From Haliangiales bacterium (GTDB lineage Bacteria > Myxococcota_A > Polyangia > Haliangiales > Haliangiaceae), in assembly GCA_038321315.1 (NCBI GenBank), contig JBBQEX010000005.1, forward strand, positions 1 through 36,096: a stretch of 36,096 nucleotides of DNA. The letters are read 5' to 3'. The position numbers and the translations under genes are program-made. Under the pieces are notes generated by a model that searched no databases, was not told the origin of the DNA, and saw only the letters and a list, made by a program, of their open reading frames with translations. Position 1 is the stretch's first letter, and the number at the start of each line of letters is the position of its first letter. This document shows positions 1 through 36,096 of the stretch, one piece after another.

Positions 1-456
1 GGGATCGACGAGGCCGAGCTGCTCGGCGAGCGCCTGTCGACCGACGCCGTCCGCATCGGGTTGCCGACCGAGGCGCAGTGGGAGAAGGCCGCGCGCGGCG
101 GGCTCGTCGGCAAGCGCTATGCGTGGGGAGATGCCCCGCCGACGCCGGCGTGCTGCGACTTCGATCGCATGGGCGACTTCACGCTCCGCGATCCGCGCGA
201 GTTGCCGCCGAATGGCTACGGCGTCTACGGCATGTGCGGTGGGGTCTCCGAATGGACGTCGGATCCCTACGACGCGCTCGCCTACGCCGGTGGTCCGAGC
301 GAGGTCCCGCCCGAGCCGCACTTCGTGCTGCGCGGCGGCTCGTGGGCCGACTGTGCCGACGCGGTCACGGTCTCGCATCGCACCAGTCGCGCCAAGGATC
401 GCGCGACGTCGCCGACGATCGGCCTGCGCCTGATCCGCGAGCTGGCCAGCGACTGA
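1..456 (+). CDS. C-terminal part of a SUMF1/EgtB/PvdO-family (formylglycine-generating-enzyme-like, FGE-sulfatase domain) protein; the 5' end lies outside the window
   Basis: The frame is open from position 1. Residues YAWGD, GNGYGVYGMCGGVSEWTSD and RGGSWADCADAVTVSHRTSR match the FGE-sulfatase domain signature (GNVWEW / RGGSW / R-x-R). Confidence 0.65.
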   Translation, partial: GIDEAELLGERLSTDAVRIGLPTEAQWEKAARGGLVGKRYAWGDAPPTPACCDFDRMGDFTLRDPRELPPNGYGVYGMCGGVSEWTSDPYDALAYAGGPSEVPPEPHFVLRGGSWADCADAVTVSHRTSRAKDRATSPTIGLRLIRELASD

Positions 457-488
457 TCCGGATTGGTAAGTCGTGGCACGATGCCGGC

Positions 489-680
489 ATGTCTCAAAAA
501 TTCGAGTACGACATCTACACGGTGGCCTGGGGTCACGGCGGCGCGACCGACGCGATCAAGACCGAGCTCAACAAGCGCGGCGCGCAGGGCTGGGAGCTCG
601 TTGCCACTTCGCGTGACGAGAGCCCCGACGACAAGCACGACGAGGAAGTCGTGATGTTCGTGTTCAAGCGCCACGCCTGA
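489..680 (+). CDS. Small conserved hypothetical protein (63 aa), possibly DUF4177-like
   Basis: ATG at 489 in the frame of ORF 78..680. Acidic C-terminus with a non-repetitive composition. Upstream of this ATG the ORF is Arg-rich junk. Confidence 0.4.
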   Translation: MSQKFEYDIYTVAWGHGGATDAIKTELNKRGAQGWELVATSRDESPDDKHDEEVVMFVFKRHA

Positions 681-692
681 TAGCCTGGTCGC

Positions 693-1400
693 ATGAAGCG
701 CGTCGTCCTCGCCTGGGTGTTCTGTGCAACCGCGTGCGGCGACGATCAGGCGAAGCCCGACGCGGGCCCGCCGGTGGTCGACATCGACAACGGCTCGTGC
801 GGCGATCAGCTGCACTTCACCGGCGAGGTCGTCGACTGGGATTCGAGCGACGCGACGTTCTGCGGCGTGTTCGAGGCCATGTTGCTCGTGCCACCCGACG
901 GCGCGATGGACACGACCGCGCCGAACGGGCGCATCGACATGTGCATCCCGGCGACGCAGGCGACGACGACGATCAGCGTCACGCCGTCGGCGAATGCGTC
1001 GCAGTGCGCGGGCTCGACGTATCCGGTGCCGGGCGCGATCATCGTGAACCGCGACGTGATCCGCGCCGGGGCGCCGTTCTCGGCGCGCCTGTTCACCGCG
1101 ACGCGCGAGACCTCGTTCTTCACGCAGATCGGCGCGCCGTACGACGCGAGCAAGGCGCAGTTGCTGGTGTTCGTCGCCGGCACGCCGCGCCCGGTGTCGA
1201 TCGCGGCGACGCACGGCGCGACCCAGGCCTTCACGAAGGCGACCGCGACCTGGGCCGCGGGCGACACCGGCACCTACGTGTTCTTCGCGAACGTCGCGCC
1301 GGGCTCGACGACGATCACGGTGACCGGTGGCGCGTTCGGCAGCGGCCCGATCGACCTCGCCGCCGGACGGATCACGGCGACGAACGTCTACGCGCTGTAG
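693..1400 (+). CDS. Hypothetical lipoprotein
   Basis: Signal peptide MKRVVLAWVFCATAC with a lipobox Cys, followed by a Thr/Ser/Ala-rich beta-type sequence. Confidence 0.6.
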   Translation: MKRVVLAWVFCATACGDDQAKPDAGPPVVDIDNGSCGDQLHFTGEVVDWDSSDATFCGVFEAMLLVPPDGAMDTTAPNGRIDMCIPATQATTTISVTPSANASQCAGSTYPVPGAIIVNRDVIRAGAPFSARLFTATRETSFFTQIGAPYDASKAQLLVFVAGTPRPVSIAATHGATQAFTKATATWAAGDTGTYVFFANVAPGSTTITVTGGAFGSGPIDLAAGRITATNVYAL

Positions 1401-2896
1401 GCGCGCCAGATCGGGAACTCGTCGCCGACCGCCGGCGCGTCGACCAGGCCGTTCTCGATCGCGCCGTCGTCGCTCTCGGGCTCGCACAGGTAGACCGCGA
1501 TCGCGCCGAGCGGCTGCGCGGTGCGCACGAGGCGCGCGCCGGCCGGGACGCTGCGCTCGCCGCGCGCCCAGGTCACCGTGACCTCGCCGACCTTGGCGGC
1601 CTCGAGGATCTTGCGGCCGCCCTCGCTGCCGAAGCCGGTGACGGTCGCGACCTCGGCGTCGATCGTCGCCGGCGCGGCCTCGCACGCGAGCCCGTGGCGC
1701 TCGAGGTGCTCGGCGACACGCGCCGGGACGACGTACGCGGCGGGCCGATCGACGACGACGGTGCCGACGAAGTTCGCGAAGTAGCGGACCGAGACGCTGG
1801 TCGGTGCGCCGTCGAGCGTGCGGGGCGTGCAGGTCGCGATGTCGATCGGCTCGGGGAACGCCTCGAGCTCGCAGCGCACCGCGATCCGATCGCGCGGCGT
1901 GCGGCAGTTCGCGACCAGCGCGACGATCTCGTCGCCGTGGGTCGAGACGTAGCGCAACGTCTCGAGCACGGTCGCGTAGGTCGTGCGCACGCGATCCGGG
2001 AAGCTGAGGTACGAGTAGCACTCGAGCAACAGATCGAGGCGCCCGGTCAGGCCGCGGTAGTTGCTGCCGAACCTCGGCTGGTGCGGATACGTCATCCAGC
2101 CCTCGGTGACCGGCGCCGTCGGATCGGCGTCGCGGCGGGCGTCGAGCGCACGCTCGTCCTCGACGAAGTTGCCGTACCAGCCGGCGAGCAGCTGGTGATC
2201 GCGCGCGAGCGCTTCGGTCACCGCCGGCATCACGTGCTGGCGCATGTAGGCGATCGGCTCGGGGCGACCGGCGGCCGACGTGTGCGGCACGTCGTACGTC
2301 ATCCAGAACCGGTGGACCGAGCCGTTGGTCGCGTGGTTGTCGATCGTCAGATCGGGCTCCCACACCTGGACGACGCGCGCCTGCAGGAGCCGCATCTCTT
2401 CCGCTTGTTGCCGCATGTAGTCGCGGTTGAGGTTGACGCCGATGCCGTTCACCCGCGTGCCGACCTTGTGCGGGCCGATCTGGCCCTCGAGCTTGGGCAG
2501 GTCGAGCTTGCGGTTCGCCGGATCGATCGCGTCGTTGCCGTCGGGGTTGAACAGCGGCACGACGACGAGCACGAGCCGGTCGAGCAGATCGCCGTGCTTT
2601 CCGTCGAGGAAGTCGCGCGTCATCATGAGCAGCGCCTCCTTGCCCTCGACCTCGCCGGCGTGGATGCCGTTGATCACGAGCACGACCGGCAGGCCGCGAG
2701 CGCGGGCCTCGGCCGGCGTGGCGATGCCGTGGTTGCTCACCACGAGCAGCGGAAGCTCCCGACCCTGCGGGCTGGTGCCGAACGAGCCGATCGCGAGCCG
2801 GCGATCGCCGCGGGCGCCGAGCGCGGCGATGAACTCCATGACGTGGGCGTGGAGCGACGTCTCGGCGTAGTTGGTGGCCTCGGCACGCGTGAGCAT
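1388..2896 (-). CDS. M14-family zinc carboxypeptidase
   Basis: INGIHAGEVEG (HxxE zinc ligands), GTSPQGRELPLLVV, NPDG and NLNRDY motifs. I chose the start at Met29 of ORF 1388..2980 (2896) because the upstream 28 codons are Arg-rich. A start at 2980 is not excluded. Confidence 0.7.
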   Translation of the reverse strand: MLTRAEATNYAETSLHAHVMEFIAALGARGDRRLAIGSFGTSPQGRELPLLVVSNHGIATPAEARARGLPVVLVINGIHAGEVEGKEALLMMTRDFLDGKHGDLLDRLVLVVVPLFNPDGNDAIDPANRKLDLPKLEGQIGPHKVGTRVNGIGVNLNRDYMRQQAEEMRLLQARVVQVWEPDLTIDNHATNGSVHRFWMTYDVPHTSAAGRPEPIAYMRQHVMPAVTEALARDHQLLAGWYGNFVEDERALDARRDADPTAPVTEGWMTYPHQPRFGSNYRGLTGRLDLLLECYSYLSFPDRVRTTYATVLETLRYVSTHGDEIVALVANCRTPRDRIAVRCELEAFPEPIDIATCTPRTLDGAPTSVSVRYFANFVGTVVVDRPAAYVVPARVAEHLERHGLACEAAPATIDAEVATVTGFGSEGGRKILEAAKVGEVTVTWARGERSVPAGARLVRTAQPLGAIAVYLCEPESDDGAIENGLVDAPAVGDEFPIWRAYSA

Positions 2897-3006
2897 GGCG
2901 GGATGGTACGTCGCGCTGTCATCGGCGATTCGCCGACCCGGACGAATTGTCACCCGACGCGACCTTCGGCGACGCGACAACGCGCGGTTAGCCGCTGGCG
3001 CGCCGC

Positions 3007-5118
3007 TTGGATGAGCTGCGATCCGTGAAACTCGTCCTCGCCGCCACCCTGTTGCTCGCCGCGACCCCGGCGTTCGCCGAAACCGAGACGCCCGCCGCCG
3101 ACGAGCCGGTGTTCCACTGCAACTCGAAGCAGGCCGAGGTCACGATCACGTTCAAGCCGGAGATGGAGATCCGCGAGCTGGTGACCTGGGCGGTCGGGTT
3201 CACCTGCAAGAAGTTCATCTTCGAGACGCGCACCGTGTCGCCCGGCAAGAAGGTCACGATCATCGCGCCGCAGAAGCTGTCGCGCGAGGACGCCTACCAG
3301 GTGTTCCTCGCCGGGCTCGAGACCGTCGGGCTCACCGTCGTGCCCAAGGGTGCGGCGCTGTCGATCGTCGACGCGCAGGGCGCGAAGAAGGAGAGCGTGC
3401 CGATCTACAAGGAGCTGCCGCCGTCGAGCGAGCAGGTCGTGCGCTACGTCGTGCGTCCGACGTTCGTGCAAGCCGAGACGCTGAAGAGCGCCTTTCTGGC
3501 GTTCAAGTCCGACGCCGGCGACGTCGTCACGATCGGCCAGGTCGTGCTGATCACCGACTACGCGAGCCACGTGCGCGACATGGCGTCGATGCTGCCGATC
3601 ATCGACGTCCCGGGCGGCACCGATGGCATCTACACGATCCCGGTGCTCCACGCCGACGCGGCCAAGCTCGCCGAGAAGGTCGACAAGCTGCTCGCGCCGA
3701 CGACCAAGGATCTCCCGGCGCCGAAGATCATGGTCGACGAGCGGACCAACACGCTGATCGTGTCCGCGAGCGAGGCCGGCTACCGGCGCGCCAAGGCGAT
3801 CGTCGAGCGGCTCGACATCGCGCTCGCGATGGAGGACGGCGCGTCGATGCACGTCTATCAGCTCGGCAGCGCGATCGCCGAGGAGCTCGCCGCCACGCTG
3901 TCGAAGGCGATCCAGAAGACCAGCGACAAGAAGGCCGGCCCGACGCCGACAACGGCGAACCCGGGCGCACCGCTCGACGCGCTGGCGACGCTCGATGGCC
4001 CGGTCCACATCATCGGCGACAAGTCGACGAACTCGCTGATCATCACGTCGAGCGCGCACGACTACCTGGCGATGAAGGAGATCGTCCGGCTGCTCGATCA
4101 ACCGCGGCGGCAGGTCTACATCGAGGCGCTGATCCTCGAGGTCGCGGTCGGCGATCAGACCAAGATCGGGACCTCGTCGCACGGCGGCACCCAGGCGGGC
4201 AACTCGCTGCTCCTCGGCGGCGTACAGACGCCGGGCACGAGCACGCTCGGCATCGGCACCACCGACGGCGCGGCCTCGCTCGCCGGGCTCAGCGGCCTGG
4301 TCGCCGGGATCGTCGGCAAGTCGCTCGCGAACTCGACGAGCCTGCTCGGCACCAGCATCCCGTCGTACGCCGTGCTGTTCAACGCCGTCGCGACCCAGGG
4401 CGACACCGAGATCATGTCGGAGCCGAGCATCATCGCGCTCGACAACGAGGAGGCCAAGTACAAGGTCGGCACCGACATCCCGTACGTGCGCGGGACCTAT
4501 CCGACGGCGTCGGCGTCGAGCCCGTTCGGCGGCACCGGCACGAACATCGATCGCAAGGAGCTCGCGCTCGAGCTCGACATCAAGCCGCACATCTCGGCCG
4601 ACGACACCGTGCTGCTCGAGATCAAGCACGACTCCAAGGACCTCGGCGACGACAGCTCGCTCGGCCCGACCTGGTCGACGCGCGAGCTCGAGACCCGCGT
4701 GCTGGTGCGCGATCAGCACACCGTGGTGATCGGCGGCCTGATGCAGACCAAGGACATCAACACGCTGACCAAGGTGCCGTTCCTCGGCGACATCCCGGTG
4801 ATCGGGCACCTGTTCAAGTACACCTCGCGGATCAAGAAGAAGACCGACCTCCTGATCCTGTTGACGCCGTACATCATCCGCGACCAGAGCGACCTCGAGA
4901 GGATCCGCGAGCGCAAGGCGCGGCAGCACGAGGAGTTCGTCGAGTCGTACGCCGCGCTGTCGACCGCCCGCTACGTGCCGTCGATCGACTACACGCGCAA
5001 GCGCGGGCTCGTCGAGGAGATCAACCACGCGGTCGCCGACGTCGAGCACGACATCGACAGCCGCAACACGATGACGCCGCCGCAGACCGTGGCGCCGGGT
5101 CCGGTCGAGATGCGATAA
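3007..5118 (+). CDS. gspD: Secretin of the type II secretion / type IV pilus family (GspD-like: N0 domain plus C-terminal secretin domain)
   Basis: Signal peptide (KLVLAATLLLAATPAFA). N0-like region (KVTIIAPQKLSREDAYQVFLAGLETVGLTVVP). Secretin signature VPFLGDIPVIGHLFKYTSRIKKKTDLLILLTPYIIR. Gly/Ser/Thr-rich barrel loops. A GTG at 3025 is an alternative start. Confidence 0.7.
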   Translation: MDELRSVKLVLAATLLLAATPAFAETETPAADEPVFHCNSKQAEVTITFKPEMEIRELVTWAVGFTCKKFIFETRTVSPGKKVTIIAPQKLSREDAYQVFLAGLETVGLTVVPKGAALSIVDAQGAKKESVPIYKELPPSSEQVVRYVVRPTFVQAETLKSAFLAFKSDAGDVVTIGQVVLITDYASHVRDMASMLPIIDVPGGTDGIYTIPVLHADAAKLAEKVDKLLAPTTKDLPAPKIMVDERTNTLIVSASEAGYRRAKAIVERLDIALAMEDGASMHVYQLGSAIAEELAATLSKAIQKTSDKKAGPTPTTANPGAPLDALATLDGPVHIIGDKSTNSLIITSSAHDYLAMKEIVRLLDQPRRQVYIEALILEVAVGDQTKIGTSSHGGTQAGNSLLLGGVQTPGTSTLGIGTTDGAASLAGLSGLVAGIVGKSLANSTSLLGTSIPSYAVLFNAVATQGDTEIMSEPSIIALDNEEAKYKVGTDIPYVRGTYPTASASSPFGGTGTNIDRKELALELDIKPHISADDTVLLEIKHDSKDLGDDSSLGPTWSTRELETRVLVRDQHTVVIGGLMQTKDINTLTKVPFLGDIPVIGHLFKYTSRIKKKTDLLILLTPYIIRDQSDLERIRERKARQHEEFVESYAALSTARYVPSIDYTRKRGLVEEINHAVADVEHDIDSRNTMTPPQTVAPGPVEMR

Positions 5119-5125
5119 CGGTGGC

Positions 5126-5893
5126 GTGGTCCGGGTCCTCCTCGTCTTCGTGCTGCTCGGTGCGCATGTCGCCGCGGCGCAGATCGTCAATGCGCAGAGC
5201 GCGCTCGCAGCGCCGTCCAAGGGCAACGGCGTCGTCGGCTCGGTCGAGGCCAAGATCGACTGGCGCGAGGGCAACAACTCGCTGATCGACACCAGCGCGA
5301 CCGCCACGCTGGTCGTCCGCCACGATCGCATCCTCGTCCTGGGCGTCGCGCGCGGCGGCTACGGCGAGAGCCGCGGCCAGGTGCTCACGAAGAAGACGTT
5401 CGAGCACCTGCGGACCCGCATCAAGCTCGACCCGCGCTGGCGCTGGGAGGGCTACGCGCAGCACGAGTACGACCAGTTCCGCCGGATCGCGCTGCGCGCC
5501 CTGGTCGGGACCGGCCCGGCCCTCGTGGTGTTCGACCGGCCCGCCGGCGGCATGATCTCGGGGCTTTCGCTGATGTTCGACTACGAGCGGCTCGATCAGC
5601 GGCGCGGCACGATCGACGCCGGCAAGCGCTACGGCGTGTTTCGCGCGTCGGCGTACCTCGCGGGGCACGAGCAACTCGCGCCGAGCGCGCTGCTGATCCA
5701 GACCATCTACGTCCAGCCGCGGTTCGACGACGCGAGCGCGTATCGCGTGCTCGGCGAGCTGACGCTGCTCAACAAGCTGTCGTCGCGGATCGCGCTGACC
5801 AACGGCTTCTCGGTGTCGTACGACGCGACGCCGCCGGTCGGCGTCAAGCGCTACGACGCCGAGCTCAAGGTCGGTGCGGTCGTGTCGTTTTGA
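5126..5893 (+). CDS. DUF481-family (YdiY-like) outer-membrane beta-barrel protein
   Basis: GTG start 7 nt after the secretin stop. Signal peptide MVRVLLVFVLLGAHVAAAQ. Alternating hydrophobic beta pattern. C-terminal ...GAVVSF ends in Phe, the usual outer-membrane-protein signal. Confidence 0.55.
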   Translation: MVRVLLVFVLLGAHVAAAQIVNAQSALAAPSKGNGVVGSVEAKIDWREGNNSLIDTSATATLVVRHDRILVLGVARGGYGESRGQVLTKKTFEHLRTRIKLDPRWRWEGYAQHEYDQFRRIALRALVGTGPALVVFDRPAGGMISGLSLMFDYERLDQRRGTIDAGKRYGVFRASAYLAGHEQLAPSALLIQTIYVQPRFDDASAYRVLGELTLLNKLSSRIALTNGFSVSYDATPPVGVKRYDAELKVGAVVSF

Positions 5894-8666
5894 CCGGGGT
5901 CGCCGGCTTGATCGGGGTCGGAGCTGCGGGCTTGACGAGCTTCATGCCACCGAGCCAGCCGCGCAGCTCGGGCTCGACGAGCTTGCGCCCGGCGATGCAC
6001 TGATCCATCTCCTCGATCGCCTGGCGCACCGCCCGGTCGCCGGCGGGTAGCTTGCCGAACGTCGCGAGGACGTACGCGGCCGTCTCGTCGCGGCGCGTGG
6101 CATCGCAGCTGCCGGTGAACAGCGCCGCGAGCTCGGCGCCGATCGAGTCGGCGGTGCCGTCCGCCGGGATCCGCTTCATGATCGCGGCGGTGTGATCGCG
6201 GAAGAACTGCTGCGCGACCCGGCGGTTGGCCTCGGTCGTCGCGTCGTCGAGCATGCCGAGGGTCTCGCGGATGTCGAGCTTGTCGTCGAGCACGAGGCCG
6301 AGCGCGGCGACCTGGCGCTTGGGGTCGCGCACGCGGGCGAGCGCGATGAACATCTCGCGCCGGCGCGTGCGATCGGCCTCGGTGTAGATGTCCTTGATCA
6401 GCCGCTCGAACAGCTCGGGCTTTGCATCGGTCGCGAGCTCGAGGACGATCGGCCGCACGCCCTGCGGCAGCGCCCGCCAGTCCGCGGCGAGCCGGGTCGC
6501 CTCCTCGAGGATCTTCGGCGCGCGACCGTAGCGGCCGACCGTGCGGATCAGGTCGCCGCGGCTGGCCTCGGCGTCGAGTTCGTCGGTCGGGCGCGACACG
6601 AGGCCGACCTGATCGGCGCCGGGCCCGAACGTCTGTCGAAGCCACTGCTCGTACTTCGGGCGCAGGTCGTCGGGGACGGCGTCGCTGACGTGCTGCGGCA
6701 GCTCGACCGCCTCGGCGATCGTGAAGCGATCGTTGCCGGCGAGCAGCTTCGGCACGAACGACATCGCGAGCGCGAGCGGCAGCTTCGCGGTCCCGGCGTA
6801 GGTGCGCGCCTCGTAGGCGATCGACAGCCGCTCGTTCCACGCGAGCTTGTCCCACGCGACGTCGCGCAGCGCGGTGAGCTGCGCCGCGGTGTACGCCGAG
6901 TGGTAGTAGCCTCGACCGTCGGCGTTCGTGACCATCCACGCCGGACACTTGTCTCCCGCCAGCGCGATCGTCGCGCTCGGCTCGGCCATCAGCGTGCAGT
7001 CCTGGCGCGACTTGCCGGCGCTCTCGTAGTGCACGCAGACCGGCAGGATCCAGGGCCTGGTGTTCTCCGGAGGCGGCGCCCCCGGCGGCAAGTAGCGGCG
7101 CTGCTCGAGCACGACGCGCAGGCTGCTCGGGTGGGTGCAGTCGAGTCTGGCGGTGATCTCGGGCTCGCCGGCCTGATCGAGGAACGTCGCGAACGCCGGC
7201 GCGACGTCCTTGCCCGCGACCTTGCTGATCGCGGCGGCGAAGTCCGCGGACGTCGCGTTGCCGTGCTGCTTCGACTTCAAGTAGGCGCGCACGCCGTCGC
7301 GAAACCGATCGCGGCCGACGTAGCTCTCGAACATGTCGAGGATGCTCGAGCCCTTGTCGTACGTGATGCCGTCGAACGCGCCGAGGATGTCGTCGACCGC
7401 GTCGATCGGCTGGCGGATCTTGCGCGCGCTGACCAGCGCGTCGTCGTCGAGCGCCGAGTGATGGCGGCCGACCTCGGCGAGCTCGTCGTGCCAGCGCGGG
7501 TCGAACTTCGCGCTGATCTGGTGCTCGAGCCAGTTCGCGAAACCCTCGTTGAGCCACAGGTCATCCCACCACGCCATCGTCACGAGATCACCGAACCACT
7601 GATGCGCGATCTCGTGCGCGGCGACGTAGATCCAGCGGTGCTCGCGCTCCTTGGAGGCCTTGGCGTCGAGCAGCATGTCGCGCTCGCTGAACGTGATGAG
7701 CCCGGCGTTCTCCATCGCCGAGAACCCGACGGTCACCGGGATCGCGAGGAAGTCGAGCTTGGCGTACGGGTAGGGCATCCCGAAGAAGTCCTCCTCGAGC
7801 TCGAGGATCTTCGGCGCGGTCTTCGCCGCCCACGCGGCGTCGGCCGCGCGACCCTTGAGCGCGAGGATGTGGATCGGCGTGCCGCCCGTGGTCGCGCCGG
7901 CATCGACGGTCTCGAACGGGCCGACCCCGAACGCGAGGAGGTAGGACGGCAGCGGCTTGGTCGGGGCGAACTCGACGCGCTTGCGCTTGCCGTCGTCGCC
8001 GAACGGCTCGGACTTCACGATCGGCGTGTTGGCGACCGCGACGAGATCCTTGGGCACCTCGAGCGCGAGTCGCCACGGCACCTTGACGTCGGGCTCGTCG
8101 AGGCAAGGGAACACGCGGCGGGCGTAGATCGCCTCGAACTGCGAGTAGACGTAGGTCTCCTTGCCGACGGTCTGCTTGAACGCGCCAGCGGTGTTGAGCA
8201 GCTCGTAGTCGGCGGCGAAGTCGATGGTCAGCGTCCACGTACCGGCGTCGAGCGGCGAGGCGGCGCGCAGCTCGAGGAGATCCTCGCCGTGCGCGGTCGC
8301 GACGAGCTGGACGTCGTGCGCGTGGCGGCTGTCGAACGGATCGCCCGACGACGCGACCGCGCGCGCGATCGCGAGCTTGCGCCCGTGGAGCCAGATCGTC
8401 GACGAGCGCTCGGCGACCGCGCCGGCGATCTCGATGCTCCCGGTGAACCCGGCCTTCGCCGGATCGATCGCGAGCGACACGCGGTACTCGCTCGGCACGA
8501 AGTTGCGCGGCAACCGCAGCTTGGGCTCCGGCGGCACGAGCCCGAGCGGCGACACCGGTGCGACCGGCGCGTCGGTCGTGCTGACGACGATCTTGCCGCC
8601 GGTCACCGCGGGCTTCGCGGGCGTGCAAGCCGCGAGCGCAACTGCCGACGCGATCGCGAGCTTCAT
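5865..8666 (-). CDS. pepN: M1-family aminopeptidase N, lipoprotein form
   Basis: HEIAHQWFGDLVT (HExxH), WLNEGFA (the second zinc ligand Glu) and GAMEN-like SAMENAG. The real start MKLAIASAVALAACTP (lipobox) is at 8664-8666. The upstream 137 codons of ORF 5865..9077 are Arg-rich junk. Confidence 0.85.
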   Translation of the reverse strand: MKLAIASAVALAACTPAKPAVTGGKIVVSTTDAPVAPVSPLGLVPPEPKLRLPRNFVPSEYRVSLAIDPAKAGFTGSIEIAGAVAERSSTIWLHGRKLAIARAVASSGDPFDSRHAHDVQLVATAHGEDLLELRAASPLDAGTWTLTIDFAADYELLNTAGAFKQTVGKETYVYSQFEAIYARRVFPCLDEPDVKVPWRLALEVPKDLVAVANTPIVKSEPFGDDGKRKRVEFAPTKPLPSYLLAFGVGPFETVDAGATTGGTPIHILALKGRAADAAWAAKTAPKILELEEDFFGMPYPYAKLDFLAIPVTVGFSAMENAGLITFSERDMLLDAKASKEREHRWIYVAAHEIAHQWFGDLVTMAWWDDLWLNEGFANWLEHQISAKFDPRWHDELAEVGRHHSALDDDALVSARKIRQPIDAVDDILGAFDGITYDKGSSILDMFESYVGRDRFRDGVRAYLKSKQHGNATSADFAAAISKVAGKDVAPAFATFLDQAGEPEITARLDCTHPSSLRVVLEQRRYLPPGAPPPENTRPWILPVCVHYESAGKSRQDCTLMAEPSATIALAGDKCPAWMVTNADGRGYYHSAYTAAQLTALRDVAWDKLAWNERLSIAYEARTYAGTAKLPLALAMSFVPKLLAGNDRFTIAEAVELPQHVSDAVPDDLRPKYEQWLRQTFGPGADQVGLVSRPTDELDAEASRGDLIRTVGRYGRAPKILEEATRLAADWRALPQGVRPIVLELATDAKPELFERLIKDIYTEADRTRRREMFIALARVRDPKRQVAALGLVLDDKLDIRETLGMLDDATTEANRRVAQQFFRDHTAAIMKRIPADGTADSIGAELAALFTGSCDATRRDETAAYVLATFGKLPAGDRAVRQAIEEMDQCIAGRKLVEPELRGWLGGMKLVKPAAPTPIKPATPVKTTRPHRP

Positions 8667-9490
8667 GCCGGGACCGTAGCACCGCAGCACTGCTTCCACT
8701 TCTTCATCGAGCCACACACGCACAGGTCGTTGCGCCCCGGCTTCATCGGCTTGTTGCGCGCCATCTCGCGCGCCGGCGGGAAGGCGATCGGGCGCGTCGC
8801 GCGACCGAGCTCCTCGGCGGCGGTGAACCGCGCCGCGATCTCGTCGAGCTTCGCCGGCGTGAACCAGTCGAGGGCCTCGGCCTCGAGCTTGCGGGCGAGG
8901 GCGTAGTAGCGCCGCGGGTCGTGCGCGTGATCGAAGTGCGGGACGCGGCGATAGCCCGGAGGCACGTCGACGATCGCGGTCCCGCCGGCGAACCCGTAGG
9001 TGCCGACATCGCGCGCCGGCAACAGCGGCCACGCGATCCCGAACAGCCGGTACGCGACCGCCGCGAGCCCGGACCACGCGCGCGCCTCGTTCTGGTTGAA
9101 CGGATGCAGGTACGCCGCCTCGTCGGCGGGCGCGACCGACTCCGGTACGCCGTACGGCAACCCGACCGGCGTGCCGTAGTTGGGCAGGGCCGGATCGCCG
9201 CTCACCGCGTGGATCAGCTCGTGAACGCAGAACCCGAGCAGCCGGCTATGGATGCACGCGCCGTCGCGCACCGCGACCCAGCGCACCGCGCCGCCGAGTT
9301 GCTGCTGGACGCGCCACAAGGTCGGCGCCGCGAGATCCCAGATCACGGTCTGGCCCCAGCCGCGCATCGCGTCGTCGAACCGGTACAGCGCCGCGATGCC
9401 GGCGGTGCGCTCCTCTACAGACAGCACCTCGTGGCACCGGCACAGGCACGGAAACGGCGTCTGGACTGCATCGACGACCGTGGCCGGCAT
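8663..9490 (-). CDS. Putative zinc-dependent protein with an HExxH motif and a C-terminal SEC-C metal-binding motif
   Basis: FCVHELIHAV (HExxH) and C-terminal CVCGSMKKWKQCCG (SEC-C motif). Its stop overlaps the pepN ATG as ATGA. Start chosen at MPATVV (9490) because the region just upstream is AT-richer and intergenic-like. Confidence 0.55.
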   Translation of the reverse strand: MPATVVDAVQTPFPCLCRCHEVLSVEERTAGIAALYRFDDAMRGWGQTVIWDLAAPTLWRVQQQLGGAVRWVAVRDGACIHSRLLGFCVHELIHAVSGDPALPNYGTPVGLPYGVPESVAPADEAAYLHPFNQNEARAWSGLAAVAYRLFGIAWPLLPARDVGTYGFAGGTAIVDVPPGYRRVPHFDHAHDPRRYYALARKLEAEALDWFTPAKLDEIAARFTAAEELGRATRPIAFPPAREMARNKPMKPGRNDLCVCGSMKKWKQCCGATVPA

Positions 9491-9515
9491 TGCGCGCAGT
9501 GTATTACCGATAGCC

Positions 9516-10349
9516 ATGACCGCGTACGCGTTCCGCATCGTCAACGTGTTCACCGTCGGAGCCGACAAGTTCTCCGGCAATCCACTGTGCGTCTTCGAGG
9601 ACGCGCGCGACCTCACCGACGCGCAGATGCAGCAGCTCGCGCGGCAGATGAACCTGTCGGAGACCACGTTCGTGCTGCCGAGCGCGACCGCCGACGCGCG
9701 CGTCCGCATCTTCACGCCCGGCTTCGAGATGCCATTCGCCGGCCACCCGACGCTCGGCACCGCGAGCGTCGTCGCGCAGGGCCGCGCCGCGATCGCGTTC
9801 GAGATGCGCGCCGGTCGCGTCGAGGTCACCGCCGCCGACGGCACGTACACCCTGCGTGCCGCGCGCGCGCCGGTCACCCGCGCGGTCGAGGCCACGCGCG
9901 ACGAGCTCGCGAGCATGGTCGGCCTGCCCGCCGGCTCGGTGTCCGGCGAGCCACGCTGGGTCGACACCGGCGTCGAGCAGCTCGTGATCCCGGTCGCGTC
10001 GTCGGAGCTCGTGCGCGCCGCCAGGCCGGTGCTCGCGCTGATCGAGCGCTGGGGCTTCTCCGCGGCCCGCCAGGAGGCGATGGCCTACCTGGTCGCGCCC
10101 GACGGCGTCGTGCGCTTCTTCTTCACGTCGAACGGCGCGCTCCTCGAGGATCCGGCGACCGGCTCGGCGTGCGCGAACCTCGGCGGCTGGCACCTCGCGA
10201 TGGGAACCCCACTGCCGTTCACCGCCACGCTATCGCAGGGTGACGCGGTCGGCCGGCCCTCGCGCCTCGACCTCCGGGTCGACACCGATCGCAACATCTT
10301 CGTCAGCGGCGCGGTGATCGAGCTCGGCCGCGGGACCGTCGACCTCTAG
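9516..10349 (+). CDS. PhzF-family phenazine-biosynthesis-like isomerase
   Basis: MTAYAFRIVNVFT...GNPLCVF...LSETTFVLP...FTPGFEMPFAGHPTLG are conserved PhzF/YddE motifs. ATG at 9516 is in the frame of ORF 9252..10349. Confidence 0.75.
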   Translation: MTAYAFRIVNVFTVGADKFSGNPLCVFEDARDLTDAQMQQLARQMNLSETTFVLPSATADARVRIFTPGFEMPFAGHPTLGTASVVAQGRAAIAFEMRAGRVEVTAADGTYTLRAARAPVTRAVEATRDELASMVGLPAGSVSGEPRWVDTGVEQLVIPVASSELVRAARPVLALIERWGFSAARQEAMAYLVAPDGVVRFFFTSNGALLEDPATGSACANLGGWHLAMGTPLPFTATLSQGDAVGRPSRLDLRVDTDRNIFVSGAVIELGRGTVDL

Positions 10350-11085
10350 AAGTAGTACGACAGGCCGATCGTGAACTGGCCGCCCTCGAGCTTGGTCGAC
10401 TCGGCCATGGTCGGCGTCGTCGGCTGGGTCGGGGGCGGGTTGCCGGTGCTCGTCGTGTTCGGCGGGGGCGACGGCATCGGCGGGGTCTCCTTCGTGGTGC
10501 CGCCGTGGTCGTGGTCCTTGCCGATCGTGATCCAGCGGAGCTCGGCCTGGAGCGCGAACCGCTCGAAGCGACGCTCGACGCCGATGCCGAGCTGGCCGTG
10601 CGGCTTGGTCGCCGCGTCGCGCTCTTCCTTGGTCGCTTCGGCGCTCGCGATCGCGGTCTTGCCGAGGCCACCCATCACCCACCAGTTCCAGTCGGCGCCC
10701 GGGTCGAACCGGTAGCGGAGGCCGAGCGTGCCGGACGACAGCTGGCGATCGCCGGCGTTGCCGTCGGGGAGCTGCTCCTTGCCGCCGCCGAGCGCGAGCT
10801 CGAGCTCGAGGTGGCGCGTCGCGCGATAGCGCAGCGCGAGCTCGCCGATCGCGAAGTCGGTCTTCGCGTCCGGGCTCTGCTTGGGTGCGAGGCTGACCTG
10901 GCCGAGGGCGAAGCCGAGCGACCAGCGCTGACCCTTCGCGCACGGCGCGGGGGTGGGGCGGTCGGTTCGACCATCGACGGCCCCATCGCCCCGGGATCGC
11001 TCTCGACCTCACCGGGAGCCTCGGCAAGCGCGACCGAACCGGAGAGCATGATGGACGACGCGAAGACGAGCGCAGTGGGACGCAT
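10346..11085 (-). pseudogene. Outer-membrane beta-barrel protein (about 246 aa) disrupted by a +/-1 frameshift in a homopolymer run; either a pseudogene or a sequencing error
   Basis: The signal peptide MRPTALVFASSIMLSGSVALAEA is in the frame of ORF 10675..11085, which then turns to Arg/Ser junk. The barrel body (…KGQRWSLGFALGQVSLAPK…GELALRYRATRHLELELALGGG…FTIGLSYYF) is in the frame of ORF 10346..10678 and is open upstream to 11009. The frames switch inside ggcgcgggggtggggcgg (about 10944-10963). Confidence 0.55.
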
Positions 11086-11245
11086 GGGTCAGGTATCGTT
11101 CCACAACTCGTGCCACGCCAACAGCGCGAAATGGAGCAAGCCCGGCCTCCGGCTGGGCGTAGATGATCGGGTGGCAGACGTTGCCAGCTGGATTCCCCGA
11201 CACCGGGCGTTGGTAACTCCTACAGTCCTTCCGTACGATAGCGTG

Positions 11246-11998
11246 ATGACGCGGCGGACCTTCGCGGTCGGGGACATTCACGGGGATCTCGGGGCAGTCG
11301 AGAAGCTGTTCTCGCGGATCCCGGAGCTCACTCCGGATGACACGGTCGTCTTCCTCGGCGACTTCATCGACCGCGGGCCCGACTCGGCCAAGGTCGTCCA
11401 GTGGGTGCGCGACCTCCAGGCCAACAGCCCTGCCAAGGTGGTCTGTCTGCGCGGCAATCACGAGGATGCCTGGCTCGAGGTCATCGACCGCGGCTGGGCG
11501 GAGTTCGTGTTCCCGCGCGGCAACGGTTGCTTCGAGTCCCTGCGCTCGTTCGCCGGTGGCAAGCCGCCGACCGACGACGAGCTGCCGACCGAGGACGAGC
11601 TCGAAGCGATGATCACCGGCAGCTTCTTGCCGGTCGAGGTCGTGTCGTGGTTCCGCGAGCTCGCGCACTTCTACGAGGACGAGCACGCGATCTACGTGCA
11701 CGCCGGGATCAAGCGCGTCGACGGCGAGTTCCCGCATCCGTCGAAGGTCGATCCGCCGCGCGCGCTCCTGTGGCTGCGCGATCGCGACTTCTTCGAGCAC
11801 TACCGCGGCAAGCTCGTCGTGTTCGGCCACACGACGACGCGGACGTTGCCGAACGAGCTGTCGACCTACACGCCCGAGGATCCGACGGACCTGTGGGCCG
11901 GCCCCGCGTGCGTCGGGCTCGACACCGCCTGCGGCAAGGGCGGATTTCTCACGGCGTTCGAGCTCCCCGATCGAAAAGTCTACGAATCGCGTGACTGA
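11246..11998 (+). CDS. PPP-family serine/threonine protein phosphatase / metallophosphoesterase (ApaH/PrpE-like)
   Basis: GDIHGDL, GDFIDRGPDS and LRGNHE are the canonical GDxHG / GDxxDRG / GNHE motifs. ATG at 11246 is in the frame of ORF 10505..11998. Confidence 0.8.
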   Translation: MTRRTFAVGDIHGDLGAVEKLFSRIPELTPDDTVVFLGDFIDRGPDSAKVVQWVRDLQANSPAKVVCLRGNHEDAWLEVIDRGWAEFVFPRGNGCFESLRSFAGGKPPTDDELPTEDELEAMITGSFLPVEVVSWFRELAHFYEDEHAIYVHAGIKRVDGEFPHPSKVDPPRALLWLRDRDFFEHYRGKLVVFGHTTTRTLPNELSTYTPEDPTDLWAGPACVGLDTACGKGGFLTAFELPDRKVYESRD

Positions 11999-12545
11999 AG
12001 CTGCGGCGCTGCGCGCGAACCTTCGCGCCGGCGGACGCGGTCTTCGCGCGATCCGCGTGCTTGCCTAGCATCTGGCGCTCCTTGTCGGTGCCGACGAAGA
12101 TCTCGCGCGTCTTCGCGAGGATGTCGAACCACGACCACGCGACGCCGAAGTTCATGTCCTGATCGCCCATGTGGTGGTCGTAGTGCCACGACAGGTGATC
12201 GCGCGCCCACGCCGGATCGAGGTGGGCGTGCCGGTGATCGCGGCGATAGCGGTACAGGCAGTACCAGACCGTCGCGGTGTAGAACGGGGCGATCGGGAAC
12301 AGCGGCACGTGGACGAGCGCGATCGCGGCGAGCCCGATCGCCTCGCGCGCCTGCGTCGGCGTCGACCACACCGGACCCTCGTACGCCGGGTCGTAGCCCC
12401 CGTTGCGGCGCACCGCCTGATGATGATCGTGATAGTGGAACGAGAACCGGCTCGCACGATCGCGACCGAGGCCGTGGAGCACGTGCTTGTGGATCGCCCA
12501 CTCGCCGTAGCCGAACACCGCGAAGGCGACCGGGATCCCGAGCAT
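11949..12545 (-). CDS. Fatty-acid hydroxylase / sterol desaturase superfamily integral membrane protein
   Basis: His boxes HKHVLH, HYHDHH and HYDHH, with hydrophobic spans. Start at MLGIPV (Met83 of ORF 11949..12791). The 3' end overlaps the convergent phosphatase gene by about 50 nt. Confidence 0.65.
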   Translation of the reverse strand: MLGIPVAFAVFGYGEWAIHKHVLHGLGRDRASRFSFHYHDHHQAVRRNGGYDPAYEGPVWSTPTQAREAIGLAAIALVHVPLFPIAPFYTATVWYCLYRYRRDHRHAHLDPAWARDHLSWHYDHHMGDQDMNFGVAWSWFDILAKTREIFVGTDKERQMLGKHADRAKTASAGAKVRAQRRSFSHAIRRLFDRGARTP

Positions 12546-12553
12546 GCGAGAGC

Positions 12554-12880
12554 TTACTTCGGCGCCGGCAGATACGCGCGCGGAATCGCGCCGCCCGCGA
12601 GGAACTGGCGGCGCCGGCGGCGACCGAGCGCGCGCTGGGTCGCGAGGATCGAGCCGAACCCGGCGAACGCGCCGCCGGTCGCGACGATCCAGCTGAACCC
12701 GAGCATCGGCAACACGACGCCGATCGAGATCATCGCGAGCATGCCGCCGAGCACGCTGACGATGATGTCGCTCGCGTTGCGACGGTTCCACGCATCGAAC
12801 GCGAGCTCGCAGTCACCGCACCAGCCGGTGCGGGCGAGCGTCGTGTCGGCCTGGCAGCGCTTGCAGGTCATCGACCCCAC
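12554..12880 (-). CDS. Small membrane protein with an N-terminal zinc-ribbon (CxxC…CxxC) and two TM helices
   Basis: MTCKRCQ…WCGDCE, then two hydrophobic helices (VSVLGGMLAMISIGVVLPMLGF, IVATGGAFAGFGSILA) and a basic tail. Sits 8 nt upstream of the hydroxylase gene. Confidence 0.5.
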   Translation of the reverse strand: MGSMTCKRCQADTTLARTGWCGDCELAFDAWNRRNASDIIVSVLGGMLAMISIGVVLPMLGFSWIVATGGAFAGFGSILATQRALGRRRRRQFLAGGAIPRAYLPAPK

Positions 12881-12926
12881 GCTGCGCTCGGGCTGCTCGC
12901 TTCGCTCGCAATCGCGGTCATCGCGG

Positions 12927-13763
12927 TCATCGCGTGACGGTATAGCCCGCGCGCGCGAGCAGGGTAGGGAGGCCGCCGTCGCCGAGCAGGTGGCCGAGGC
13001 CGACCGCGACGAACGTCGTGCCGGTCGCGTCGACGTAGGCCTCGATCTTCGGCAGCCACACCGTGTTGCGATCGGAGATCAGGTGCGAGCTGTCGACCAG
13101 CAGCTTGATCTTCAGCGCCTCGGCGTCGCTCGCGAGGTACGCGGCCTGCGTCTGATCCTGGCTGCAGCGGATCGAGCGCCGCGCGTGGATCGCGTCCGCG
13201 AGGTCGCTCGGCGCGACCGCGGCGTCGAGCGCGGCGAGCTGCACCTCCCAGGTCTCCAGTGCATCGATCGGCAGGTGGTGCTCGCTGGCGCGTGCGGTGA
13301 GCGCGTCGTCCATCGACGGCTTCGGCGCCGGCGCGACCTTCGCCATCAGCTTGATCATGGCGTACCACGGCTTGGCGTGACGGAGATCCTCGGTGTGGAT
13401 CGTGCCGTGCAACGCGTCGTCGAGCGCCCACCAGTCGTCGTTCGCGAGCAGGCCATCGAGCGACTTGCCGCCGTACGGGATGCGCGCGAGCTCGATGAAC
13501 TTGTCCTTGTCGGGCTCCTTGTCGCCGAGCTCCGACGCGTAGTGCTGTGCGCTCGCGAGCGCGTCCCACACCGGCTTGGCGACGTCGGGCGTCGACGCGG
13601 TGTGGATCGTGCCGAACAGGATCACCGCGCCGGGCGCGCCGGCCTTGGTGACGTGCCACAGGAACGGCGCGCCGTGCGGAGCGCTGTACTTCGGCAGCTC
13701 GCAGCGCGGTGCCGGCGTGCCGCACGCCGCGAGGGCGAGCACGAGCAGCGCGCGGGTCACCAC
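12927..13763 (-). CDS. TraB/GumN (TIKI-like) family lipoprotein
   Basis: Signal peptide with lipobox VVTRALLVLALAACG. Motifs LFGTIHTAS (GTxH) and VAVGLGHLLG (GxGHL) are characteristic of the TraB/GumN/TIKI family. The GTG start overlaps the stop of the upstream gene as GTGA. Confidence 0.65.
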   Translation of the reverse strand: MVTRALLVLALAACGTPAPRCELPKYSAPHGAPFLWHVTKAGAPGAVILFGTIHTASTPDVAKPVWDALASAQHYASELGDKEPDKDKFIELARIPYGGKSLDGLLANDDWWALDDALHGTIHTEDLRHAKPWYAMIKLMAKVAPAPKPSMDDALTARASEHHLPIDALETWEVQLAALDAAVAPSDLADAIHARRSIRCSQDQTQAAYLASDAEALKIKLLVDSSHLISDRNTVWLPKIEAYVDATGTTFVAVGLGHLLGDGGLPTLLARAGYTVTR

Positions 13764-14869
13764 AGCTTGTGCGGCCCGACGAGCGCGTCGACCTCGTCGT
13801 CGCTCGGTCCGGATTTCAGCTTGATCGTCGCGACGCCATCGGTCCCGACGGTGACGTCGAGGACGGTCGGCGCCGGCGCCGGCTTGGCGGTCACCTTGCC
13901 GTTCCCGGCGAGCACGTCGACGTCGACCGAGCGCGAGACCGGAACGTCGACGAGCGGGCAGCGCGGTGGCGTCTTCGCGTCGCCGGCGACGCACAGCGTC
14001 AACAGCTTGGCGTGCTCGAACTCCGAGCGCGTGTCGTCGTCGTTCGTCGAGCTCATCGAGTTCTGCGTGTTCTCGACGTTGCGCCAGATCCACCAGACGT
14101 CGTGCTTGCCGACCGACTTCTTCTCGACCTTGTCGATGAACGTCGCCTCGACGCCCTGCATCCGATCGATGTCGAGCTCGGCATCGGCGACGTAGCGGCC
14201 GGCATCGTCGAACAGGTACGCGTAGCTGCCGCGACCCCGCAGCTCCCACAGGTGGAGCCCGGCGAGCGGCGCCGGCGTCTTCTCCTCGCAGGTCGCGTCC
14301 GCGGCGTCGAAGTGTGGCGTGAACGCGTTCTCCTTCAGGCACGCGCACGGCTTCTGGTTCGGCTTGCACGCGAGCCCGGCGACCTCGGCTGGCGCCTTGG
14401 GGTTCTGCCCGAGGCGCACGATCGCGTCGCCGACCGTCTTGTTCGGGCGCAGCGCGACCGACGCGAGGTACGCGCGCACCGCGCCATCCTTGTCGCCCGA
14501 CTTCTCGAGCACGGTGCCGAGGTTGTAGAGGGCCGCGGCCTTCACCTTCTTGTCGATCGCGACCGCGACGGCCTCCTCGTCGGCGATCCGCGCCTTCTTG
14601 AAGTCGCCGGCGTTCATCGCCGAGAACCCCAGCTCGCCGAGCGCGCGCGCGTCGGCCGGGACCGCGACGAGCGCGGCCTCGAACTCGGGTACCGCGGCGG
14701 CCCACTGCTTGGTCTTCTGCGCCGCCCAGCCGCGCTTCATGTGCTGCTTGAACTCGGTCTTGGCCTTGGCGGTCGGCGGCGGCGGCGCCTTGTGTGGTCT
14801 GGGATCGGCGACCGCGGCCGAGGCGATCGCGAGGACGAGGACGACAGCGCGCTTCATCGCCTTCACCAT
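13757..14869 (-). CDS. Secreted TPR-like, Cys-rich protein (paralog B of a tandem pair)
   Basis: Signal peptide MKRAVVLVLAIASAAVA. TPR-like block WAAAVPEFEAALVAVPADARALGELGFSAMNAGDFKKAR. Conserved Cys pattern CKPNQKPCACLK…ATCEE…LCVAGDAKTPPRCPL. C-terminal SGPSDDEVDALVGPHKLW is shared with the gene at 14863-16056. Confidence 0.6.
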   Translation of the reverse strand: MVKAMKRAVVLVLAIASAAVADPRPHKAPPPPTAKAKTEFKQHMKRGWAAQKTKQWAAAVPEFEAALVAVPADARALGELGFSAMNAGDFKKARIADEEAVAVAIDKKVKAAALYNLGTVLEKSGDKDGAVRAYLASVALRPNKTVGDAIVRLGQNPKAPAEVAGLACKPNQKPCACLKENAFTPHFDAADATCEEKTPAPLAGLHLWELRGRGSYAYLFDDAGRYVADAELDIDRMQGVEATFIDKVEKKSVGKHDVWWIWRNVENTQNSMSSTNDDDTRSEFEHAKLLTLCVAGDAKTPPRCPLVDVPVSRSVDVDVLAGNGKVTAKPAPAPTVLDVTVGTDGVATIKLKSGPSDDEVDALVGPHKLW

Positions 14870-16056
14870 AGCTTGTGCGGGCCCACGAGGGCGTCGATCT
14901 GTTCGTCGCTCGGGCCCGACGTCAGCTTGATCGTGACCACACCGTCGGCGCCGAGCGCGACGTCGAGCAGCGTCTCGGTCGAGCTCGACTTCTTGGCGAC
15001 CTTGTCGTCGGGCCCGAGGGTCTCGCTCTCGAGCTTGCGCTGCTTCGGGATCCCGACGAGCGGACAGCGCGTCGGCTGCTTGGCCTCGCCGACCACGCAG
15101 ATCGTGACCTCGTGCCCGGTCAGGATCTCGGTCGTGACGTCGTCGTCATCGCCGGTCGACTCGCTCGAGTTGTCGATCGACGTCTCGATCCACAGCACCT
15201 GGTGGGTCCCGAGCTTCTTGACCTCGATCCTGTCGACCGTCGTGGTCTGCATCGCGCGGCGCTGTTCGTCCTCGAGGCCGAGGTCGGCGATGTAGCGACC
15301 GGCGTCGTCGAACAGGTAGTCGAACTCGGTGTGCGTGCGGTCGTCGTCTTCCTGCTTCCACACGTGGAAGCCGGGCGCGGGTGGCGGACCCTCGGTGCAC
15401 TTCGCGACGTCCGACGTCATCTTGCCCATGAACGCGTCCTGCTTCATGCAGTCGCACGGCTTCTGATCGGGCTTGCAGACCTCGGTGACCGCGACCGCCG
15501 GATCCTTGCCGAGCTTGCCGACCGCCTCCATCACCGTCTTGTTCGGGCGCAGCGCGAGCGACGCGACGTACGACTTGAGCGCGCCGTCCTTGTCGCCGGT
15601 CTTCTCCTGCACGGTGCCGAGGTTGTAGAGGCCCGCGGCCTTCACCTTCTTGTCGACCGCGATCGCGATCGCCTGCTCGTCGGCCTCGCGCGCCTTCTTG
15701 AAGTCGCCGGCGTTCATCGCCGACCAGCCGAGCTCGGTGAGCGCGCGCGGATCACTCGGGATCGCGACGAGCGCGGCCTCGAACTCCGGCACCGACTCCG
15801 CCCACTTCTTGGCCTTCTGCGCCGTCCAGCCTGCCTTCAGGTGCTTCTTGAACTCGGCCTTCTGCTCGGCGGTCGCCGGGGCGTGCTTGTGCGTCCGCTT
15901 CTTCGACGGCGCCGCGGAGCCCGAGCCCGCCTTCGGCGCCTCGACGACCTTCGGCGCGACCGCGCTGCCGCTGCCGCTGCCGGTCTTCGCCGGATCGTTC
16001 GCAGGTGCCTTGCCGCAGCCGACCGTCAACACCGCGACCGCGAGCAGGAGCTTCAT
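14863..16056 (-). CDS. TPR-like, Cys-rich lipoprotein (paralog A of a tandem pair)
   Basis: Lipoprotein signal MKLLLAVAVLTVGCG. Gly/Ser/Ala/Pro/Lys-rich linker. The same TPR-like block and Cys pattern (CKPDQKPCDCMK…AKCTEG…ICVVGEAKQPTRCPL). C-terminal SGPSDEQIDALVGPHKLW. ATG at 16054-16056. Confidence 0.65.
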   Translation of the reverse strand: MKLLLAVAVLTVGCGKAPANDPAKTGSGSGSAVAPKVVEAPKAGSGSAAPSKKRTHKHAPATAEQKAEFKKHLKAGWTAQKAKKWAESVPEFEAALVAIPSDPRALTELGWSAMNAGDFKKAREADEQAIAIAVDKKVKAAGLYNLGTVQEKTGDKDGALKSYVASLALRPNKTVMEAVGKLGKDPAVAVTEVCKPDQKPCDCMKQDAFMGKMTSDVAKCTEGPPPAPGFHVWKQEDDDRTHTEFDYLFDDAGRYIADLGLEDEQRRAMQTTTVDRIEVKKLGTHQVLWIETSIDNSSESTGDDDDVTTEILTGHEVTICVVGEAKQPTRCPLVGIPKQRKLESETLGPDDKVAKKSSSTETLLDVALGADGVVTIKLTSGPSDEQIDALVGPHKLW

Positions 16057-16069
16057 GGCGCGGACGGTA

Positions 16070-16738
16070 CTACGGCTGTCGCGGGAAGCCCTCGAACAGG
16101 TAGCCGCGATCGGAGCCACCGTCGATCAACCGGACCGCGCAGTTGTGCGGATTGGTCTCGGCCTCGAACCACTCGGGCGACAGGTGACACCACATCATGA
16201 CGAACGCGCGCAGCGTCACGCCGTGGCAGATCACGACGAGGTTCTTGATGCCGTGCTCGATGTGATCGCGATGGAACGTCCCGAACGCCTGGTGGATGCG
16301 CTTGGCGACATCGAACCGGCTCTCGCCCATCGGCATACGTGCCCAGAACTTGCCGCCGAACCGACACGTCATGTCGTAGTACGCGTGCTCCTGCGGGAAG
16401 CGCACCGGCAGATCCTCGTCGGGCACGCCGTCGAACAGGCCGAACTGTTGCTCGCACAGGAGGATGTGCTCGACGCGATCGGTGATCCACGGACCGCAGG
16501 TCTCCATCAGCGCGTCGGCGGTCTGGCGCGTGCGCAGGTACGGGCTCACCCACAGCCGCACGTGCGGGCGCGAGTCACCGAGATCCGCGGCGAGGCTCGC
16601 GGCGACGCGGCGGCCGGCCTCGCGCGCCTGCTCGACGCCGCGATCCGACAGCGGCACCGCGTGATCCGCCGTGGTCTGGTGGATCTGCGCGTTCAGGTTG
16701 CCGAGCGACTCGCCGTGACGCACGAGGATGATCCGCAC
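16070..16738 (-). CDS. Histidine phosphatase superfamily protein (phosphoglycerate-mutase-like branch)
   Basis: VRIILVRHGESLGN (the RHG catalytic motif) near the N-terminus, and a later HG in the GHGIKNLVVICHGVT region. GTG start 14 nt downstream of the previous gene's stop. The remaining upstream codons of the 830-aa ORF are junk. Confidence 0.65.
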   Translation of the reverse strand: MRIILVRHGESLGNLNAQIHQTTADHAVPLSDRGVEQAREAGRRVAASLAADLGDSRPHVRLWVSPYLRTRQTADALMETCGPWITDRVEHILLCEQQFGLFDGVPDEDLPVRFPQEHAYYDMTCRFGGKFWARMPMGESRFDVAKRIHQAFGTFHRDHIEHGIKNLVVICHGVTLRAFVMMWCHLSPEWFEAETNPHNCAVRLIDGGSDRGYLFEGFPRQP

Positions 16739-16752
16739 GCCGTCACGGTACC

Positions 16753-18273
16753 TCAGTTGCGGCGGCGTCGTCGCAGCACGGCGAGGACGCCGAGCGTGCC
16801 GAGCCCGGACGCGACTCCACCGCCGGCGCCGGTCGCGCAGCCGCAGCCCTGGGGCTGACGGATCGCACCCGGGATCGCGACGACCTTGCTGTTCAGCGCC
16901 GAGCTGCCGGGCACGCCGCCCGCGAGCATCGTCCCGAGATCGACGCTGCCGCGCGGCGCGAACGCCGTGTTCGTCGCGACGCTCGCGTTGGCGATCTGCG
17001 AGCCGTTCGGGCCGCCCCAGCGACCGCGCGCCGGGCTCGCGCACGCGACCTCGCCGAGCCACGGATGCAGGATCACGTAGCGACCCTGGAAGTTGTTCGA
17101 GCCATCGCGGCCGACCTCGGTCGGCAGCGCACCCTGCGGGTCGGGGATCCCGCGCCCGCCGAAGATCGGTTCGACCGCGCGGAACACGAGGTCGTTGGTG
17201 ATCGACTTGCCGTAGCGCGCGTGCAGCCGCGTCAGCGTGTAGCTCGCGTTCGTCGCGTCCTTGTAGGTCGTGCCGATCACGTCGGCGCCGAGCGTCGCGA
17301 GATCGGCGGCATCGAGCGTCGGCCCCGGGCACGGATCGCAGCTGCCGCTGTCCCACGCGTACTCGGTGACGACCGCGCCGGGGACCTGCTCGACGGTGTG
17401 ATCGAACAGCGCGGCATAGAACTCGCCGAAGTGGGTGCGCACCTGATCGGTGACGCCGAGGTTCGTCGGGATCGTGACGTTCGGATAGTTCGCGACCTCG
17501 TAGCGCGTGTTCGGCGCGAGGATGTTCACGATCAGATCTTGCGTGCCCTTGCTGTTCGCGAGCCCGAGCCGGATCGGCAGCACGAAGTCGGGGCTGTCGT
17601 AGTGGAAGCGCAGCGGCGACAGCGTGACCATGCCGTTGACGAACTGGACCTTCTTCGGATCGACCTTGGCGACGAAGAACTTGGTGCCCTGCTCGATGTA
17701 CGGACGCAGCAGCGGCGCCGCGCCGGCGGGGATCTCGTACTTGTTGTCGTGGAGCCAGTGCTCGAGTCCGGTCGAGTCCTTCGCGGACAACACGACGATG
17801 TCGTACTCGCCGACCGAGAACTTCGCCTCGATCTTCACCTGGTACTTCTTGCGCGGCGCCGAGTCGCCGTCGTCGGAGGCCTCGTCGGCCTCCATGCGCA
17901 TCGCGCCGGGCACCAGATCCTCGCCGTCGTACTCGGGGCGACACGGATCCTGCTCCCAGTACTCGACGAGCCGCGGCGCGCCAAGCGTGTCGACCTTGCC
18001 GAACACCTCGCGCGGCAGCGTCTTCACCTGATTCTCGTGGACGACGACCGGCACCGGCACGACCAGCGCGAAGTGCTCCGGTGGGCCCTGGTAGTTGTTC
18101 TGCATCGACAGCACGGTGGTCGTGCCGTGCCGCATCATCACGACCTCGGTCGCGTTGTTGAACATCTCGGCCTTCGCGCCGCCGACGTAGAACCCGCAGA
18201 ACGCCTCGGCGCGCGGTGCGGCGAACATGCCGGCCGCGAACACCGCGGTGAGAGCCAAGGATCGTGGCTGCAT
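16753..18273 (-). CDS. Secreted DUF2330-like protein with a C-terminal MYXO-CTERM sorting domain
   Basis: Signal peptide MQPRSLALTAVFAAGMFAAPRAEA followed by FCGFYVGG. C-terminus …QGCGCATGAGGGVASGLGTLGVLAVLRRRRRN (GCGC, hydrophobic helix, poly-Arg). A GGGGGA Shine-Dalgarno lies upstream of the ATG at 18271-18273. Confidence 0.65.
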   Translation of the reverse strand: MQPRSLALTAVFAAGMFAAPRAEAFCGFYVGGAKAEMFNNATEVVMMRHGTTTVLSMQNNYQGPPEHFALVVPVPVVVHENQVKTLPREVFGKVDTLGAPRLVEYWEQDPCRPEYDGEDLVPGAMRMEADEASDDGDSAPRKKYQVKIEAKFSVGEYDIVVLSAKDSTGLEHWLHDNKYEIPAGAAPLLRPYIEQGTKFFVAKVDPKKVQFVNGMVTLSPLRFHYDSPDFVLPIRLGLANSKGTQDLIVNILAPNTRYEVANYPNVTIPTNLGVTDQVRTHFGEFYAALFDHTVEQVPGAVVTEYAWDSGSCDPCPGPTLDAADLATLGADVIGTTYKDATNASYTLTRLHARYGKSITNDLVFRAVEPIFGGRGIPDPQGALPTEVGRDGSNNFQGRYVILHPWLGEVACASPARGRWGGPNGSQIANASVATNTAFAPRGSVDLGTMLAGGVPGSSALNSKVVAIPGAIRQPQGCGCATGAGGGVASGLGTLGVLAVLRRRRRN

Positions 18274-18308
18274 ATTTGTCCCCCAACGCACGGTGCGCGC
18301 GGTTCGGT

Positions 18309-19313
18309 CTAGTTGAGGGGCCGGAACACGTAGAGCTGATCGGTCGGTTCGAACTTGAGCTGCTGCGCGCCACCCGGGATGTAGAGCTGCTCGCCAACGA
18401 CGACGCCCTGCGTACCGGCGCGCGCCATCGGGATATCGGGCAACGCGGCCCACGTATCGGTCGACGGCTCGTACTCCTCGACGACGTGGAGCGCGGCCTG
18501 GTTGGCCTCGCCGCCGGCACACAGCAGGTGGCCGCCGATCGGGCCGTACGCGCAGCCGCCACGCGGCGTCGGCATCGGCGCCTTGGCGACCCACGCGGTC
18601 GCGCCGGTCGCGAGCGACCACACGTCCCGCTGCGGCTGGCTGGCGTCGAGCGTCGCGAGCCCGCCGGCGACGATCAGCTCGCCGTCATCGGCGCGGCGCA
18701 TCGCGGCCGGGTGCGAGCGCGCGGCCGGGAGATCCGGCAGCATGCTCCAGGTGTCGGTCATCAGGTTGTAGTCGAGGCAGCTCGCCAGCGCGCTCGTGGT
18801 CGACGCGCCGCCGATCAAGAAGATGTGCGGCGGCGAGACGACGACGCCGGCGGCGCCGCGCTCCATGCCGGTCGGCAGCGGCGCGATCGGCAGCCAGGCG
18901 TCGCCGCCGACCTCGAGCTTGTACGCCGCGCCCTCGGCGGTGAACTCCTGACCCGACGTGCCGCCGAGCAGGTACAGCGTGCCGGCCGACGACGCGAGAT
19001 CGACGTGCGTCCACGCGACCGGCGCCGCGGGCAGGATCGACCAGCTCGCCGCGAGCGTGTCGTAGACGTCGACGCTCGTCGTGATGTGCAGGCCGGCCTC
19101 GAGCCCGGTGTCGAACCCGCCGAGCATCACGATGCGGGTGCCGAGCGCGGCGACGCCGGGTTCGAGCGCGGCGCGCGGCATCGTGATCGCGGTCCACGGC
19201 GCGCTCGGTGCGTCGACCGAGCCGGGGCTCGACGAACAGCCGACGACGACGACCAGAAACGTCAACCGCACGACGGCAGCGTATCCCAAAGTTAGATCGC
19301 GGTCCGGTGTCAT
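18309..19313 (-). CDS. Kelch-repeat beta-propeller lipoprotein
   Basis: Lipobox LTFLVVVVGCSSSP. Repeated GG-containing blades (LGGFD, LLGGTSG, FLIGGAS, VAGGLAT, LCAGGEA, YIPGG) typical of Kelch / galactose-oxidase propellers. The start may be the internal GTG near 19268. Confidence 0.6.
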   Translation of the reverse strand: MTPDRDLTLGYAAVVRLTFLVVVVGCSSSPGSVDAPSAPWTAITMPRAALEPGVAALGTRIVMLGGFDTGLEAGLHITTSVDVYDTLAASWSILPAAPVAWTHVDLASSAGTLYLLGGTSGQEFTAEGAAYKLEVGGDAWLPIAPLPTGMERGAAGVVVSPPHIFLIGGASTTSALASCLDYNLMTDTWSMLPDLPAARSHPAAMRRADDGELIVAGGLATLDASQPQRDVWSLATGATAWVAKAPMPTPRGGCAYGPIGGHLLCAGGEANQAALHVVEEYEPSTDTWAALPDIPMARAGTQGVVVGEQLYIPGGAQQLKFEPTDQLYVFRPLN

Positions 19314-19327
19314 GCGTTCTGGTAGGC

Positions 19328-19861
19328 GTGCGGACCCTCACGATCTGCGTCCTCCTCGCGACGCCCGCCGTCGCCGGGGCCGATGGCCTCCATCCCTACG
19401 CGCCGGTCTCGACCTCGCTGTCGGTCATGATCCGCGACGATCACGGCGGAGGCACCGAGACCACCTCGGCGGGCGCGACGCTCGAGCTCGCCGTCGGATC
19501 GGGCCGGTTCCAGTACTTCGCCGAAGGCACCAGCGCCTTTCTCCAGAGCACCGATTCCGGCAGCGAGATGCGCGGCGGGCTCGGCGTGCGCTGGCTCGCG
19601 CGCTCGTTCGAGATCGGTCGCGAAGGTGCGTTCGAGCTCGATCTCGAGGGCCTCACCGGGCTGACCCGGTTGCACCACGACGCCGGTGACACCCGGGTGT
19701 ATCCCGACGTCGGCTTCGGCGTCGGCTGGGCGGTGCGCATGCTCGATCCGCGCATCGTGTTCCGCGTCAGCGCGCGCGCGATGTTCGAGCAGACCCGGCG
19801 TGATGGTATGTCGGCGTCGAGCGTGCCCGGGTTCGTCGCCCTGTTCGGGTTCGGCTACTGA
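19328..19861 (+). CDS. Small secreted beta-rich hypothetical protein
   Basis: GTG start with signal peptide VRTLTICVLLATPAVAGA. Ends …FVALFGFGY. Its stop overlaps the next ATG as TGATG. Confidence 0.45.
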   Translation: MRTLTICVLLATPAVAGADGLHPYAPVSTSLSVMIRDDHGGGTETTSAGATLELAVGSGRFQYFAEGTSAFLQSTDSGSEMRGGLGVRWLARSFEIGREGAFELDLEGLTGLTRLHHDAGDTRVYPDVGFGVGWAVRMLDPRIVFRVSARAMFEQTRRDGMSASSVPGFVALFGFGY

Positions 19862-20421
19862 TGCGCGCGCTGATCGTCACCGTGGTCCTCCTCGTCGCGG
19901 GTCGCGCCCAGGCCGACGGGGTCGACCTCGTCGCCAAGCTCGGGTTTCGCGTCGGCTACGGCCCGATGTCGTTCGCGCACCGATCGGTGAGCGCGACGTC
20001 GATCGAGATCGGCGTCGAGCATCCGGTGTTCGGCAACACGCGCGTGTTCGGCGAGTGGGAGTGGATGTGGCTGTCGGAGCGCGATCCGGATCAGGCGATG
20101 GCGATCGGTCGCGAGCCGACGCACGGCAGCGGCCAGCGCGTCTCGGCCGGCCTGCGGCACGCGCTGATCGCGAAGTCGCACCACGAGATGGCCTGGTACC
20201 TCGACGGCGAGCTCGGCGGCGGCGCGATGCTCGCGAGCGAGGACACGCTCGGCACCCACGCGGTCCCGACCGGCATCGTCGGGATGCGGCTCGGGTTCGA
20301 CTTCAGGAACGGCGACTCGACGTCACGCGTGTTCGAGACCGAGATCCTCGTGCGCGCCCTCGTCACCCCGCGCGACGGCACCGGCCTCCTGGTCGGGGTC
20401 GGCATGCTGTGGGGCGACTGA
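19861..20421 (+). CDS. Small secreted beta-rich hypothetical protein
   Basis: Signal peptide MRALIVTVVLLVAGRAQA. Alternating hydrophobic pattern. Translationally coupled to the upstream gene. Confidence 0.5.
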   Translation: MRALIVTVVLLVAGRAQADGVDLVAKLGFRVGYGPMSFAHRSVSATSIEIGVEHPVFGNTRVFGEWEWMWLSERDPDQAMAIGREPTHGSGQRVSAGLRHALIAKSHHEMAWYLDGELGGGAMLASEDTLGTHAVPTGIVGMRLGFDFRNGDSTSRVFETEILVRALVTPRDGTGLLVGVGMLWGD

Positions 20422-20575
20422 TCGGGCGCTGCCGGCACTTTTCCATGACGCGACCTGGTCGCGTCGTTCGGGCGCTGCCGGCACTTTTCCATGACGCGAC
20501 CTGGTCGCGTCGTTCGGGCGCTGCCCTCACTTTTCCATGACGCGACCTGGTCGCGTCGTTCGGGCGCTGCCCTCA
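20422..20575. repeat. 46-bp direct tandem repeat, about 3.3 copies, each unit carrying a 9-bp-stem hairpin
   Basis: Unit cgggcgctgccggcacttttccatgacgcgacctggtcgcgtcgtt at 20422, 20468 and 20514 (third copy gccctcac instead of gccggcac) plus a partial copy. The inner gacgcgacc-t-ggtcgcgtc is a perfect inverted repeat. The array fills the whole gap between two convergent genes. Confidence 0.85.
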
Positions 20576-20580
20576 CGGAC

Positions 20581-21234
20581 CTACTTCAGCTGGAGCAGCT
20601 TGAACGCGTGGGTCCAGCTGCCGCCGCGCATGCCCGGGATGCACCACAGCATGCAGAGCGGCTCGATCGCGCGGGCGCTCTCGACCGCACCCATGTCGGC
20701 CGTGTCCCAGCCGATCTCGGCGAGGATCTCGGTCGCCTGCTTCTTCGCGCCGGCGTCGTTGCCGCAGATGAACATCGTCGGCTTGCTCGCGAACGGTGGG
20801 TCGATCATGAACGCGTTGCCGACGCACGAGAACGCCTTCACGAAGTGCGCGTCAGGGACCGCCTTCTGCAGCCGCTCCATCAGCGACTCGTTCGGCCCGG
20901 TGAAGTAGTGCAGCACGCCGTTGACCGGCGGCCGATCGGGATCGATCGGGTTCGTCGCGTCCATCACGAGCTTGCCGGCGAGGTTCGAATGCCCGGCCTC
21001 CTCGAGCGCGTTCTCGGCACCGCTGCCCTTGACCGCGAGCACGACCGCCTCGCCCCACGCCGCGGCTTCGGCGAACGTGCCGACCGACGCGTCGCCCTTG
21101 GCCTGCGACTTCCAGCGCTCGAGCTTGGCGGGCTCGCGCGAGCCGCGCATCACCGCGTAGCCGTGCTTCAAGAAGCCGTTGCCGAGGGTCTCGCCGACCT
21201 GTCCCGATCCGAGGATCGCGATCTTCTCTGTCAT
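20581..21234 (-). CDS. NAD(P)-binding oxidoreductase of the NADPH-dependent F420 reductase (Npd-like) family
   Basis: N-terminal Rossmann motif MTEKIAILGSGQVGETLG. Family-typical length of 217 aa. Start at Met98 of ORF 20581..21525, and the ATGA overlap with the upstream gene's stop supports it. Confidence 0.6.
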   Translation of the reverse strand: MTEKIAILGSGQVGETLGNGFLKHGYAVMRGSREPAKLERWKSQAKGDASVGTFAEAAAWGEAVVLAVKGSGAENALEEAGHSNLAGKLVMDATNPIDPDRPPVNGVLHYFTGPNESLMERLQKAVPDAHFVKAFSCVGNAFMIDPPFASKPTMFICGNDAGAKKQATEILAEIGWDTADMGAVESARAIEPLCMLWCIPGMRGGSWTHAFKLLQLK

Positions 21235-22094
21235 GACCGGACAGTCGCGCGCGCGACGCCGGTCTTCAAGTAGTACGACCAGTAGCCGATCGAACTCCCG
21301 TAGCGCCGCTCGATCGCGCGCACGTCGTAGTCGGCGCCGTACAGGGTCCGGGCCTGGTCCTCGAACAGCTTCATCGTCGGTAGCTCGTCCATCCGGCCGA
21401 GCCCGCGCAACAGGATCGCGCCCGCCGAGAACGGCCCGATGCCGTCGATCTCGAGCAGGGCGTCGCGCGCGTCGGCGTACGGCGCGTTGGTCAGGAAGTC
21501 CTCGCCGAGCGCGGCGACCCCGCACACGACCTTCGCGATCGACTGACCCTTGGGACCGTGGCCGATCGCCTTGCCGATCGCGTCGCCGTCGAGCTCGACG
21601 AGCTCGTCGAACTCGGGCATCGCGCGGAGCACCGTGCCGTCGGCGGTCAGCACCGGGCGACCGAAGCGCTCGACGAACTTCCGCTTCATCGCCGCGGCGC
21701 GGGTGATCGGGTTGCGCTGCATCATCACGCAGTAGACCGCGATCTCCTCGAGCGTCAGGAACCGCACGTGGTGGAGGCCGTGGAGCTCCGCGACGAGCGC
21801 CCGCATCGGCGGATCGCCGGCGGCCGTGGCGTAGAACCCGCCGAGATCCTCGTGGGCACCGATGAACTTCGCGGCGATCCGCGCGACCGACTCCGGCGCG
21901 CGCGGCGACAGCTCGAGCGTGACCTCGCGATCGCCGCGCAGCGTGAACCAGTGGCTGCCGCCCTCGCGCGCGACCGCGGCGGTCACCGAATCCGGGGTCA
22001 CGACATAGTCCCGGTTGATCGGGCAGAACCGCTGGATGAAGGTGATCGACTGGGCGAGGGAGAATGGCTGCCGGGTGGGGAGCGTGATCTTCAT
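21231..22094 (-). CDS. DNA-3-methyladenine glycosylase II (AlkA-like, HhH-GPD superfamily)
   Basis: Helix-hairpin-helix/GPD region LLEIDGIGPFSAGAILLRGLGRMD. AlkA-like N-terminal fold region. Start at MKITLP (22092-22094). Confidence 0.65.
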   Translation of the reverse strand: MKITLPTRQPFSLAQSITFIQRFCPINRDYVVTPDSVTAAVAREGGSHWFTLRGDREVTLELSPRAPESVARIAAKFIGAHEDLGGFYATAAGDPPMRALVAELHGLHHVRFLTLEEIAVYCVMMQRNPITRAAAMKRKFVERFGRPVLTADGTVLRAMPEFDELVELDGDAIGKAIGHGPKGQSIAKVVCGVAALGEDFLTNAPYADARDALLEIDGIGPFSAGAILLRGLGRMDELPTMKLFEDQARTLYGADYDVRAIERRYGSSIGYWSYYLKTGVARATVRS

Positions 22095-22160
22095 GTCCAC
22101 GGTGTTACGGCGGCCTTCTGTCAACCTTATGTCAGCTTATAGCCGCTACATTGGCCCCTG

Positions 22161-22913
22161 GTGAAGCGCTTCGGCTATCCAGCCCTGACCGGCCTCGTGA
22201 TCCTCGGGATCTGGTGGGGGCTGTCCGCGGCCGGCGCGTTCCCGGTCGGCACGGTGCCGACGCCGATCGAGGTCGCCAGGGCGTTCGGCGAGGAGCTCGC
22301 CTCGTTCCGGCTGCTCGAGGACACGATCGCGTCGCTCTACCGCGTGGCGTGGGGCTTCATCGTCGGCGTCGTGCTCGCGGTCCCGCTCGGGCTCGTGATC
22401 GGCCGCGCCGCCGGTCCGCGCGCCGCGCTGATGCCGTGGATCAACTTCTTCCGATCGCTGTCGCCGATCGCGTGGATCCCGTTCGCGATCATCTGGTTCG
22501 GCATCGGCGATCCGCCGGCGATCATGATCTTGTTCATCGCGACGTTCTTCCAGATCGTGCTGGCGACCGCGGCGGCCGCGGCGAGCGTCCCGAAGGTCTA
22601 CTACCGGGTCGCGCAGGACCTCGAGCTGTCGAAGGCCGACATCCTGTTTCGCATCACGCTGCCGGCGATCATGCCGCAGCTGGTGACCGCGCTCCGGGTC
22701 GCGATCGGGGTCGCGTGGATGGTCGACGTCGCCGCCGAGATGATGGCGGTCCGCAGCGGCCTCGGCTTCCTCATCATCGACTCGCGCAACGCGCTCCGCA
22801 TGGACCTCGTCGTGTGCGGCATGATCTCGATCGGCACGATCGGCATCCTGCTCGACATCGTGTTCGCCAGCCTCGTCAAGATCCCGAGCGTGCGCTGGGG
22901 GTTCGAGCGATGA
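22161..22913 (+). CDS. ABC transporter permease, NitT/TauT (SsuC/TauC-like) family
   Basis: Six hydrophobic spans. EAA-like loop region …ELSKADILFRITLPAIMPQLVTALRVAIGVAW. GTG start. Confidence 0.7.
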   Translation: MKRFGYPALTGLVILGIWWGLSAAGAFPVGTVPTPIEVARAFGEELASFRLLEDTIASLYRVAWGFIVGVVLAVPLGLVIGRAAGPRAALMPWINFFRSLSPIAWIPFAIIWFGIGDPPAIMILFIATFFQIVLATAAAAASVPKVYYRVAQDLELSKADILFRITLPAIMPQLVTALRVAIGVAWMVDVAAEMMAVRSGLGFLIIDSRNALRMDLVVCGMISIGTIGILLDIVFASLVKIPSVRWGFER

Positions 22914-23623
22914 CCGAAGCGATCCTCGAGCTCGACGGCGTCGGGTTCGACTACGGCGACAACGTCGTGATCGACAAGCTCGACCTGCGCGTCGAGAAGG
23001 GCGAGATCGTGACCTGCGTCGGCCCGTCGGGCGGCGGCAAGTCGACGCTGCTCAACCTGCTCGCCGGCCACCTGAAGCCGACGCGCGGCACGCTCGTGCG
23101 CCGCGGCCAGAGCCGCACGATCTACCAGGACGGCGGACTGTTCCCGTGGCTGAACGTGCACGACAACATCGCGCGGGGACTGCCAGCGAAGCGCGACGTC
23201 GCGAAGGACGCCACGACGGTCAAGGACTGGCTCGCGATCATGCGGCTCGACGACTTCGCCGCGCACTACCCGCACCAGCTGTCGGGCGGCATGCGCCAGC
23301 GCGTCGAGATCGCGCGCGCGCTCGCGGCCGAGACCGACATCCTGTTGATGGACGAGCCGTTCTCGGCGCTCGACTACCAGAGCCGCACGCGGATGCGACG
23401 CGAGCTCGCCGCGACGCTCGCCGAGCGGCCGCGGACCGTCGTGTTCGTGACCCACGACATCGAGGAGGCCGTGCAGCTCGGCGATCGCGTCGTCGTGCTC
23501 GGTGCCCGACCGGCGAACGTGCGCCGGATCCTCGAGCTGCCGCCCGGGCGCCCGCGCACGCCGGCATCGCCCGGCGTCGGCGAGGCCGAGCAGGCCATCA
23601 TGGAAGAGCTCGGTCTCCTGTGA
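22910..23623 (+). CDS. ABC transporter ATP-binding protein, NitT/TauT family
   Basis: Walker A GPSGGGKST, signature LSGGMRQRVEIARAL, Walker B ILLMDEPFSALD, H-loop VTHD. ATGA overlap with the permease stop. Confidence 0.85.
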   Translation: MTEAILELDGVGFDYGDNVVIDKLDLRVEKGEIVTCVGPSGGGKSTLLNLLAGHLKPTRGTLVRRGQSRTIYQDGGLFPWLNVHDNIARGLPAKRDVAKDATTVKDWLAIMRLDDFAAHYPHQLSGGMRQRVEIARALAAETDILLMDEPFSALDYQSRTRMRRELAATLAERPRTVVFVTHDIEEAVQLGDRVVVLGARPANVRRILELPPGRPRTPASPGVGEAEQAIMEELGLL

Positions 23624-24633
23624 ACGCCGCCAAGCTCGCGCTCGTCACCGCCGGCACGCTCGCCGCGCTGACCGTCCTGCACAAGCGTCCGTGGGAGGCC
23701 GGCGACGACGCGAATGCCGCGACGCTCGCGGTCGGCTACCTGCCGGTGACCTGTCACCTGACGTGCCCGGTCACCGACTTCGCGACCAAGCACTCGCAGA
23801 CCAGCACGCACTTCGAGTCGAAGCGATTCACCGATTGGCCGACCGTCGTCGAGGCGCTGAAGTCGCGCAGGATCGATGCGACGTTCATCCTCGCGCCGCT
23901 CGCGAAAACGCTGCGCGAGCAGCACGTGCCGGTGCACATCGTCTATCTCGGCCACCGCGACGGCTCGACGGTGATCGTGCCCAAGAGCTCGACGTACCAG
24001 ACGATCAAGGATCTCAAGGGCAAGGTGTTCGCGCGCCCGAGCAAGTACTCGAACCAGTACCTCGTGATCTTGAAGCTCATGGAGGACAACGGGATGCAGC
24101 CCGACGACATCAAGTTCGTCGACATGGCGCCGCCCGACATGCCGTCGGCGCTCGGGGCCGGCGCGATCGACGCGTACTTCGTCGGCGAGCCGTTCGCCGC
24201 CAAGGCCGAGCTCGCCGGCACCGGGCGCGTCCTGTACTACGCCAAGGACATCTGGCCGCACTTCATCTCGTGCGTGCTCGTCGTGCGCGACGAGCTGATC
24301 AAGGAGCATCCCGAGCAGGTCACCGATCTCGTGCGCGGCATCGCCGAGAGCGGCGAGTGGGCCGAGCGCCACCGGATGGATGCCGCGCGGCTCGCGGCGC
24401 CGTACTACCGCCAGGACCGCAAGCTGCTCGAGTACGTGCTGACCGAGCCGCCCGATCGCGTGAGCTATCGCCAGCTCACGCCGTCGGACGAGGACCTGAA
24501 CCAGATCATGAAGTACGCGATCAAGTCGGGGATCCTCCACGGGCCGATCGAGCTCGCGGACCTCGTCGATCGCCGGTTCATCCCGGCGCGCATCGAGCCC
24601 GCGCTGATCGAGCTCGATCCACCGACCAAGTAG
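23620..24633 (+). CDS. ABC transporter substrate-binding protein (NMT1/SsuA-like; aliphatic sulfonate / nitrate / taurine class)
   Basis: GTG start overlapping the ATPase stop (GTGA). Signal-like AAKLALVTAGTLAALTVL. Periplasmic binding-protein-like sequence. Confidence 0.6.
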   Translation: MNAAKLALVTAGTLAALTVLHKRPWEAGDDANAATLAVGYLPVTCHLTCPVTDFATKHSQTSTHFESKRFTDWPTVVEALKSRRIDATFILAPLAKTLREQHVPVHIVYLGHRDGSTVIVPKSSTYQTIKDLKGKVFARPSKYSNQYLVILKLMEDNGMQPDDIKFVDMAPPDMPSALGAGAIDAYFVGEPFAAKAELAGTGRVLYYAKDIWPHFISCVLVVRDELIKEHPEQVTDLVRGIAESGEWAERHRMDAARLAAPYYRQDRKLLEYVLTEPPDRVSYRQLTPSDEDLNQIMKYAIKSGILHGPIELADLVDRRFIPARIEPALIELDPPTK

Positions 24634-24640
24634 TCACGTC

Positions 24641-25354
24641 TCACGACTTGTCGATCGGTGGAAACGAGCCGCTGCTGAGCGACGGCAGACCGCCGGTCGC
24701 GGGCTTCGCGGGCGCGGGTGCGTCGGGAGCCGTCGACATCGGGAACGTGTTCTCCGGCAGCGGGCCCTCGAGCGCGGGTGGCATGGTCATGCCGAGGCGA
24801 TCGGCGAGCACGCGCCAGCCGTGGAACGCCCAGGCGCCGCCGTAGACGATGACCGCGGCGACGGAGAGCCGGCCGACCTCGCCGGAGCTGCCCTTGGCGA
24901 ACAGCGCCTGGAACGTCATCACGAGCGCGAGCAGCCCGATCGCACCGACGAACAACAGGTTGAGTCCGGCCATCAGGCGGCGCACGCCGGGAAACTCGCG
25001 CTGGTTGGTGCGCATGAGGAGGATGACGTGGGTGACCCAGATCGCGAGGCCGGGCACGAGCAACGCGAACCCGGCACGAAACATGTGGCTGCGGTCGTCG
25101 TCCTTGCTGACCAGCGACCACAGGACGATCGTGCCGCCGAGCAGCGCGATCTGGCAGCCGGCGGTCGCGAAGTAGCCGAGCGCGACCTTGACGCCGAGGT
25201 GAGGGTCGGCGACCGGCTCGCGATGCTGGCGCCAGCGCGCGAGGATGTAGAGCACGAACGGGAGTGTGAAGAAGATGTAGCCGGTCGCGCTCGACGCGAT
25301 CGACGGCAGCATGATCCGCGCGCCGAGGGAGTCGTCCGAGAACAGGCCGAGCAT
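24641..25354 (-). CDS. Hypothetical integral membrane protein (about 5-6 TM helices)
   Basis: Start MLGLFSDD at 25352-25354. Several hydrophobic helices. Pro/Ala-rich C-terminal tail. Upstream codons of ORF 24641..26962 are Arg-rich junk. Confidence 0.5.
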   Translation of the reverse strand: MLGLFSDDSLGARIMLPSIASSATGYIFFTLPFVLYILARWRQHREPVADPHLGVKVALGYFATAGCQIALLGGTIVLWSLVSKDDDRSHMFRAGFALLVPGLAIWVTHVILLMRTNQREFPGVRRLMAGLNLLFVGAIGLLALVMTFQALFAKGSSGEVGRLSVAAVIVYGGAWAFHGWRVLADRLGMTMPPALEGPLPENTFPMSTAPDAPAPAKPATGGLPSLSSGSFPPIDKS

Positions 25355-25411
25355 TGTCGGCACGATATACGAATCCCGGAACCGAACGGCCGGGACGTTG
25401 TCACGAGTCCG

Positions 25412-27391
25412 ATGCGCGCCCATCGCCTCGTCGGTCTCGCGCTCGGGTTGGGTGTGGGGCTCGCCGGCGTCGCCGACGCCGACGTCGAAGACCCGATGGT
25501 CCTGCCACCGACGGCGATCCACGCGACGCTCGACGGCACCCAGGCCAAGCTCGTCGCGCGGTTCGCCCACCGCGTCGCCGGCACCGAGCAGACCGCGCTC
25601 ATGCTGAGCAGGCCGTGGGGCGCGGTGATCACCGGCGCGAGCATCACCGTCGAGGGCGAGACGCACCGGCTCGCGCTCGTGCGCAAGGACGCGGCCGACG
25701 CGGCGTTCGACGCGATCCACGAGGCGGCGCCCGGCTCGGCGCGACGCTGGGGCGTCGTGATCGCGGACGCCGGCATGATGCCGTCCGCGACGTTCCTCGC
25801 GCCACACGCCGCGTGGGCGACCATCGACCTCGAGCTGTCGATGCCGACCTGCTTCTTCAACGACACGCGCTATGCGCTCGTGCCGGCTGACTGGGAAAAG
25901 GCGTTCGACGTCGCGCTGCGCAATCGCCCGATCAGCGACGCCGCGATCATCGCGTGCCGGGGCATGCGGGGCCGAGGCGACGACGCCGGGATGCTCGCGC
26001 TCCCGAGCAAGGAGCTCGCCTCGCGGCCGCCCGGCGAGCCCCGGCTCGGCGTCACGGCGGGCCGGCTGCCGCTGCAGACCACCCACTTCGCCCGCGTCGA
26101 GCTCGACCTCGCCGGCACGCTGAGCGCGGTGCCTCCGGACCTCGCGACCGCGATCGTGATCGACGGCTCGCGCTCGGTCGATGGCGATGATCTCGAGGCC
26201 GAGCGCCGCGTCGTCGCGTCGTACCTGCGGCACGCGCCGAGCTCGCGCGTCCAGGTGATCGCCTATGCGCGCGGAGCCCACGCGATCCTGCCGGCATGGT
26301 CGCTCGCGTCGCGCGCCGCACCGCGCGTCGATCGCGAGATCCGCGCGCTCGTCACCCGCAACGGCTCCAACCTCGACGTCGGGCTCGCCGAGGCCGCGAC
26401 CTGGCTGAACCGCGTCGAGGGCACCCGGCGCGTCATCCTGTTCACCGACGAGCGGCTCGCCGAGGCGGTCGCCAAGTTGCCGGCCTCGACGCTCGTCTCG
26501 CTGCTGCCGCCGCACACGCTCGTCCACGTCGTCGCGATCGATGGTCAAGCCGACGCGCTCGAGCGCGGCGAGACCATGTTCGCCGACGTCGCGACGGCGA
26601 CCGAGGGGATCGCGGTGCGCGGCGGGATCCGCGACGGCGGCACCGGCGACGCCGAGTTGCTCGCGCGCCCGATCTCGCTCGACGACGTCACGATCGATGC
26701 GCCGGGCTGGACCGACGATGGCGGCGGCACGTGCCCGAGCGACGAAGCCGGGCTCGCGCTCCGCGAGGGCCACGCGTGTACGTGGTGGTGGTCGGGCACC
26801 GCGGTGTCGGGGCCGATCACCGTCGGGGGTCGCATGTGGGGTCACCCGCTCTCGCGCATCGTGCACCCCGATCCGACCCGCGCCGTCGCGCTCGCCCGCG
26901 AGCGTCAGCCCAGGTCGGCCTTCGAGGGGGCGATCGCCGAGCAGCTCATGGACGCGGCCCACGCGGTCAATGGGCGCTGGTCGCTGTTCGGGTCGTGGGG
27001 TGGGCGCGGCGGCTACAACGACCTGGCCGAGGGCGGTGGGATCGGCCTCGGATCGATCTGCGGTTGCGACACCGCCGGCACGCTCGGCAGAGGTGGCGGC
27101 ACCGGCACGCTGAAGCTGAACCCGTTCTCGCTCGAGAGCCAGCTACGCAACGGGCTGCGCGCGTGCAACGTGCGCCACGATCGGGTCGAGGTCACGGTCG
27201 AGACCACGCTGCAGGAGATCGTCGCGCTCGACGTCAAGGTCGTCGAGGGTCTCGGCTTCGATCAGAGTCCGACGTCGCAGACGACCAAGCAGGCGTGCGC
27301 CGAGGAGGCGCTGTGGAACGTGTCGCTCGCGCTCCAGGATCCGCCGTTTCACGCGACCACCGAGCTCGTGATCGGTCCCGCCGGCTATTAG
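25412..27391 (+). CDS. Secreted von Willebrand factor A (vWA) domain protein with a VIT-like N-terminal region and a Gly-rich C-terminal region
   Basis: Signal peptide MRAHRLVGLALGLGVGLAGVADA. vWA MIDAS motif AIVIDGSRSVDGDD (DxSxS), with downstream NGSN and VILFTDERL (the LTDG-like motif). Gly-rich GSWGGRGGYNDLAEGGGIGLGSICGCD. Confidence 0.65.
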   Translation: MRAHRLVGLALGLGVGLAGVADADVEDPMVLPPTAIHATLDGTQAKLVARFAHRVAGTEQTALMLSRPWGAVITGASITVEGETHRLALVRKDAADAAFDAIHEAAPGSARRWGVVIADAGMMPSATFLAPHAAWATIDLELSMPTCFFNDTRYALVPADWEKAFDVALRNRPISDAAIIACRGMRGRGDDAGMLALPSKELASRPPGEPRLGVTAGRLPLQTTHFARVELDLAGTLSAVPPDLATAIVIDGSRSVDGDDLEAERRVVASYLRHAPSSRVQVIAYARGAHAILPAWSLASRAAPRVDREIRALVTRNGSNLDVGLAEAATWLNRVEGTRRVILFTDERLAEAVAKLPASTLVSLLPPHTLVHVVAIDGQADALERGETMFADVATATEGIAVRGGIRDGGTGDAELLARPISLDDVTIDAPGWTDDGGGTCPSDEAGLALREGHACTWWWSGTAVSGPITVGGRMWGHPLSRIVHPDPTRAVALARERQPRSAFEGAIAEQLMDAAHAVNGRWSLFGSWGGRGGYNDLAEGGGIGLGSICGCDTAGTLGRGGGTGTLKLNPFSLESQLRNGLRACNVRHDRVEVTVETTLQEIVALDVKVVEGLGFDQSPTSQTTKQACAEEALWNVSLALQDPPFHATTELVIGPAGY

Positions 27392-27406
27392 GCGTATCGT
27401 CGAGGG

Positions 27407-29014
27407 ATGCGATCCTCGATCCTCCTGATCTTCGCGGTCGCCGCGTGTGGCGACGACGGTGGTCACCCGGCCGGTCCCGACGCCAACACGATCACGCCGC
27501 CGGGCAAGACGTGTGGCGCGCCGGTCACCGCGGTCGACACCTCGACGCCGGCTCACGTGGTCGGCGACGGCACCGCGGGCTCGTGCACCGAGGGTGCGCT
27601 CGCGACCGCGCTCGCCGCCGGTGGCACGATCGCGTTCTCGTGCGGCGGGCCGGCGACGATCGCGGTCACCGCGACGCTGTCCGTGCGCACCGACGTCGAC
27701 ACCACGATCGACGGCGGCGGCATGGTCACGCTCGACGGCGGCGACGCGGTGCGCATCCTGTCGTTCGATCACGGTGACTATCGCAAGAACCACACGGTGC
27801 TCACGCTGCAGCACGTCACGCTCGCGCACGGCCGCGCGCACGGCACGACGATGTACGCCCCCGCGCCGGCACCGTGCTCGCAGGGCTACTACGATGGCTA
27901 TGGCGGCGCGCTGAACTTTCGCGACGGCGAGCTCGTCGTCATCGACTCGACGTTCGTCGGCAACCAGGCCGAGGCGCTCGGGCCTGACGTCGGCGGCGGT
28001 GCGATCGCGCTGCTCGGCGCGAGCCGCGTGATCATCGCGACCAGCACGTTCACCGGCAACAAGGGCTCGAGCGGCGGGGCGATCAACTCGCTCAACAGCG
28101 AGCTCGAGGTCTACGACTCGAACTTCGATGGCAATGTCGCCGAGGGCAACGGGGCCAACAGTGACGACGCGTCGAAGTGCGCGGTCGTCGCGACCAACGG
28201 CCAGCACCAGGTCGGCTCGGGCGGCAACGCCGGCGCGATCGGGATCGACGGCGGCGACGATCTCACGCACGTGTTCTGCGGCGTGCACTTCACGAACAAC
28301 CAGAGCGGCCTCGGCGCCCTCGGTGGCGCGCTCGGGCGCACGCCGGATCGCGATCGTCAGACCACGGTGATCGACCGCTGTACGTTCGACGGCAACACCG
28401 GCGACTCCGCCGCGGCGCTGTACTTTCACAACAGCGAGCTCGACATCACCGCGACGACGTTCTCGAACAACGTCGCGCAGAAGGGCAGCGGCGCGATCCA
28501 GGCCGACGGCACGCACTTCCAGATCCTCAACTCGACGTTCACCGGCAACCGCGCGATGGCCGGCCTCGGCGGTGCGGTGTCGCTGTTCGGCGGCGACGGC
28601 ACCATCGCGTTCTCGACGTTCGCGGCCAACCACGCCGACGGCGGCGATCCCTACTTCGGCGCCGCGATCGGCGGCAACCCGACGTTGACGCTGGTCGGCG
28701 ACCTGTTCGTCGACAACACCGCGCAGAACCCCGGCGCGCCGATGCAGTGCCACGTGACCGGCACCGGCGACGGCGACCTCCAGTGGCCGCGCGGTCACGT
28801 CGTCGGCGGCGGCGACGATGCGCCGTGCACGCCGACAACGACGTTCGCCGATCCACTACTCGGCCCGCTCGGCGATCACGGCGGCGCGAGCGCGACCTTG
28901 GTCCCCGCCGCGACCGGGCCGGCCCATGGCGCCGGCGTGATGTGCCCGGCGACCGATCAGCGTGGCATGCCGCGCCCGGCGACCGGCTGCACCTCCGGCA
29001 GCGTCGAGCCCTGA
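27407..29014 (+). CDS. Lipoprotein with right-handed parallel beta-helix repeats and a C-terminal DQRG-containing region (choice-of-anchor-Q-like)
   Basis: Lipobox LLIFAVAACG. Repeated beta-helix turns (FVGNQAE, FTGNKGS, FDGNVAEGNGA, FTNNQSG, FDGNTGD, FSNNVAQ, FTGNRA, FAANHADGG, FVDNTAQ). C-terminal DPLLGPLGDHGG…CPATDQRGMPRP. A GAGGGA Shine-Dalgarno lies 5 nt upstream. Confidence 0.6.
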   Translation: MRSSILLIFAVAACGDDGGHPAGPDANTITPPGKTCGAPVTAVDTSTPAHVVGDGTAGSCTEGALATALAAGGTIAFSCGGPATIAVTATLSVRTDVDTTIDGGGMVTLDGGDAVRILSFDHGDYRKNHTVLTLQHVTLAHGRAHGTTMYAPAPAPCSQGYYDGYGGALNFRDGELVVIDSTFVGNQAEALGPDVGGGAIALLGASRVIIATSTFTGNKGSSGGAINSLNSELEVYDSNFDGNVAEGNGANSDDASKCAVVATNGQHQVGSGGNAGAIGIDGGDDLTHVFCGVHFTNNQSGLGALGGALGRTPDRDRQTTVIDRCTFDGNTGDSAAALYFHNSELDITATTFSNNVAQKGSGAIQADGTHFQILNSTFTGNRAMAGLGGAVSLFGGDGTIAFSTFAANHADGGDPYFGAAIGGNPTLTLVGDLFVDNTAQNPGAPMQCHVTGTGDGDLQWPRGHVVGGGDDAPCTPTTTFADPLLGPLGDHGGASATLVPAATGPAHGAGVMCPATDQRGMPRPATGCTSGSVEP

Positions 29015-30193
29015 CTAGGTCCGGCTGATGCTCTGGAAGGTCGCGAGGGCCCACGCCTCGTCGCCCTTGCACGTGACGATCGCGAGGTGCGGTGCGTCGA
29101 CGACGATCGCGTGCACGACGCGGACGCCATCCTCGTCGCGACCCTCGGCGCGACCGCGCAGCGTGCCCTCGCTGCGGCGCGCGATCACCGGGTGCGCCTC
29201 GGGCGCGACCGCGAGCAGCGCCGCGGAGTCGAGGCCCGGATCCGCCGTCAGCGTGGTGAACTCGAGCGCGCGAAACCCGTCGGTCGCGACGTAGCGAGTC
29301 TCGTCGTCCTCCCAGCCACCGACGAGCGCGCCGGGGAGTCGCACGGTCCAGCCGCCCGAGAGCTCGACCTCGACGTCGAGCCGGCGATAGCCGATCGTCG
29401 GCAGCTCCTTGCCACCCCGCGCGCGCACGCGCTCCGCGAGGTCGTCGTCGAGATCGAGCGCGTCGACCAGCGAGCACCAGTCGGCCCACGGCAACACGAG
29501 CTCCGGATCGGCGGCGTGGGCGGCGGCGAGCCAGCCGTGGACGCGCTGGAGCAGAGCCGTCTCGTCCTCGTCGATCGGACGGCGCCACGGCACCTCGTGC
29601 CACATCGCGAGCAGCGCGCGCGAGCGCGCCTCGACGCCGGGCCCGGTGCCCCACCACGCGAACGCGTCGCGACCCCGGGTCGGATCGGCGATCACCGCCG
29701 CGCGCCACGCGGCATCGCGCGGGCCGAGCGCGGTGAGCACCGGCGCATCGGTCGCGAACGTCTTGCCTCCGGGCATCGCGATCCGTACCGGGCCGTCGAC
29801 CGCGAGGCGGCGCGCGAGCCAGGCGAGGTGCTCGCCGGCGACATCGAACGGGGGATCCTCCTCGAGCCAGGCGAAGTCGAGCTCGTCGAGGATCGGCGCA
29901 AGCCGCGCCGCGATCTCGGCGTGGTAGCCGGGGCCGAGCGCGGACGTGTCGCCCTTGACCTCGAGGCCGCCGTCGGGCAGGACCACGATCCGCGTCGGCG
30001 ACGCGAACGGATGCAGCTTGAACGTCACGCGGCGCGGCGTCGCGTCGATCACCGCCTTCTTGAGCGCGCGCTTCGCGAGGCGCGCGAGCCGCTCGCCGAC
30101 CTCGTCCGCGGCGGGAGCCTTGCCGCCGAGCAGCGCGCGCACGCCGCCGCGGGCCTTCTTCGATCGTGCGACGCGGTCGAACCCAACGGCCAC
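29015..30193 (-). CDS. Hypothetical protein (392 aa, no recognisable motif), divergent from the AAA ATPase gene
   Basis: Balanced, Trp-containing composition, against Arg-rich junk on the opposite strand. The stop codon abuts the stop of the convergent beta-helix gene (TGACTA). Confidence 0.45.
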   Translation of the reverse strand: MAVGFDRVARSKKARGGVRALLGGKAPAADEVGERLARLAKRALKKAVIDATPRRVTFKLHPFASPTRIVVLPDGGLEVKGDTSALGPGYHAEIAARLAPILDELDFAWLEEDPPFDVAGEHLAWLARRLAVDGPVRIAMPGGKTFATDAPVLTALGPRDAAWRAAVIADPTRGRDAFAWWGTGPGVEARSRALLAMWHEVPWRRPIDEDETALLQRVHGWLAAAHAADPELVLPWADWCSLVDALDLDDDLAERVRARGGKELPTIGYRRLDVEVELSGGWTVRLPGALVGGWEDDETRYVATDGFRALEFTTLTADPGLDSAALLAVAPEAHPVIARRSEGTLRGRAEGRDEDGVRVVHAIVVDAPHLAIVTCKGDEAWALATFQSISRT

Positions 30194-30216
30194 CGGTCGA
30201 GCGTACGATACTTGTG

Positions 30217-32334
30217 ATGATCGAGTACGCCGACGCGGCGGTTCACCTGCGCGACGAGCTCCGGCGCGCGTGGCTCCGCGTCGAGTACCAGACCCGGCTC
30301 GGCTGGACGAAGTCCGCGGTCGCGCTGTCCGACGAGACCAGCGTCGGTCCCGCCGAGCTCGGCCGGCTGTTCGCGAACGCGCGCGGCGAGCGCGGCCCGC
30401 TCGGCGACGAGGCCGGTGCCAGGACGATCCTCGCGCAGTGGCTCGCGCTCCACCGCGAGATGGAGGCCAAGTTGCGCGCGGCGACCGAGGCGCGCGTGCG
30501 CTCGCCGATGCTCGATCTGATCCGCACGTTCGAGCTCACGCCGCGCCAGTGGGCGACCCTCATGTTCGCGCTCCTGCCCGAGATGGATCCGAATCTCGTG
30601 ATCGCCTACCGCGCGCTCACCCGCGATCCGAGCTGCCGCGGGCTCGACGGCCGGCTGCTCGCGATGCTGGTCTACGACACGCCGCAGGCGCGGTCGATCA
30701 TGGCACGCGACCTGTCGCCGACCTCGCCGCTCGTGCGCTACCGGCTGGTCGACGTCACGTCGATCGCCGGTGGGCCGAACACCGACTCCTACGTGTTCCG
30801 CAAGATCCGCGCGGCAGGCCGGCTCGCGCAGCTGCTCGACGGCGCCGAGCTCGAGCTCGATCCCGAGCTGGCCGAGCTCGCAGAGCTGCGCGGTGGCGTG
30901 GCGGTCGGCGAGTTCCCGGCGATCGCGGTCGAGCGAGTGACCGCGGCGCTGTGCTCGAACGAGGTCGTCGTCGCGCTCCAGGGTCAGCGCGGTCTCGGCA
31001 AGAAGCTGCTCCTGCAACAGGCCGCGGCGCACTGGGGCAAGCAGCTGCTGCTGATCGACGGCAAGCGCATCGCGCAGCTGCCGGCCGCGGCACACCAGCA
31101 GACGCTGCGCGCGCTCGTCCGCGAGCTGATGCTGGCCTCGGCGATCCCGGTGTGGCCCGAGGTCGACGACATCACGGTGCGCGACGGCGATCGCGACGAG
31201 ATGCCGGCGCTGTTCACCCAGTTCCTCCAGGAGTGGAGCGGCCCGGTCGCGATCACGATCAACCGCGAGCGCATGCCGCGCGTGAACCTGCGACCGATCG
31301 TGCACCTCACGCTCGAGACGCCGACGATGGAGGTCCGCACGCGGCTGTGGCAGCGCGTCGTGCCGAGCCTGTCGCACGAGGTCGCCGACAACCTGTCGTC
31401 GCGGTTCGCGACCCCGGGCGGCGTGATCGTCGCCGCGGCGCAGGCCGCGACCGCCGGGCGCATGCCCGAGTCGGGCCCACCGATCGGCCGCGAGCTCGAG
31501 CGCTCGGTCGGCGATCAGCTGCACCAGCGGCTGTCGCGACTCGGCAAGAAGCTGGCGACGCCGTTCGATCTCGAGGACCTGATCGTCGACGACGACACGC
31601 GCGCGGCGATCATGGAGATCGCGTCCGCGTCGCGCGAGCGCCGCAAGGTCCGCGACCGCTTCAAGCTGCGCGGCGCGGCCGGCATCTCGGTGCTGTTCTC
31701 GGGCCACCCGGGCGTCGGCAAGACGATGTCGGGCACCGTGCTCGCGAAGCGGCTCGGCCTCGACATCTACGAGGTCGATCTGTCGCAGGTCGTCTCGAAG
31801 TGGCTCGGCGAGACCGAGAAGAACCTGTCCGACGTGTTCGACGCCGCCGAGCCCGGCCACGTCGTCCTCCTGTTCAACGAGGCCGACTCGCTGTTCGGCA
31901 AGCGCACGACCGACGTCAAGTCGAGCAACGATCGCTACGCGAACATGGAGACCAACTACCTGCTCCAGCGCCTCGAGCGGTTCAACGGGCTCGCGATCCT
32001 GACGACGAACCTGACGTCCGCGATCGACCAGGCGTTCAAGCGCCGGTTCTCGTACGACGTGTTCTTCTCGTTTCCCTCGCCCGACATGCGCGCCGAGCTG
32101 TGGCGCCGCACGCTGCCGCGCGATCCGAACTCCAAGGCGCAGCCCGAGATCGACTTCGACGCGCTCGCCGAGCGCTACGAGCTGTCGGGCGGCTTCATCA
32201 AGGTCGCGTGCGAACGCTCGGCCTATGTCGCCGGCGCCGAGACCCGCGAGATCGACGAGCCGCTGCTGCGCGCGACGATCGAGCGGATGTATCGCGAGCG
32301 CGGCAAGCTGTCGTCGGTCGGCCCTCTCGAATAG
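30217..32334 (+). CDS. AAA+ ATPase with a large N-terminal region containing a degenerate Walker-A-like domain plus a canonical C-terminal AAA domain
   Basis: Canonical domain: Walker A GHPGVGKT, Walker [12 protein letters not shown], sensor/Arg-finger region [17 protein letters not shown]. Upstream degenerate P-loop [20 protein letters not shown] at 30217, preceded by an in-frame GTG. Confidence 0.75.
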
Positions 32335-32342
32335 GTGGATCC

Positions 32343-32699
32343 ATGCTCGTCGCCTCGCAAGTCTTCGCCGGTCTCGTCGCGCTCCTGCACGTGTACTTCC
32401 TGGTGCTCGAGATGTTTCTGTGGACGACGCCGTACGCGCAGAAGACGTTCCATCGCACCGCCGCGCAGCAGGAGGAGAGCAAGGTGCTCGCCGGCAACCA
32501 GGGCCTCTACAACGGGTTCCTCGTCGCCGGCCTCGTGTGGTCGATGGTCAGCGGCGATCTGCACGTCCGCATGTTCTTCCTCGGCTGCGTCGCGGTCGCC
32601 GGGATCTACGGCGGCCTGACGGCGAGCAAGAAGATCTTGTTCGCCCAGGCGATCCCCGGGGCGATCGGCCTCGTGGTGACGATCCTGGCAAACCGCTGA
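32343..32699 (+). CDS. DUF1304-like small membrane protein
   Basis: 118 aa, 3-4 hydrophobic helices. N-terminal LVALLHVYFLVLEMFLWTTP resembles DUF1304. Begins 9 nt after the ATPase stop. Confidence 0.45.
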   Translation: MLVASQVFAGLVALLHVYFLVLEMFLWTTPYAQKTFHRTAAQQEESKVLAGNQGLYNGFLVAGLVWSMVSGDLHVRMFFLGCVAVAGIYGGLTASKKILFAQAIPGAIGLVVTILANR

Positions 32700-32772
32700 C
32701 GTCAGGCTTTCACCACTCGTGCGCTAAGTCCGTGCGGCACGGTGTGGCATCGCGTTCGCACTCTCCCGGATC

Positions 32773-33459
32773 ATGGTGATTGTCCTCGGGGCGGCGGCGC
32801 TCGTCGGCCTCCTCTACCTGTTCTGCTATGGCGGCTTCGGCGGCCCGGTCGACTGGATCATGAAGACCCAGCTGCACGGCGATCGCGGCCTGTCGCGGGT
32901 CGCGCTGACGTTCGACGACGGCCCCGATCCGGCGCACACGCCGGCGCTGCTCGACGCGCTCGCCGAGCTCCACGTCAAGGCGACGTTCTTCGTGCTCGGT
33001 GCCGAGGTCGACAAGCACCCCGCGCTGGTGCGCCGCATGGTCGCCGAGGGTCACGAGCTCGGTAACCACACGTACACGCACCGCTACCTGCCGCTGGCGC
33101 GCAGCAAGAACGTGATGAAGGAGCTCGCGGCGACCGATCGCGCGATCGCGCAGGCGACCGGCATCGTGACGACGCTCGCACGCCCGCCGTACGGTGGTCG
33201 CTCGCCGAAGACGGTGCGCGCGTTCGTCCGCGCGGCGAAGCGGCTGGTGCTGTGGGACGTCAACAGCTTCGACTGGAAGGGCAAGCCGGCGCCGGACGTC
33301 GTCGAGCGCGTGCTCGAGCGCACCCGGGCGGGCAGCATCATCCTCATGCACGAGGCGCGGCAGGGCGGAGACGTCACGATCGACGCGGTGCGGTTGCTCG
33401 TGCCGGCGCTGCGCGCGCGCGGCCTCGAGCCGGTCACGGTGTCGGGTCTGGCTCGATAG
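32773..33459 (+). CDS. Polysaccharide deacetylase (CE4 / NodB-homology domain), membrane-anchored
   Basis: N-terminal TM helix. TFDDGP (the catalytic Asp and metal-ligand motif), HELGNHTYTH (the His-His motif) and LMHE. Confidence 0.75.
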   Translation: MVIVLGAAALVGLLYLFCYGGFGGPVDWIMKTQLHGDRGLSRVALTFDDGPDPAHTPALLDALAELHVKATFFVLGAEVDKHPALVRRMVAEGHELGNHTYTHRYLPLARSKNVMKELAATDRAIAQATGIVTTLARPPYGGRSPKTVRAFVRAAKRLVLWDVNSFDWKGKPAPDVVERVLERTRAGSIILMHEARQGGDVTIDAVRLLVPALRARGLEPVTVSGLAR

Positions 33460-34210
33460 GCGTGTCGCGCAGCGTCGCGAGGATCGGCCCGTGGTCGCTC
33501 GTGCCGACGAGCCGATAGACGCGACAGCTGACGGTGTTGTCGACCAGCGCATGCGACGCGGCGACGTAGTCGAGCCGCCAGCCGATGTTGCGCGGCCGCA
33601 TGTTGCGCCACGGCGCCCACCACGAGAACAGCCGATCGTTGTCGGGATCGACGAGCCGGCCGACGTCGACGAGGCCGTGCGAGAACAGCTTCTCGATCAG
33701 CGCGCGCTCGGGATCCGACTGGCCGATCATGTCCTTCTGGAGCGATGGATGGACGTCCCTCGCGGTGCGCGCGACGTTGTAGTCGCCACACAAGACGAGG
33801 TGCTTGCCGGCGGCCTCGAGCGCGGCGGCCCACTGTTCGAGCGCGGCGAGGAACACCATCTTCGCCGGGAAGTCCTTGCCGCCGTTCGGGCCGTACATCG
33901 ACGCGAACACGAGGTCGTGAGCGACCTCGGCGGTGACCAGCCGATTCTCGAAGTCGAACTCCGGGTGCGCGAACACCGGCGGCTCGGGGAACGCCGTCTT
34001 CGCGAGCAAGAGCGCGACGCCGGAGTAGCCGCCTTCGCCGTGCCAGCGCGCGTGGTAGTCGGGGAGCTCGCGCAGCGTCGGCGGCACCTGGTGCAGCGAC
34101 GCCTTGGTCTCCTGGAGACAGATCACGTCGGGTTTCTCGTCGGCGATCCACGCGAGCAGCTGGGCCTCGCGCGCGCGGACGCCGTTGACGTTCCAGGTGC
34201 CGATCTTCAC
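33434..34210 (-). CDS. xth: Exodeoxyribonuclease III (ExoIII/Xth family AP endonuclease)
   Basis: VKIGTWNVNG (GTG start), DVICLQETK, GDYNV and C-terminal SDHGP motifs of the EEP-fold ExoIII family. One-nt overlap with the upstream gene's TAG stop. Confidence 0.8.
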   Translation of the reverse strand: MKIGTWNVNGVRAREAQLLAWIADEKPDVICLQETKASLHQVPPTLRELPDYHARWHGEGGYSGVALLLAKTAFPEPPVFAHPEFDFENRLVTAEVAHDLVFASMYGPNGGKDFPAKMVFLAALEQWAAALEAAGKHLVLCGDYNVARTARDVHPSLQKDMIGQSDPERALIEKLFSHGLVDVGRLVDPDNDRLFSWWAPWRNMRPRNIGWRLDYVAASHALVDNTVSCRVYRLVGTSDHGPILATLRDTPIEPDPTP

Positions 34211-35250
34211 TACTGGACGGTAGCTTCGATCGTCGGCGCTGCGAAGCCTGCGACGCTCACCGCGATCTCCCACGTGCCGACCGCGCTGGTCGGCGCGGTC
34301 AGCGTGACGAGCCCGGTGGCCACGCCATCGATGACCTGGAGCTCGACCGGCGCGGCGATGAGGATCGGCACGCCGCCGATCTTCGTGGTCAGCCGCGCCT
34401 CGGCTGGATGGATCCCGACCGGCGCGGTGATCGTCAGGCCGACCTGGCCGCCCTTGACGACGGTGCACGCCGAGCCGCAGCTCAGGTGCGACGTGATCGT
34501 CGGCGGCGACAGCGCGATGTCGATCGGCGCCGAGCGGCCGTCGCCGACCTGTGCGGCGAGCGACCACCGGCTGCCGGCGGGGACGTCGATCGCGACGTTC
34601 GCCGTCGGTGACGCGACCACCGCGATCGGATCGGGCTGGGTGATCTGATCGATCGTCTGGAGGATCTCGACCGGCACGGCGATGTCGCCGGGGATCGAGA
34701 TCGTCGCGTGGACCTGGCCGACCGCGCCGGTCAGCGCGCACGCGAGCCCGGGCTGGCACTCGGCGAGCGCGAGCGCGATCGGCGGTGGCACGGTCGTGAA
34801 GATCGTCGGCGACTCGGTGCGAAAGCCCTCGCCCGCACCCGCCGCGATCCGCACGTCCGTCGACGATCCGGCTGGTGCGCGGAACGTGGCGAGGAAGAAC
34901 GCGCGGGTGCCGAGCCGCTGCTCGGGCGAGATGTCGACATGGACGTCGCGTGCGACGCCATCGACCACGACGTCGACCGTCGGGGTCGGCGCGACGGTGG
35001 TCGCCGCGAAGTCGACGTCGGGCCCGTAGTCGATGACGACCTCGACGAGATCGACGCCGGCGAACAGCGTCGGGAACGTCTCGGTGTCGCACACGTTGGG
35101 CACCGCGAGCTCGGCCGGCACCGGGTTGTCCGGCGTCATCAGCGCGAAGCAGCTGTCGGTGCGCTTCAGCACCGAGAGGATCGGCGTGACCGGCGCGGGG
35201 GCCTCGCATGCCGCGGTCACCAGCGCGACCGCGATCATTACTTTCATCAT
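34210..35250 (-). CDS. Hypothetical lipoprotein (beta-rich, probably Ig-like repeats)
   Basis: MMKVMIAVALVTAACEAP lipobox. A strong Shine-Dalgarno GAGGGAG precedes the ATG at 35248-35250. Repetitive Val/Thr/Ala/Ile beta-type sequence. Confidence 0.55.
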   Translation of the reverse strand: MMKVMIAVALVTAACEAPAPVTPILSVLKRTDSCFALMTPDNPVPAELAVPNVCDTETFPTLFAGVDLVEVVIDYGPDVDFAATTVAPTPTVDVVVDGVARDVHVDISPEQRLGTRAFFLATFRAPAGSSTDVRIAAGAGEGFRTESPTIFTTVPPPIALALAECQPGLACALTGAVGQVHATISIPGDIAVPVEILQTIDQITQPDPIAVVASPTANVAIDVPAGSRWSLAAQVGDGRSAPIDIALSPPTITSHLSCGSACTVVKGGQVGLTITAPVGIHPAEARLTTKIGGVPILIAAPVELQVIDGVATGLVTLTAPTSAVGTWEIAVSVAGFAAPTIEATVQ

Positions 35251-36096
35251 GGCTCCCTCGTGTTCGAGCTCGGCTGGACCGCGTGGCGGACCAGGTCGGG
35301 CAGGTTGAGCTGGATCGAGAAGCCGACGTACGGCGAGGCGATGATGTGGGCATCCTCCTCGGCGAGCGTGCTGCGCTTGCGGTCGAGCAGCGCGGCACCG
35401 AACGACAGCGACGTGTAGGGGATGACGTGCAGCGCGACGCCGAAGAACAGCGGCGGCAGCTTGCCCGGGCCGCCGAACCGCCCATCGGGGCCGAAGCCGT
35501 CGCCGGTCGGCGCGAGCCCGACCTCGAGCGCGATCGCGCGGCGCAGGTCGTGCGCCGTGACGCCGTGGCCCCACTGGACCTCGTGCACCGGGTTCGGGTC
35601 GAGGTGGAGCTCGACGCCGACGAAGCCGAGCCCGAACGACTCGTCGGTCCGCAGCACGCCGACCGCGCCGACCACCGGCGTCAGGTAGGAGAACACCCAG
35701 GTCGAGGTCTCGAACGAGATCCGCAGCGGCAGCGGCGCGGTGGTCGTCACGGTGACGACGCGGCGCGCGCGGGCCTGCAGCTTGTCGCGCGCGGCCTTCC
35801 ACGCGACGTCCTCCTTGACGAGATCGTCGAGGAGCTCGACCAGGCCGTCGAGGGCCTTGAGGTCGAGCTTGCGGCACGCGAGCCACTCGCCGAGGTGGCG
35901 ATCGGTCGAGGCCGGCGTGAGCTCGGCCTCGTCGTTGCCGATCGGGCCGGTGCGGCACTGCGCGGTCTGCGCGACCGACTCGGCGTACTGATCGAGGCGG
36001 CGCAGCTGCGCCAGCGCGCCGCCGAGGAACGCGGCGTCCTCGGCGGTCCACTCCTCGAGGCCGAGCGCGGCGACCCGGGCGGCGAGCGCGTCGAGC
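35247..36096 (-). CDS. Hypothetical protein; the 5' end lies beyond the window edge
   Basis: The minus-strand frame is open from 36096 down to the stop at 35247 (my own translation: …LDALAARVAALGLEEWTAED…QTAQCRTGPIGNDEAELTPASTD…). The ORF track reports only the part after the internal GTG at 35750. The stop overlaps the downstream ATGATG. Confidence 0.45.
   Translation of the reverse strand, partial: LDALAARVAALGLEEWTAEDAAFLGGALAQLRRLDQYAESVAQTAQCRTGPIGNDEAELTPASTDRHLGEWLACRKLDLKALDGLVELLDDLVKEDVAWKAARDKLQARARRVVTVTTTAPLPLRISFETSTWVFSYLTPVVGAVGVLRTDESFGLGFVGVELHLDPNPVHEVQWGHGVTAHDLRRAIALEVGLAPTGDGFGPDGRFGGPGKLPPLFFGVALHVIPYTSLSFGAALLDRKRSTLAEEDAHIIASPYVGFSIQLNLPDLVRHAVQPSSNTREP

What the first reader, a model, noticed from the sequence alone, without database searches (positions are those of the whole stretch)
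3007..5893. Orphan secretin with a translationally close DUF481 outer-membrane protein and no other T2SS or T4P genes nearby
A full-length secretin (N0 domain plus secretin signature) is flanked by a divergently oriented M14 carboxypeptidase gene. A DUF481 beta-barrel gene starts 7 nt after it. No GspC/E/F/G-M or Pil genes occur within the 36 kb. A secretin paired with a dedicated outer-membrane beta-barrel could represent a pilotin-like or accessory outer-membrane partner, or a non-canonical secretin use.
Basis: partly seen in the sequence, partly recalled or inferred. Interest (0 to 1): 0.5.

Follow-up and report, generated by a model that had tools for sequence, protein, structure and literature searches.

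The report
Stand-alone GspD secretin plus DUF481 neighbour
This is a normal-looking type II secretion outer-membrane channel gene (GspD) that, as in all its close relatives in Kofleriaceae myxobacteria, sits away from the rest of the secretion genes, and the small outer-membrane barrel gene 7 bases behind it is a neighbour only in one narrow lineage, so it is ordinary rather than a new secretin-partner system.

Summary
A full-length secretin (3025/3007-5118, +) is followed after 7 nt by a DUF481 gene (5126-5893, +). A divergent M14 and a convergent M1 peptidase gene flank the pair, and the 36 kb hold no Gsp/Pil/Tad genes.

The secretin passes NCBI's GspD equivalog model and aligns over its N-terminal domains (most of N0, N1-N3) and pore with solved GspD structures. 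It belongs to a "short-form" clade from Kofleriaceae-type assemblies. All 15 loci of that clade that I could inspect encode a stand-alone secretin. The sister "long-form" clade includes one gene inside a complete gspC-D-E-F-G...M operon. The window gene is therefore a loner gspD, an arrangement already built into T2SS detection models.

DUF481 follows the secretin in only four related lineages of one clade. It is absent at the syntenic locus of a clade member and at ten other orphan loci. None of 80 DUF481 loci from metagenomes has a secretin nearby; they usually lie between an OmpA-domain gene and the same M1 peptidase. DUF481 models as a 12-strand barrel with no lipobox, so it is not pilotin-like.

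Still open: where this genome's gsp genes lie, and whether a second GspD exists. Interest is low.

The parts
1388..2980 (-). M14 zinc carboxypeptidase gene, divergent from the secretin. The ORF runs to the TTG at 2980. The likely start is the ATG at 2896, which leaves a divergent intergenic region of about 110-130 nt.
   Evidence: Pfam PF00246 9.8e-16. The 75%-identical orthologue in L001 aligns from residue 29. The sequence around 2896 was read. The same gene flanks the secretin in L001, L013 and L095.
3025..5118 (+). GspD-class secretin, 697 aa from GTG 3025 (703 aa if TTG 3007 is used). It has a Sec signal peptide and is not a lipoprotein.
   Evidence: NCBIfam TIGR02517 GspD equivalog, 396.6 bits against a cutoff of 351.35. 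Pfam N0 + Secretin_N x2 + Secretin. phmmer against PDB finds GspD structures 5wq7, 5wq8 and 6hcg at E about 1e-56 to 1e-58; the best aligns query residues 77-636. The identical 697-aa public protein is P0001.
3160..3351 (+). N0 domain, the part of GspD that contacts GspC of the inner-membrane platform.
   Evidence: Pfam PF21305, 34.2 bits against a cutoff of 27. It is well conserved across the family, with two conserved Cys in the N-terminal region. N0 identity between short-form and long-form secretins is 0.68.
3397..4140 (+). N1-N3 ring-building periplasmic domains.
   Evidence: Pfam Secretin_N, two stretches, the best at aa 282-369. Contiguous alignment with N1-N3 of E. coli K-12 GspD 5wq7.
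4387..4881 (+). Secretin pore domain.
   Evidence: Pfam PF00263 1.8e-45, profile positions 2-169 of 169.
4882..5118 (+). C-terminal tail of about 75 aa (motif RERK.R..EEFVES...DY.RKRGL.EEIN) plus the stop codon.
   Evidence: The tail is conserved across the whole family, including orphans without DUF481 and the operon-encoded long form P0073. It is therefore not a DUF481-specific feature.
5119..5125 (+). 7-nt spacer between the secretin stop and the DUF481 start. No terminator-like site was found there, so co-transcription is likely.
   Evidence: Sequence read. Terminator scan. The equivalent gaps in related loci are 6, 9 and 17 nt.
5126..5893 (+). DUF481 outer-membrane protein, 255 aa. It has a signal peptide (MVRVLLVFVLLGAHVAAA|Q), a conserved N-terminal peptide QIVN.Q.ALA, and then a 12-strand beta-barrel.
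   Evidence: Pfam PF04338 6e-24. The AlphaFold2 model has mean pLDDT 83.7 and 12 strands. The top Foldseek PDB matches are 12-14-strand barrels: NanC, PcoB, OmpG and autotransporter beta-domains. Family alignment A1.
5865..8660 (-). M1 aminopeptidase, a lipoprotein-type N-terminus (MKLAIASAVALAAC). It is convergent with DUF481 and overlaps its 3' end by 29 nt. This gene, not the secretin, is the conserved neighbour of DUF481.
   Evidence: Pfam Peptidase_M1_N + Peptidase_M1 + ERAP1_C. It lies downstream of DUF481 in 15 of 80 metagenome loci and in every secretin-linked locus.

Best explanation
Secretin. The gene at 3025-5118 encodes an ordinary type II secretion secretin (GspD). It belongs to a 'short-form' clade from Kofleriaceae-type assemblies whose genes were stand-alone ('loner') in every locus examined. 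I infer that it forms the usual multimeric outer-membrane pore and docks through its retained N0-N3 domains on a GspC/E/F/L/M platform encoded elsewhere in the genome. I lean towards it being the genome's only GspD-class secretin, serving a gsp operon that lost gspD. It could instead be a second secretin alongside an operon-encoded one.

DUF481. The DUF481 gene encodes a small monomeric 12-strand outer-membrane barrel. In most Kofleriaceae it is a free-standing gene between a divergent OmpA-domain gene and the convergent M1 aminopeptidase. In the ancestor of the window's clade, a rearrangement placed M14 and the secretin immediately upstream of it. The two outer-membrane protein genes are now probably co-transcribed. 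The pairing is synteny inherited within one lineage, not a conserved secretin-partner module.

Shown: family assignments, domain content, orphan status in the window and in related loci, the distribution of the adjacency, and the barrel fold. Inferred: pore formation, docking on a distant T2SS, co-transcription, and the direction of the rearrangement.
For: GspD identity:
- TIGR02517 equivalog above cutoff.
- Alignment over most of N0, N1-N3 and the pore with solved GspD structures.
- 50% identity and collinearity over 95% of its length, including the family-specific C-terminal tail, with P0073.
- P0073 lies in a complete operon: T2SSC-secretin-T2SSE-T2SSF-pseudopilins-T2SSJ-T2SSK-PilM_2(GspL)-T2SSM (L097).

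Loner state is conserved:
- Fifteen distinct short-clade loci (window, L001, L002, L004-L009, L011/L012, L013, L095, L096, L098, L099) have no gsp genes in the flanks held, by Pfam context, motif scans and tblastn with the ten L097 Gsp proteins other than GspD.
- Their neighbours are otherwise unrelated to one another.

Phylogeny (outgroup-rooted NJ tree):
- Long clade containing the operon copy: 100% bootstrap.
- Short clade containing all full-length orphans: 87%.
- Window clade: 100%.

Precedent and indirect support:
- A loner gspD is an accepted arrangement. Denise et al. [quoted passage not shown]
- T2SS is reported as common to 17 Myxococcota genomes, including Haliangium (PMC10196010).
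- The window encodes a MYXO-CTERM-tagged protein. That tag class is reported as T2SS-dependent in M. xanthus (cited in PMC12475490).

DUF481 adjacency is lineage-specific:
- It occurs only in the window (=L010), L011/L012, L013/L014 and L095. The members with full-length sequence fall in one 100%-bootstrap clade.
- It is absent at syntenic L001.
- None of 80 DUF481 metagenome loci has a secretin. Twenty-five have an OmpA-like gene (upstream and divergent in nearly all) and 15 have the M1 peptidase downstream.
- The secretin's C-terminal tail and DUF481's N-terminal peptide are conserved whether or not the two genes are linked.
Against: - The rest of the T2SS was not located for this genome, so the link to a distant platform is inferred only.
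- Only one long-clade locus could be inspected (n=1 for 'long form = operon-encoded').
- The junction between secretin and DUF481 has stayed tight (6-17 nt) while the proteins diverged to about 55% identity and other genes were inserted around the pair in L013. That is compatible with selection for co-expression.
- The short clade evolves clearly faster than the long clade: pairwise identity 0.53-0.65 against 0.71-0.91 per domain. This could signal a changed role rather than just wider taxon sampling.
Confidence: 0.7

Rival explanations
1. In the window's clade, the secretin and the DUF481 barrel form a real two-gene functional module. DUF481 would act as an accessory outer-membrane partner, for example helping insertion or stabilisation of the secretin or conditioning the surrounding membrane.
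For: The gaps are tight (6, 7, 9 and 17 nt) and no terminator-like site lies between the genes. The adjacency is retained in four lineages that have diverged to 53-78% (DUF481) and 55-76% (secretin) identity. In L013 it survived insertion of CorA and a response-regulator gene around the pair. Coarse-grained simulations reported E. coli YdiY as a hotspot for lipid flipping at its surface (bioRxiv 10.1101/2024.12.09.627556). I take YdiY to be the E. coli DUF481 protein from my own knowledge; I did not test that here.
Against: DUF481 is missing at the syntenic locus of clade member L001. The other ten orphan loci lack it, as does the operon copy. None of 80 DUF481 loci has a secretin. DUF481 keeps its ancestral neighbour, the M1 peptidase, so the adjacency is explained by a single rearrangement. 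Neither protein shows a clade-specific sequence feature. DUF481 has no lipobox and no pilotin-like fold. No paper links DUF481 functionally to a secretin.
Confidence: 0.12
2. The short-form orphan secretin is a diverged paralogue that works independently of the T2SS platform. It might be an outer-membrane nozzle for slime or another polymer, or a gated permeability channel, while an operon-encoded long-form GspD does protein secretion.
For: The short and long clades are reciprocally monophyletic, and both carry Kofleriaceae labels. The short clade evolves faster and lacks the Gly/Pro/Ala-rich linkers of the long form. No conserved neighbour exists at any orphan locus. M. xanthus GspD is reported as the slime nozzle needed for gliding, and M. 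xanthus has three secretin paralogues with distinct roles (PMC12475490).
Against: N0-N3, the platform-docking domains, are all retained, and N0 is among the better conserved regions. I could not show a long and a short form in the same genome; the accessions I could retrieve come from different assemblies. Long forms are 71-91% identical to each other, while other proteins of these lineages such as the M1 peptidase are about 50-60% identical to the window's copy. That suggests the long clade is simply a narrower taxon, which fits orthologues in different lineages.
Confidence: 0.15
3. The secretin is not really orphan, because a gsp operon lies just outside the window, upstream of base 1.
For: The secretin starts only 3 kb from the left edge of the window, so the window cannot exclude this.
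Against: The syntenic locus L001 shows 10 kb upstream of the secretin, including a homologue of the window's gene 693-1400, with no gsp gene. The ten loci with fuller flanks (about 2-10 kb upstream, 10 kb downstream) show none. In the one operon seen, gspC and gspE directly abut gspD, and that is not the case here.
Confidence: 0.04

Closest known systems
T2SS secretin GspD (E. coli K-12 GspD 5wq7, V. cholerae EpsD 5wq8, Klebsiella PulD 6hcg)
   Same: Same domain order: N0, N1-N3, secretin pore, C-terminal tail. It scores above the GspD equivalog cutoff and aligns over nearly its full length at E about 1e-56 to 1e-58.
   Different: It is encoded alone, not beside gspC/gspE. Sequence identity to these structures is low. 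Whether it needs a pilotin is unknown.
Operon-encoded long-form GspD from a Kofleriaceae-type metagenome contig (P0073 in L097)
   Same: 50% identical and collinear, including the family-specific C-terminal tail. It belongs to the sister clade.
   Different: P0073 lies inside a complete gspC-M operon and carries Gly/Pro/Ala-rich linker insertions in the linkers around N2/N3 and longer termini, 847 aa against 697 aa. The window's gene is stand-alone.
Loner gspD genes in T2SS detection models, and orphan secretin XqhA of Pseudomonas aeruginosa
   Same: A GspD-class secretin encoded away from the other gsp genes. The MacSyFinder T2SS model sets gspD as a loner (PMC6668835). From my own knowledge, not checked here, XqhA is an orphan secretin that can serve the Xcp system.
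   Different: Here the loner state characterises a whole clade, in all 15 loci examined. Whether an operon-encoded secretin coexists with it, as XcpQ does with XqhA, is unknown.
Myxococcus xanthus GspD (slime nozzle; MYXO-CTERM protein export)
   Same: A myxobacterial GspD-class secretin. The window also encodes a MYXO-CTERM protein.
   Different: M. xanthus GspD is about 90 kDa (PMC12475490), closer to the long form. No functional data exist for the Kofleriaceae proteins, and I did not test orthology to the M. xanthus gene.
DUF481 / E. coli YdiY outer-membrane barrel
   Same: Pfam PF04338 match over the whole profile, a signal peptide, and a predicted 12-strand barrel. YdiY is described as an abundant OMP of unknown function.
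   Different: The Kofleriaceae subfamily has an invariant N-terminal peptide (QIVNVQGALAKPP) after the signal peptide. Its function is unknown.
Secretin pilotins (PulS/OutS/AspS, PilF/PilW class)
   Same: Only that the gene lies next to a secretin gene.
   Different: From general knowledge, pilotins are small outer-membrane lipoproteins. DUF481 has no lipobox cysteine, is an integral beta-barrel, and is not conserved next to the secretin.

Membership tests
GspD (T2SS secretin) | Sequence scores above the curated GspD equivalog model and better than the PilQ, MshL or SctC models | tested here: met
   TIGR02517 gives 396.6 bits against a cutoff of 351.35. PilQ gives 188 bits (cutoff 284), MshL 132 and SctC 101, all below their cutoffs.
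GspD (T2SS secretin) | Domain architecture N0 + N1-N3 + secretin pore | tested here: met
   Pfam N0, Secretin_N x2 and Secretin. Contiguous alignment of residues 77-636 with E. coli GspD 5wq7 and 49-632 with V. cholerae 5wq8.
GspD (T2SS secretin) | Encoded with, or functionally linked to, gspC/E/F/G-M | tested here: not met
   No gsp genes in the 36-kb window or in the flanks held for 15 short-clade loci. A link to a distant operon could not be tested. Loner gspD is allowed by the MacSyFinder T2SS model.
GspD (T2SS secretin) | Forms a multimeric gated outer-membrane pore used for protein secretion | not testable with these tools
   This needs biochemistry or cryo-EM and secretion assays.
Pilotin / secretin accessory lipoprotein (for DUF481) | Small lipoprotein with a lipobox cysteine after the signal peptide | tested here: not met
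   The N-terminus is MVRVLLVFVLLGAHVAAA|QIVNAQ with no cysteine. The same holds across 34 aligned homologues.
Pilotin / secretin accessory lipoprotein (for DUF481) | Gene conserved next to its cognate secretin | tested here: not met
   DUF481 follows the secretin in 4 of 15 distinct short-clade loci, all in one clade. None of 80 DUF481 loci has a secretin.
Pilotin / secretin accessory lipoprotein (for DUF481) | Physical binding to the secretin (S-domain) | not testable with these tools
   No multimer prediction tool was available. The secretin's C-terminal tail is conserved regardless of DUF481 linkage.
DUF481 (PF04338) outer-membrane barrel | Pfam match above the gathering score over the full profile | tested here: met
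   85.7 bits against a cutoff of 21.1, profile positions 6-210 of 210.
DUF481 (PF04338) outer-membrane barrel | Signal peptide plus a transmembrane beta-barrel fold | tested here: met
   AlphaFold2 model with pLDDT 83.7, pTM 0.77 and 12 strands. Foldseek matches NanC, PcoB, OmpG and autotransporter barrels at probability 1.00.

The most novel reading that the evidence does not exclude
Kofleriaceae carry a distinct, fast-evolving clade of stand-alone GspD-like secretins. These would coexist with the operon-encoded GspD and serve a non-T2SS export task, such as a slime or polymer nozzle or a gated channel. In one lineage this secretin would have recruited a co-transcribed DUF481 barrel as an outer-membrane partner.
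Probability: 0.1. Interest if true: 0.55.

Novelty: new member of a known kind. Interest (0 to 1): 0.2.

Why it matters
For annotation, the result means that a secretin without neighbouring gsp genes in Kofleriaceae/Haliangiales assemblies should be read as the normal loner gspD of that group. It should not be read as a broken or exotic system, and the DUF481 neighbour should not be annotated as a secretion component.

The one modestly interesting point is evolutionary. A whole clade of GspD genes has left the gsp operon, lost the linker insertions and evolves faster than the operon-encoded sister clade. If both forms turn out to coexist in one genome, this would be a natural case of secretin duplication and specialisation in gliding, predatory myxobacteria. 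That is relevant to the recent claim that myxobacterial GspD is also the slime nozzle.

Tried and rejected
1. Pilotin or accessory-partner reading of DUF481. Rejected for three reasons: no lipobox, a 12-strand barrel fold, and an adjacency that is not conserved.

2. Reading the source contig beyond the window. The secretin P0001 is not in the contig index, and the DUF481 protein returned only a 2.4-kb Logan contig. The upstream flank of the window therefore stayed unread.

3. Finding the rest of the T2SS in the same genomes.
   - Motif scans and tblastn with ten L097 Gsp proteins (all but GspD) over 796 kb of fetched loci found only L097 itself.

4. Testing whether long and short secretins share a genome, using NCBI accession proximity. 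All 19 accessions retrieved belong to different assemblies, so this was uninformative. Matching contig lengths between the two forms also gave nothing.

5. Literature search for a secretin-DUF481 link or the phrase 'orphan secretin'. No functional link was found. Sah et al. 2020 on MYXO-CTERM could not be read.

6. Promoter and terminator scan of 2700-6200. It found no promoter-like site and two weak terminator-like sites, a number consistent with chance. This is uninformative in a 70% GC genome.

7. Rfam and tRNA scans of the window found nothing.

8. No query I could design would have tied gsp genes to the same genome without further contig look-ups, and those were exhausted.
Full report
**Observation**

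The window is about 70% GC, so mechanical ORF lists are full of spurious frames. I called genes by the GC1/GC2/GC3 pattern.

The + strand ORF 3007/3025-5118 has GC3 of 0.97. It matches Pfam type_II_gspD_N0, two Secretin_N stretches and Secretin. The identical public protein is 697 aa, which corresponds to the GTG start at 3025 and a plain Sec signal peptide.

The stop codon is at 5116-5118. The next ORF begins at GTG 5126, so the 7-nt gap is real. That ORF, 5126-5893, matches DUF481 over the full profile.

A divergent M14 carboxypeptidase lies upstream (1388-2980, - strand, likely start 2896). A convergent M1 aminopeptidase lies downstream (5865-8660, - strand).

The rest of the window encodes these genes:
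- an FGE-sulfatase fragment
- PhzF
- a SEC-C-motif protein
- an OMP barrel
- a metallophosphoesterase
- two TPR proteins
- a DUF2330 protein
- a Kelch protein
- ABC transporter parts
- a VWA protein
- an AAA+ protein
- a polysaccharide deacetylase
- an EEP nuclease

No prepilin or GspE motif occurs in any frame. tblastn with ten Gsp proteins (all but GspD) of a related operon finds nothing in the window.

**What the secretin is**

It scores 396.6 bits on NCBI's GspD equivalog model against a cutoff of 351. It stays below the cutoffs of the PilQ, MshL, HofQ and SctC models. It aligns contiguously, from within N0 to the end of the pore domain, with solved T2SS secretins (5wq7, 5wq8, 6hcg, 5zdh, 5wln) at E values from about 1e-58 to 1e-47.

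More than 1000 homologues exist. The top 120 are 48-63% identical, and the named ones come from Kofleriaceae, 'Deltaproteobacteria', Myxococcales or other loosely labelled MAGs, where they are auto-annotated as GspD.

**Genomic context of relatives**

- L001/L003 (secretin 59-60% identical) is syntenic with the window: M14 | secretin | M1 | SEC-C | PhzF. Only 78 nt separate the secretin from M1, and there is no DUF481.
- L002, L004-L009, L096, L098 and L099 (49-56% identical) each hold a solitary secretin among unrelated neighbours. They have no DUF481 and no gsp genes within the flanks held, about 2-10 kb upstream and 10 kb downstream.
- L097 (P0073, 847 aa, 50% identical and collinear with the window protein) lies in a complete operon: T2SSC-secretin-T2SSE-T2SSF-pseudopilins-T2SSJ-T2SSK-GspL-like-T2SSM.

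**Phylogeny**

I took as outgroup the 37-43%-identical tier from an exhaustive representative search and built an NJ tree. It splits the family into two clades:
- a long-form clade (778-957 aa) that contains the operon copy
- a short-form clade (674-790 aa) that contains every full-length orphan, including the window

Bootstrap support is 100% for the long clade, 87% for the short clade and 100% for the window's own clade.

The extra length of the long form is Gly/Pro/Ala-rich linker sequence plus longer termini. The C-terminal tail motif is shared by both forms.

Long forms are 71-91% identical to one another per domain, and short forms 53-65%. N0 remains one of the better conserved parts, with 0.68 identity between short and long forms.

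The window gene is therefore a loner gspD. This arrangement is common enough that the MacSyFinder T2SS model sets gspD as a loner (PMC6668835).

**What DUF481 is and whether it is a partner**

The protein has a Sec signal peptide without a lipobox cysteine. An invariant peptide, QIVNVQGALAKPP in most homologues, follows the signal peptide. The protein models confidently (pLDDT 83.7) as a 12-strand barrel that resembles NanC, PcoB, OmpG and autotransporter beta-domains.

Homologues form a large Kofleriaceae family of about 257 aa. The secretin-DUF481 adjacency recurs in these loci:
- L011/L012: DUF481 78% identical, gap 17 nt
- L095: the closest full-length secretin at 63%, gap 9 nt, same M14 and M1 flanks
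- L013/L014: about 54% identical, gap 6 nt, with CorA and a response-regulator gene inserted around the pair

The members with full-length sequence fall in the window's 100%-supported clade, which also contains the DUF481-less L001.

A metagenome scan with the DUF481 alignment returned 80 loci at 30-57% identity. None has a secretin, although 69 have at least 300 nt of upstream sequence. Twenty-five have a roughly 630-aa OmpA-domain gene, upstream and divergent in nearly all, and 15 have the M1 aminopeptidase downstream, convergent in all but one.

The conserved neighbour of DUF481 is therefore the M1/SEC-C/PhzF block. The simplest history is a single rearrangement that placed M14 and the secretin upstream of DUF481 in one lineage, followed by loss of DUF481 from that site in L001.

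The tight junction does suggest co-transcription in this lineage, which is why I keep a small probability for a lineage-specific functional coupling.

**Mechanism**

I infer that the protein forms the standard secretin pore and docks through N0-N3 on a T2SS platform encoded elsewhere. Three indirect points support this:
- All platform-facing domains are retained and conserved.
- T2SS is reported as common to Myxococcota, including Haliangium (PMC10196010).
- The window's DUF2330 protein carries a MYXO-CTERM tag (TIGR03901, 24 bits against a cutoff of 20). That tag class is reported to reach the cell surface through the T2SS in M. xanthus (cited in PMC12475490).

I could not determine whether the same genome also has an operon-encoded long-form GspD. 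Accession numbers of five long and fourteen short forms all point to different assemblies, and the contig look-ups were exhausted.

Long forms are far more similar to each other than other proteins of these lineages are to the window's copies; the M1 peptidase, for example, is about 50-60% identical. I therefore lean towards the two forms being orthologues in different lineages, which would make the orphan the sole GspD. A paralogue with a changed role remains possible. One candidate role is the slime-nozzle function shown for M. xanthus GspD (PMC12475490).

**Verdict**

'Orphan secretin' is right, and the orphan state is clade-wide, but it is a known kind of arrangement. The idea of a dedicated DUF481 partner is not supported. 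This is a new member of a known kind, of low interest, with one open and checkable question: where the gsp genes are, and whether a second GspD exists.

Noticed in passing
window 16753-18621 (-): The DUF2330 protein (622 aa) ends in a MYXO-CTERM sorting tag (TIGR03901, 24 bits against a cutoff of 20, aa 592-621). In M. xanthus this tag class is reported to be exported in a T2SS-dependent way, so it hints indirectly that the organism runs a T2SS.
   Followed up: partly
L097 9063-22201 (JGI 3300081523 contig Ga0671494_0000027): A complete Kofleriaceae-type gsp operon, gspC-D-E-F-G-(280 aa)-H/I-J-K-L-M followed by an AsmA-like gene. Its long-form GspD (847 aa) is 50% identical to the window's orphan. 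Sigma-54 activators and a HAMP histidine kinase lie upstream.
   Followed up: partly
L015-L056 (DUF481 metagenome loci), e.g. L017 1960-3837 (-), L031 628-2541 (-), L044 7810-9735 (-): In most Kofleriaceae contigs, DUF481 lies divergent from a roughly 590-640 aa protein whose only recognisable part is a C-terminal OmpA domain. It is convergent with the M1 aminopeptidase. This envelope-gene neighbourhood is conserved without any secretin.
   Followed up: partly
window 5180-5227 and alignment A1: The DUF481 subfamily has a nearly invariant peptide (AQIVNVQGALAKPP) immediately after the signal peptide. AlphaFold2 gives it low confidence. It could be a plug or a periplasmic interaction motif of unknown role.
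   Followed up: no
proteins P0308, P0334, P0340, P0342, P0344, P0345, P0358 and others (distant hits): Giant secretin-family proteins of 2,500-5,500 aa turned up among the distant hits. P0358 (3695 aa) has one N0 domain, 35 Secretin_N repeats and a C-terminal Secretin pore domain. Their origin and function were not examined.
   Followed up: partly
window 13757-14869 (-) and 14863-16119 (-): Two adjacent TPR-repeat genes with very similar Pfam TPR hit patterns overlap by 7 nt. They may be tandem paralogues, but I did not compare their sequences.
   Followed up: no
window 27407-29014 (+) and 24821-27391 (+): A protein with a 'choice-of-anchor Q' C-terminal domain (NF041518) and a Chlam_PMP repeat follows a large VWA-domain protein. 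Both are probably cell-surface proteins.
   Followed up: no
window 3118-3120 and 3202-3204 (Cys32 and Cys60 of the 697-aa secretin): Two cysteines in the N-terminal region (Cys32 just before N0, Cys60 within it) are conserved across the Kofleriaceae secretin family, long and short forms alike. They may form a disulfide.
   Followed up: no
window 8663-9967 (-) versus 9252-10349 (+): The mechanical ORFs of the SEC-C-motif gene and the PhzF gene overlap heavily. The orthologues in L001 (274 aa and a later PhzF start) indicate that the real SEC-C gene ends near 9490 and that PhzF starts near 9480.
   Followed up: partly

What the first reader, a model, noticed from the sequence alone, without database searches (positions are those of the whole stretch)
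8663..9490. HExxH plus SEC-C motif protein translationally coupled to aminopeptidase N
A 276-aa protein combines a zincin-type HELIH motif with a C-terminal SEC-C zinc-binding motif (CVCGSMKKWKQCCG). Its stop overlaps the pepN ATG (ATGA). SEC-C is best known from the SecA C-terminus and YecA-like proteins. Pairing it with a putative metallopeptidase core, in an operon with a secreted M1 peptidase lipoprotein, suggests a regulator or chaperone of that peptidase. I do not recognise this fusion as a described family.
Basis: partly seen in the sequence, partly recalled or inferred. Interest (0 to 1): 0.55.

Follow-up and report, generated by a model that had tools for sequence, protein, structure and literature searches.

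The report
Conserved HExxH protein with SecA-type zinc finger
This is a real, highly conserved gene of an uncharacterised protein family found only in one group of myxobacteria: it joins a probable metal-dependent catalytic domain to the small SecA-type zinc finger that elsewhere tethers proteins to ribosomes and SecB, and its pairing with the neighbouring M1 peptidase is inherited local gene order rather than a rule of the family.

Summary
Window 8663-9490 (minus strand) encodes a 275-aa cytoplasmic protein with HELIH (aa 90-94) and a canonical C-terminal SEC-C motif, CxCx8CC (Pfam 29.8 bits, cut-off 20.4). Its stop overlaps the ATG (ATGA) of an M1 aminopeptidase lipoprotein.

The first 245 aa match no Pfam, NCBIfam, PHROG, PADLOC or PDB sequence. 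The family is small and found only in Myxococcota, class Polyangia. H90, E91 and H94 are invariant in 70 diverse members, down to 47% identity.

The M1 gene lies directly downstream on the same strand in about two thirds of Kofleriaceae-clade genomes. It is absent near every homologue at 68% identity or less; those sit next to a NapG-like ferredoxin or a P-type metal ATPase instead.

Best reading (confidence 0.4): a cytosolic zincin-like metalloenzyme tethered by a SecA-like metal-binding domain to ribosomes or SecB. A dedicated M1 regulator or chaperone is unlikely. It is a new variant of known parts and of moderate interest.

The parts
8663..9490 (-). CDS of the 275-aa HExxH + SEC-C protein (the finding)
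   Evidence: Open frame and translation. The start MPATVVDAV is shared by homologues. 521 and 691 database relatives were found.
9434..9448 (-). N-terminal CxCxC (C15, C17, C19). With C79 (window 9254-9256) this is a conserved cysteine set of unknown role.
   Evidence: C15, C19 and C79 are invariant and C17 is at least 90% conserved in 70 sequences. Geometry could not be checked because the tool returns no coordinates.
9209..9223 (-). HELIH (H90, E91, H94): probable catalytic metal site on predicted helix 84-97
   Evidence: Invariant in alignments A1, A3, A4 and A5. Lies within helix 84-97 of the model with pLDDT 93.6.
9071..9130 (-). Predicted helix 121-140 with an invariant stripe E124/L128/N132/E135: candidate 'glutamate helix' supplying the third metal ligand
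   Evidence: Invariant columns and helix assignment. The i, i+4, i+8, i+11 spacing is read from the sequence. The ligand role is inferred.
8930..8938 (-). Invariant H185-x-D187: alternative or additional metal ligands
   Evidence: Invariant columns. Position.
8681..8734 (-). SecA-type metal-binding domain (SEC-C motif, aa 253-270; CxCx8CC at aa 257-269)
   Evidence: PF02810 at 29.8 bits. Residue-by-residue match to the SecA and YchJ MBD peptides. Local Foldseek match to 2i9w.
8663..8666 (-). ATGA stop/start overlap with the M1 peptidase gene
   Evidence: Sequence. The same overlap is called in the identical contig L091.
5865..8666 (-). Downstream M1-family aminopeptidase lipoprotein (933 aa): co-oriented neighbour, not shown to be a functional partner
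   Evidence: Pfam PF17900, PF01433 and PF11838. Lipobox LAAC and the motifs HEIAH, SAMEN and NEGFA.
9516..10349 (+). Divergent PhzF-family gene, 25 nt from the start codon of the SEC-C gene; part of the same conserved gene block
   Evidence: PF02567 at E 1.4e-45. Found within three genes upstream in 27 of 48 Kofleriaceae-clade loci.

Best explanation
The gene encodes a soluble cytoplasmic protein with two modules. Module 1 (aa 1-245) is a domain of a previously undescribed, Polyangia-restricted family. It has a mononuclear metal site built on an invariant HExxH helix. The third ligand is probably a carboxylate from the invariant E124/E135 helix, or else H185/D187 or C79. The most likely chemistry is zincin-type peptide-bond hydrolysis, with E91 as general base. 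Module 2 (aa 246-275), reached through two long helices, is a canonical SecA-type metal-binding domain. In SecA and in YecA/AscA this domain binds SecB and the ribosome, and many bacterial methionine aminopeptidases carry it too. By analogy, the domain would tether the catalytic module to ribosomes or SecB, so that it acts on nascent or not-yet-exported polypeptides. In the Kofleriaceae lineage, including this window, the gene is co-transcribed with an exported M1 aminopeptidase lipoprotein. That is lineage-specific gene order, not the family's defining partnership.

What is shown: the domain architecture, conservation of the motifs, predicted helix placement, cytoplasmic location and the synteny pattern. 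What is inferred: metal binding, hydrolase chemistry, ribosome or SecB tethering, and the substrates.
Confidence: 0.4

Rival explanations
1. Dedicated partner of the neighbouring M1 aminopeptidase. It would be a cytoplasmic holdase or targeting factor that uses its MBD to hand the 933-aa lipoprotein precursor to SecB/SecA, or a protease or regulator that controls its level.
For: ATGA translational coupling in the window. M1 lies directly downstream on the same strand in 40 of about 60 informative Kofleriaceae-clade loci, the most persistent neighbour. There is a precedent: AscA/YecA is an MBD-bearing chaperone for Sec substrates.
Against: None of 13 fully informative loci with homologues at 68% identity or less has an M1 gene within 7 kb. 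Within the clade, M1 is convergent (3 loci), upstream-divergent (1), displaced by inserted genes (11) or absent (5), and the SEC-C gene stays 71-79% identical in these cases. PhzF on the other side is retained almost as often, which points to block synteny. Conservation differs sharply, 77% against 54%. An invariant HExxH is not needed for a holdase.
Confidence: 0.12
2. A non-haem-iron oxygenase or hydroxylase rather than a hydrolase. HExxH plus a carboxylate would form a 2-His-1-carboxylate Fe(II) site, as in EpmC/YfcM or the alpha-ketoglutarate-dependent HExxH enzymes of RiPP pathways. The MBD would bring it to a ribosome-associated substrate, and electrons could come from a ferredoxin.
Against: The hhalign probability is only 1%. 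There is no Pfam EpmC hit and no NCBIfam TIGR04267 hit. More of the top structural hits are proteases than oxygenases. The ferredoxin link is confined to one clade.
Confidence: 0.15
3. A non-catalytic metal or redox sensor or metallochaperone. The many conserved Cys, His and acidic residues (CxCxC plus C79, HExxH, HxD, SEC-C) would bind metals for sensing or delivery, as proposed for the MBD cysteines of YchJ.
For: There are at least three conserved candidate metal sites. The tightly linked neighbours in three clades are all metalloproteins or metal handlers: a Zn peptidase, an Fe-S ferredoxin and an HMA P-type ATPase. YchJ is reported as a ROS-sensing factor (PMC13377102, abstract only).
Against: The invariant Glu inside HExxH and the zincin-like structural neighbours point to catalysis. 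No DNA-binding or known sensor domain is present. The link between neighbours is thematic only, with no shared partner.
Confidence: 0.08
4. HExxH is a chance motif in a protein whose only functional element is the SEC-C motif.
For: No peptidase family is matched by sequence.
Against: All three motif residues are invariant across the whole family, where only 17% of columns are invariant. The chance expectation is 0.011 per protein.
Confidence: 0.01

Closest known systems
SecA C-terminal metal-binding domain and the MBD proteins YecA/AscA and YchJ (Pfam PF02810 SEC-C)
   Same: The C-terminal 25 aa are a canonical MBD: GRND-CxC-GS-x-KK-aromatic-K-x-CC, the same spacing and conserved Ser and aromatic residues as in SecA. 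The domain sits at the extreme C-terminus after a helical linker, as in SecA, YecA and YchJ.
   Different: The N-terminal domain is not SecA, UPF0149 (YecA) or UPF0225 (YchJ). NCBIfam matches to those families cover only the last 25 residues or so. It carries an HExxH site that none of them has.
Methionine aminopeptidases that carry a SEC-C/MBD (e.g. NCBIfam NF008970)
   Same: The concept is the same: a metallopeptidase catalytic domain fused to a SecA-like MBD, presumed to target it to the ribosome.
   Different: MetAP has the M24 pita-bread fold with a dinuclear site and an N-terminal MBD. Here there is an HExxH domain of a different fold with a C-terminal MBD, and no sequence similarity outside the motif.
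Zincin-like HExxH domains: FtsH protease domain (M41), ArdC metalloprotease domain, CapP, Zincin_2 (3cmn)
EpmC/YfcM, the EF-P Lys34 hydroxylase (Fe(II) site His59, His63, Glu98)
   Different: There is no significant sequence similarity (probability 1%, no Pfam hit). The protein is about 90 aa longer, with extra conserved Cys and HxD elements and an MBD that EpmC lacks.

Membership tests
SEC-C / SecA-like metal-binding domain (PF02810) | Pfam model score above the gathering threshold | tested here: met
   29.8 bits against a cut-off of 20.4 at aa 253-270. All 70 family members match.
SEC-C / SecA-like metal-binding domain (PF02810) | CxCx8C[H/C] ligand spacing with the conserved Ser (SecA Ser889) and aromatic residue (Tyr893) | tested here: met
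   C257-x-C259-x8-C268-C269, with S261 invariant and W265 aromatic. The criteria are taken from bioRxiv 10.1101/613315.
SEC-C / SecA-like metal-binding domain (PF02810) | Binds Zn or Fe, and binds SecB and/or the ribosome | not testable with these tools
   Needs biochemistry.
Zincin metallopeptidases (HExxH clan) | Conserved HExxH located on an alpha-helix | tested here: met
   Invariant H90, E91 and H94, within helix 84-97 of the model with pLDDT 93.6.
Zincin metallopeptidases (HExxH clan) | A third metal ligand (Glu, Asp or His) placed to complete the site | tested here: inconclusive
   Invariant candidates are E124, E135, H185, D187 and C79. D99 is replaced by Val in L084. No coordinates were available to measure distances.
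Zincin metallopeptidases (HExxH clan) | Significant fold similarity to a solved zincin | tested here: inconclusive
Zincin metallopeptidases (HExxH clan) | Sequence-profile membership of a curated peptidase family | tested here: not met
   No Pfam or NCBIfam peptidase model is hit at E of 1 or below, by the window protein or by any of the 70 relatives. The PDB profile search returns only SEC-C hits.
Zincin metallopeptidases (HExxH clan) | Peptidase activity | not testable with these tools
   Needs an enzyme assay.
EpmC/YfcM hydroxylase family | Sequence membership (Pfam EpmC model, or significant profile alignment) | tested here: not met
   No Pfam hit. hhalign probability is 1%.
EpmC/YfcM hydroxylase family | 2-His-1-carboxylate site from HExxH plus a Glu on the next helix | tested here: inconclusive
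alpha-KG-dependent HExxH beta-hydroxylases (IPR026337 / TIGR04267) | Match to the family model | tested here: not met
   The NCBIfam scan at E of 1 or below lists only models that match through the SEC-C motif.
YecA/AscA (UPF0149 + MBD) | UPF0149 N-terminal chaperone domain | tested here: not met
   NF007704 (PRK10396) matches only aa 245-269, against profile positions 195-219 of 221.
Conserved operon partner of M1 aminopeptidase | M1 gene adjacent throughout the family | tested here: not met
   Adjacent on the same strand in 40 Kofleriaceae-clade loci, but in none of 13 informative loci at 68% identity or less.

The most novel reading that the evidence does not exclude
The family is a previously unrecognised class of ribosome- or SecB-tethered HExxH enzyme. 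It would be a third kind of nascent-chain or pre-secretory-protein processing enzyme, alongside peptide deformylase and methionine aminopeptidase. It could be a protease or an EpmC-like hydroxylase. Its fold has no close solved relative, it has an extra conserved Cys4-type site, and it is confined to Polyangia.
Probability: 0.25. Interest if true: 0.65.

Novelty: new variant of a known kind. Interest (0 to 1): 0.42.

Why it matters
SecA-type metal-binding domains are emerging as portable tags for ribosome and SecB binding, as in SecA, AscA/YecA and MetAP. An HExxH catalytic domain carrying this tag would extend the set of enzymes that act on proteins at or just after synthesis. It would also give Sec-pathway researchers a new handle in myxobacteria, which export very large secretomes. 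The N-terminal domain is unclassified, very strongly conserved (about 77% identity across a family-level clade) and confidently modelled. That makes it a tractable target for defining a new Pfam/MEROPS family and for settling whether this HExxH site does hydrolysis or oxygenase chemistry. If it proves to be only a lineage-restricted housekeeping hydrolase, the wider impact is modest.

Tried and rejected
1. A first AlphaFold run used 20 close homologues (75-87% identity) and gave a poor model (pLDDT 62.6). Its Foldseek search was meaningless and was discarded. A 70-sequence alignment that included the relatives at 47-61% identity to the window protein fixed this.

2. The afdb50 structure library was not available, so the model was not compared with the AlphaFold database.

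3. Sequence and profile searches for the N-terminal domain all returned only SEC-C motif hits: Pfam, NCBIfam, PADLOC, PHROGs and the PDB, using the single sequence, the 70-member scan and the profile.

4. Weak Pfam DUF6459 hits in 13 members (19 bits or less, cut-off 27) fall on the Ala/Arg-rich region at aa 171-229. I judged them compositional.

5. hhalign of the family profile against the E. coli FtsH protease domain gave 1.4% probability, off register. Against EpmC it gave 1%, though in a suggestive register.

6. An exhaustive phmmer search of 1.84 billion cluster representatives with the N-terminal 245 aa found only 64 sequences. All are family members, fragments or frameshift chimeras, with no outgroup and no version lacking SEC-C.

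7. Several 'distant' representatives (P0153, P0155, P0158, P0182) that seemed to lack HExxH or SEC-C are frameshifted assemblies, not real variants.

8. The promoter and terminator scan of 5400-10400 gave nothing useful.

9. The neighbours conserved in other Kofleriaceae loci (clusters c4, c10, c11 and the OmpA-family c8) are absent from this window. c4, c10 and c11 look like small outer-membrane proteins, but only by eye from their sequences.

10. A literature search found no paper among those listed that describes an HExxH + SEC-C protein.
Full report
**1. What is in the sequence**

The finding lies on the minus strand. Window 8663-9490(-) is an uninterrupted frame of 275 codons plus stop. 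The longest ORF runs further upstream to a GTG at 9967. Homologues, however, all begin at the conserved M/V-PATVVDAV, so the ATG at 9490 is the start.

HELIH occupies aa 90-94 (window 9209-9223). CVCGSMKKWKQCC occupies aa 257-269 (window 8684-8722). Pfam recognises only the SEC-C motif, at 29.8 bits against a cut-off of 20.4. NCBIfam hits to the YecA, YchJ, SWIM/SEC-C and MetAP models all cover just the last 25 residues or so.

The stop overlaps the next start as ATGA at 8663-8666. The downstream gene (5865-8666) is an M1-family aminopeptidase with Peptidase_M1_N, Peptidase_M1 and ERAP1_C domains. It has the motifs HEIAH, SAMEN and NEGFA and a lipoprotein signal ending in LAAC.

The SEC-C protein itself has no signal peptide and no hydrophobic segment; the maximum 19-residue Kyte-Doolittle score is 1.3. 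It is therefore cytoplasmic. Upstream, only 25 nt away and divergent, is a PhzF-family gene.

**2. The family**

A word-indexed search of 5.8 billion proteins found 521 relatives. The best 120 are all 75-87% identical. Where a source names them, they are 'hypothetical protein', 'SEC-C motif' or 'SEC-C domain-containing protein', and the organisms named are Kofleriaceae, Deltaproteobacteria or Proteobacteria MAGs.

An exhaustive phmmer search of 1.84 billion 50%-identity cluster representatives, using the N-terminal 245 aa alone, found only 64 sequences. All are family members, fragments or frameshift chimeras.

A scan of one genome per GTDB species found relatives in 94 stretches. All 80 loci retained are Myxococcota (Kofleriaceae, Haliangiales, Polyangiaceae, Labilithrix, Byssovorax), apart from one short contig binned as Acidobacteriota, and identity to the window falls to 48%.

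A profile of the diverged members retrieved 691 proteins, again all of about 270-305 aa with SEC-C. The domain therefore exists in a single architecture and a single bacterial class, and it is in no curated family.

**3. Is HExxH meaningful?**

Yes. In a 70-sequence alignment filtered to below 80% pairwise identity (47-80% identity to the window protein), 47 positions are invariant. They include:
- H90, E91 and H94;
- C15, C19 and C79, with C17 at 90% or more;
- the loop N104-G106-G110-P112-Y113-V115-P116;
- E124, N132 and E135, with L128 at 90% or more;
- G163-T164-Y165;
- H185 and D187;
- the SEC-C residues C257, C259, G260, S261 and C268.

All 16 further diverged genomic copies that I translated keep HExxH and SEC-C. 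D99 of HExxHxxxGD is Val in L084, so it is not an essential ligand. The chance expectation for HExxH in a protein of this composition is about 0.011.

**4. Structure**

With only close homologues the model was poor (pLDDT 62.6). With the 70-sequence alignment, AlphaFold2 gave pLDDT 93.6 and pTM 0.91. The secondary structure runs as follows:
- helix 25-44, two short strands (48-50 and 71-73) flanking helix 55-68;
- helix 84-97, which carries HExxH;
- a Gly/Pro-rich loop with a strand at 114-116;
- helix 121-140, where the conserved E124/L128/N132/E135 fall at i, i+4, i+8, i+11, that is, on one face;
- a beta-hairpin region at 167-182;
- two long helices (192-209 and 212-231), then the SEC-C knuckle.

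This order (sheet, HExxH helix, acidic helix) is what a gluzincin-like site looks like. The tool returns no coordinates, so I could not measure the site.

- ArdC (4.5);
- EpmC/YfcM (4.2);
- 3cmn (3.6);
- CapP (3.6).

Foldseek against the PDB found nothing significant except a local SEC-C match to 2i9w; ArdC and FtsH reappeared among the non-significant hits. The AlphaFold-database library was unavailable.

My reading is that this is a zincin-like core that has diverged beyond confident recognition. I treat that as weak to moderate support, not proof.

**5. The SEC-C module**

Residues 250-270 (KPGRNDLCVCGSMKKWKQCCG) align with the E. coli SecA MBD peptide [21 protein letters not shown] at 15 of 21 identical positions. 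The family profile hits SecA tails and the YchJ C-terminal MBD at E of about 1e-7.

According to Cranford-Smith et al. (bioRxiv 10.1101/613315), the MBD motif is CXCX8CH, or CXCX8CC in some bacteria, with a near-invariant Ser889 and a conserved Tyr893. It binds SecB and ribosomes and can bind iron, and the MetAPs of many bacteria carry such an MBD. Here S261 and W265 occupy the Ser and Tyr positions.

The motif is also a promiscuous C-terminal appendage in defence-system and phage models.

**6. Is the M1 partnership real?**

I located M1 genes by tblastn in 84 non-redundant loci.

| Position of M1 relative to the SEC-C gene | Loci at 69% identity or more | Loci at 68% identity or less |
|---|---|---|
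| Directly downstream, same strand | 40 (including L022) | 0 |
| Downstream, same strand, separated by inserted genes | 11 | 0 |
| Directly downstream, convergent | 3 (L016, L029, L033) | 0 |
| Upstream, divergent | 1 (L046) | 0 |
| Absent within at least 3 kb on both sides | 5 | 13 |
| No M1 found, but flanks too short or incomplete | 5 | 6 |

With an independent GC3-based gene caller, M1 is the +1 gene in 33 of 49 Kofleriaceae-clade loci. PhzF lies within three genes upstream in 27 of 48, and an OmpA-family gene lies within three genes downstream in 18. The whole block PhzF-(small gene)-SEC-C-M1-OmpA is therefore syntenic.

The diverged clades have different tightly linked same-strand partners:
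- A NapG/MauM-like poly-[4Fe-4S] ferredoxin lies immediately upstream in seven loci, with gaps of -58 to +14 nt by my own gene calls; where source gene calls exist the gap is -1 to +14 nt.
- An HMA-type P-type ATPase lies upstream in three Labilithrix-clade loci.
- Different GntR-type regulators usually lie convergent downstream.

In the same genomes the SEC-C protein is much better conserved (median 77% identity to the window) than M1 (54%) or PhzF (67%).

In Kofleriaceae the two genes are very probably co-transcribed, and in this window translationally coupled. The family's function, however, cannot depend on M1. A cytoplasmic protein could meet the exported lipoprotein only before export.

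**7. Mechanism**

The best-supported model is a cytosolic mononuclear metalloenzyme, most likely a zincin-type hydrolase. Its C-terminal SecA-like MBD would tether it to ribosomes and/or SecB, so that it acts on nascent or pre-secretory chains. This is conceptually parallel to MetAP-MBD fusions. I put this at about 0.4.

The main rival for the chemistry is an EpmC-like non-haem-iron hydroxylase.
- YfcM coordinates its metal with His59 and His63 of an HExxH helix and with Glu98 on the next helix (PMC4231759).
- A non-significant hhalign alignment places H90, H94 and E135 in exactly that register.
- HExxH 'peptidases' in RiPP clusters have turned out to be alpha-KG hydroxylases with a zincin-reminiscent fold (PMC12636437).
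- The ferredoxin coupling in one clade would fit an electron-requiring enzyme.

I give this about 0.15. A dedicated M1 chaperone or regulator gets about 0.12, and a non-catalytic metal or redox sensor about 0.08. The remainder is unassigned.

**8. Comparison with what is known, and novelty**

Membership of the SEC-C/MBD family is met on every sequence criterion. Membership of any curated peptidase family, of EpmC, of the alpha-KG-HExxH family and of YecA/UPF0149 was tested and not met.

'Zincin-like' remains a resemblance: motif on a helix, an acidic helix, and weak structural neighbours. The combination of an HExxH domain with a C-terminal MBD did not appear among the papers listed by the one literature search run for it, nor in the family libraries.

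I classify it as a new variant of a known kind: a new catalytic-domain family joined to a known targeting module.

**9. Verdict**

The functional guess, a regulator or chaperone of the M1 peptidase, is largely not supported.

Interest is moderate (0.42). It is a clean, tractable uncharacterised family with a suggestive architecture, but it is taxonomically narrow and its mechanism rests on analogy.

Noticed in passing
window 9491-9515: Only 25 nt separate the divergent start codons of the SEC-C gene (ATG 9490, minus) and the PhzF gene (ATG 9516, plus). No sigma-70-like promoter was found anywhere in 5400-10400. The promoters must lie inside the neighbouring coding regions, or the mRNAs are leaderless.
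   Followed up: partly
window 5865-8666 (-): The M1 aminopeptidase has SAMEN instead of the canonical GAMEN exopeptidase motif (7707-7721), a lipobox LAAC, and a 3' end that overlaps the convergent ORF 5126-5893(+) by 29 nt.
   Followed up: partly
L070, L071, L074, L077, L078, L085, L088 (gene just upstream of position 7001): In a clade at 52-60% identity to the window protein, the gene is preceded on the same strand, with overlapping or nearly abutting stop and start, by a poly-[4Fe-4S] ferredoxin of about 193 aa. This ferredoxin resembles NapG/MauM and has a vestigial twin-arginine motif but no hydrophobic signal region.
   Followed up: partly
L081, L083, L087 (gene just upstream of the match): In the Labilithrix clade (48-50% identity) the upstream same-strand neighbour, 12-17 nt away, is a heavy-metal P-type ATPase with HMA and E1-E2 domains. 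A MocR-type GntR-aminotransferase gene lies convergent downstream in two of the three loci, L083 and L087.
   Followed up: no
P0153, P0155, P0158, P0182 (alignment A2): Several 50%-identity cluster representatives that look like divergent family members are frameshifted high-GC metagenome assemblies. P0155 is a read-through chimera of ferredoxin and the SEC-C protein. They would mislead any automated test of motif conservation.
   Followed up: yes
L008 (JBLMXA010000274.1): A 4.8-kb contig with a 79%-identical copy and an adjacent M1 gene is binned as Acidobacteriota. Every other locus is Myxococcota, so this is probably a mis-binned contig.
   Followed up: no
L056 7937-13192: Two M1 peptidase genes lie in tandem directly downstream of the SEC-C gene in one Kofleriaceae genome.
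   Followed up: no
L053 and L076 (gene at -1, 16-nt gap): In two related loci a 307-aa gene with no NCBIfam match sits immediately upstream on the same strand. By eye its sequence resembles cupin/JmjC-type oxygenases, but this was not verified.
   Followed up: no
window 12927-13763 (-) and surroundings: The window also holds a TraB/PrgY/GumN-family lipoprotein-like gene, a calcineurin-like phosphoesterase (11231-11998 +) and a weak fatty-acid-hydroxylase-like membrane protein (11949-12791 -). None is linked to the finding.
   Followed up: no

Follow-up and report, generated by a model that had tools for sequence, protein, structure and literature searches.

A conserved outer membrane beta-barrel gene of a Haliangiales bacterium, very probably interrupted by an unprogrammed one-base loss in a short C run

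The window, by which we mean the whole 36,096-nucleotide stretch of Haliangiales DNA analyzed here (GCA_038321315.1, JBBQEX010000005.1:1-36096; 70% G+C), contains on its minus strand a coding region for an outer membrane protein (OMP), flanked by a divergent metallophosphoesterase gene and a convergent gene for a PhzF-family protein (Table 1). The coordinates given in the original prediction agreed exactly with the sequence and its translations, which place the gene on the minus strand. The start codon at 11085-11083 opens the translation MRPTALVFASSIMLSGSVALAEAPGEVESDPGAMGPSMVEPTAPPP, in which the putative signal peptide passes into a linker at the junction MRPTALVFASSIMLSGSVALA/EAPGEVESDPGAMGPSMVEPTAP. 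Beyond the linker, this frame continues as Arg/Ser/Ala-rich nonsense until a stop codon at 10675, and this out-of-frame tail has no homologue and is off the phase of the third-position GC content (GC3). The barrel body lies two bases on, in a frame that is open from approximately 11008 to the stop codon at 10346-10348 and that translates as APCAKGQRWSLGF...GGQFTIGLSYYF (also given as ...APCAKGQRWSLGFALGQ...EGGQFTIGLSYYF). GC3 amounts to 0.93 to 1.0 in the barrel frame, the change of phase falling between approximately 10930 and 11010. That signal peptide and barrel occupy different frames, as had been claimed, is thus shown by the translations and by this phase switch, as well as by the ortholog alignments described below. 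At the site of the switch, the plus strand reads G5 (10949-10953), T (10954) and G4 (10955-10958); the C5 tract of the coding strand falls on codons 45 and 46 and is the exact point at which the frame changes. At the other end of the gene, its stop codon (10346-10348) and that of the PhzF-like gene on the plus strand (10347-10349) overlap in the tetranucleotide CTAG, so that there is no intergenic room for terminators; in the orthologous locus L001, the same convergent gene pair overlaps by 10 nucleotides (3816-3825).

Table 1. Features of the OMP locus and its two neighbors (positions in the window)
Feature	Position	Strand	Remark
Start codon ATG (11085-11083) and putative Sec-type signal peptide MRPTALVFASSIMLSGSVALA	11023-11085	-	
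Linker from signal peptide to barrel, EAPGEVESDPGAMGPSMVEPTAP	10954-11022	-	Start-codon frame retained
Frameshift site, coding-strand C5 (plus-strand G5)	10949-10953	-	C4-A directly before, at 10954-10958
Barrel body, 200 codons, predicted eight beta-strands, end GLSYYF	10349-10948	-	Shifted frame
Pro/Thr-rich loop between strands 7 and 8	10391-10522	-	Low pLDDT; in-frame indels
Barrel-frame stop codon TAG	10346-10348	-	
Out-of-frame tail of start-codon frame	10675-10948	-	About 90 codons; stop at 10675-10677
Metallophosphoesterase (calcineurin-like), divergent neighbor	11246-11998	+	Pfam PF00149, 9.6e-18
PhzF-family protein, convergent neighbor	9516-10349	+	PF02567 at 1.4e-45, full model

A protein search with the two frames stitched together returned 120 homologues (best E value, 9e-99), all of them single proteins and mostly 230 to 270 amino acids long; most span both halves, and many, including the best match, cover 98 to 100% of the query. 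Since this search did not return the source contig's own proteins (P0132, for example), the lack of near-identical matches among its results is uninformative. When aligned, the family shows a conserved signal peptide followed by a Pro/Ala-rich linker that varies, and then the barrel, with S-Y-Y-F at its end. In the window protein, the putative signal peptide (MRPTALVFASSIMLSGSVALA, followed by EAPGE) is positively charged at its N terminus and has a hydrophobic core as well as an A-x-A site for cleavage; 37 homologues have signal peptides that align with it, the motif A-E/Q-A-P-G-E being conserved among them, and it is approximately 80% identical to that of L042 and approximately 70% identical to that of P0001, the closest relatives described below. 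The predicted YYF signature was recovered as well, the protein ending in GLSYYF, and the Y-Y/F-F pattern varies little or not at all within the family. The window protein retains all 17 residues that are invariant in the family, and no second lesion was found in the 200 codons downstream of the frameshift site.

About half of the 120 homologues carry a precomputed match to PF13505 (OMP_b-brl), against which the window protein itself scored 22.2 to 22.6 bits (E = 1.3e-4; the curated gathering cutoff is 28.7). An AlphaFold2 model of the 200 residues in the barrel frame (mean pLDDT, 88.5) contains eight strands, and a Foldseek search of the PDB matched it to the OmpA transmembrane domain, NspA, OmpW, OprF-N, Ail and OmpX, with E values from 2e-6 to 3e-4. 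The Foldseek probability was 1.00 both for the OmpA transmembrane domain (1qjp/1bxw; target-normalized TM-score, 0.81) and for NspA (1p4t; 0.78), further structural relatives being OmpX (1qj9), Ail (3qra) and OmpW (2f1t). By its predicted fold, then, the product is a small eight-stranded outer membrane beta-barrel that resembles OmpA-TM, NspA and OmpX and is of the Pfam OMP_b-brl kind. Like PF13505-type barrels, it begins with a Sec signal peptide, is built of eight antiparallel strands with long extracellular loops and ends in an aromatic residue (...SYYF). It differs from the solved barrels, with which it shares merely 11 to 17% sequence identity, in the Pro/Ala-rich linker that follows the signal peptide and in a Pro/Thr-rich loop of approximately 45 residues between strands 7 and 8. 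Unlike the known barrels, moreover, its family has so far been found almost exclusively in metagenome-assembled genomes of Kofleriaceae/Haliangiales (Myxococcota), to judge from the relatives present in genome collections. It is, in short, a new and uncharacterized member of a well-known class of small eight-stranded outer membrane barrels, and the locus brings to light a well-conserved Kofleriaceae family of such proteins with an apparently hypervariable Pro/Thr-rich surface loop.

The loop between strands 7 and 8 (residues 143 to 186) was modeled with a pLDDT of approximately 61 to 75, and it differs from its counterpart in L001 by in-frame indels of 12, 9 and 9 nucleotides, in columns that are variable in the family alignment. 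On the basis of the eight-strand topology, it would be extracellular loop 4. With its Pro/Thr-rich composition, and with length and sequence that vary across the family, it resembles a hypervariable surface loop.

The closest orthologous loci, in which the flanking genes are of the same kinds as in the window, are L001 and L002, which encode P0001 (67 to 70% protein identity to the window OMP), and L042, a JGI contig that is cut inside the gene (79% identity over 175 residues). The order metallophosphoesterase, OMP, PhzF is conserved: a metallophosphoesterase gene lies beside the OMP gene in L001, L002, L042, L043 and most Kofleriaceae loci, and the PhzF-like gene is syntenic in many loci. DNA alignments against L001/L002 and L042 contained a single gap that was not a multiple of three, namely, a 1-nucleotide gap in the window, at coding-strand GCC-CCACCCCC, and all remaining gaps (3, 6, 9, 9 and 12 nucleotides) were multiples of three. 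The gap thereby maps inside the G/C homopolymer tract, ggcgcgggggtggggcgg, in which the frame had been predicted to switch. Upstream of it, the frame-0 translation of the linker agrees with those of L042 (MGPSMVEPTAP) and P0001 (MGPSMVRPT), so that the start-codon frame follows the relatives through ...MVEPTAP; the barrel frame follows them from APC... on. At this point both closest relatives have two codons; five C's (10953-10949) take their place in the window, which is therefore one base short. Addition of one C gives MVEPTAPPPAPCAKGQRW, which is equal in length to MVEPTAPAAAPCSMGQRW in L042 and to MVRPTVETAAPCAMGQRW in P0001; a comparison with orthologs, which had been suggested as a means of finding the intact length, thus yielded a codon count identical to that of the closest relatives. 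The most economical reading of these alignments is a contraction from C6 to C5, in which case C6 (CCC CCC, Pro-Pro) would represent the intact ancestral allele; a contraction from C5 to C4 in the adjacent run is an alternative reading. The site itself reads GCACCGGCGGCGGCG in L042 and GTCGAGACCGCGGCG in L001, neither of which is a homopolymer.

The same comparison bears on whether the locus contains one gene or two. A mechanical listing of open reading frames returned two, of 136 and 110 amino acids, as might be expected if a small secreted peptide were encoded next to an independently translated barrel. However, the barrel frame lacks its own signal peptide and offers no ATG, GTG or TTG before 10678, which lies in the middle of the barrel (strands 5 to 6), and the 136-amino-acid frame is nonsense, off the GC3 phase, past residue 46 or so. 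All relatives carry a single gene, of approximately 230 to 270 amino acids, and in 34 of 34 complete orthologous loci the signal peptide and the ...YYF end are found in one open reading frame. The idea of two genuinely separate genes, which the original prediction had named as the finding that would speak against it, is hardly credible and was rejected on the basis of this orthologue comparison, and the proposed single beta-barrel gene split by a frameshift stands.

We consider it very probable, then, that the locus holds one conserved Kofleriaceae (Myxococcota) OMP gene that has suffered an unprogrammed loss of one base, be it through a consensus error or in a recent null allele. The base would have been lost from the short coding-strand C run (C6 to C5), in the variable linker before the first strand. 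As the sequence is written, the product started at ATG 11085 would be an exported signal peptide followed by approximately 90 nonsense residues, and no barrel could be made. The lesion would be the outcome of homopolymer slippage rather than of a programmed event.

The statistics of G/C runs in the window are consistent with slippage. Thirteen G/C runs of at least 5 nucleotides were seen in the 36 kb, versus 48 +/- 6 expected under a first-order Markov model; there are no runs of at least 6 nucleotides within the window, and G5-T-G4 is its only G-run/G-run double tract. By an arithmetic estimate, a random interval of approximately 14 nucleotides would overlap a G/C run of at least 5 nucleotides less than 1% of the time. 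Since such runs are rare, the coincidence of the indel with one of them points to slippage. The lesion accordingly has the hallmark of a slipped strand, and the slip could have been made by a polymerase, either cellular or of the sequencing chemistry, or by a base-caller or consensus algorithm.

Slippage at a homopolymer in the 5' part of the coding sequence, and in a gene for a surface-exposed OMP whose extracellular loop is long and variable, also raises the question of phase variation, in which the C tract would act as a reversible slipped-strand contingency switch (C6 ON, C5 OFF) that allows, for example, escape from receptor-using phages or from predators. Surface proteins are the typical targets of the poly-G/C contingency loci of Neisseria and Campylobacter, the indel sits exactly in the homopolymer, and C6, as the inferred ON allele, would exceed every other G/C run in the window. 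Even so, a dedicated switch is unlikely. Three defining features of a contingency locus could be tested: the tract is indeed placed such that a change in its length switches the reading frame, but it is not of hypermutable length, and a conserved or variable-length tract is absent from the site in relatives. With 5 nucleotides (6 when intact), it falls under the published hypermutable lengths for G/C tracts, which are given as at least 7 for Campylobacter jejuni (PMC4965091) and above 8 for Bordetella, a high-GC genus (PMC1891110). The tract is lineage specific, no homopolymer being present at the frameshift site in any of the 36 orthologous loci examined (the longest G/C runs in these 36 genes measure 3 to 6 nucleotides, at scattered positions), and the window contains fewer, not more, G/C runs than expected.

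The nearest precedent for a short switch is the C6 tract of bvgS, described as phase variable in the high-GC genus Bordetella (PMC1891110) and, in work cited there, as undergoing reversible frameshifting at a low rate in Bordetella pertussis. As in the window, bvgS combines a frameshift at a short C run with a high-GC genome and a protein that is switched off. However, the tracts of bvgS and of the Neisseria and Campylobacter loci are conserved and usually 7 nucleotides or longer, with length polymorphism demonstrated within cultures, whereas the window tract is lineage specific and 5 to 6 nucleotides long. That the C5/C6 run is a genuine low-rate switch of the bvgS type, with the OFF allele dominating the sampled population of uncultured Kofleriaceae under, for instance, phage or predator pressure, strikes us as improbable, and we regard the more general proposal of a reversible contingency tract with the same skepticism. 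If true, it would give a first indication that a surface protein can undergo phase variation by strand slippage in the Myxococcota. Of the two causes originally offered for the split, a sequencing indel (or, likewise, a plain slippage mutation) fits all evidence, while phase variation has fared less well.

In programmed recoding, a -1 shift by the ribosome, or slippage of RNA polymerase along the C run, would restore the frame, so that the full-length barrel would be made from the sequence as it stands. The direction needed is indeed -1, and one can conceive of tRNA-Pro slipping in the P site from CCG to CCC at C CCC CCG. Against this, the zero frame (ACC GCC CCA CCC CCG CGC) is free of X XXY YYZ heptamers, and the 99 nucleotides downstream are no more stable than shuffled sequences (minimum free energy, -38.6 versus a mean of -41.2 kcal/mol; z = +0.75). 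Transcriptional slippage in bacteria requires much longer runs, typically of A or T. Moreover, a frameshift was found in 0 of 120 protein homologues and 0 of 34 complete loci, and by this lack of conservation in orthologues recoding, a very remote prospect in our estimation, is largely refuted.

What is left to weigh within the preferred reading, the unprogrammed loss of one base, is whether that loss occurred in the data or in the cell. The retention of the invariant residues, the coding-type GC3 and an omega of 0.30 in the downstream codons favor an artifact or a very recent event. The latter value (dS, 0.42 versus L001 over the barrel) indicates purifying selection across the whole divergence; since dN/dS reflects that entire period and cannot date a recent lesion, omega does not separate an error from a recent mutation. 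Among the errors that remain in long-read assemblies of bacteria and metagenomes, those in homopolymer length are described as the commonest (PMC8812927, PMC9262707). The window resembles such consensus errors in showing a single-base contraction of a G/C run in an otherwise perfect gene, with a C-terminal fragment and an over-extended neighbor called as a result, and it differs from them in that the run is short and the lesion is a lone one. A GC3-phase Viterbi segmentation, combined with a check of stops and starts, yielded 36 coding segments in the 36-kb window; each of the other 35 terminates at a stop of its own and has an in-frame start, and no second frameshift was detected among the 36. 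This absence of other frameshifts disfavors a very error-prone assembly and so weakens the case for an artifact, just as the strict conservation of the OMP gene in its family weakens the case for a real loss. It is also common for surface proteins to have genuine null alleles of recent frameshift origin. In our rough estimation, a sequencing or assembly consensus error comes somewhat short of an even chance and a very recent null mutation in the population is nearly as probable, with a small remnant, smaller than that granted to phase variation, left for readings other than these three.

Gene calling in a protein collection shows the traces of the lesion: applied automatically to the NCBI contig, it produced a 109-amino-acid C-terminal fragment of the OMP (10346-10675, minus strand) and a metallophosphoesterase of 315 amino acids (11051-11998, plus strand), the ATG of which, at 11051, makes it run antisense across the signal-peptide region of the OMP, while its orthologues measure 249 to 250 amino acids. 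The presence of this fragment and of the over-extended neighbor in the NCBI contig implies that the frameshift is in the deposited sequence, and both are knock-on effects of it. For the sake of annotation hygiene, the locus should be entered as a single frameshifted OMP gene (a pseudogene or one to be corrected) instead of as a fragment beside an over-extended neighbor. In exact look-ups, neither the repaired proteins (C6 and C5-A-C5) nor the 136- and 110-amino-acid fragments were on record; the only OMP entry was the 109-amino-acid fragment from the NCBI contig itself, from which six other window proteins that we looked up are on record as well.

Reads of the same strain are public, as follows from a Logan contig, L041 (SRR19962015_257368), that was assembled independently from run SRR19962015 and is 100% identical to window positions 1 to 2441. 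No Logan products covering the OMP were found, an exact 26-nucleotide pattern beside the site had no match in JGI metagenome contigs, a protein-guided scan of those contigs did not find a close relative, and GTDB species representatives offered relatives at 52% identity or less only. As a clean case confined to one site, the locus could serve to test how accurately the source assembly renders homopolymers. The frameshift is ordinary and of the textbook homopolymer type, and a new lesson would emerge only if reads showed real heterogeneity in tract length.

Several other genes of the window deserve a brief mention. The minus-strand gene at 8666-9538 encodes a 291-amino-acid protein, the sole Pfam match of which is a C-terminal SEC-C metal-binding motif (CVCGSMKKWKQCCG); in several Kofleriaceae loci, it adjoins the PhzF gene. 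A 186-amino-acid protein encoded at 19861-20421 (plus strand) has a signal-peptide-like N terminus (MRALIVTVVLLVAGRAQADG) and an alternating hydrophobic pattern, and it may be another small outer membrane barrel; it had no Pfam match and formed a singleton cluster in a collection of 15 billion proteins. Finally, the plus-strand genes at 693-1400 and 27407-29014 encode proteins with lipoprotein-like N-terminal signals ending in ...ACGDD, and the 535-amino-acid one of the two has many Gly/Asn/Thr repeats, which hint at a beta-helix.

Follow-up and report, generated by a model that had tools for sequence, protein, structure and literature searches.

Proteins that carry a MYXO-CTERM tag are processed by myxosortase (MrtX), a CPBP protease, and dozens of such cargos are encoded per genome (PMC11980579). 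In the superfamily that comprises TIKI, TraB, PrgY, GumN, ChaN and erythromycin esterase, the catalytic set consists of two histidines and two glutamates (PMC6254334). Other described groups close to products of the locus considered here are the fatty acid hydroxylase/sterol desaturase superfamily (PF04116), the NanM/YjhT Kelch-type periplasmic mutarotases, and the three-TPR peptide-binding domains of the Hop/Sti1/SGT/PP5 type.

The locus lies in a 36,096-nt stretch of DNA from a Haliangiales bacterium (the window). Eight minus-strand open reading frames, G1 to G8, occupy positions 11949-19313 and form a genuine same-strand string; with GC3 values of 0.87-0.95 against an overall GC of ~0.70, they are of coding type. 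The original prediction had described eight co-directional packed genes and recognised no named system among them. The frames, their coordinates and all seven gaps were confirmed, and no known system matches the string: PADLOC models gave zero matches to the eight proteins at E <= 0.001, and no defence-system, Rfam or tRNA signals were found. The genes and their two neighbours are:

19328..19861, plus strand: upstream boundary, divergent gene for a secreted protein of 177 aa (signal peptide MRTLTICVLLATPAVAG; no Pfam match)
18309..19313, minus strand: G1, Kelch beta-propeller lipoprotein, 334 aa (Kelch_1 E = 3e-25, Kelch_6 E = 5.5e-22)
16753..18273, minus strand: G2, secreted DUF2330 protein with a MYXO-CTERM tag, 506 aa (DUF2330 E = 1e-56)
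16070..16738, minus strand: G3, cytoplasmic histidine phosphatase, branch 1, 222 aa (His_Phos_1 E = 2e-25)
14863..16056, minus strand: G4, three-TPR lipoprotein with a beta-rich domain, 397 aa (TPR_2 E = 2e-12)
13757..14869, minus strand: G5, tandem paralogue of G4, secreted, without lipobox, 370 aa (TPR_2 E = 2e-12)
12927..13763, minus strand: G6, TraB/PrgY/GumN (TIKI superfamily) lipoprotein, 277-278 aa (TraB_PrgY_gumN E = 4e-37)
12554..12880, minus strand: G7, small membrane protein with a four-Cys zinc ribbon and two TM helices, 105-108 aa
11949..12545, minus strand: G8, small membrane di-iron oxygenase of the FA_hydroxylase superfamily, 198 aa (PF04116, 20.1 bits)
11243..11998, plus strand: downstream boundary, convergent metallophosphoesterase gene (Metallophos E = 9.7e-18)

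Products of the string and their described relatives

Nearly all the family labels first given to these products hold, the exceptions being that G5 has no lipobox and that G8 alone falls below the Pfam cut-off. The description of the string as one of secreted and envelope proteins suits seven of the eight, which are exported or membrane products, and fails for the cytoplasmic G3. Lipoproteins were assigned by the lipobox pattern [LVI][ASTVI][GAS]C closing the signal peptide.

G2 covers the PF10092 profile in full (2-279/279; 192.6 bits, gathering cut-off 24.7) and matches the MYXO-CTERM model TIGR03901 (24.4 bits, cut-off 20). Like cargos of the myxosortase system, it combines an N-terminal signal peptide (...PRAEA, followed by FCGFYVGG) with the full tripartite tag at the extreme C-terminus, namely GCGC, a TM helix and RRRRRN (...PQGCGCATGAGGGVASGLGTLGVLAVLRRRRRN). 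The tag is kept in 13 orthologues with a complete C-terminus, and homologues that are 65-78% identical number in the thousands. The window differs from the myxosortase system in holding the cargo only: in Pfam scans of all predicted proteins but one 63-aa ORF, none matches a CPBP/MrtX-type protease. With dozens of cargos per genome, the presence of the G2 gene is no sign that the genes around it form a processing system.

G1 resembles the NanM/YjhT mutarotases as a ~330-aa Kelch beta-propeller with an export signal and weak NanM-model matches, and differs from them in that sialic-acid genes are absent nearby. As a mutarotase it was rejected on the NCBIfam cut-offs (30.7 vs 416, 29.2 vs 243 and 26 vs 256 bits). 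Its lipobox is VVGC; full-length orthologues also have one, with a short n-region, and the start may be the GTG at 19265, giving MRLTFLVVVVGC....

G3 matches PF00300 at 90 bits (cut-off 21.7). The protein begins VRIILVRHGES, so that its start runs directly into the N-terminal RHG catalytic motif (VRHGES, residues 6-11); with no signal peptide, it is therefore cytoplasmic. Scores against the NCBIfam equivalogs for CobC, GpmB, PspA and SixA were all far below the cut-offs.

G4 and G5 are 53% identical. Both had been called lipoproteins, which is true of G4 (lipobox LTVGC); the G5 signal peptide (MKRAVVLVLAIASAAVA, followed by D) has no Cys, and G5 is therefore secreted or periplasmic. Unlike the domains of the Hop/Sti1/SGT/PP5 type, these are exported bacterial proteins, and each has an extra beta-rich domain of ~180 aa. 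In alignments this domain keeps six Cys and a C-terminal GPHKLW without variation, and a search for it in the PDB gave no match. The G4-type TPR family (76 matches) is restricted to Kofleriaceae/Haliangiales-like MAGs.

G6 is a clear member of PF01963 (128.8 bits, cut-off 26.8; profile 1-263/263) with the lipobox LAAC. Across 120 homologues, five positions, in GTxH53, E77, E169, E240 and GxxH257, show conservation of at least 95%. On sequence, the two GxxH motifs and conserved Glu may correspond to the 2His/2Glu set of the superfamily; no PDB relative was detectable by sequence. G6 departs from the superfamily in being a small single-domain lipoprotein, and in a coupling to the TPR/beta-domain gene that is confined to one subclade.

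G7 has no Pfam or NCBIfam match. It has an N-terminal zinc ribbon, so labelled because CxxC-x11-14-CxxC is invariant in 12 orthologues, and a C-terminal RRRRxQFL...PRAYLP, in which the PRAYL motif is equally invariant.

G8 by itself does not reach the PF04116 gathering cut-off of 31 bits, and its assignment to the superfamily holds only through its His boxes and its relatives, 42/48 of which (from a HMMER search) match PF04116 with a best E of 1.3e-14. Its four His boxes, HX4H, HX3HH, HX3H and HX2HH, are those of the superfamily. None of H19, H24, H41, H104, H108, H121, H124 and H125 varies across the 48 divergent relatives, while conservation of H37 and H42 is ~90%. Orthologues are 70-86% identical, and the 90% cluster has 67 members. 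G8 differs from the described family in its score, in its very short length and in being paired, within the clade, with a four-Cys zinc-ribbon membrane protein, an arrangement undescribed in this family. Beside a 48%-identical homologue no such pairing was seen, and distant homologues (L119-L123) stand alone in unrelated contexts.

Gene order in related loci

The string was compared with ~15 orthologous loci of Kofleriaceae-like Myxococcota, mostly on short metagenomic contigs from one family-level clade, which limits the phylogenetic depth of the comparison. The order of all eight genes is repeated in none of them, which refutes a conserved order for the full string. Sub-blocks alone recur (10/11, 5/11, 8/11 and 3/3 loci). 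The Kelch gene is the 5' frame gene in 11/11 loci with that side visible and is directly followed by DUF2330 in 10/11; the Zn-ribbon gene stands directly upstream of the hydroxylase-superfamily (FAH) gene in 8/11; and TPR, TraB and Zn-ribbon genes are consecutive in 3/3 loci of one subclade. The constant parts are thus the Kelch lipoprotein at the 5' side and the Zn-ribbon protein and small di-iron FAH protein at the 3' side, and the contents between them vary:

L117: Kelch, Zn-ribbon, FAH; slot empty, DUF2330 absent from the locus
L031, L037: Kelch, DUF2330, Zn-ribbon
L036: Kelch, DUF2330, HisPhos, Zn-ribbon, FAH; compact, gaps of 41, 9, 8 and 9 nt
L027, L028, L029, L040: opposite-strand Band_7-like or VWA-FHA genes inside the slot, plus DUF2330
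L110, L115, L116: HisPhos, one TPR gene, TraB, then Zn-ribbon, FAH

The window is the L110/L115/L116 version with the TPR gene duplicated. The conserved Kofleriaceae order is F420-type oxidoreductase, Kelch, slot, Zn-ribbon with FAH-superfamily enzyme, metallophosphoesterase, PhzF and M1 peptidase. Because the flanking genes on both strands (F420 oxidoreductase, metallophosphoesterase, PhzF, M1) are as syntenic as the string, conserved order here reflects relatedness. Only some half of the loci have a HisPhos orthologue (74-83% identical to G3), and a HisPhos 3' remnant of ~90 nt in L027 shows turnover inside the slot.

Judged by these sequence comparisons, the string is probably an evolutionary patchwork that arose in a variable slot within a conserved neighbourhood, and not one dedicated system; its products probably work as separate small units. 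Different genes would have filled the slot in different relatives. In the lineage of the window it would have received the DUF2330 surface protein, the cytoplasmic histidine phosphatase, and the TPR/beta-domain protein with the overlapping TraB/TIKI-type lipoprotein; the TPR gene would later have duplicated in tandem to give G4 and G5. In a neighbour-joining tree without bootstrap, the TPR protein of L026 groups with those of L110, L115 and the window in one clade, which fits one recruitment and a later duplication. The closest relative of G4 (P0003, in L026) stands alone beside an AAA-WHD gene, and more distant TPR homologues stand alone in unrelated contexts in 17 loci. G6 homologues of ~50% identity likewise lie in unrelated contexts (L111, L113/L114), and DUF2330 arrays elsewhere have different partners.

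Wherever genes were added in L036, L110, L115, L116 and the window, they keep the same orientation and have very short gaps or overlaps, an observation that runs counter to a patchwork, as does the predominance of exported or membrane products. In the compact variants, selection for co-expression would also yield same-orientation, tightly joined additions.

A rival account, in line with the original prediction, is a functional module of envelope or surface-protein biogenesis. On that account the Kelch, DUF2330, Zn-ribbon and FAH genes would be the core, with HisPhos, the TPR protein and TraB as lineage-specific accessories recruited into the operon for a common substrate. The compact five-gene core in L036, nearly as compact in L041, speaks for it, as do the recurrent Kelch-DUF2330 and Zn-ribbon-FAH pairs, the tight insertions, the export of most products and the putative TIKI-type His and Glu residues retained by G6 (PMC6254334). 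We nevertheless consider it unlikely. L117 keeps Kelch, Zn-ribbon and FAH without DUF2330; opposite-strand genes break the string in four loci; FAH is missing from L028; homologues at 45-50% identity are unlinked; neighbours beyond the string are equally syntenic; and G3 is cytoplasmic. MYXO-CTERM processing, moreover, already belongs to a different enzyme, the CPBP myxosortase (PMC11980579). The label of an envelope or secreted-protein processing module remains a guess from the theme of the products, because the order is unconserved, homologues are unlinked and nothing was found to tie the TIKI-like G6 to the cargo G2. The check across relatives thus bore out the sub-blocks, the compact five-gene version and the single-TPR version of L110; it did not bear out the eight genes as a conserved unit.

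On the patchwork reading, the string most likely breaks down into several independent small units: the MYXO-CTERM surface protein, the TPR/TraB pair and the Zn-ribbon/oxygenase pair. G2 would be exported by Sec, after which the general myxosortase/T2SS route of the genome would process it at the tag and display it at the surface of the cell; G1 may be its partner lipoprotein. In the periplasm, G4 and G5 could act as TPR adaptors of the hydrolase G6. The oxygenase G8 may modify a membrane lipid and would have G7 as its partner in the membrane, and G3 would be an unrelated cytoplasmic phosphatase.

Packing and transcription

With the starts first assigned, the gaps from G1 to G8 are 35, 14, 13, -7, -7, 46 and 8 nt, and with alternative starts included they span -7 to 55 nt. 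Start codons are ambiguous for G1, G6 and G7. The start of G6 overlaps the stop of G5, and its likely true start is the second GTG, which agrees with the 277 aa of the database entry and yields a 4-nt GTGA overlap. In relatives the TraB start also overlaps the TPR gene (-4 nt in L110 and L115, -1 nt in L116). For G7 the likely true start is the ATG at 12871 (MTCKRC, as in orthologues), which widens the G6-G7 gap to 55 nt.

The predicted operon-like packing is real, and no minus-strand terminator-like sites were found between G1 and G8 in a simple consensus search. In bacterial operon prediction, such short same-strand spacing is the strongest single predictor of co-transcription. As far as spacing can tell, one polycistronic transcript, or a small number of them, most likely covers G1-G8 in this genome. 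Tight packing is, however, the norm here, because gaps of <50 nt are also found at 11 of the 13 same-strand junctions that the window has outside the string; the run of eight is the longest same-strand run in the window, and its length alone stands out.

That the genes are not co-transcribed, their packing being that of a compact high-GC genome with promoters buried in upstream coding sequence for each gene or pair, is a quite improbable account, since the overlaps of 4-7 nt (G4/G5, G5/G6) and three other gaps of 8-14 nt leave no room for terminators, and the G6-G7 spacer has no motif in common with the regions upstream of the Zn-ribbon gene in relatives. What favours it, besides the tight junctions elsewhere, is that the Zn-ribbon-FAH pair in L027-L029 lies after opposite-strand genes and must therefore have its own promoter there, and that the start codons of G1 and the divergent gene lie only 14-62 nt from each other, which already makes promoters overlap coding sequence at this end.

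Homologues of the divergent gene at 19328-19861 occur near the locus in L027 and L036. At the other end, the metallophosphoesterase gene overlaps the 3' end of G8 by 50 nt; the same convergent overlap is present in L110, where the metallophosphoesterase is 90% identical, and in L027-L029 and L036 the metallophosphoesterase gene is separated from the FAH (or Zn-ribbon) gene by that of a dCache-Ser/Thr kinase.

Organization and boundaries of the gene string

Eight consecutive genes, G1 to G8, run on the minus strand from 19313 down to 11949. They encode a Kelch lipoprotein (G1), a DUF2330 protein (G2), a histidine phosphatase (HisPhos, G3), two TPR proteins (G4 and G5), a TraB protein (G6), a zinc-ribbon membrane protein (Zn-ribbon, G7), and a small protein of the FA_hydroxylase superfamily (FAH, G8). 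The window has a GC content of ~70% and its raw ORF listing is crowded with spurious frames. A gene call using GC3 and a codon model recovered exactly the eight genes of the original prediction (GC3 0.87-0.95), with the same gaps of 35, 14, 13, -7, -7, 46, and 8 nt when the originally proposed start codons are used. Some starts are probably slightly shifted: G7 likely begins at ATG 12871, G6 likely at its second GTG, which gives a 4-nt GTGA overlap, and G1 possibly at GTG 19265. The tight packing is unaffected by these revisions.

Boundaries of the gene string
19328-19861, plus strand: upstream boundary; divergent gene whose 177-aa product has a clear signal peptide
11243-11998, plus strand: downstream boundary; convergent metallophosphoesterase gene overlapping the 3' end of G8 by 50 nt

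The start codons of G1 and the divergent gene (19265-19330) are 14 nt apart with ATG 19313 and 62 nt apart with GTG 19265, so both promoters must overlap coding sequence. The 50-nt 3'-end overlap of the FAH and metallophosphoesterase genes (11949-11998) is also seen at L110:4097-4146, L110 being one of the loci (L numbers) from related Kofleriaceae-like Myxococcota.

In this genome the eight genes are a genuine string, probably transcribed together. As anticipated from the lack of room for internal terminators, no minus-strand terminator-like site was found between G1 and G8, in a scan that as a whole was not above shuffled expectation. A sigma-70-like promoter scan, uninformative for Myxococcota promoters, gave 0 sites, and the window and its relatives have no common motif 5' of the Zn-ribbon gene that would be a sign of an internal promoter in the G6-G7 spacer. 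Immediately 3' of the G6 stop codon, this spacer (12881-12926) has GATGACCGC twice as a short direct repeat in tandem; the spacer has no similarity to the matching spacers of relatives. Across the whole window, Rfam and tRNA scans gave 0 matches (no riboswitch, leader, or integration-site tRNA), and a defence island was rejected on 0 PADLOC matches for the eight proteins. Elsewhere in the window, 11 of 13 same-strand junctions are likewise shorter than 50 nt, so the tight packing of the string is unremarkable here. About 7 kb from the string (3025-5893) lies a gene for a GspD-type secretin with Secretin, Secretin_N, and N0 domains and, after it, one for a DUF481 outer-membrane protein; the window has no further T2SS genes.

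Variable gene content in related loci

The best-supported reading is that the string is a patchwork, in which the Kelch gene and the Zn-ribbon/FAH pair would border a slot with turnover of its content from one relative to another. Of the versions seen, that of the window is the fullest and has the TPR gene in duplicate. Three long contigs and 80 metagenomic loci anchored on G2 were compared by tblastn and gene maps. The orthologous clade is syntenic on both strands for the F420-type oxidoreductase, Kelch, and DUF2330 genes, and farther out for the metallophosphoesterase, outer-membrane beta-barrel protein, PhzF, and M1 peptidase genes. Between these landmarks the content varies. L036 has a compact set of five genes, Kelch, DUF2330, HisPhos, Zn-ribbon, and FAH (gaps of 41, 9, 8, and 9 nt), with no TPR or TraB gene; L041 has Kelch, DUF2330, HisPhos, and Zn-ribbon; L031 and L037 lack HisPhos; and L028 lacks FAH. 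In L027, L028, L029, and L040, opposite-strand Band_7-like, VWA-FHA, or unknown-family genes lie between DUF2330 and Zn-ribbon. On a 491-kb contig (L117), whose FAH belongs to the 90% cluster of G8, the order is F420 oxidoreductase, Kelch, Zn-ribbon, FAH, with no DUF2330, HisPhos, TPR, or TraB gene within 10 kb. A ~90-nt remnant of the HisPhos 3' coding end (...NCAIRLIDGGADRGYVFDGF...) is present 5' of the Zn-ribbon gene at L027:8690-8828, in a locus otherwise devoid of HisPhos, and shows gene decay in the slot directly. In L027-L029 and L036 the FAH (or Zn-ribbon) and metallophosphoesterase genes are separated by a dCache-Ser/Thr kinase gene, which in L117 follows FAH.

The window's gene order is found on three independent short contigs carrying the closest TraB relatives (62-67% identical). 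L110 has a DUF2330 fragment, HisPhos, one TPR gene, TraB (4-nt overlap), Zn-ribbon, FAH, and the convergent metallophosphoesterase gene; L115 and L116 have TPR, TraB, Zn-ribbon, and FAH. TraB homologues at ~50% identity are in unrelated contexts.

Adjacency of string genes among observable loci
Kelch to DUF2330: 10 of 11 (clade)
DUF2330 to HisPhos: 5 of 11 (clade)
Zn-ribbon to FAH: 8 of 11 (clade)
TPR to TraB to Zn-ribbon: 3 of 3 (one subclade)
TPR to TraB: 0 of 17 (TPR homologues elsewhere)
TraB adjoining any string gene: 0 of 3 (TraB homologues elsewhere: L111, L113/L114)

The original prediction, an operon-like envelope or secreted-protein processing module, is supported only in part. Sub-blocks recur, but a processing module, the less likely reading, is not set apart from ordinary synteny because i) the order as a whole is not kept in relatives; ii) G2, the proposed cargo, can be absent from the locus; iii) opposite-strand genes can split the string; and iv) among more distant relatives the families are not linked. 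Tight same-strand packing and a common "envelope" theme are insufficient for calling a system when a myxobacterial genome is compact and high in GC, a useful negative; a modest synteny survey divides the string into parts. No named system was matched, as the original prediction had it; the individual genes add new members to known or uncharacterised families, with nothing pointing to a new system.

Three candidate functional units are reasonable but unproven: i) Kelch and DUF2330; ii) TPR and TraB, with their overlapping stop and start codons; and iii) Zn-ribbon and FAH. If any pair were truly functional, it would be a small addition to myxobacterial envelope biology and would not resolve a long-standing open question. 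A more ambitious reading, which we regard as improbable, is that a conserved envelope-modification unit specific to this clade is made up of the Kelch lipoprotein together with the Zn-ribbon/di-iron oxygenase pair, and that the operon of this unit would act as a docking site for surface or periplasmic client genes (the DUF2330 cargo, the TPR/beta-domain protein, and the TraB hydrolase) repeatedly recruited for co-expression. The data are compatible with it. The recruited genes keep their orientation and near-zero spacing in every compact variant. In this reading, the four-Cys G7 could be a rubredoxin-like or structural partner needed by the short G8 oxygenase to hydroxylate a membrane or anchor lipid.

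Protein families of the string

Pfam and NCBIfam models bore out most of the original family labels: Kelch for G1, DUF2330/MYXO-CTERM for G2, His_Phos_1 for G3, TPR for G4 and G5 (13757-16056), and TraB_PrgY_gumN for G6 (128.8 bits). Others were corrected or qualified. G5, called a lipoprotein, has an ordinary signal peptide with no lipobox Cys; G3, counted among the secreted and envelope proteins, is a cytoplasmic protein that starts at its RHG catalytic motif; no family model matched G7; and G8 alone scores 20.1 bits vs the FA_hydroxylase cut-off of 31. PDB sequence searches with G6, G8, and the G2 profile gave nothing meaningful.

The zinc-ribbon label of G7 rests on an invariant CxxC...CxxC. 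The four Cys are kept in its orthologues, as are two TM helices and the motif PRAYLP at the C-terminus. Among the relatives of G8, 42 of 48 match FA_hydroxylase (best E = 1.3e-14), and 8-10 conserved histidines lie in four boxes; by these bridging relatives and His boxes, G8 is classed as a short membrane di-iron oxygenase. The almost constant pairing of the Zn-ribbon membrane protein with this very short enzyme in the clade is a testable lead. Extension of the coupling to a 48%-identical FAH homologue was ruled out in the single distant lineage sampled, where the neighbours are TetR and GntR with no Zn-ribbon or Kelch gene. Two proteins in the G8 90% cluster, P0327 and P0330 (280 and 606 aa), are annotated as SAM-dependent or TIGR00027-family methyltransferases, pointing to gene fusion, merging of gene calls, or mis-clustering.

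Searches detected 76 members of the G4/G5 family, every one in a Kofleriaceae/Haliangiales-like metagenome-assembled genome. The family is marked by three TPRs and six invariant Cys, and its proteins end in an invariant GPHKLW. BatC-like, PilF/Tgl-like, and other TPR equivalogs were rejected, all scoring far under cut-offs. A TPR-anchored survey of one genome per species yielded 25 loci. In those with a clear TPR homologue (L001-L014, L016) the gene is single-copy, and no homologue of G1, G2, G3, G6, G7, or G8 was found near it (up to 10 kb per side, less at contig ends). The gene that comes after the closest G4 relative, P0003 in L026 (62%, tblastn), is an opposite-strand AAA-WHD gene rather than a paralogue or TraB. 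An NJ tree (no bootstrap) places G4, G5, and the TPR proteins of L026, L110, and L115 in one clade, a topology that tentatively fits a single recruitment into the locus, then tandem duplication in the window's lineage. The AF2 model of G5 is confident (pLDDT 89.4, pTM 0.80), with a three-TPR domain and a beta-rich domain. In PDB searches the matches were confined to the TPR domain, closest to those of the Hop/Sti1/SGT/PP5 type, with none for the beta domain. Several top matches of the family's TPR domain are structures solved with C-terminal peptides bound; one idea is that the TPR groove could bind the protein's own or a partner's C-terminal tail. Two GxxH motifs are retained in G6 along with conserved Glu residues, and these resemble the 2His/2Glu set found in active TIKI-family hydrolases (PMC6254334). 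This Kofleriaceae-specific exported TPR protein with a six-Cys beta domain, coupled in one subclade to a TraB/TIKI lipoprotein by stop/start overlap, is a second testable lead.

The third is DUF2330, an unusually conserved MYXO-CTERM surface protein. G2 (16753-18273) scores 192.6 bits for DUF2330 and 24.4 bits for MYXO-CTERM TIGR03901 vs a cut-off of 20, and bears the complete tag. Myxosortase, a CPBP protease, cleaves tags of this kind; the tagged proteins are delivered to the surface via the T2SS, and genomes have dozens of these cargos (PMC11980579). Pfam scans of the window's predicted proteins (one 63-aa ORF excluded) gave no CPBP-family match. Thousands of G2 homologues at 65-78% identity make it far more conserved than the products of neighbouring genes, and all DUF2330 orthologues with a complete N-terminus begin, once the predicted signal peptide is cleaved off, with the invariant mature sequence FCGFYVGG. 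The AF2 model of G2, from a shallow 19-sequence alignment of close relatives (64-78% identical), is unusable (pLDDT 32.9), and no paper on DUF2330 was found in the literature searched. Distant DUF2330 genes (50-64% identical to G2) occur in tandem arrays of 2-4 copies in L043, L044, L047, L049 (10001-16081), L055, L075, L091, L092, L096, and others. At 12 loci a conserved ~726-aa protein with a multihaem cytochrome c554-like N-terminus and TPRs is encoded after the distant array or lone gene, and several distant loci have an Abhydrolase_3 protein and other recurring genes upstream. These arrays point to a different conserved DUF2330 neighbourhood, possibly redox-related.

Follow-up and report, generated by a model that had tools for sequence, protein, structure and literature searches.

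The gap between two convergent genes of the window, by which we mean the whole 36-kb stretch of DNA analysed here, is taken up almost entirely by a tandem array of a 46-nt palindrome-bearing unit. This array is, in form, a bacterial intergenic minisatellite, as its 46-nt units are joined head-to-tail, are non-coding, and lie between two verified stop codons. The reading that we favour, with moderate confidence, is that of an orphan, lineage-specific intergenic hairpin minisatellite, which was amplified locally and which would give structured 3' ends to the genes on either side. Rather than a new system, the array seems to be a bacterial minisatellite of the ordinary, lineage-specific sort, and the value of the case lies mostly in a clean negative, in that so striking a repeat turns out to be neither a CRISPR array nor a known RNA, canonical terminator or centromere. 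From an evolutionary standpoint, two convergent genes with stop codons that touch or overlap in their relatives have gained a 159-bp spacer with their coding sequences undisturbed, which shows how hairpin DNA can arise de novo between genes, even where the genome is very compact and GC-rich. Copy-number polymorphism is the practical hallmark of variable-number tandem repeats (VNTRs), and the locus represents a ready-made VNTR marker, provided that samples of the source population can be obtained.

Anatomy of the array

Tandem Repeats Finder (TRF), applied to the 36-kb window, reported an array of period 46 with 3.3 copies and 98% matches at 20422..20571, with a score of 286; the runner-up tandem array of the window scored only 66. 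An earlier, sequence-only reading of this DNA had described about 3.3 tandem copies of a 46-bp unit spanning 20422-20575. Both the copy number and the start agree with our results, but the end has to be moved, as the partial unit reaches 20576. The features of the locus, together with the evidence behind each, are as follows.

19861..20421, + strand: gene A, 186 aa, with a signal-peptide-like N-terminus and of no known family; left boundary of the insertion (codon-position GC, homologue alignment)
20422..20576, no strand: tandem array of the 46-nt unit TCGGGCGCTGCCGGCACTTTTCCATGACGCGACCTGGTCGCGTCGT, with three full copies and a further 17 nt (TRF and register layout)
20422..20467, + strand: unit 1, GG variant (read from sequence)
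20430..20437, no strand: self-complementary octamer TGCCGGCA in unit 1 (sequence, 80-nt fold)
20447..20465, no strand: perfect 9+1+9 palindrome GACGCGACC-T-GGTCGCGTC, copy 1 (motif scan)
20468..20513, + strand: unit 2, GG variant, exactly equal to unit 1 (read from sequence)
20476..20483, no strand: self-complementary octamer TGCCGGCA in unit 2 (sequence, fold)
20493..20511, no strand: palindrome GACGCGACC-T-GGTCGCGTC, copy 2 (motif scan)
20514..20559, + strand: unit 3, CT variant at 20526-20527 (read from sequence)
20539..20557, no strand: palindrome GACGCGACC-T-GGTCGCGTC, copy 3 (motif scan)
20560..20576, + strand: partial unit 4, 17 nt, CT variant; each hairpin is bracketed by a 17-nt direct repeat, of which this is the right-hand copy (register layout)
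20577..20580, no strand: GGAC, the sole 4 nt of the gap outside the repeat (sequence)
20581..21234, - strand: gene B, 217 aa, an NADP oxidoreductase (F420_oxidored / npdG-like family); right boundary of the insertion (domain hits, homologue alignment)

The array begins directly after the TGA of gene A, with TCGGGCG..., and ends as ...CTCAC before GGAC, which is followed by the reverse-strand stop codon of gene B (CTA, 20581-20583). The array therefore fills the convergent intergenic gap, as had been claimed, except for the four nucleotides GGAC. The perfect 9-bp inverted repeat noticed earlier in each unit is present in all three full copies. As a 19-nt palindrome, GACGCGACCTGGTCGCGTC, it has exactly three sites in the window, at 20447, 20493 and 20539, and it does not occur elsewhere in the 36 kb with up to three mismatches (0.34 expected by chance; 0 of 100 shuffles reached 6). 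The other half of the unit, which is not palindromic, has no copy in the window outside the array. All units share the same orientation, as set by their asymmetric flanks, and their period of 46 is not a multiple of three. The array and its palindromes are real and far beyond chance.

Two further points concern the relationship between units. First, the stretches of 27 nt that separate the palindromes hardly differ, if at all, from unit to unit, the units follow each other head-to-tail, and no cas genes were found in the window, so that the view of the array as lacking spacers and not being CRISPR is upheld. Second, units differ at positions 13-14, where GG is replaced by CT in both copy 3 and the partial copy, giving the order GG, GG, CT, CT; this change alters the octamer TGCCGGCA to TGCCCTCA in unit 3 and in the partial unit. 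The shared variant had been taken as consistent with slippage or duplication, and our analysis supports this, since the variant order and the longest exact repeats within the array, of 58 and 49 nt, fit unequal exchange between direct repeats.

The same repeat lengths bear on whether the array could be an assembly artefact, or have a mis-estimated copy number, in what is a metagenome-assembled contig. Two of the units are identical, so that extra identical units could have been collapsed; yet with exact internal repeats of at most 58 nt a k of at least 59 gives a unique path as written, and the array lies mid-contig between intact genes. Assemblers, moreover, usually collapse tandem repeats instead of inventing them. 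An artefact is thus unlikely, and we give this explanation as a whole hardly any weight, although the identical GG units could be under-counted.

Flanking genes and the gap in relatives

The stop codons at 20421 and 20581, proposed earlier to flank the array, are true gene ends. Third-position GC bias is 0.95 in both gene A and gene B, and the homologue alignments of both run to the last residue and finish in the same column, with ...GVGMLWGD and ...AFKLLQLK, respectively, followed by the stop. Gene A matched no Pfam or NCBIfam family, and its best homologue apart from the source itself is 54% identical. The repeat makes ORFs that start with MTRPGRVVRALP... on the + strand, which the sequence-only reading had already called spurious, and in antisense it leaves a frame without stops. 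All of these have a non-coding codon-position GC and can be dismissed as spurious.

The window as a whole, with a GC content of 70%, looks chromosomal and housekeeping. It encodes a secretin, a DUF481 protein, TPR, Kelch and VWA proteins, peptidases and an ABC transporter, and no transposase (including Y1_Tnp), partition (ParA/ParB), replication or cas genes were found among the proteins of the 36 kb. The named homologues of its genes come from Kofleriaceae or from 'Proteobacteria' metagenome-assembled genomes (MAGs), and the source is probably an uncultured organism resembling myxobacteria.

To read the junction in relatives, gene A homologues were traced to their contigs and the boundary with the downstream gene was inspected, with the following results. 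First, one relative (L053, GCA_026387715.1) has kept the neighbourhood in full, that is, His_Phos_1, DUF2330, Kelch, a small protein, the A homologue and a convergent B homologue that is 79% identical to gene B; its A/B junction, ...tggggtgacTGAgcTCAgcc..., reads TGA-gc-TCA, with a gap of 2 bp. Second, in a contig from ENA with the same gene pair (L058), the stops overlap by 4 nt (CTAA; ...gacTAAccc...). The protein ends in this comparison of L053 and L058 are identical to those of the window (...MLWGD and ...KLLQL(K/G), each followed by the stop). Third, three further relatives have a different gene downstream of the A homologue, with gaps of 7, 25 and 51 bp, and in the more distant L055 the 51-bp gap after the A homologue holds one unrelated GC hairpin. 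The array is missing from all relatives compared. Because the stops of relatives are 2 bp apart or overlapping, and both C-termini are intact, the 159-bp gap of the window, nearly all of it one amplified hairpin unit, is a clean lineage-specific insertion exactly between two stop codons.

The gap is also at odds with the rest of the window, where the gap measures -29, 0 and -26 nt in the other three convergent pairs with good support (a 29-nt overlap at 5865-5893, abutting ends at 29014/29015, and a 26-nt overlap at 33434-33459). A long convergent spacer is an exception in this genome, and overlap of the 3' ends of convergent genes seems to be the norm, which would imply routine antisense read-through between such genes. 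Given the A/B stops of relatives and these other convergent pairs, a required function for the array is unlikely.

How the array may have formed can be read from its internal repeats. In the simplest history, which we infer, a piece of DNA of about 63 nt came between the stops of two convergent genes that abut in relatives, and in this proto-element a perfect palindrome of 19 nt had a 17-nt direct repeat (TCGGGCGCTGCC(GG/CT)CAC) on either side. The 17-nt repeats would then have allowed slippage during replication or unequal crossover, probably helped by the hairpin, and so have led to the 46-nt period at 3.4 copies; such amplification predicts the ordered pattern of GG and CT variants that is observed. 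The possibility that the unit arose locally, from the 3' ends of genes A and B, was considered and rejected, as the similarity between them does not go beyond chance words of 8-14 nt.

Some observations on the surroundings can be added. The start of gene B overlaps the stop of gene C by ATGA. Gene C (21231-22100, - strand, 289 aa) has a weak ogg/HhH-GPD-like glycosylase match in NCBIfam and no Pfam match, and it is missing at the same position in relatives, where an ABC permease (L058) or an AAA/WHD gene (L053) is found directly upstream of the B homologue; more than one rearrangement has taken place around gene B. Between gene C and the ABC-transporter operon, the divergent gap (22101-22160) is AT-richer than its surroundings and contains a direct repeat, CCTTATGTCA(A/G)C (TRF 22114-22134), which is a candidate operator or promoter element of this NMT1/SsuA-like transporter operon. 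On the other side, gene A and the gene before it (19328-19861 and 19861-20421, with a TGATG overlap) both encode small proteins of no known family with signal-peptide-like N-termini. This pair is kept adjacent in the uncultured myxobacterium-like contigs L053, L055, L056, L058, L059 and L060, adjoins a DUF2330 gene in L053 and L060, in the former also with Kelch and His_Phos_1 genes, and represents an uncharacterised conserved two-gene module. Further away, the adjacent and overlapping TPR-repeat genes 13757-14869 and 14863-16119 (- strand) have the same TPR-family matches, with the best TPR_2 repeat of the second lying 50 residues further along, and are likely tandem paralogues.

Predicted folds and transcript ends

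As + strand RNA, a single unit is predicted to fold into a 10-bp stem (AUGACGCGAC / GUCGCGUCGU), which includes an A-U and U-G extension, with a 3-nt loop; as - strand RNA, the prediction is an 8-bp stem, also with a 3-nt loop. The free energy of a single unit, of -16 to -19 kcal/mol, bears out as a prediction the stable GC hairpins that had been proposed, and is unremarkable for shuffled sequence of 70% GC (z = -0.9 to -2.0). Folding of the whole array, which the sequence-only reading had called for, gave z = -4.2 and -4.5 against shuffles, and no other intergenic gap of the window is as structured as the one that holds it (-0.55 versus -0.11 to -0.43 kcal/mol per nt). The first hairpin lies 23 nt past the stop of gene A and 21 nt past that of gene B. 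In a predicted 80-nt fold, the TGCCGGCA copies of units 1 and 2 can pair with each other, enclosing hairpin 1. Such pairing between units is absent from units 3-4, because the change from GG to CT destroys it.

The sequence-only reading had proposed that stable GC hairpins between convergent genes would act as a bidirectional terminator or mRNA stabiliser, and strong GC stem-loops are indeed predicted 21-23 nt past each stop of this convergent gap. In its canonical form, that is, an intrinsic (Rho-independent) terminator kept for ending both convergent transcripts, the terminator explanation failed our test and appears quite unlikely. The tails after the stem are GUUCGGGCG on the + strand and AUGGAAAAGUG on the - strand, with no U-tract on either; the T-run (TTTT) lies 5' of the stem on the + strand, and thus appears as an A-run 3' of the stem on the - strand, so that it is misplaced for either direction. 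A terminator scan found none in the array. Moreover, relatives with a gap of at most 2 bp or overlapping stops, and the other convergent pairs of the window, do without such a gap. Across the window, canonical motifs of a hairpin plus T-run are at chance level (9 found versus 9.6 expected), as are sigma-70 promoter motifs (1 found versus 1.3 expected), and this organism probably uses signals other than canonical terminators and sigma-70 promoters. Since terminator motifs are at chance level window-wide, the missing canonical terminator at the array is not decisive against an effect that is independent of a U-tract.

Palindromes that are perfect around a single central base typify sites bound by proteins more than they do RNA hairpins. 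The array could be thought of as protein-binding DNA, with three evenly spaced palindromes for dimer binding that serve as a centromere of the sopC type, an iteron set or a multi-operator. The centre of the 9+1+9 palindromes is too small for an ideal hairpin loop, their spacing is exactly 46 bp, and their layout is formally like that of F-plasmid sopC (PMC3177203). However, no ParA/ParB/Rep or other candidate binding gene was found in the 36-kb window, the site lies downstream of both genes, where there is nothing for an operator to regulate, the array is missing from all relatives, and there is no plasmid or phage match. We therefore regard this possibility as very improbable.

Under the minisatellite reading that we favour, each of the convergent mRNAs would gain an 8-10-bp GC-rich stem-loop about 22 nt past its stop, and then further copies of it. 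The most likely RNA effect of such a structured 3' end would be to hinder 3'-to-5' exonucleases, and the hairpins may also impede polymerases that read into the antisense of the neighbouring gene. The array is probably close to neutral, and not conserved.

Further copies and known kinds of repeat

The unit has no other copy in everything that could be searched. Short-word BLAST found no second or partial copy in the window or in the syntenic loci of relatives. The exact 19-mer palindrome, searched in 185,579 GTDB genomes, each standing for one species, gave 50 loci with a single occurrence each, several of them ordinary longer hairpins; these matches were rejected as chance, as their flanks are unrelated to the unit. 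A unit-specific 20-mer had two matches in JGI metagenomes, both inside an unrelated, lower-GC coding region and likewise rejected as chance. BLAST against plasmids and phages and a scan of viral contigs gave no match to the unit. A HMMER search of low sensitivity with the antisense translation of the array, meant to catch spurious ORFs called in other copies of the unit, returned only two unrelated low-GC translated satellites from 1.84 billion representative proteins. In Rfam 15, the array matches no family at gathering score, and a permissive E-value yielded only sub-threshold chance matches, such as MIR918 with 23.9 bits versus a gathering score of 268. Lastly, our search of the literature on myxobacterial REP elements, and on tandem hairpin repeats between convergent genes, found nothing relevant.

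Arrays of this period are not rare but a common kind, as about 416 kb of unrelated loci contained three more tandem arrays with periods of 42-50 nt. An uncultured delta-proteobacterium MAG carries a 42-bp tandem repeat of 9.9 copies (L029, 6628-7043; 94% matches), which is unrelated to our unit.

These searches have to be weighed against the question of where the unit came from. The ancestral gap of at most 2 bp cannot supply 63 nt by local duplication, so that the first 63 nt must have been imported from elsewhere, possibly from a mobile element. This need is the main argument for another explanation, which we consider possible but doubtful, namely, that the unit belongs to a genome-wide family of small mobile hairpin elements, REP/REPIN- or MITE-like and moved by a transposase encoded elsewhere, and that one copy landed in the only permissive spot between abutting genes and was amplified there. 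The sequence of the unit is indeed foreign to its surroundings, its survival in so small a target would speak for many attempts at insertion or for a targeted one, and with its 46-nt size, palindromic core and place outside genes it matches REPs as generally described. In Pseudomonas fluorescens SBW25, moreover, REPs and REPINs are known to form ordered tandem arrays together with their flanks (PMC3116915). On the other hand, the 36 kb contain no second copy, either with three mismatches or by short-word BLAST, and no Y1 or other transposase; the array is without terminal inverted repeats or target-site duplication; and the GTDB, JGI, plasmid, phage and viral-contig searches described above produced nothing but unrelated matches. 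A family of 300 copies in an assumed 10-Mb genome is expected to have about 1 copy per 36 kb, and the finding of 0 extra copies in the window argues only against a very abundant family. In its most specific version, an undescribed REP/MITE-like element of an uncultured Kofleriaceae-like lineage, inserting precisely between abutting convergent stops, this scenario seems rather improbable. If true, such an element would make a structured spacer where relatives have none.

When compared with known systems, the array lacks a defining feature of each of several kinds, and the CRISPR, BIME, MITE, canonical terminator and centromere readings were rejected on these grounds. It has neither the unique spacers of a CRISPR array nor a cas domain in the window, and it has the stem of an intrinsic terminator without the U-tract on either strand. 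The description of the array as REP/BIME-like or MITE-like holds for likeness of form, and does not extend to BIME orientation, terminal inverted repeats or target-site duplication. BIMEs consist of alternating REPs plus defined linker motifs, whereas the units here have one orientation; and unlike MITEs, the array has no terminal inverted repeats or target-site duplication, and no other copies were found in the window or the syntenic loci.

REPs are typically imperfect palindromes, present in tens to hundreds per genome and tied to a RAYT (Y1 transposase) gene, which they usually flank, and REPINs are inverted doublets of them (PMC3116915, PMC3337134). Our unit resembles both in being a short extragenic element with a palindromic core that is able to form a hairpin. 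It differs from REPs in that its palindrome is perfect, and from REPINs in that its units are all direct. Neither dispersal nor a RAYT was seen in the 36-kb window. In sopC of the F plasmid, 12 direct repeats of 43 bp each contain a 16-bp inverted repeat bound by SopB (PMC3177203). The array shares with it direct repeats of about 43-46 bp with one inverted repeat each, here a 19-bp palindrome. Nevertheless, sopC has 12 units and lies beside sopAB on a plasmid, whereas here there are three palindromes in a chromosomal-looking setting, with no ParA/ParB domains in 36 kb and no plasmid or phage similarity.

At the level of RNA, the nearest precedent would be the malE-malF REP of E. coli, which Newbury et al. 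reportedly recognised in 1987 as a 3' stabiliser of mRNA. As in that case, a predicted stable stem-loop follows shortly after the stop codon and could block 3' exonucleases; the element described here is not conserved in relatives.

At the level of DNA, the comparison is with the mycobacterial MIRUs of Supply et al., which are said to be intergenic minisatellites, or VNTR loci, of about 46-100 bp, reportedly found inside operons between co-directional genes, with the members of the family scattered across some 40 loci in a single genome. The gap here is convergent and a single locus is known. Like MIRUs and other VNTRs, the array is built from a head-to-tail unit of 40-100 bp in an intergenic position, with a period that is not a multiple of three, and its near-identical copies carry ordered variants that point to slippage or unequal crossover.

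Follow-up and report, generated by a model that had tools for sequence, protein, structure and literature searches.

The region between positions 25412 and 32699 of the window is probably a piece of conserved Kofleriaceae (Haliangiales, Myxococcota) chromosome that carries four functionally separate things, not one system. One of these is an AAA+ ATPase, which by sequence and architecture belongs to the Afp15/Pvc15/Alg15 (Cis15) classic-clade AAA+ family, as a lineage-specific representative without tail genes nearby. The window is the whole stretch of 36,096 nucleotides that was analyzed, a 36 kb part of a 212-kb contig. It was compared with approximately 55 related Kofleriaceae/Haliangiales loci, with ±10 kb viewed around each relative.

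Gene content of the interval

Codon-position GC analysis and translations showed that the four genes of the initial annotation are real and as it described them. The interval itself holds five genes, because the last 118 codons of a 917-aa open reading frame (29946–32699) are a real, separate DUF1304 gene. The 917-aa frame as such was rejected as a wrong-frame artefact of 70% GC DNA. The frame changes at approximately 32340, and the ATPase ends at 32334; the earlier end at 32699 overshot it and took in the DUF1304 gene. The features are as follows.

24641–25354, minus strand: conserved multi-TM protein, 237 aa, no Pfam match; backbone gene flanking the vWA gene
25412–27391, plus strand: secreted VIT-like + vWA protein, 659 aa, with VWA_2 and MIDAS; variable neighbor
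27407–29014, plus strand: beta-helix lipoprotein, 535 aa, between the vWA gene and U392; C-terminal choice-of-anchor Q domain
29015–30193, minus strand: U392, cytoplasmic, 392 aa; large family without a Pfam model
30217–32334, plus strand: orphan AAA+ ATPase, 705 aa, assigned by similarity to the Afp15/Pvc15/Alg15 (Cis15) type; PF22977 + AAA_16 + PF00004
30226–30774, plus strand: N-terminal winged-helix domain of the ATPase (PF22977, E 5.1e-16)
30982–31005, plus strand: degenerate D1 P-loop GQRGLGKK, with Lys/Arg where Ser/Thr is expected
31702–31725, plus strand: D2 Walker A GHPGVGKT, identical in 116/116 ATPase orthologs
31861–31887, plus strand: D2 Walker B, LLFNEAD, with Asp replaced by Asn (N554) and the catalytic Glu (E555) kept
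32343–32699, plus strand: DUF1304 membrane protein, 118 aa (PF06993, E 9.7e-38); separate backbone gene

The N-terminus of the vWA protein reads directly as a signal-like hydrophobic stretch. Its VWA_2 domain (residues 246–347, E 1.6e-11) contains the MIDAS motif DGSRS (residues 251–255, positions 26162–26176), which is invariant among the orthologs. The Pfam VIT models gave no match to the single sequence. With a profile of the orthologs, human ITIH4 was matched in its VIT region (residues 20–144, E 2.8e-7), and the earlier label 'VIT-like/vWA' therefore holds. With a VIT region at the N-terminus and, after it, a vWA domain whose MIDAS is intact, the protein falls among the VIT-vWA (inter-alpha-trypsin-inhibitor-like) exported proteins. 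It would serve in adhesion or binding after export, and its presence beside U392 varies among the loci.

The beta-helix protein has a lipobox (FAVAAC), a weak Chlam_PMP repeat and internal coil repeats. The choice-of-anchor Q domain (NF041518, E 3.6e-11, 43 bits against a cut-off of 25) encloses the DQRG at residue 517 (position 28955). This C-terminal domain with DQRG places the protein among the choice-of-anchor Q/PMP-like beta-helix surface proteins, in agreement with its first description as a beta-helix lipoprotein with a DQRG tail. No tblastn match to the gene was found in any of 64 + 27 related loci, and its presence between the vWA gene and U392 reflects a strain-specific insertion.

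From N- to C-terminus, U392 consists of an alpha/beta part, a helical middle and a PsbP/Mog1/DcrB/Eag-like domain. Searches of Pfam, NCBIfam, PADLOC and PDB sequences gave no match, just as the initial annotation had seen no recognizable domain in it. The family comprises 863 clusters without a Pfam model, and no Pfam match was obtained in 96 members. Only the C-terminal domain has a recognizable fold (PsbP/Eag-like). The similarity to the PsbP/Mog1/DcrB/Eag superfamily is at the level of the fold; neither membership of a sequence family (e.g., DUF1795) nor a chaperone or immunity context was found. Most contexts of U392 homologs have no toxin or T6SS neighbors. One distant homolog sits in an island together with Barstar. 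The fold occurs widely and does not by itself indicate a function.

Conservation of the neighborhood

The surroundings of the locus are syntenic in the relatives. The genes xth, deacetylase, DUF1304, NMT1 ABC transporter, F420 oxidoreductase and Kelch recur around it as a backbone, with the DUF1304 gene in syntenic position, and homologs of the multi-TM protein adjoin U392 or the vWA gene in many loci.

The initial annotation suggested that the vWA protein, the beta-helix lipoprotein, the 392-aa protein and the AAA+ ATPase might form an NTP-dependent conflict or signaling system. We regard such a new system, which would be analogous to the vWA-MoxR ones, as very improbable. In its favor, the four genes follow one another within 7 kb, roughly half of the relatives have the vWA gene directly beside U392, and the pairing of vWA with AAA+ proteins is already known as a theme (Kaur et al. 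2020, as cited in PMC12067865). However, the beta-helix gene is missing from all related loci (0 of approximately 90), and the vWA gene is present in 27 of 48. The counts for joint presence of ATPase and vWA gene (18/13/4/1) are those of independent genes (Fisher p=0.63). Export signals mark the vWA and beta-helix proteins, but U392 and the ATPase are proteins of the cytoplasm. The ATPase also falls outside the MoxR clade, and PADLOC yields only generic AAA matches. The presence/absence data thus largely refute the four-gene reading. Of the co-localization that was to be checked across relatives, the adjacency of U392 and the ATPase stood, while the beta-helix and vWA genes proved not to be co-inherited.

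That adjacency is very consistent, and it hints against full separateness of the neighbors. The ATPase is divergent from U392 in 34 of 40 related loci and adjacent to it in both look-ups that started from the ATPase. In the window the two genes lie on opposite strands, as first described, with 23 bp between the start codons. Only one family shows this arrangement, and there the housekeeping genes around it are syntenic too. In one relative, L067, U392 and the ATPase appear inverted together relative to the F420/Kelch block, a hint that the pair is linked beyond plain synteny.

Nearly all relatives with a readable junction have at least one variable gene between U392 and the ATPase. These genes encode transglutaminase-like, trypsin-FHA, kinase, SMODS or DUF4157-transglutaminase proteins. 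The transglutaminase-like protein has a disordered acidic N-terminus, and the trypsin-TM-FHA gene is followed by a Ser/Thr kinase gene in about half of the loci that have it. The transglutaminase-like and trypsin-FHA genes are located between U392 and the ATPase, except in L027, L035 and L047. No gene separates U392 from the ATPase in the window and its closest relative.

One could read U392 and the ATPase as a lineage-specific two-component module, in which the C-terminal domain of U392 holds or presents substrates to a Cis15-type unfoldase and the intervening variable genes are the clients. The divergent adjacency, the similar spacer in the window and L067 (23–25 bp), the apparent inversion of the pair as a unit and the position of the variable genes all favor it, as does the resemblance of the U392 C-terminal fold to Eag/SciW effector chaperones and the Tsi3 immunity protein. 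We nevertheless consider this module unlikely. U392 occurs without the ATPase in six loci that have at least 5 kb of upstream sequence. Among its relatives at approximately 30% identity, from Nocardia and from 27 metagenome loci, the ATPase, vWA and cassette genes are all missing, and the neighbors are heterogeneous housekeeping genes. Family-wide, U392 is independent of the ATPase. On the preferred reading of separate neighbors, U392 would be a fixed, divergently transcribed neighbor of the ATPase cassette in this lineage; it may be co-regulated with the ATPase or act as a binding adaptor via its PsbP/Eag-like domain.

The ATPase and its proposed function

The start of the ATPase was taken as ATG 30217 (NCBI call, 705 aa), with alternative GTG starts at 30166 and 30214. 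The D1 region gives a weak AAA_16 match, and the orthologs keep its P-loop as GQRG[LVI]GK[KR]. D2 is a classic AAA domain (PF00004, E 5e-27), and the best PDB matches are the D2 domains of VAT/CDC48/p97. These results bear out the first description of a degenerate N-terminal P-loop followed by an active classic AAA domain, of the classic clade and Pvc15 kind rather than MoxR. The N-region, proposed for a check against well-known housekeeping families, matched none of them; it matches the N-region of eCIS ATPases instead. The IetAS anti-phage system was rejected as an identity for the ATPase: NF042959 scored 80 bits against a cut-off of 510 and over the AAA core only, the PADLOC IetA matches likewise cover only the AAA core, and the window has no S8 protease gene (IetS).

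By BLASTP, residues 98–699 align with the Serratia Afp-cluster ATPase at 29% identity over approximately 600 residues (E 5e-63). The Serratia proteamaculans plasmid gene is located between the tape measure and DUF4255/sheath genes, and the near full-length similarity is thus to a protein from a bona fide eCIS operon. The search also matched an Enterobacter eCIS ATPase, and the best annotated plasmid relatives adjoin a tape measure + Pvc16/DUF4255, sheath, VgrG, or a DUF4157 protein. The combination of the PF22977 winged helix, weak AAA_16 and PF00004 is common to the window, Serratia Afp-cluster and Nostoc ATPases, and it corresponds to the Cis15 architecture of a winged-helix N domain, a degenerate D1 and an active classic AAA D2. 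Pvc15 is described as having an N domain with DNA-binding-like homology, a D1 and an active D2 with the catalytic E555 (PMC11495950). Alg15 is reported to be needed to load cargo with disordered N-termini (bioRxiv 10.64898/2026.05.27.728243).

The ATPase does not lie inside a contractile-tail gene cluster, in the window or in the related loci. No tail-gene Pfam domain was found among the window gene calls, all of which were scanned but a few short ones. A tblastn search with nine Afp structural proteins from Serratia, which is insensitive to divergent tail genes, gave no match in 96 sequences (window and related loci). Both searches support the earlier remark that no phage-tail genes accompany the ATPase.

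The Walker B reads LLFNEAD in 116/116 orthologs and FFDEAD in the Afp15-like and Nostoc ATPases. It departs from the canonical hhhhDE, with the catalytic Glu retained, and the ATPase could thus fail to hydrolyze ATP as Pvc15 does. This replacement, the missing tail genes and the loss of the upstream partner gene in the window might suggest a decaying remnant of a lost eCIS locus without current function. We find this extremely unlikely, since the Walker A, catalytic Glu, pore-loop and SRH motifs are invariant in the 116 full-length orthologs and D2 is 83–89% identical among them, where the backbone genes are only 60–75% identical. These observations point to strong purifying selection, and neither a dN/dS near 1 nor frequent frameshifts were seen among the orthologs.

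By analogy with Pvc15 and Alg15, we infer that the ATPase is probably a hexamer. The active D2 ring would take hold of a substrate at a disordered N-terminal segment and then unfold or thread it, while the winged-helix N-domain and the inactive D1 would serve as a scaffold or adaptor site. Most relatives probably encode the substrates or partners immediately upstream in the same orientation, with the transglutaminase-like protein or the trypsin-TM-FHA protein as candidates. Neither the window nor its closest relative has this upstream partner gene, which leaves the ATPase alone there. Its substrates may be encoded elsewhere, or it may work in trans with a contractile injection system whose genes lie at another site of the genome.

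The latter option, a trans-acting cargo loader of a complete injection system in the same genome with U392 as an incidental neighbor, is in our view a doubtful one. The ATPase does belong to a family of bona fide eCIS loaders, the L059 cassette has a DUF4157/eCIS_core-transglutaminase protein, and the disordered N-terminus of the transglutaminase-like partner resembles that of eCIS cargo (bioRxiv 10.64898/2026.05.27.728243). However, no tail gene was seen within ±10 kb in approximately 45 loci, and known eCIS encode the ATPase inside the operon. The fixed chromosomal position and the highly conserved D2 are unlike typical mobile eCIS loci, and the Walker B variant is clade-specific.

Comparison with known systems

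As in the MoxR-vWA systems (RavA-ViaA; the ternary vWA-MoxR conflict systems of Kaur et al. 2020), vWA and AAA+ genes lie within a few kb of each other here. Unlike in those systems, the ATPase is classic-clade and not of the AAA_3/AAA_5-type MoxR clade, and the vWA protein is ITIH-like and exported, with a signal peptide and a VIT domain. Between the vWA and ATPase genes lie two others, one on the opposite strand; the vWA and ATPase genes belong to different transcription units and are present independently across genomes.

U392 has no sequence similarity to PsbP/Mog1/DcrB (DUF1795), the Eag T6SS-effector chaperones or the Tsi3 immunity protein. It is three times larger than these proteins, with two extra domains without a match, and no T6SS or toxin gene is nearby.

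Type VI secretion is controlled by Thr phosphorylation through the PpkA kinase, Fha1 and ClpV. In what may be an analogous arrangement, genes for a membrane Ser/Thr kinase, an FHA protein and a CIS-family AAA+ protein occur together in L001, L037, L040–L044, L050 and L096. Unlike Fha1, the FHA protein of the relatives' cassette also bears a trypsin-like protease domain. T6SS genes are absent, and the window lacks the kinase and FHA genes.

Compared with Afp15/Pvc15/Alg15, the window ATPase has the same PF22977 winged helix, degenerate D1 and active D2, a similar length (705 aa against 696 aa for the Serratia Afp-cluster ATPase), and the same Walker A, catalytic Glu at position 555 and SRH. It differs in its fixed chromosomal position in one myxobacterial family, in the Asn that replaces the Walker B Asp in all 116 orthologs, and in a D1 P-loop closer to canonical. 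Unlike in eCIS, no sheath, tube, baseplate, tape-measure or Afp16 genes lie near it or in approximately 45 related loci.

Tail-less pairs of a DUF4157 (eCIS_core) protein and a WHD-AAA ATPase are exemplified by plasmid pn3 of Nostoc sp. UHCC 0926. There, a Cis15-type ATPase follows a putative cargo/toxin gene, with no structural CIS genes within 10 kb. The window ATPase differs from this pair in having no upstream partner gene, and from the Nostoc ATPase in its Walker B, which is the canonical DEAD in Nostoc. The usual partner in the relatives is a short transglutaminase-like or trypsin-FHA protein (sometimes with a kinase) rather than DUF4157. Similar to the Nostoc gene order, the Kofleriaceae relative L059 encodes an eCIS_core + transglutaminase protein at the corresponding place.

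Gene content around U392

The window has a GC content of about 70%, and long spurious ORFs are common in it. The gene map was therefore built from codon-position GC profiles together with a simple GC3-based gene caller. The part of the map that surrounds the 392-aa protein (called U392 here) is as follows.

Genes around U392 (window positions, strand, product)
22161-24633, +, three-gene NMT1-type ABC transporter
24641-25354, -, multi-TM protein of 237 aa without a Pfam or NCBIfam match
25412-27391, +, vWA protein
27407-29014, +, lipoprotein (beta-helix)
29015-30193, -, U392, 392 aa
30217-32334, +, ATPase
32343-32699, +, DUF1304 gene
32773-33459, +, polysaccharide deacetylase
33434-34210, -, exonuclease III

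The initial annotation described four of these genes; all four are real, and the descriptions of their products stand. The protein described as secreted and VIT-like/vWA has a VWA_2 match at residues 246-347 with DGSRS as its MIDAS, and a profile of 20 of its orthologs matches the VIT region of ITIH4 (E 2.8e-7). The beta-helix lipoprotein with a DQRG tail carries a lipobox and a choice-of-anchor Q C-terminus that contains DQRG. U392, described as having no recognizable domain, gave zero matches as a single sequence in Pfam, NCBIfam, PADLOC and PDB sequences. The AAA+ ATPase, described as a degenerate N-terminal P-loop domain plus a classic AAA domain, consists of a winged helix (PF22977), a weak AAA_16 match over the degenerate P-loop GQRGLGKK (D1) and a classic AAA domain (PF00004; D2). 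The end placed on the four genes, 32699, had to be revised, as it is the end of a fifth gene, DUF1304. A 917-aa ORF at 29946-32699 (+) is a GC-rich wrong-frame artefact that overlaps the real ATPase, with the DUF1304 gene as its tail, and it was probably this ORF that set the end coordinate.

The beta-helix gene starts 15 bp past the vWA stop codon; judging from this spacing, the two genes are probably co-transcribed. The stop codons of the beta-helix gene (+) and U392 (-) abut at 29014/29015 with zero intergenic bases. In many Kofleriaceae loci, the 237-aa multi-TM protein (24641-25354, -) is conserved as a neighbour of either U392 or the vWA gene. Positions 1388-9967 hold genes for an M14 carboxypeptidase, a GspD-type secretin (3025-5118), a DUF481 protein, an M1 aminopeptidase and a SEC-C-motif protein, and a pair of paralogous TPR proteins is encoded at 13757-16056. 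No tail or injection-system gene is among them. The two right-edge genes (34210-35238, - and 35247-36095, -) have no NCBIfam match, and the former has no Pfam match either. In the related locus L096, similar-sized proteins without Pfam matches occupy the same place beyond xth. An Rfam search of the window returned zero RNA families.

Family and conservation of the ATPase

D2 resembles the D2 domain of VAT/CDC48/p97 (approximately 100 bits), and the whole protein aligns much better with the ATPases of extracellular contractile injection systems (eCIS). When the full-length ATPase was used in a tblastn search of plasmids, it recovered the AAA ATPase of a Serratia proteamaculans plasmid; the N-region alone gave zero matches, so that the full-length query was needed. 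The Serratia gene is part of an Afp-type cluster, with a contractile-injection tape-measure gene on one side and DUF4255/sheath genes on the other. Pairwise BLASTP of the two proteins gave 29% identity over residues 98-699 (E 5e-63), and the Serratia protein shows the same pattern of winged helix, weak AAA_16 and AAA. Among the top plasmid matches, the relative in Enterobacter adjoins a tape measure and Pvc16, that in Brasilonema adjoins DUF4255, and that in Deinococcus adjoins VgrG. In Nostoc, the relative adjoins a 2074-aa DUF4157 protein, and tail genes are absent within 10 kb. The published architecture of this family agrees with that of the window ATPase: Pvc15 is described with a D1, an active D2 whose catalytic residue is E555, and an N domain of DNA-binding-like homology (PMC11495950), and Alg15 as the factor needed for loading cargo whose N-termini are disordered (bioRxiv 10.64898/2026.05.27.728243). 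The window ATPase thus belongs, by sequence and architecture, to the Cis15 family (Afp15/Pvc15/Alg15).

We retrieved 116 Kofleriaceae orthologs for motif comparison. Walker A (GHPGVGKT), the pore-loop region (KW[LV]GETEK) and the SRH (TN....ID.AFKRRF) are common to all 116, and the D1 P-loop is conserved over the set as GQRG[LVI]GK[KR]. The D2 Walker B (window 31861-31887) reads LLFNEAD in 116/116, with Asn where Asp is usual and the catalytic Glu kept, whereas the ATPases of the Afp cluster and Nostoc have FFDEAD. D2 is 83-89% identical across genomes in which the syntenic flanking (backbone) proteins are 60-75% identical, which indicates strong purifying selection on the ATPase and argues against its being a decaying remnant. 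Assignment to a defence system was also considered and set aside, as PADLOC and NCBIfam gave generic AAA-core matches only (IetA, TRIP13, CdvC and PAN), far below the family cut-offs.

No tail-type Pfam domain was found among the scanned gene calls of the window (all but a few short ones), and tblastn with nine Afp structural proteins against 96 sequences (the window and the related loci fetched) gave zero matches. The ATPase is an orphan that represents a clade-specific variant within a known family.

Conservation of the neighbourhood and the U392 family

Related loci were found by close U392 alignment in genomes and as a motif-selected distant subset in metagenomes. The neighbourhood sample comprised five loci from exact look-up, 54 species-representative genome loci and two loci reached from the ATPase side; presence and absence were counted by tblastn with the proteins of the window. 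L007 was too short to contribute. Kofleriaceae/Haliangiales MAGs contain hundreds of U392 relatives that are 50-60% identical to it. The ATPase gene is divergent from U392 in 34 of the 40 loci with at least 5 kb upstream of U392. A vWA gene, convergent with U392 and usually abutting it, is present in 27/48 loci with at least 3 kb downstream, and its presence is independent of that of the ATPase (counts 18/13/4/1, Fisher p=0.63). The beta-helix gene was found in none of the related loci. A repeat search detected its coil repeats alone, and mobile-element boundaries around the gene were not found; it is a strain-specific insertion. Synteny in relatives extends to the genes on either side (xth, deacetylase, DUF1304, ABC transporter, F420 oxidoreductase, Kelch and DUF2330), so that the locus is a conserved chromosomal backbone, within which the ATPase cassette and the vWA gene are each present or absent separately. 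Of the proposal that the four genes form one system, the adjacency of U392 and the ATPase stands, and the inclusion of the vWA and beta-helix genes does not; the four-gene system is not supported. The vWA and beta-helix proteins are two unrelated exported proteins, and in this GC-rich myxobacterial genome the contiguity of vWA, beta-helix and AAA+ genes did not mean one system.

In the window and in L067, the locus of the closest ATPase relative (72% identical in the N-region), no gene intervenes and the starts of U392 and the ATPase are 23-25 bp apart. All other readable junctions hold at least one gene oriented as the ATPase, identified by clustering and Pfam scans (for example L003:9136-9906, L059:6716-7918, L006:2355-3272 and L001:6336-9859).

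Products of genes between U392 and the ATPase in related loci
33 loci: protein of 190-325 aa, disordered Ala/Pro/Glu-rich N-terminus and conserved core
14 loci: trypsin-like protease with TM and FHA
7 loci: Ser/Thr kinase
1 locus (L006): SMODS nucleotidyltransferase
1 locus (L059): eCIS_core (DUF4157) with microbial transglutaminase

The two longest members of the 190-325-aa family match the TGL transglutaminase family. In L067 (1-2842), U392 and the ATPase are inverted together with respect to the F420-oxidoreductase/Kelch/DUF2330 block, as though they had travelled as a pair; L067 is the only example, and its contig stops within U392.

The protein family to which U392 belongs is large and undescribed: it comprises 863 clusters at 50% identity and occurs in Myxococcota, Actinomycetota and other lineages. 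As read from its translation, U392 lacks a signal peptide and TM segments. Pfam models matched none of 96 diverse family members, and the predicted structure is confident. Comparison of the predicted fold with PDB libraries suggests a binding role; the fold is too widespread for a functional assignment. Relatives at approximately 30% identity (a Nocardia genome, one Barstar metagenomic island and 27 more metagenome loci) lack the ATPase, vWA and cassette genes, and Pfam scans of the neighbours of distant relatives gave unrelated housekeeping genes and no recurring partner. In six loci with ample flank, U392 is retained and the cassette is missing. Together with the width of the family, these loci argue against an obligate partnership of U392 and the ATPase.

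In the Barstar island (L010:10001-11296 and flanks), the distant homolog has as neighbours many small unknown genes and those for Barstar, DUF4262, DUF2251 and a resolvase. The contexts seen elsewhere are housekeeping, whereas this one has the look of a mobile region or a cluster of immunity genes. An immunity role for U392, which Tsi3/TplEi fold matches and this island might indicate, was set aside as unsupported, since housekeeping genes make up most of the contexts. In three loci of one distant clade (L068:10001-14297, L069 and L089), three genes come after the homolog in a constant order, encoding a protein of 126-127 aa, one of 485-489 aa and a ZnuA-like binding protein; this may be a conserved operon. 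In L068, where Pfam was run, the first two gave zero matches and the ZnuA-like match was obtained.

Possible role and comparison with injection systems

The ATPase would form a hexameric unfoldase and, in line with proposals for Pvc15 and Alg15, its D2 ring would take hold of disordered N-termini. The proteins of the upstream cassette would be natural candidate clients, because the transglutaminase-like partner carries such an N-terminus. The window ATPase itself would act on something encoded elsewhere, either clients alone or a contractile system; the window is 36 kb of a 212-kb contig, and the rest of the genome could hold either. We consider it improbable that Kofleriaceae recruited an eCIS cargo-loading ATPase into a tail-independent chromosomal module. 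In such a module, a Cis15 AAA+ with an Asn-Glu Walker B would process interchangeable clients with disordered N-termini encoded between it and U392, U392 would be a PsbP/Eag-like adaptor and the founding member of a large unannotated family, and the window would be the minimal two-gene form. The clients would be the transglutaminase-like protein or the trypsin-FHA protease, often paired with the Ser/Thr kinase, and in single loci the SMODS or DUF4157-transglutaminase protein.

Neither the tail-less Cis15 clade with its variant Walker B nor the U392 family is yet evidence for a new kind of system. The U392 family merits a family definition. The ATPase clade is strongly conserved, chromosomal and tail-less, with swappable upstream partners and an invariant Asp-to-Asn change in Walker B. 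Cis15-type ATPases were tied to the unfolding and loading of eCIS cargo only recently. If this ATPase works without a tail, the role of the family is wider than injection-system assembly, and the clade would be a simple setting in which to learn which partners the winged helix and D1 recognize. In eCIS, the ATPase sits in a tail-gene context, whereas the window ATPase stands without tail genes locally; in some relatives, the combination of kinase, FHA and CIS-type AAA+ recalls the PpkA-Fha1 control of the T6SS.
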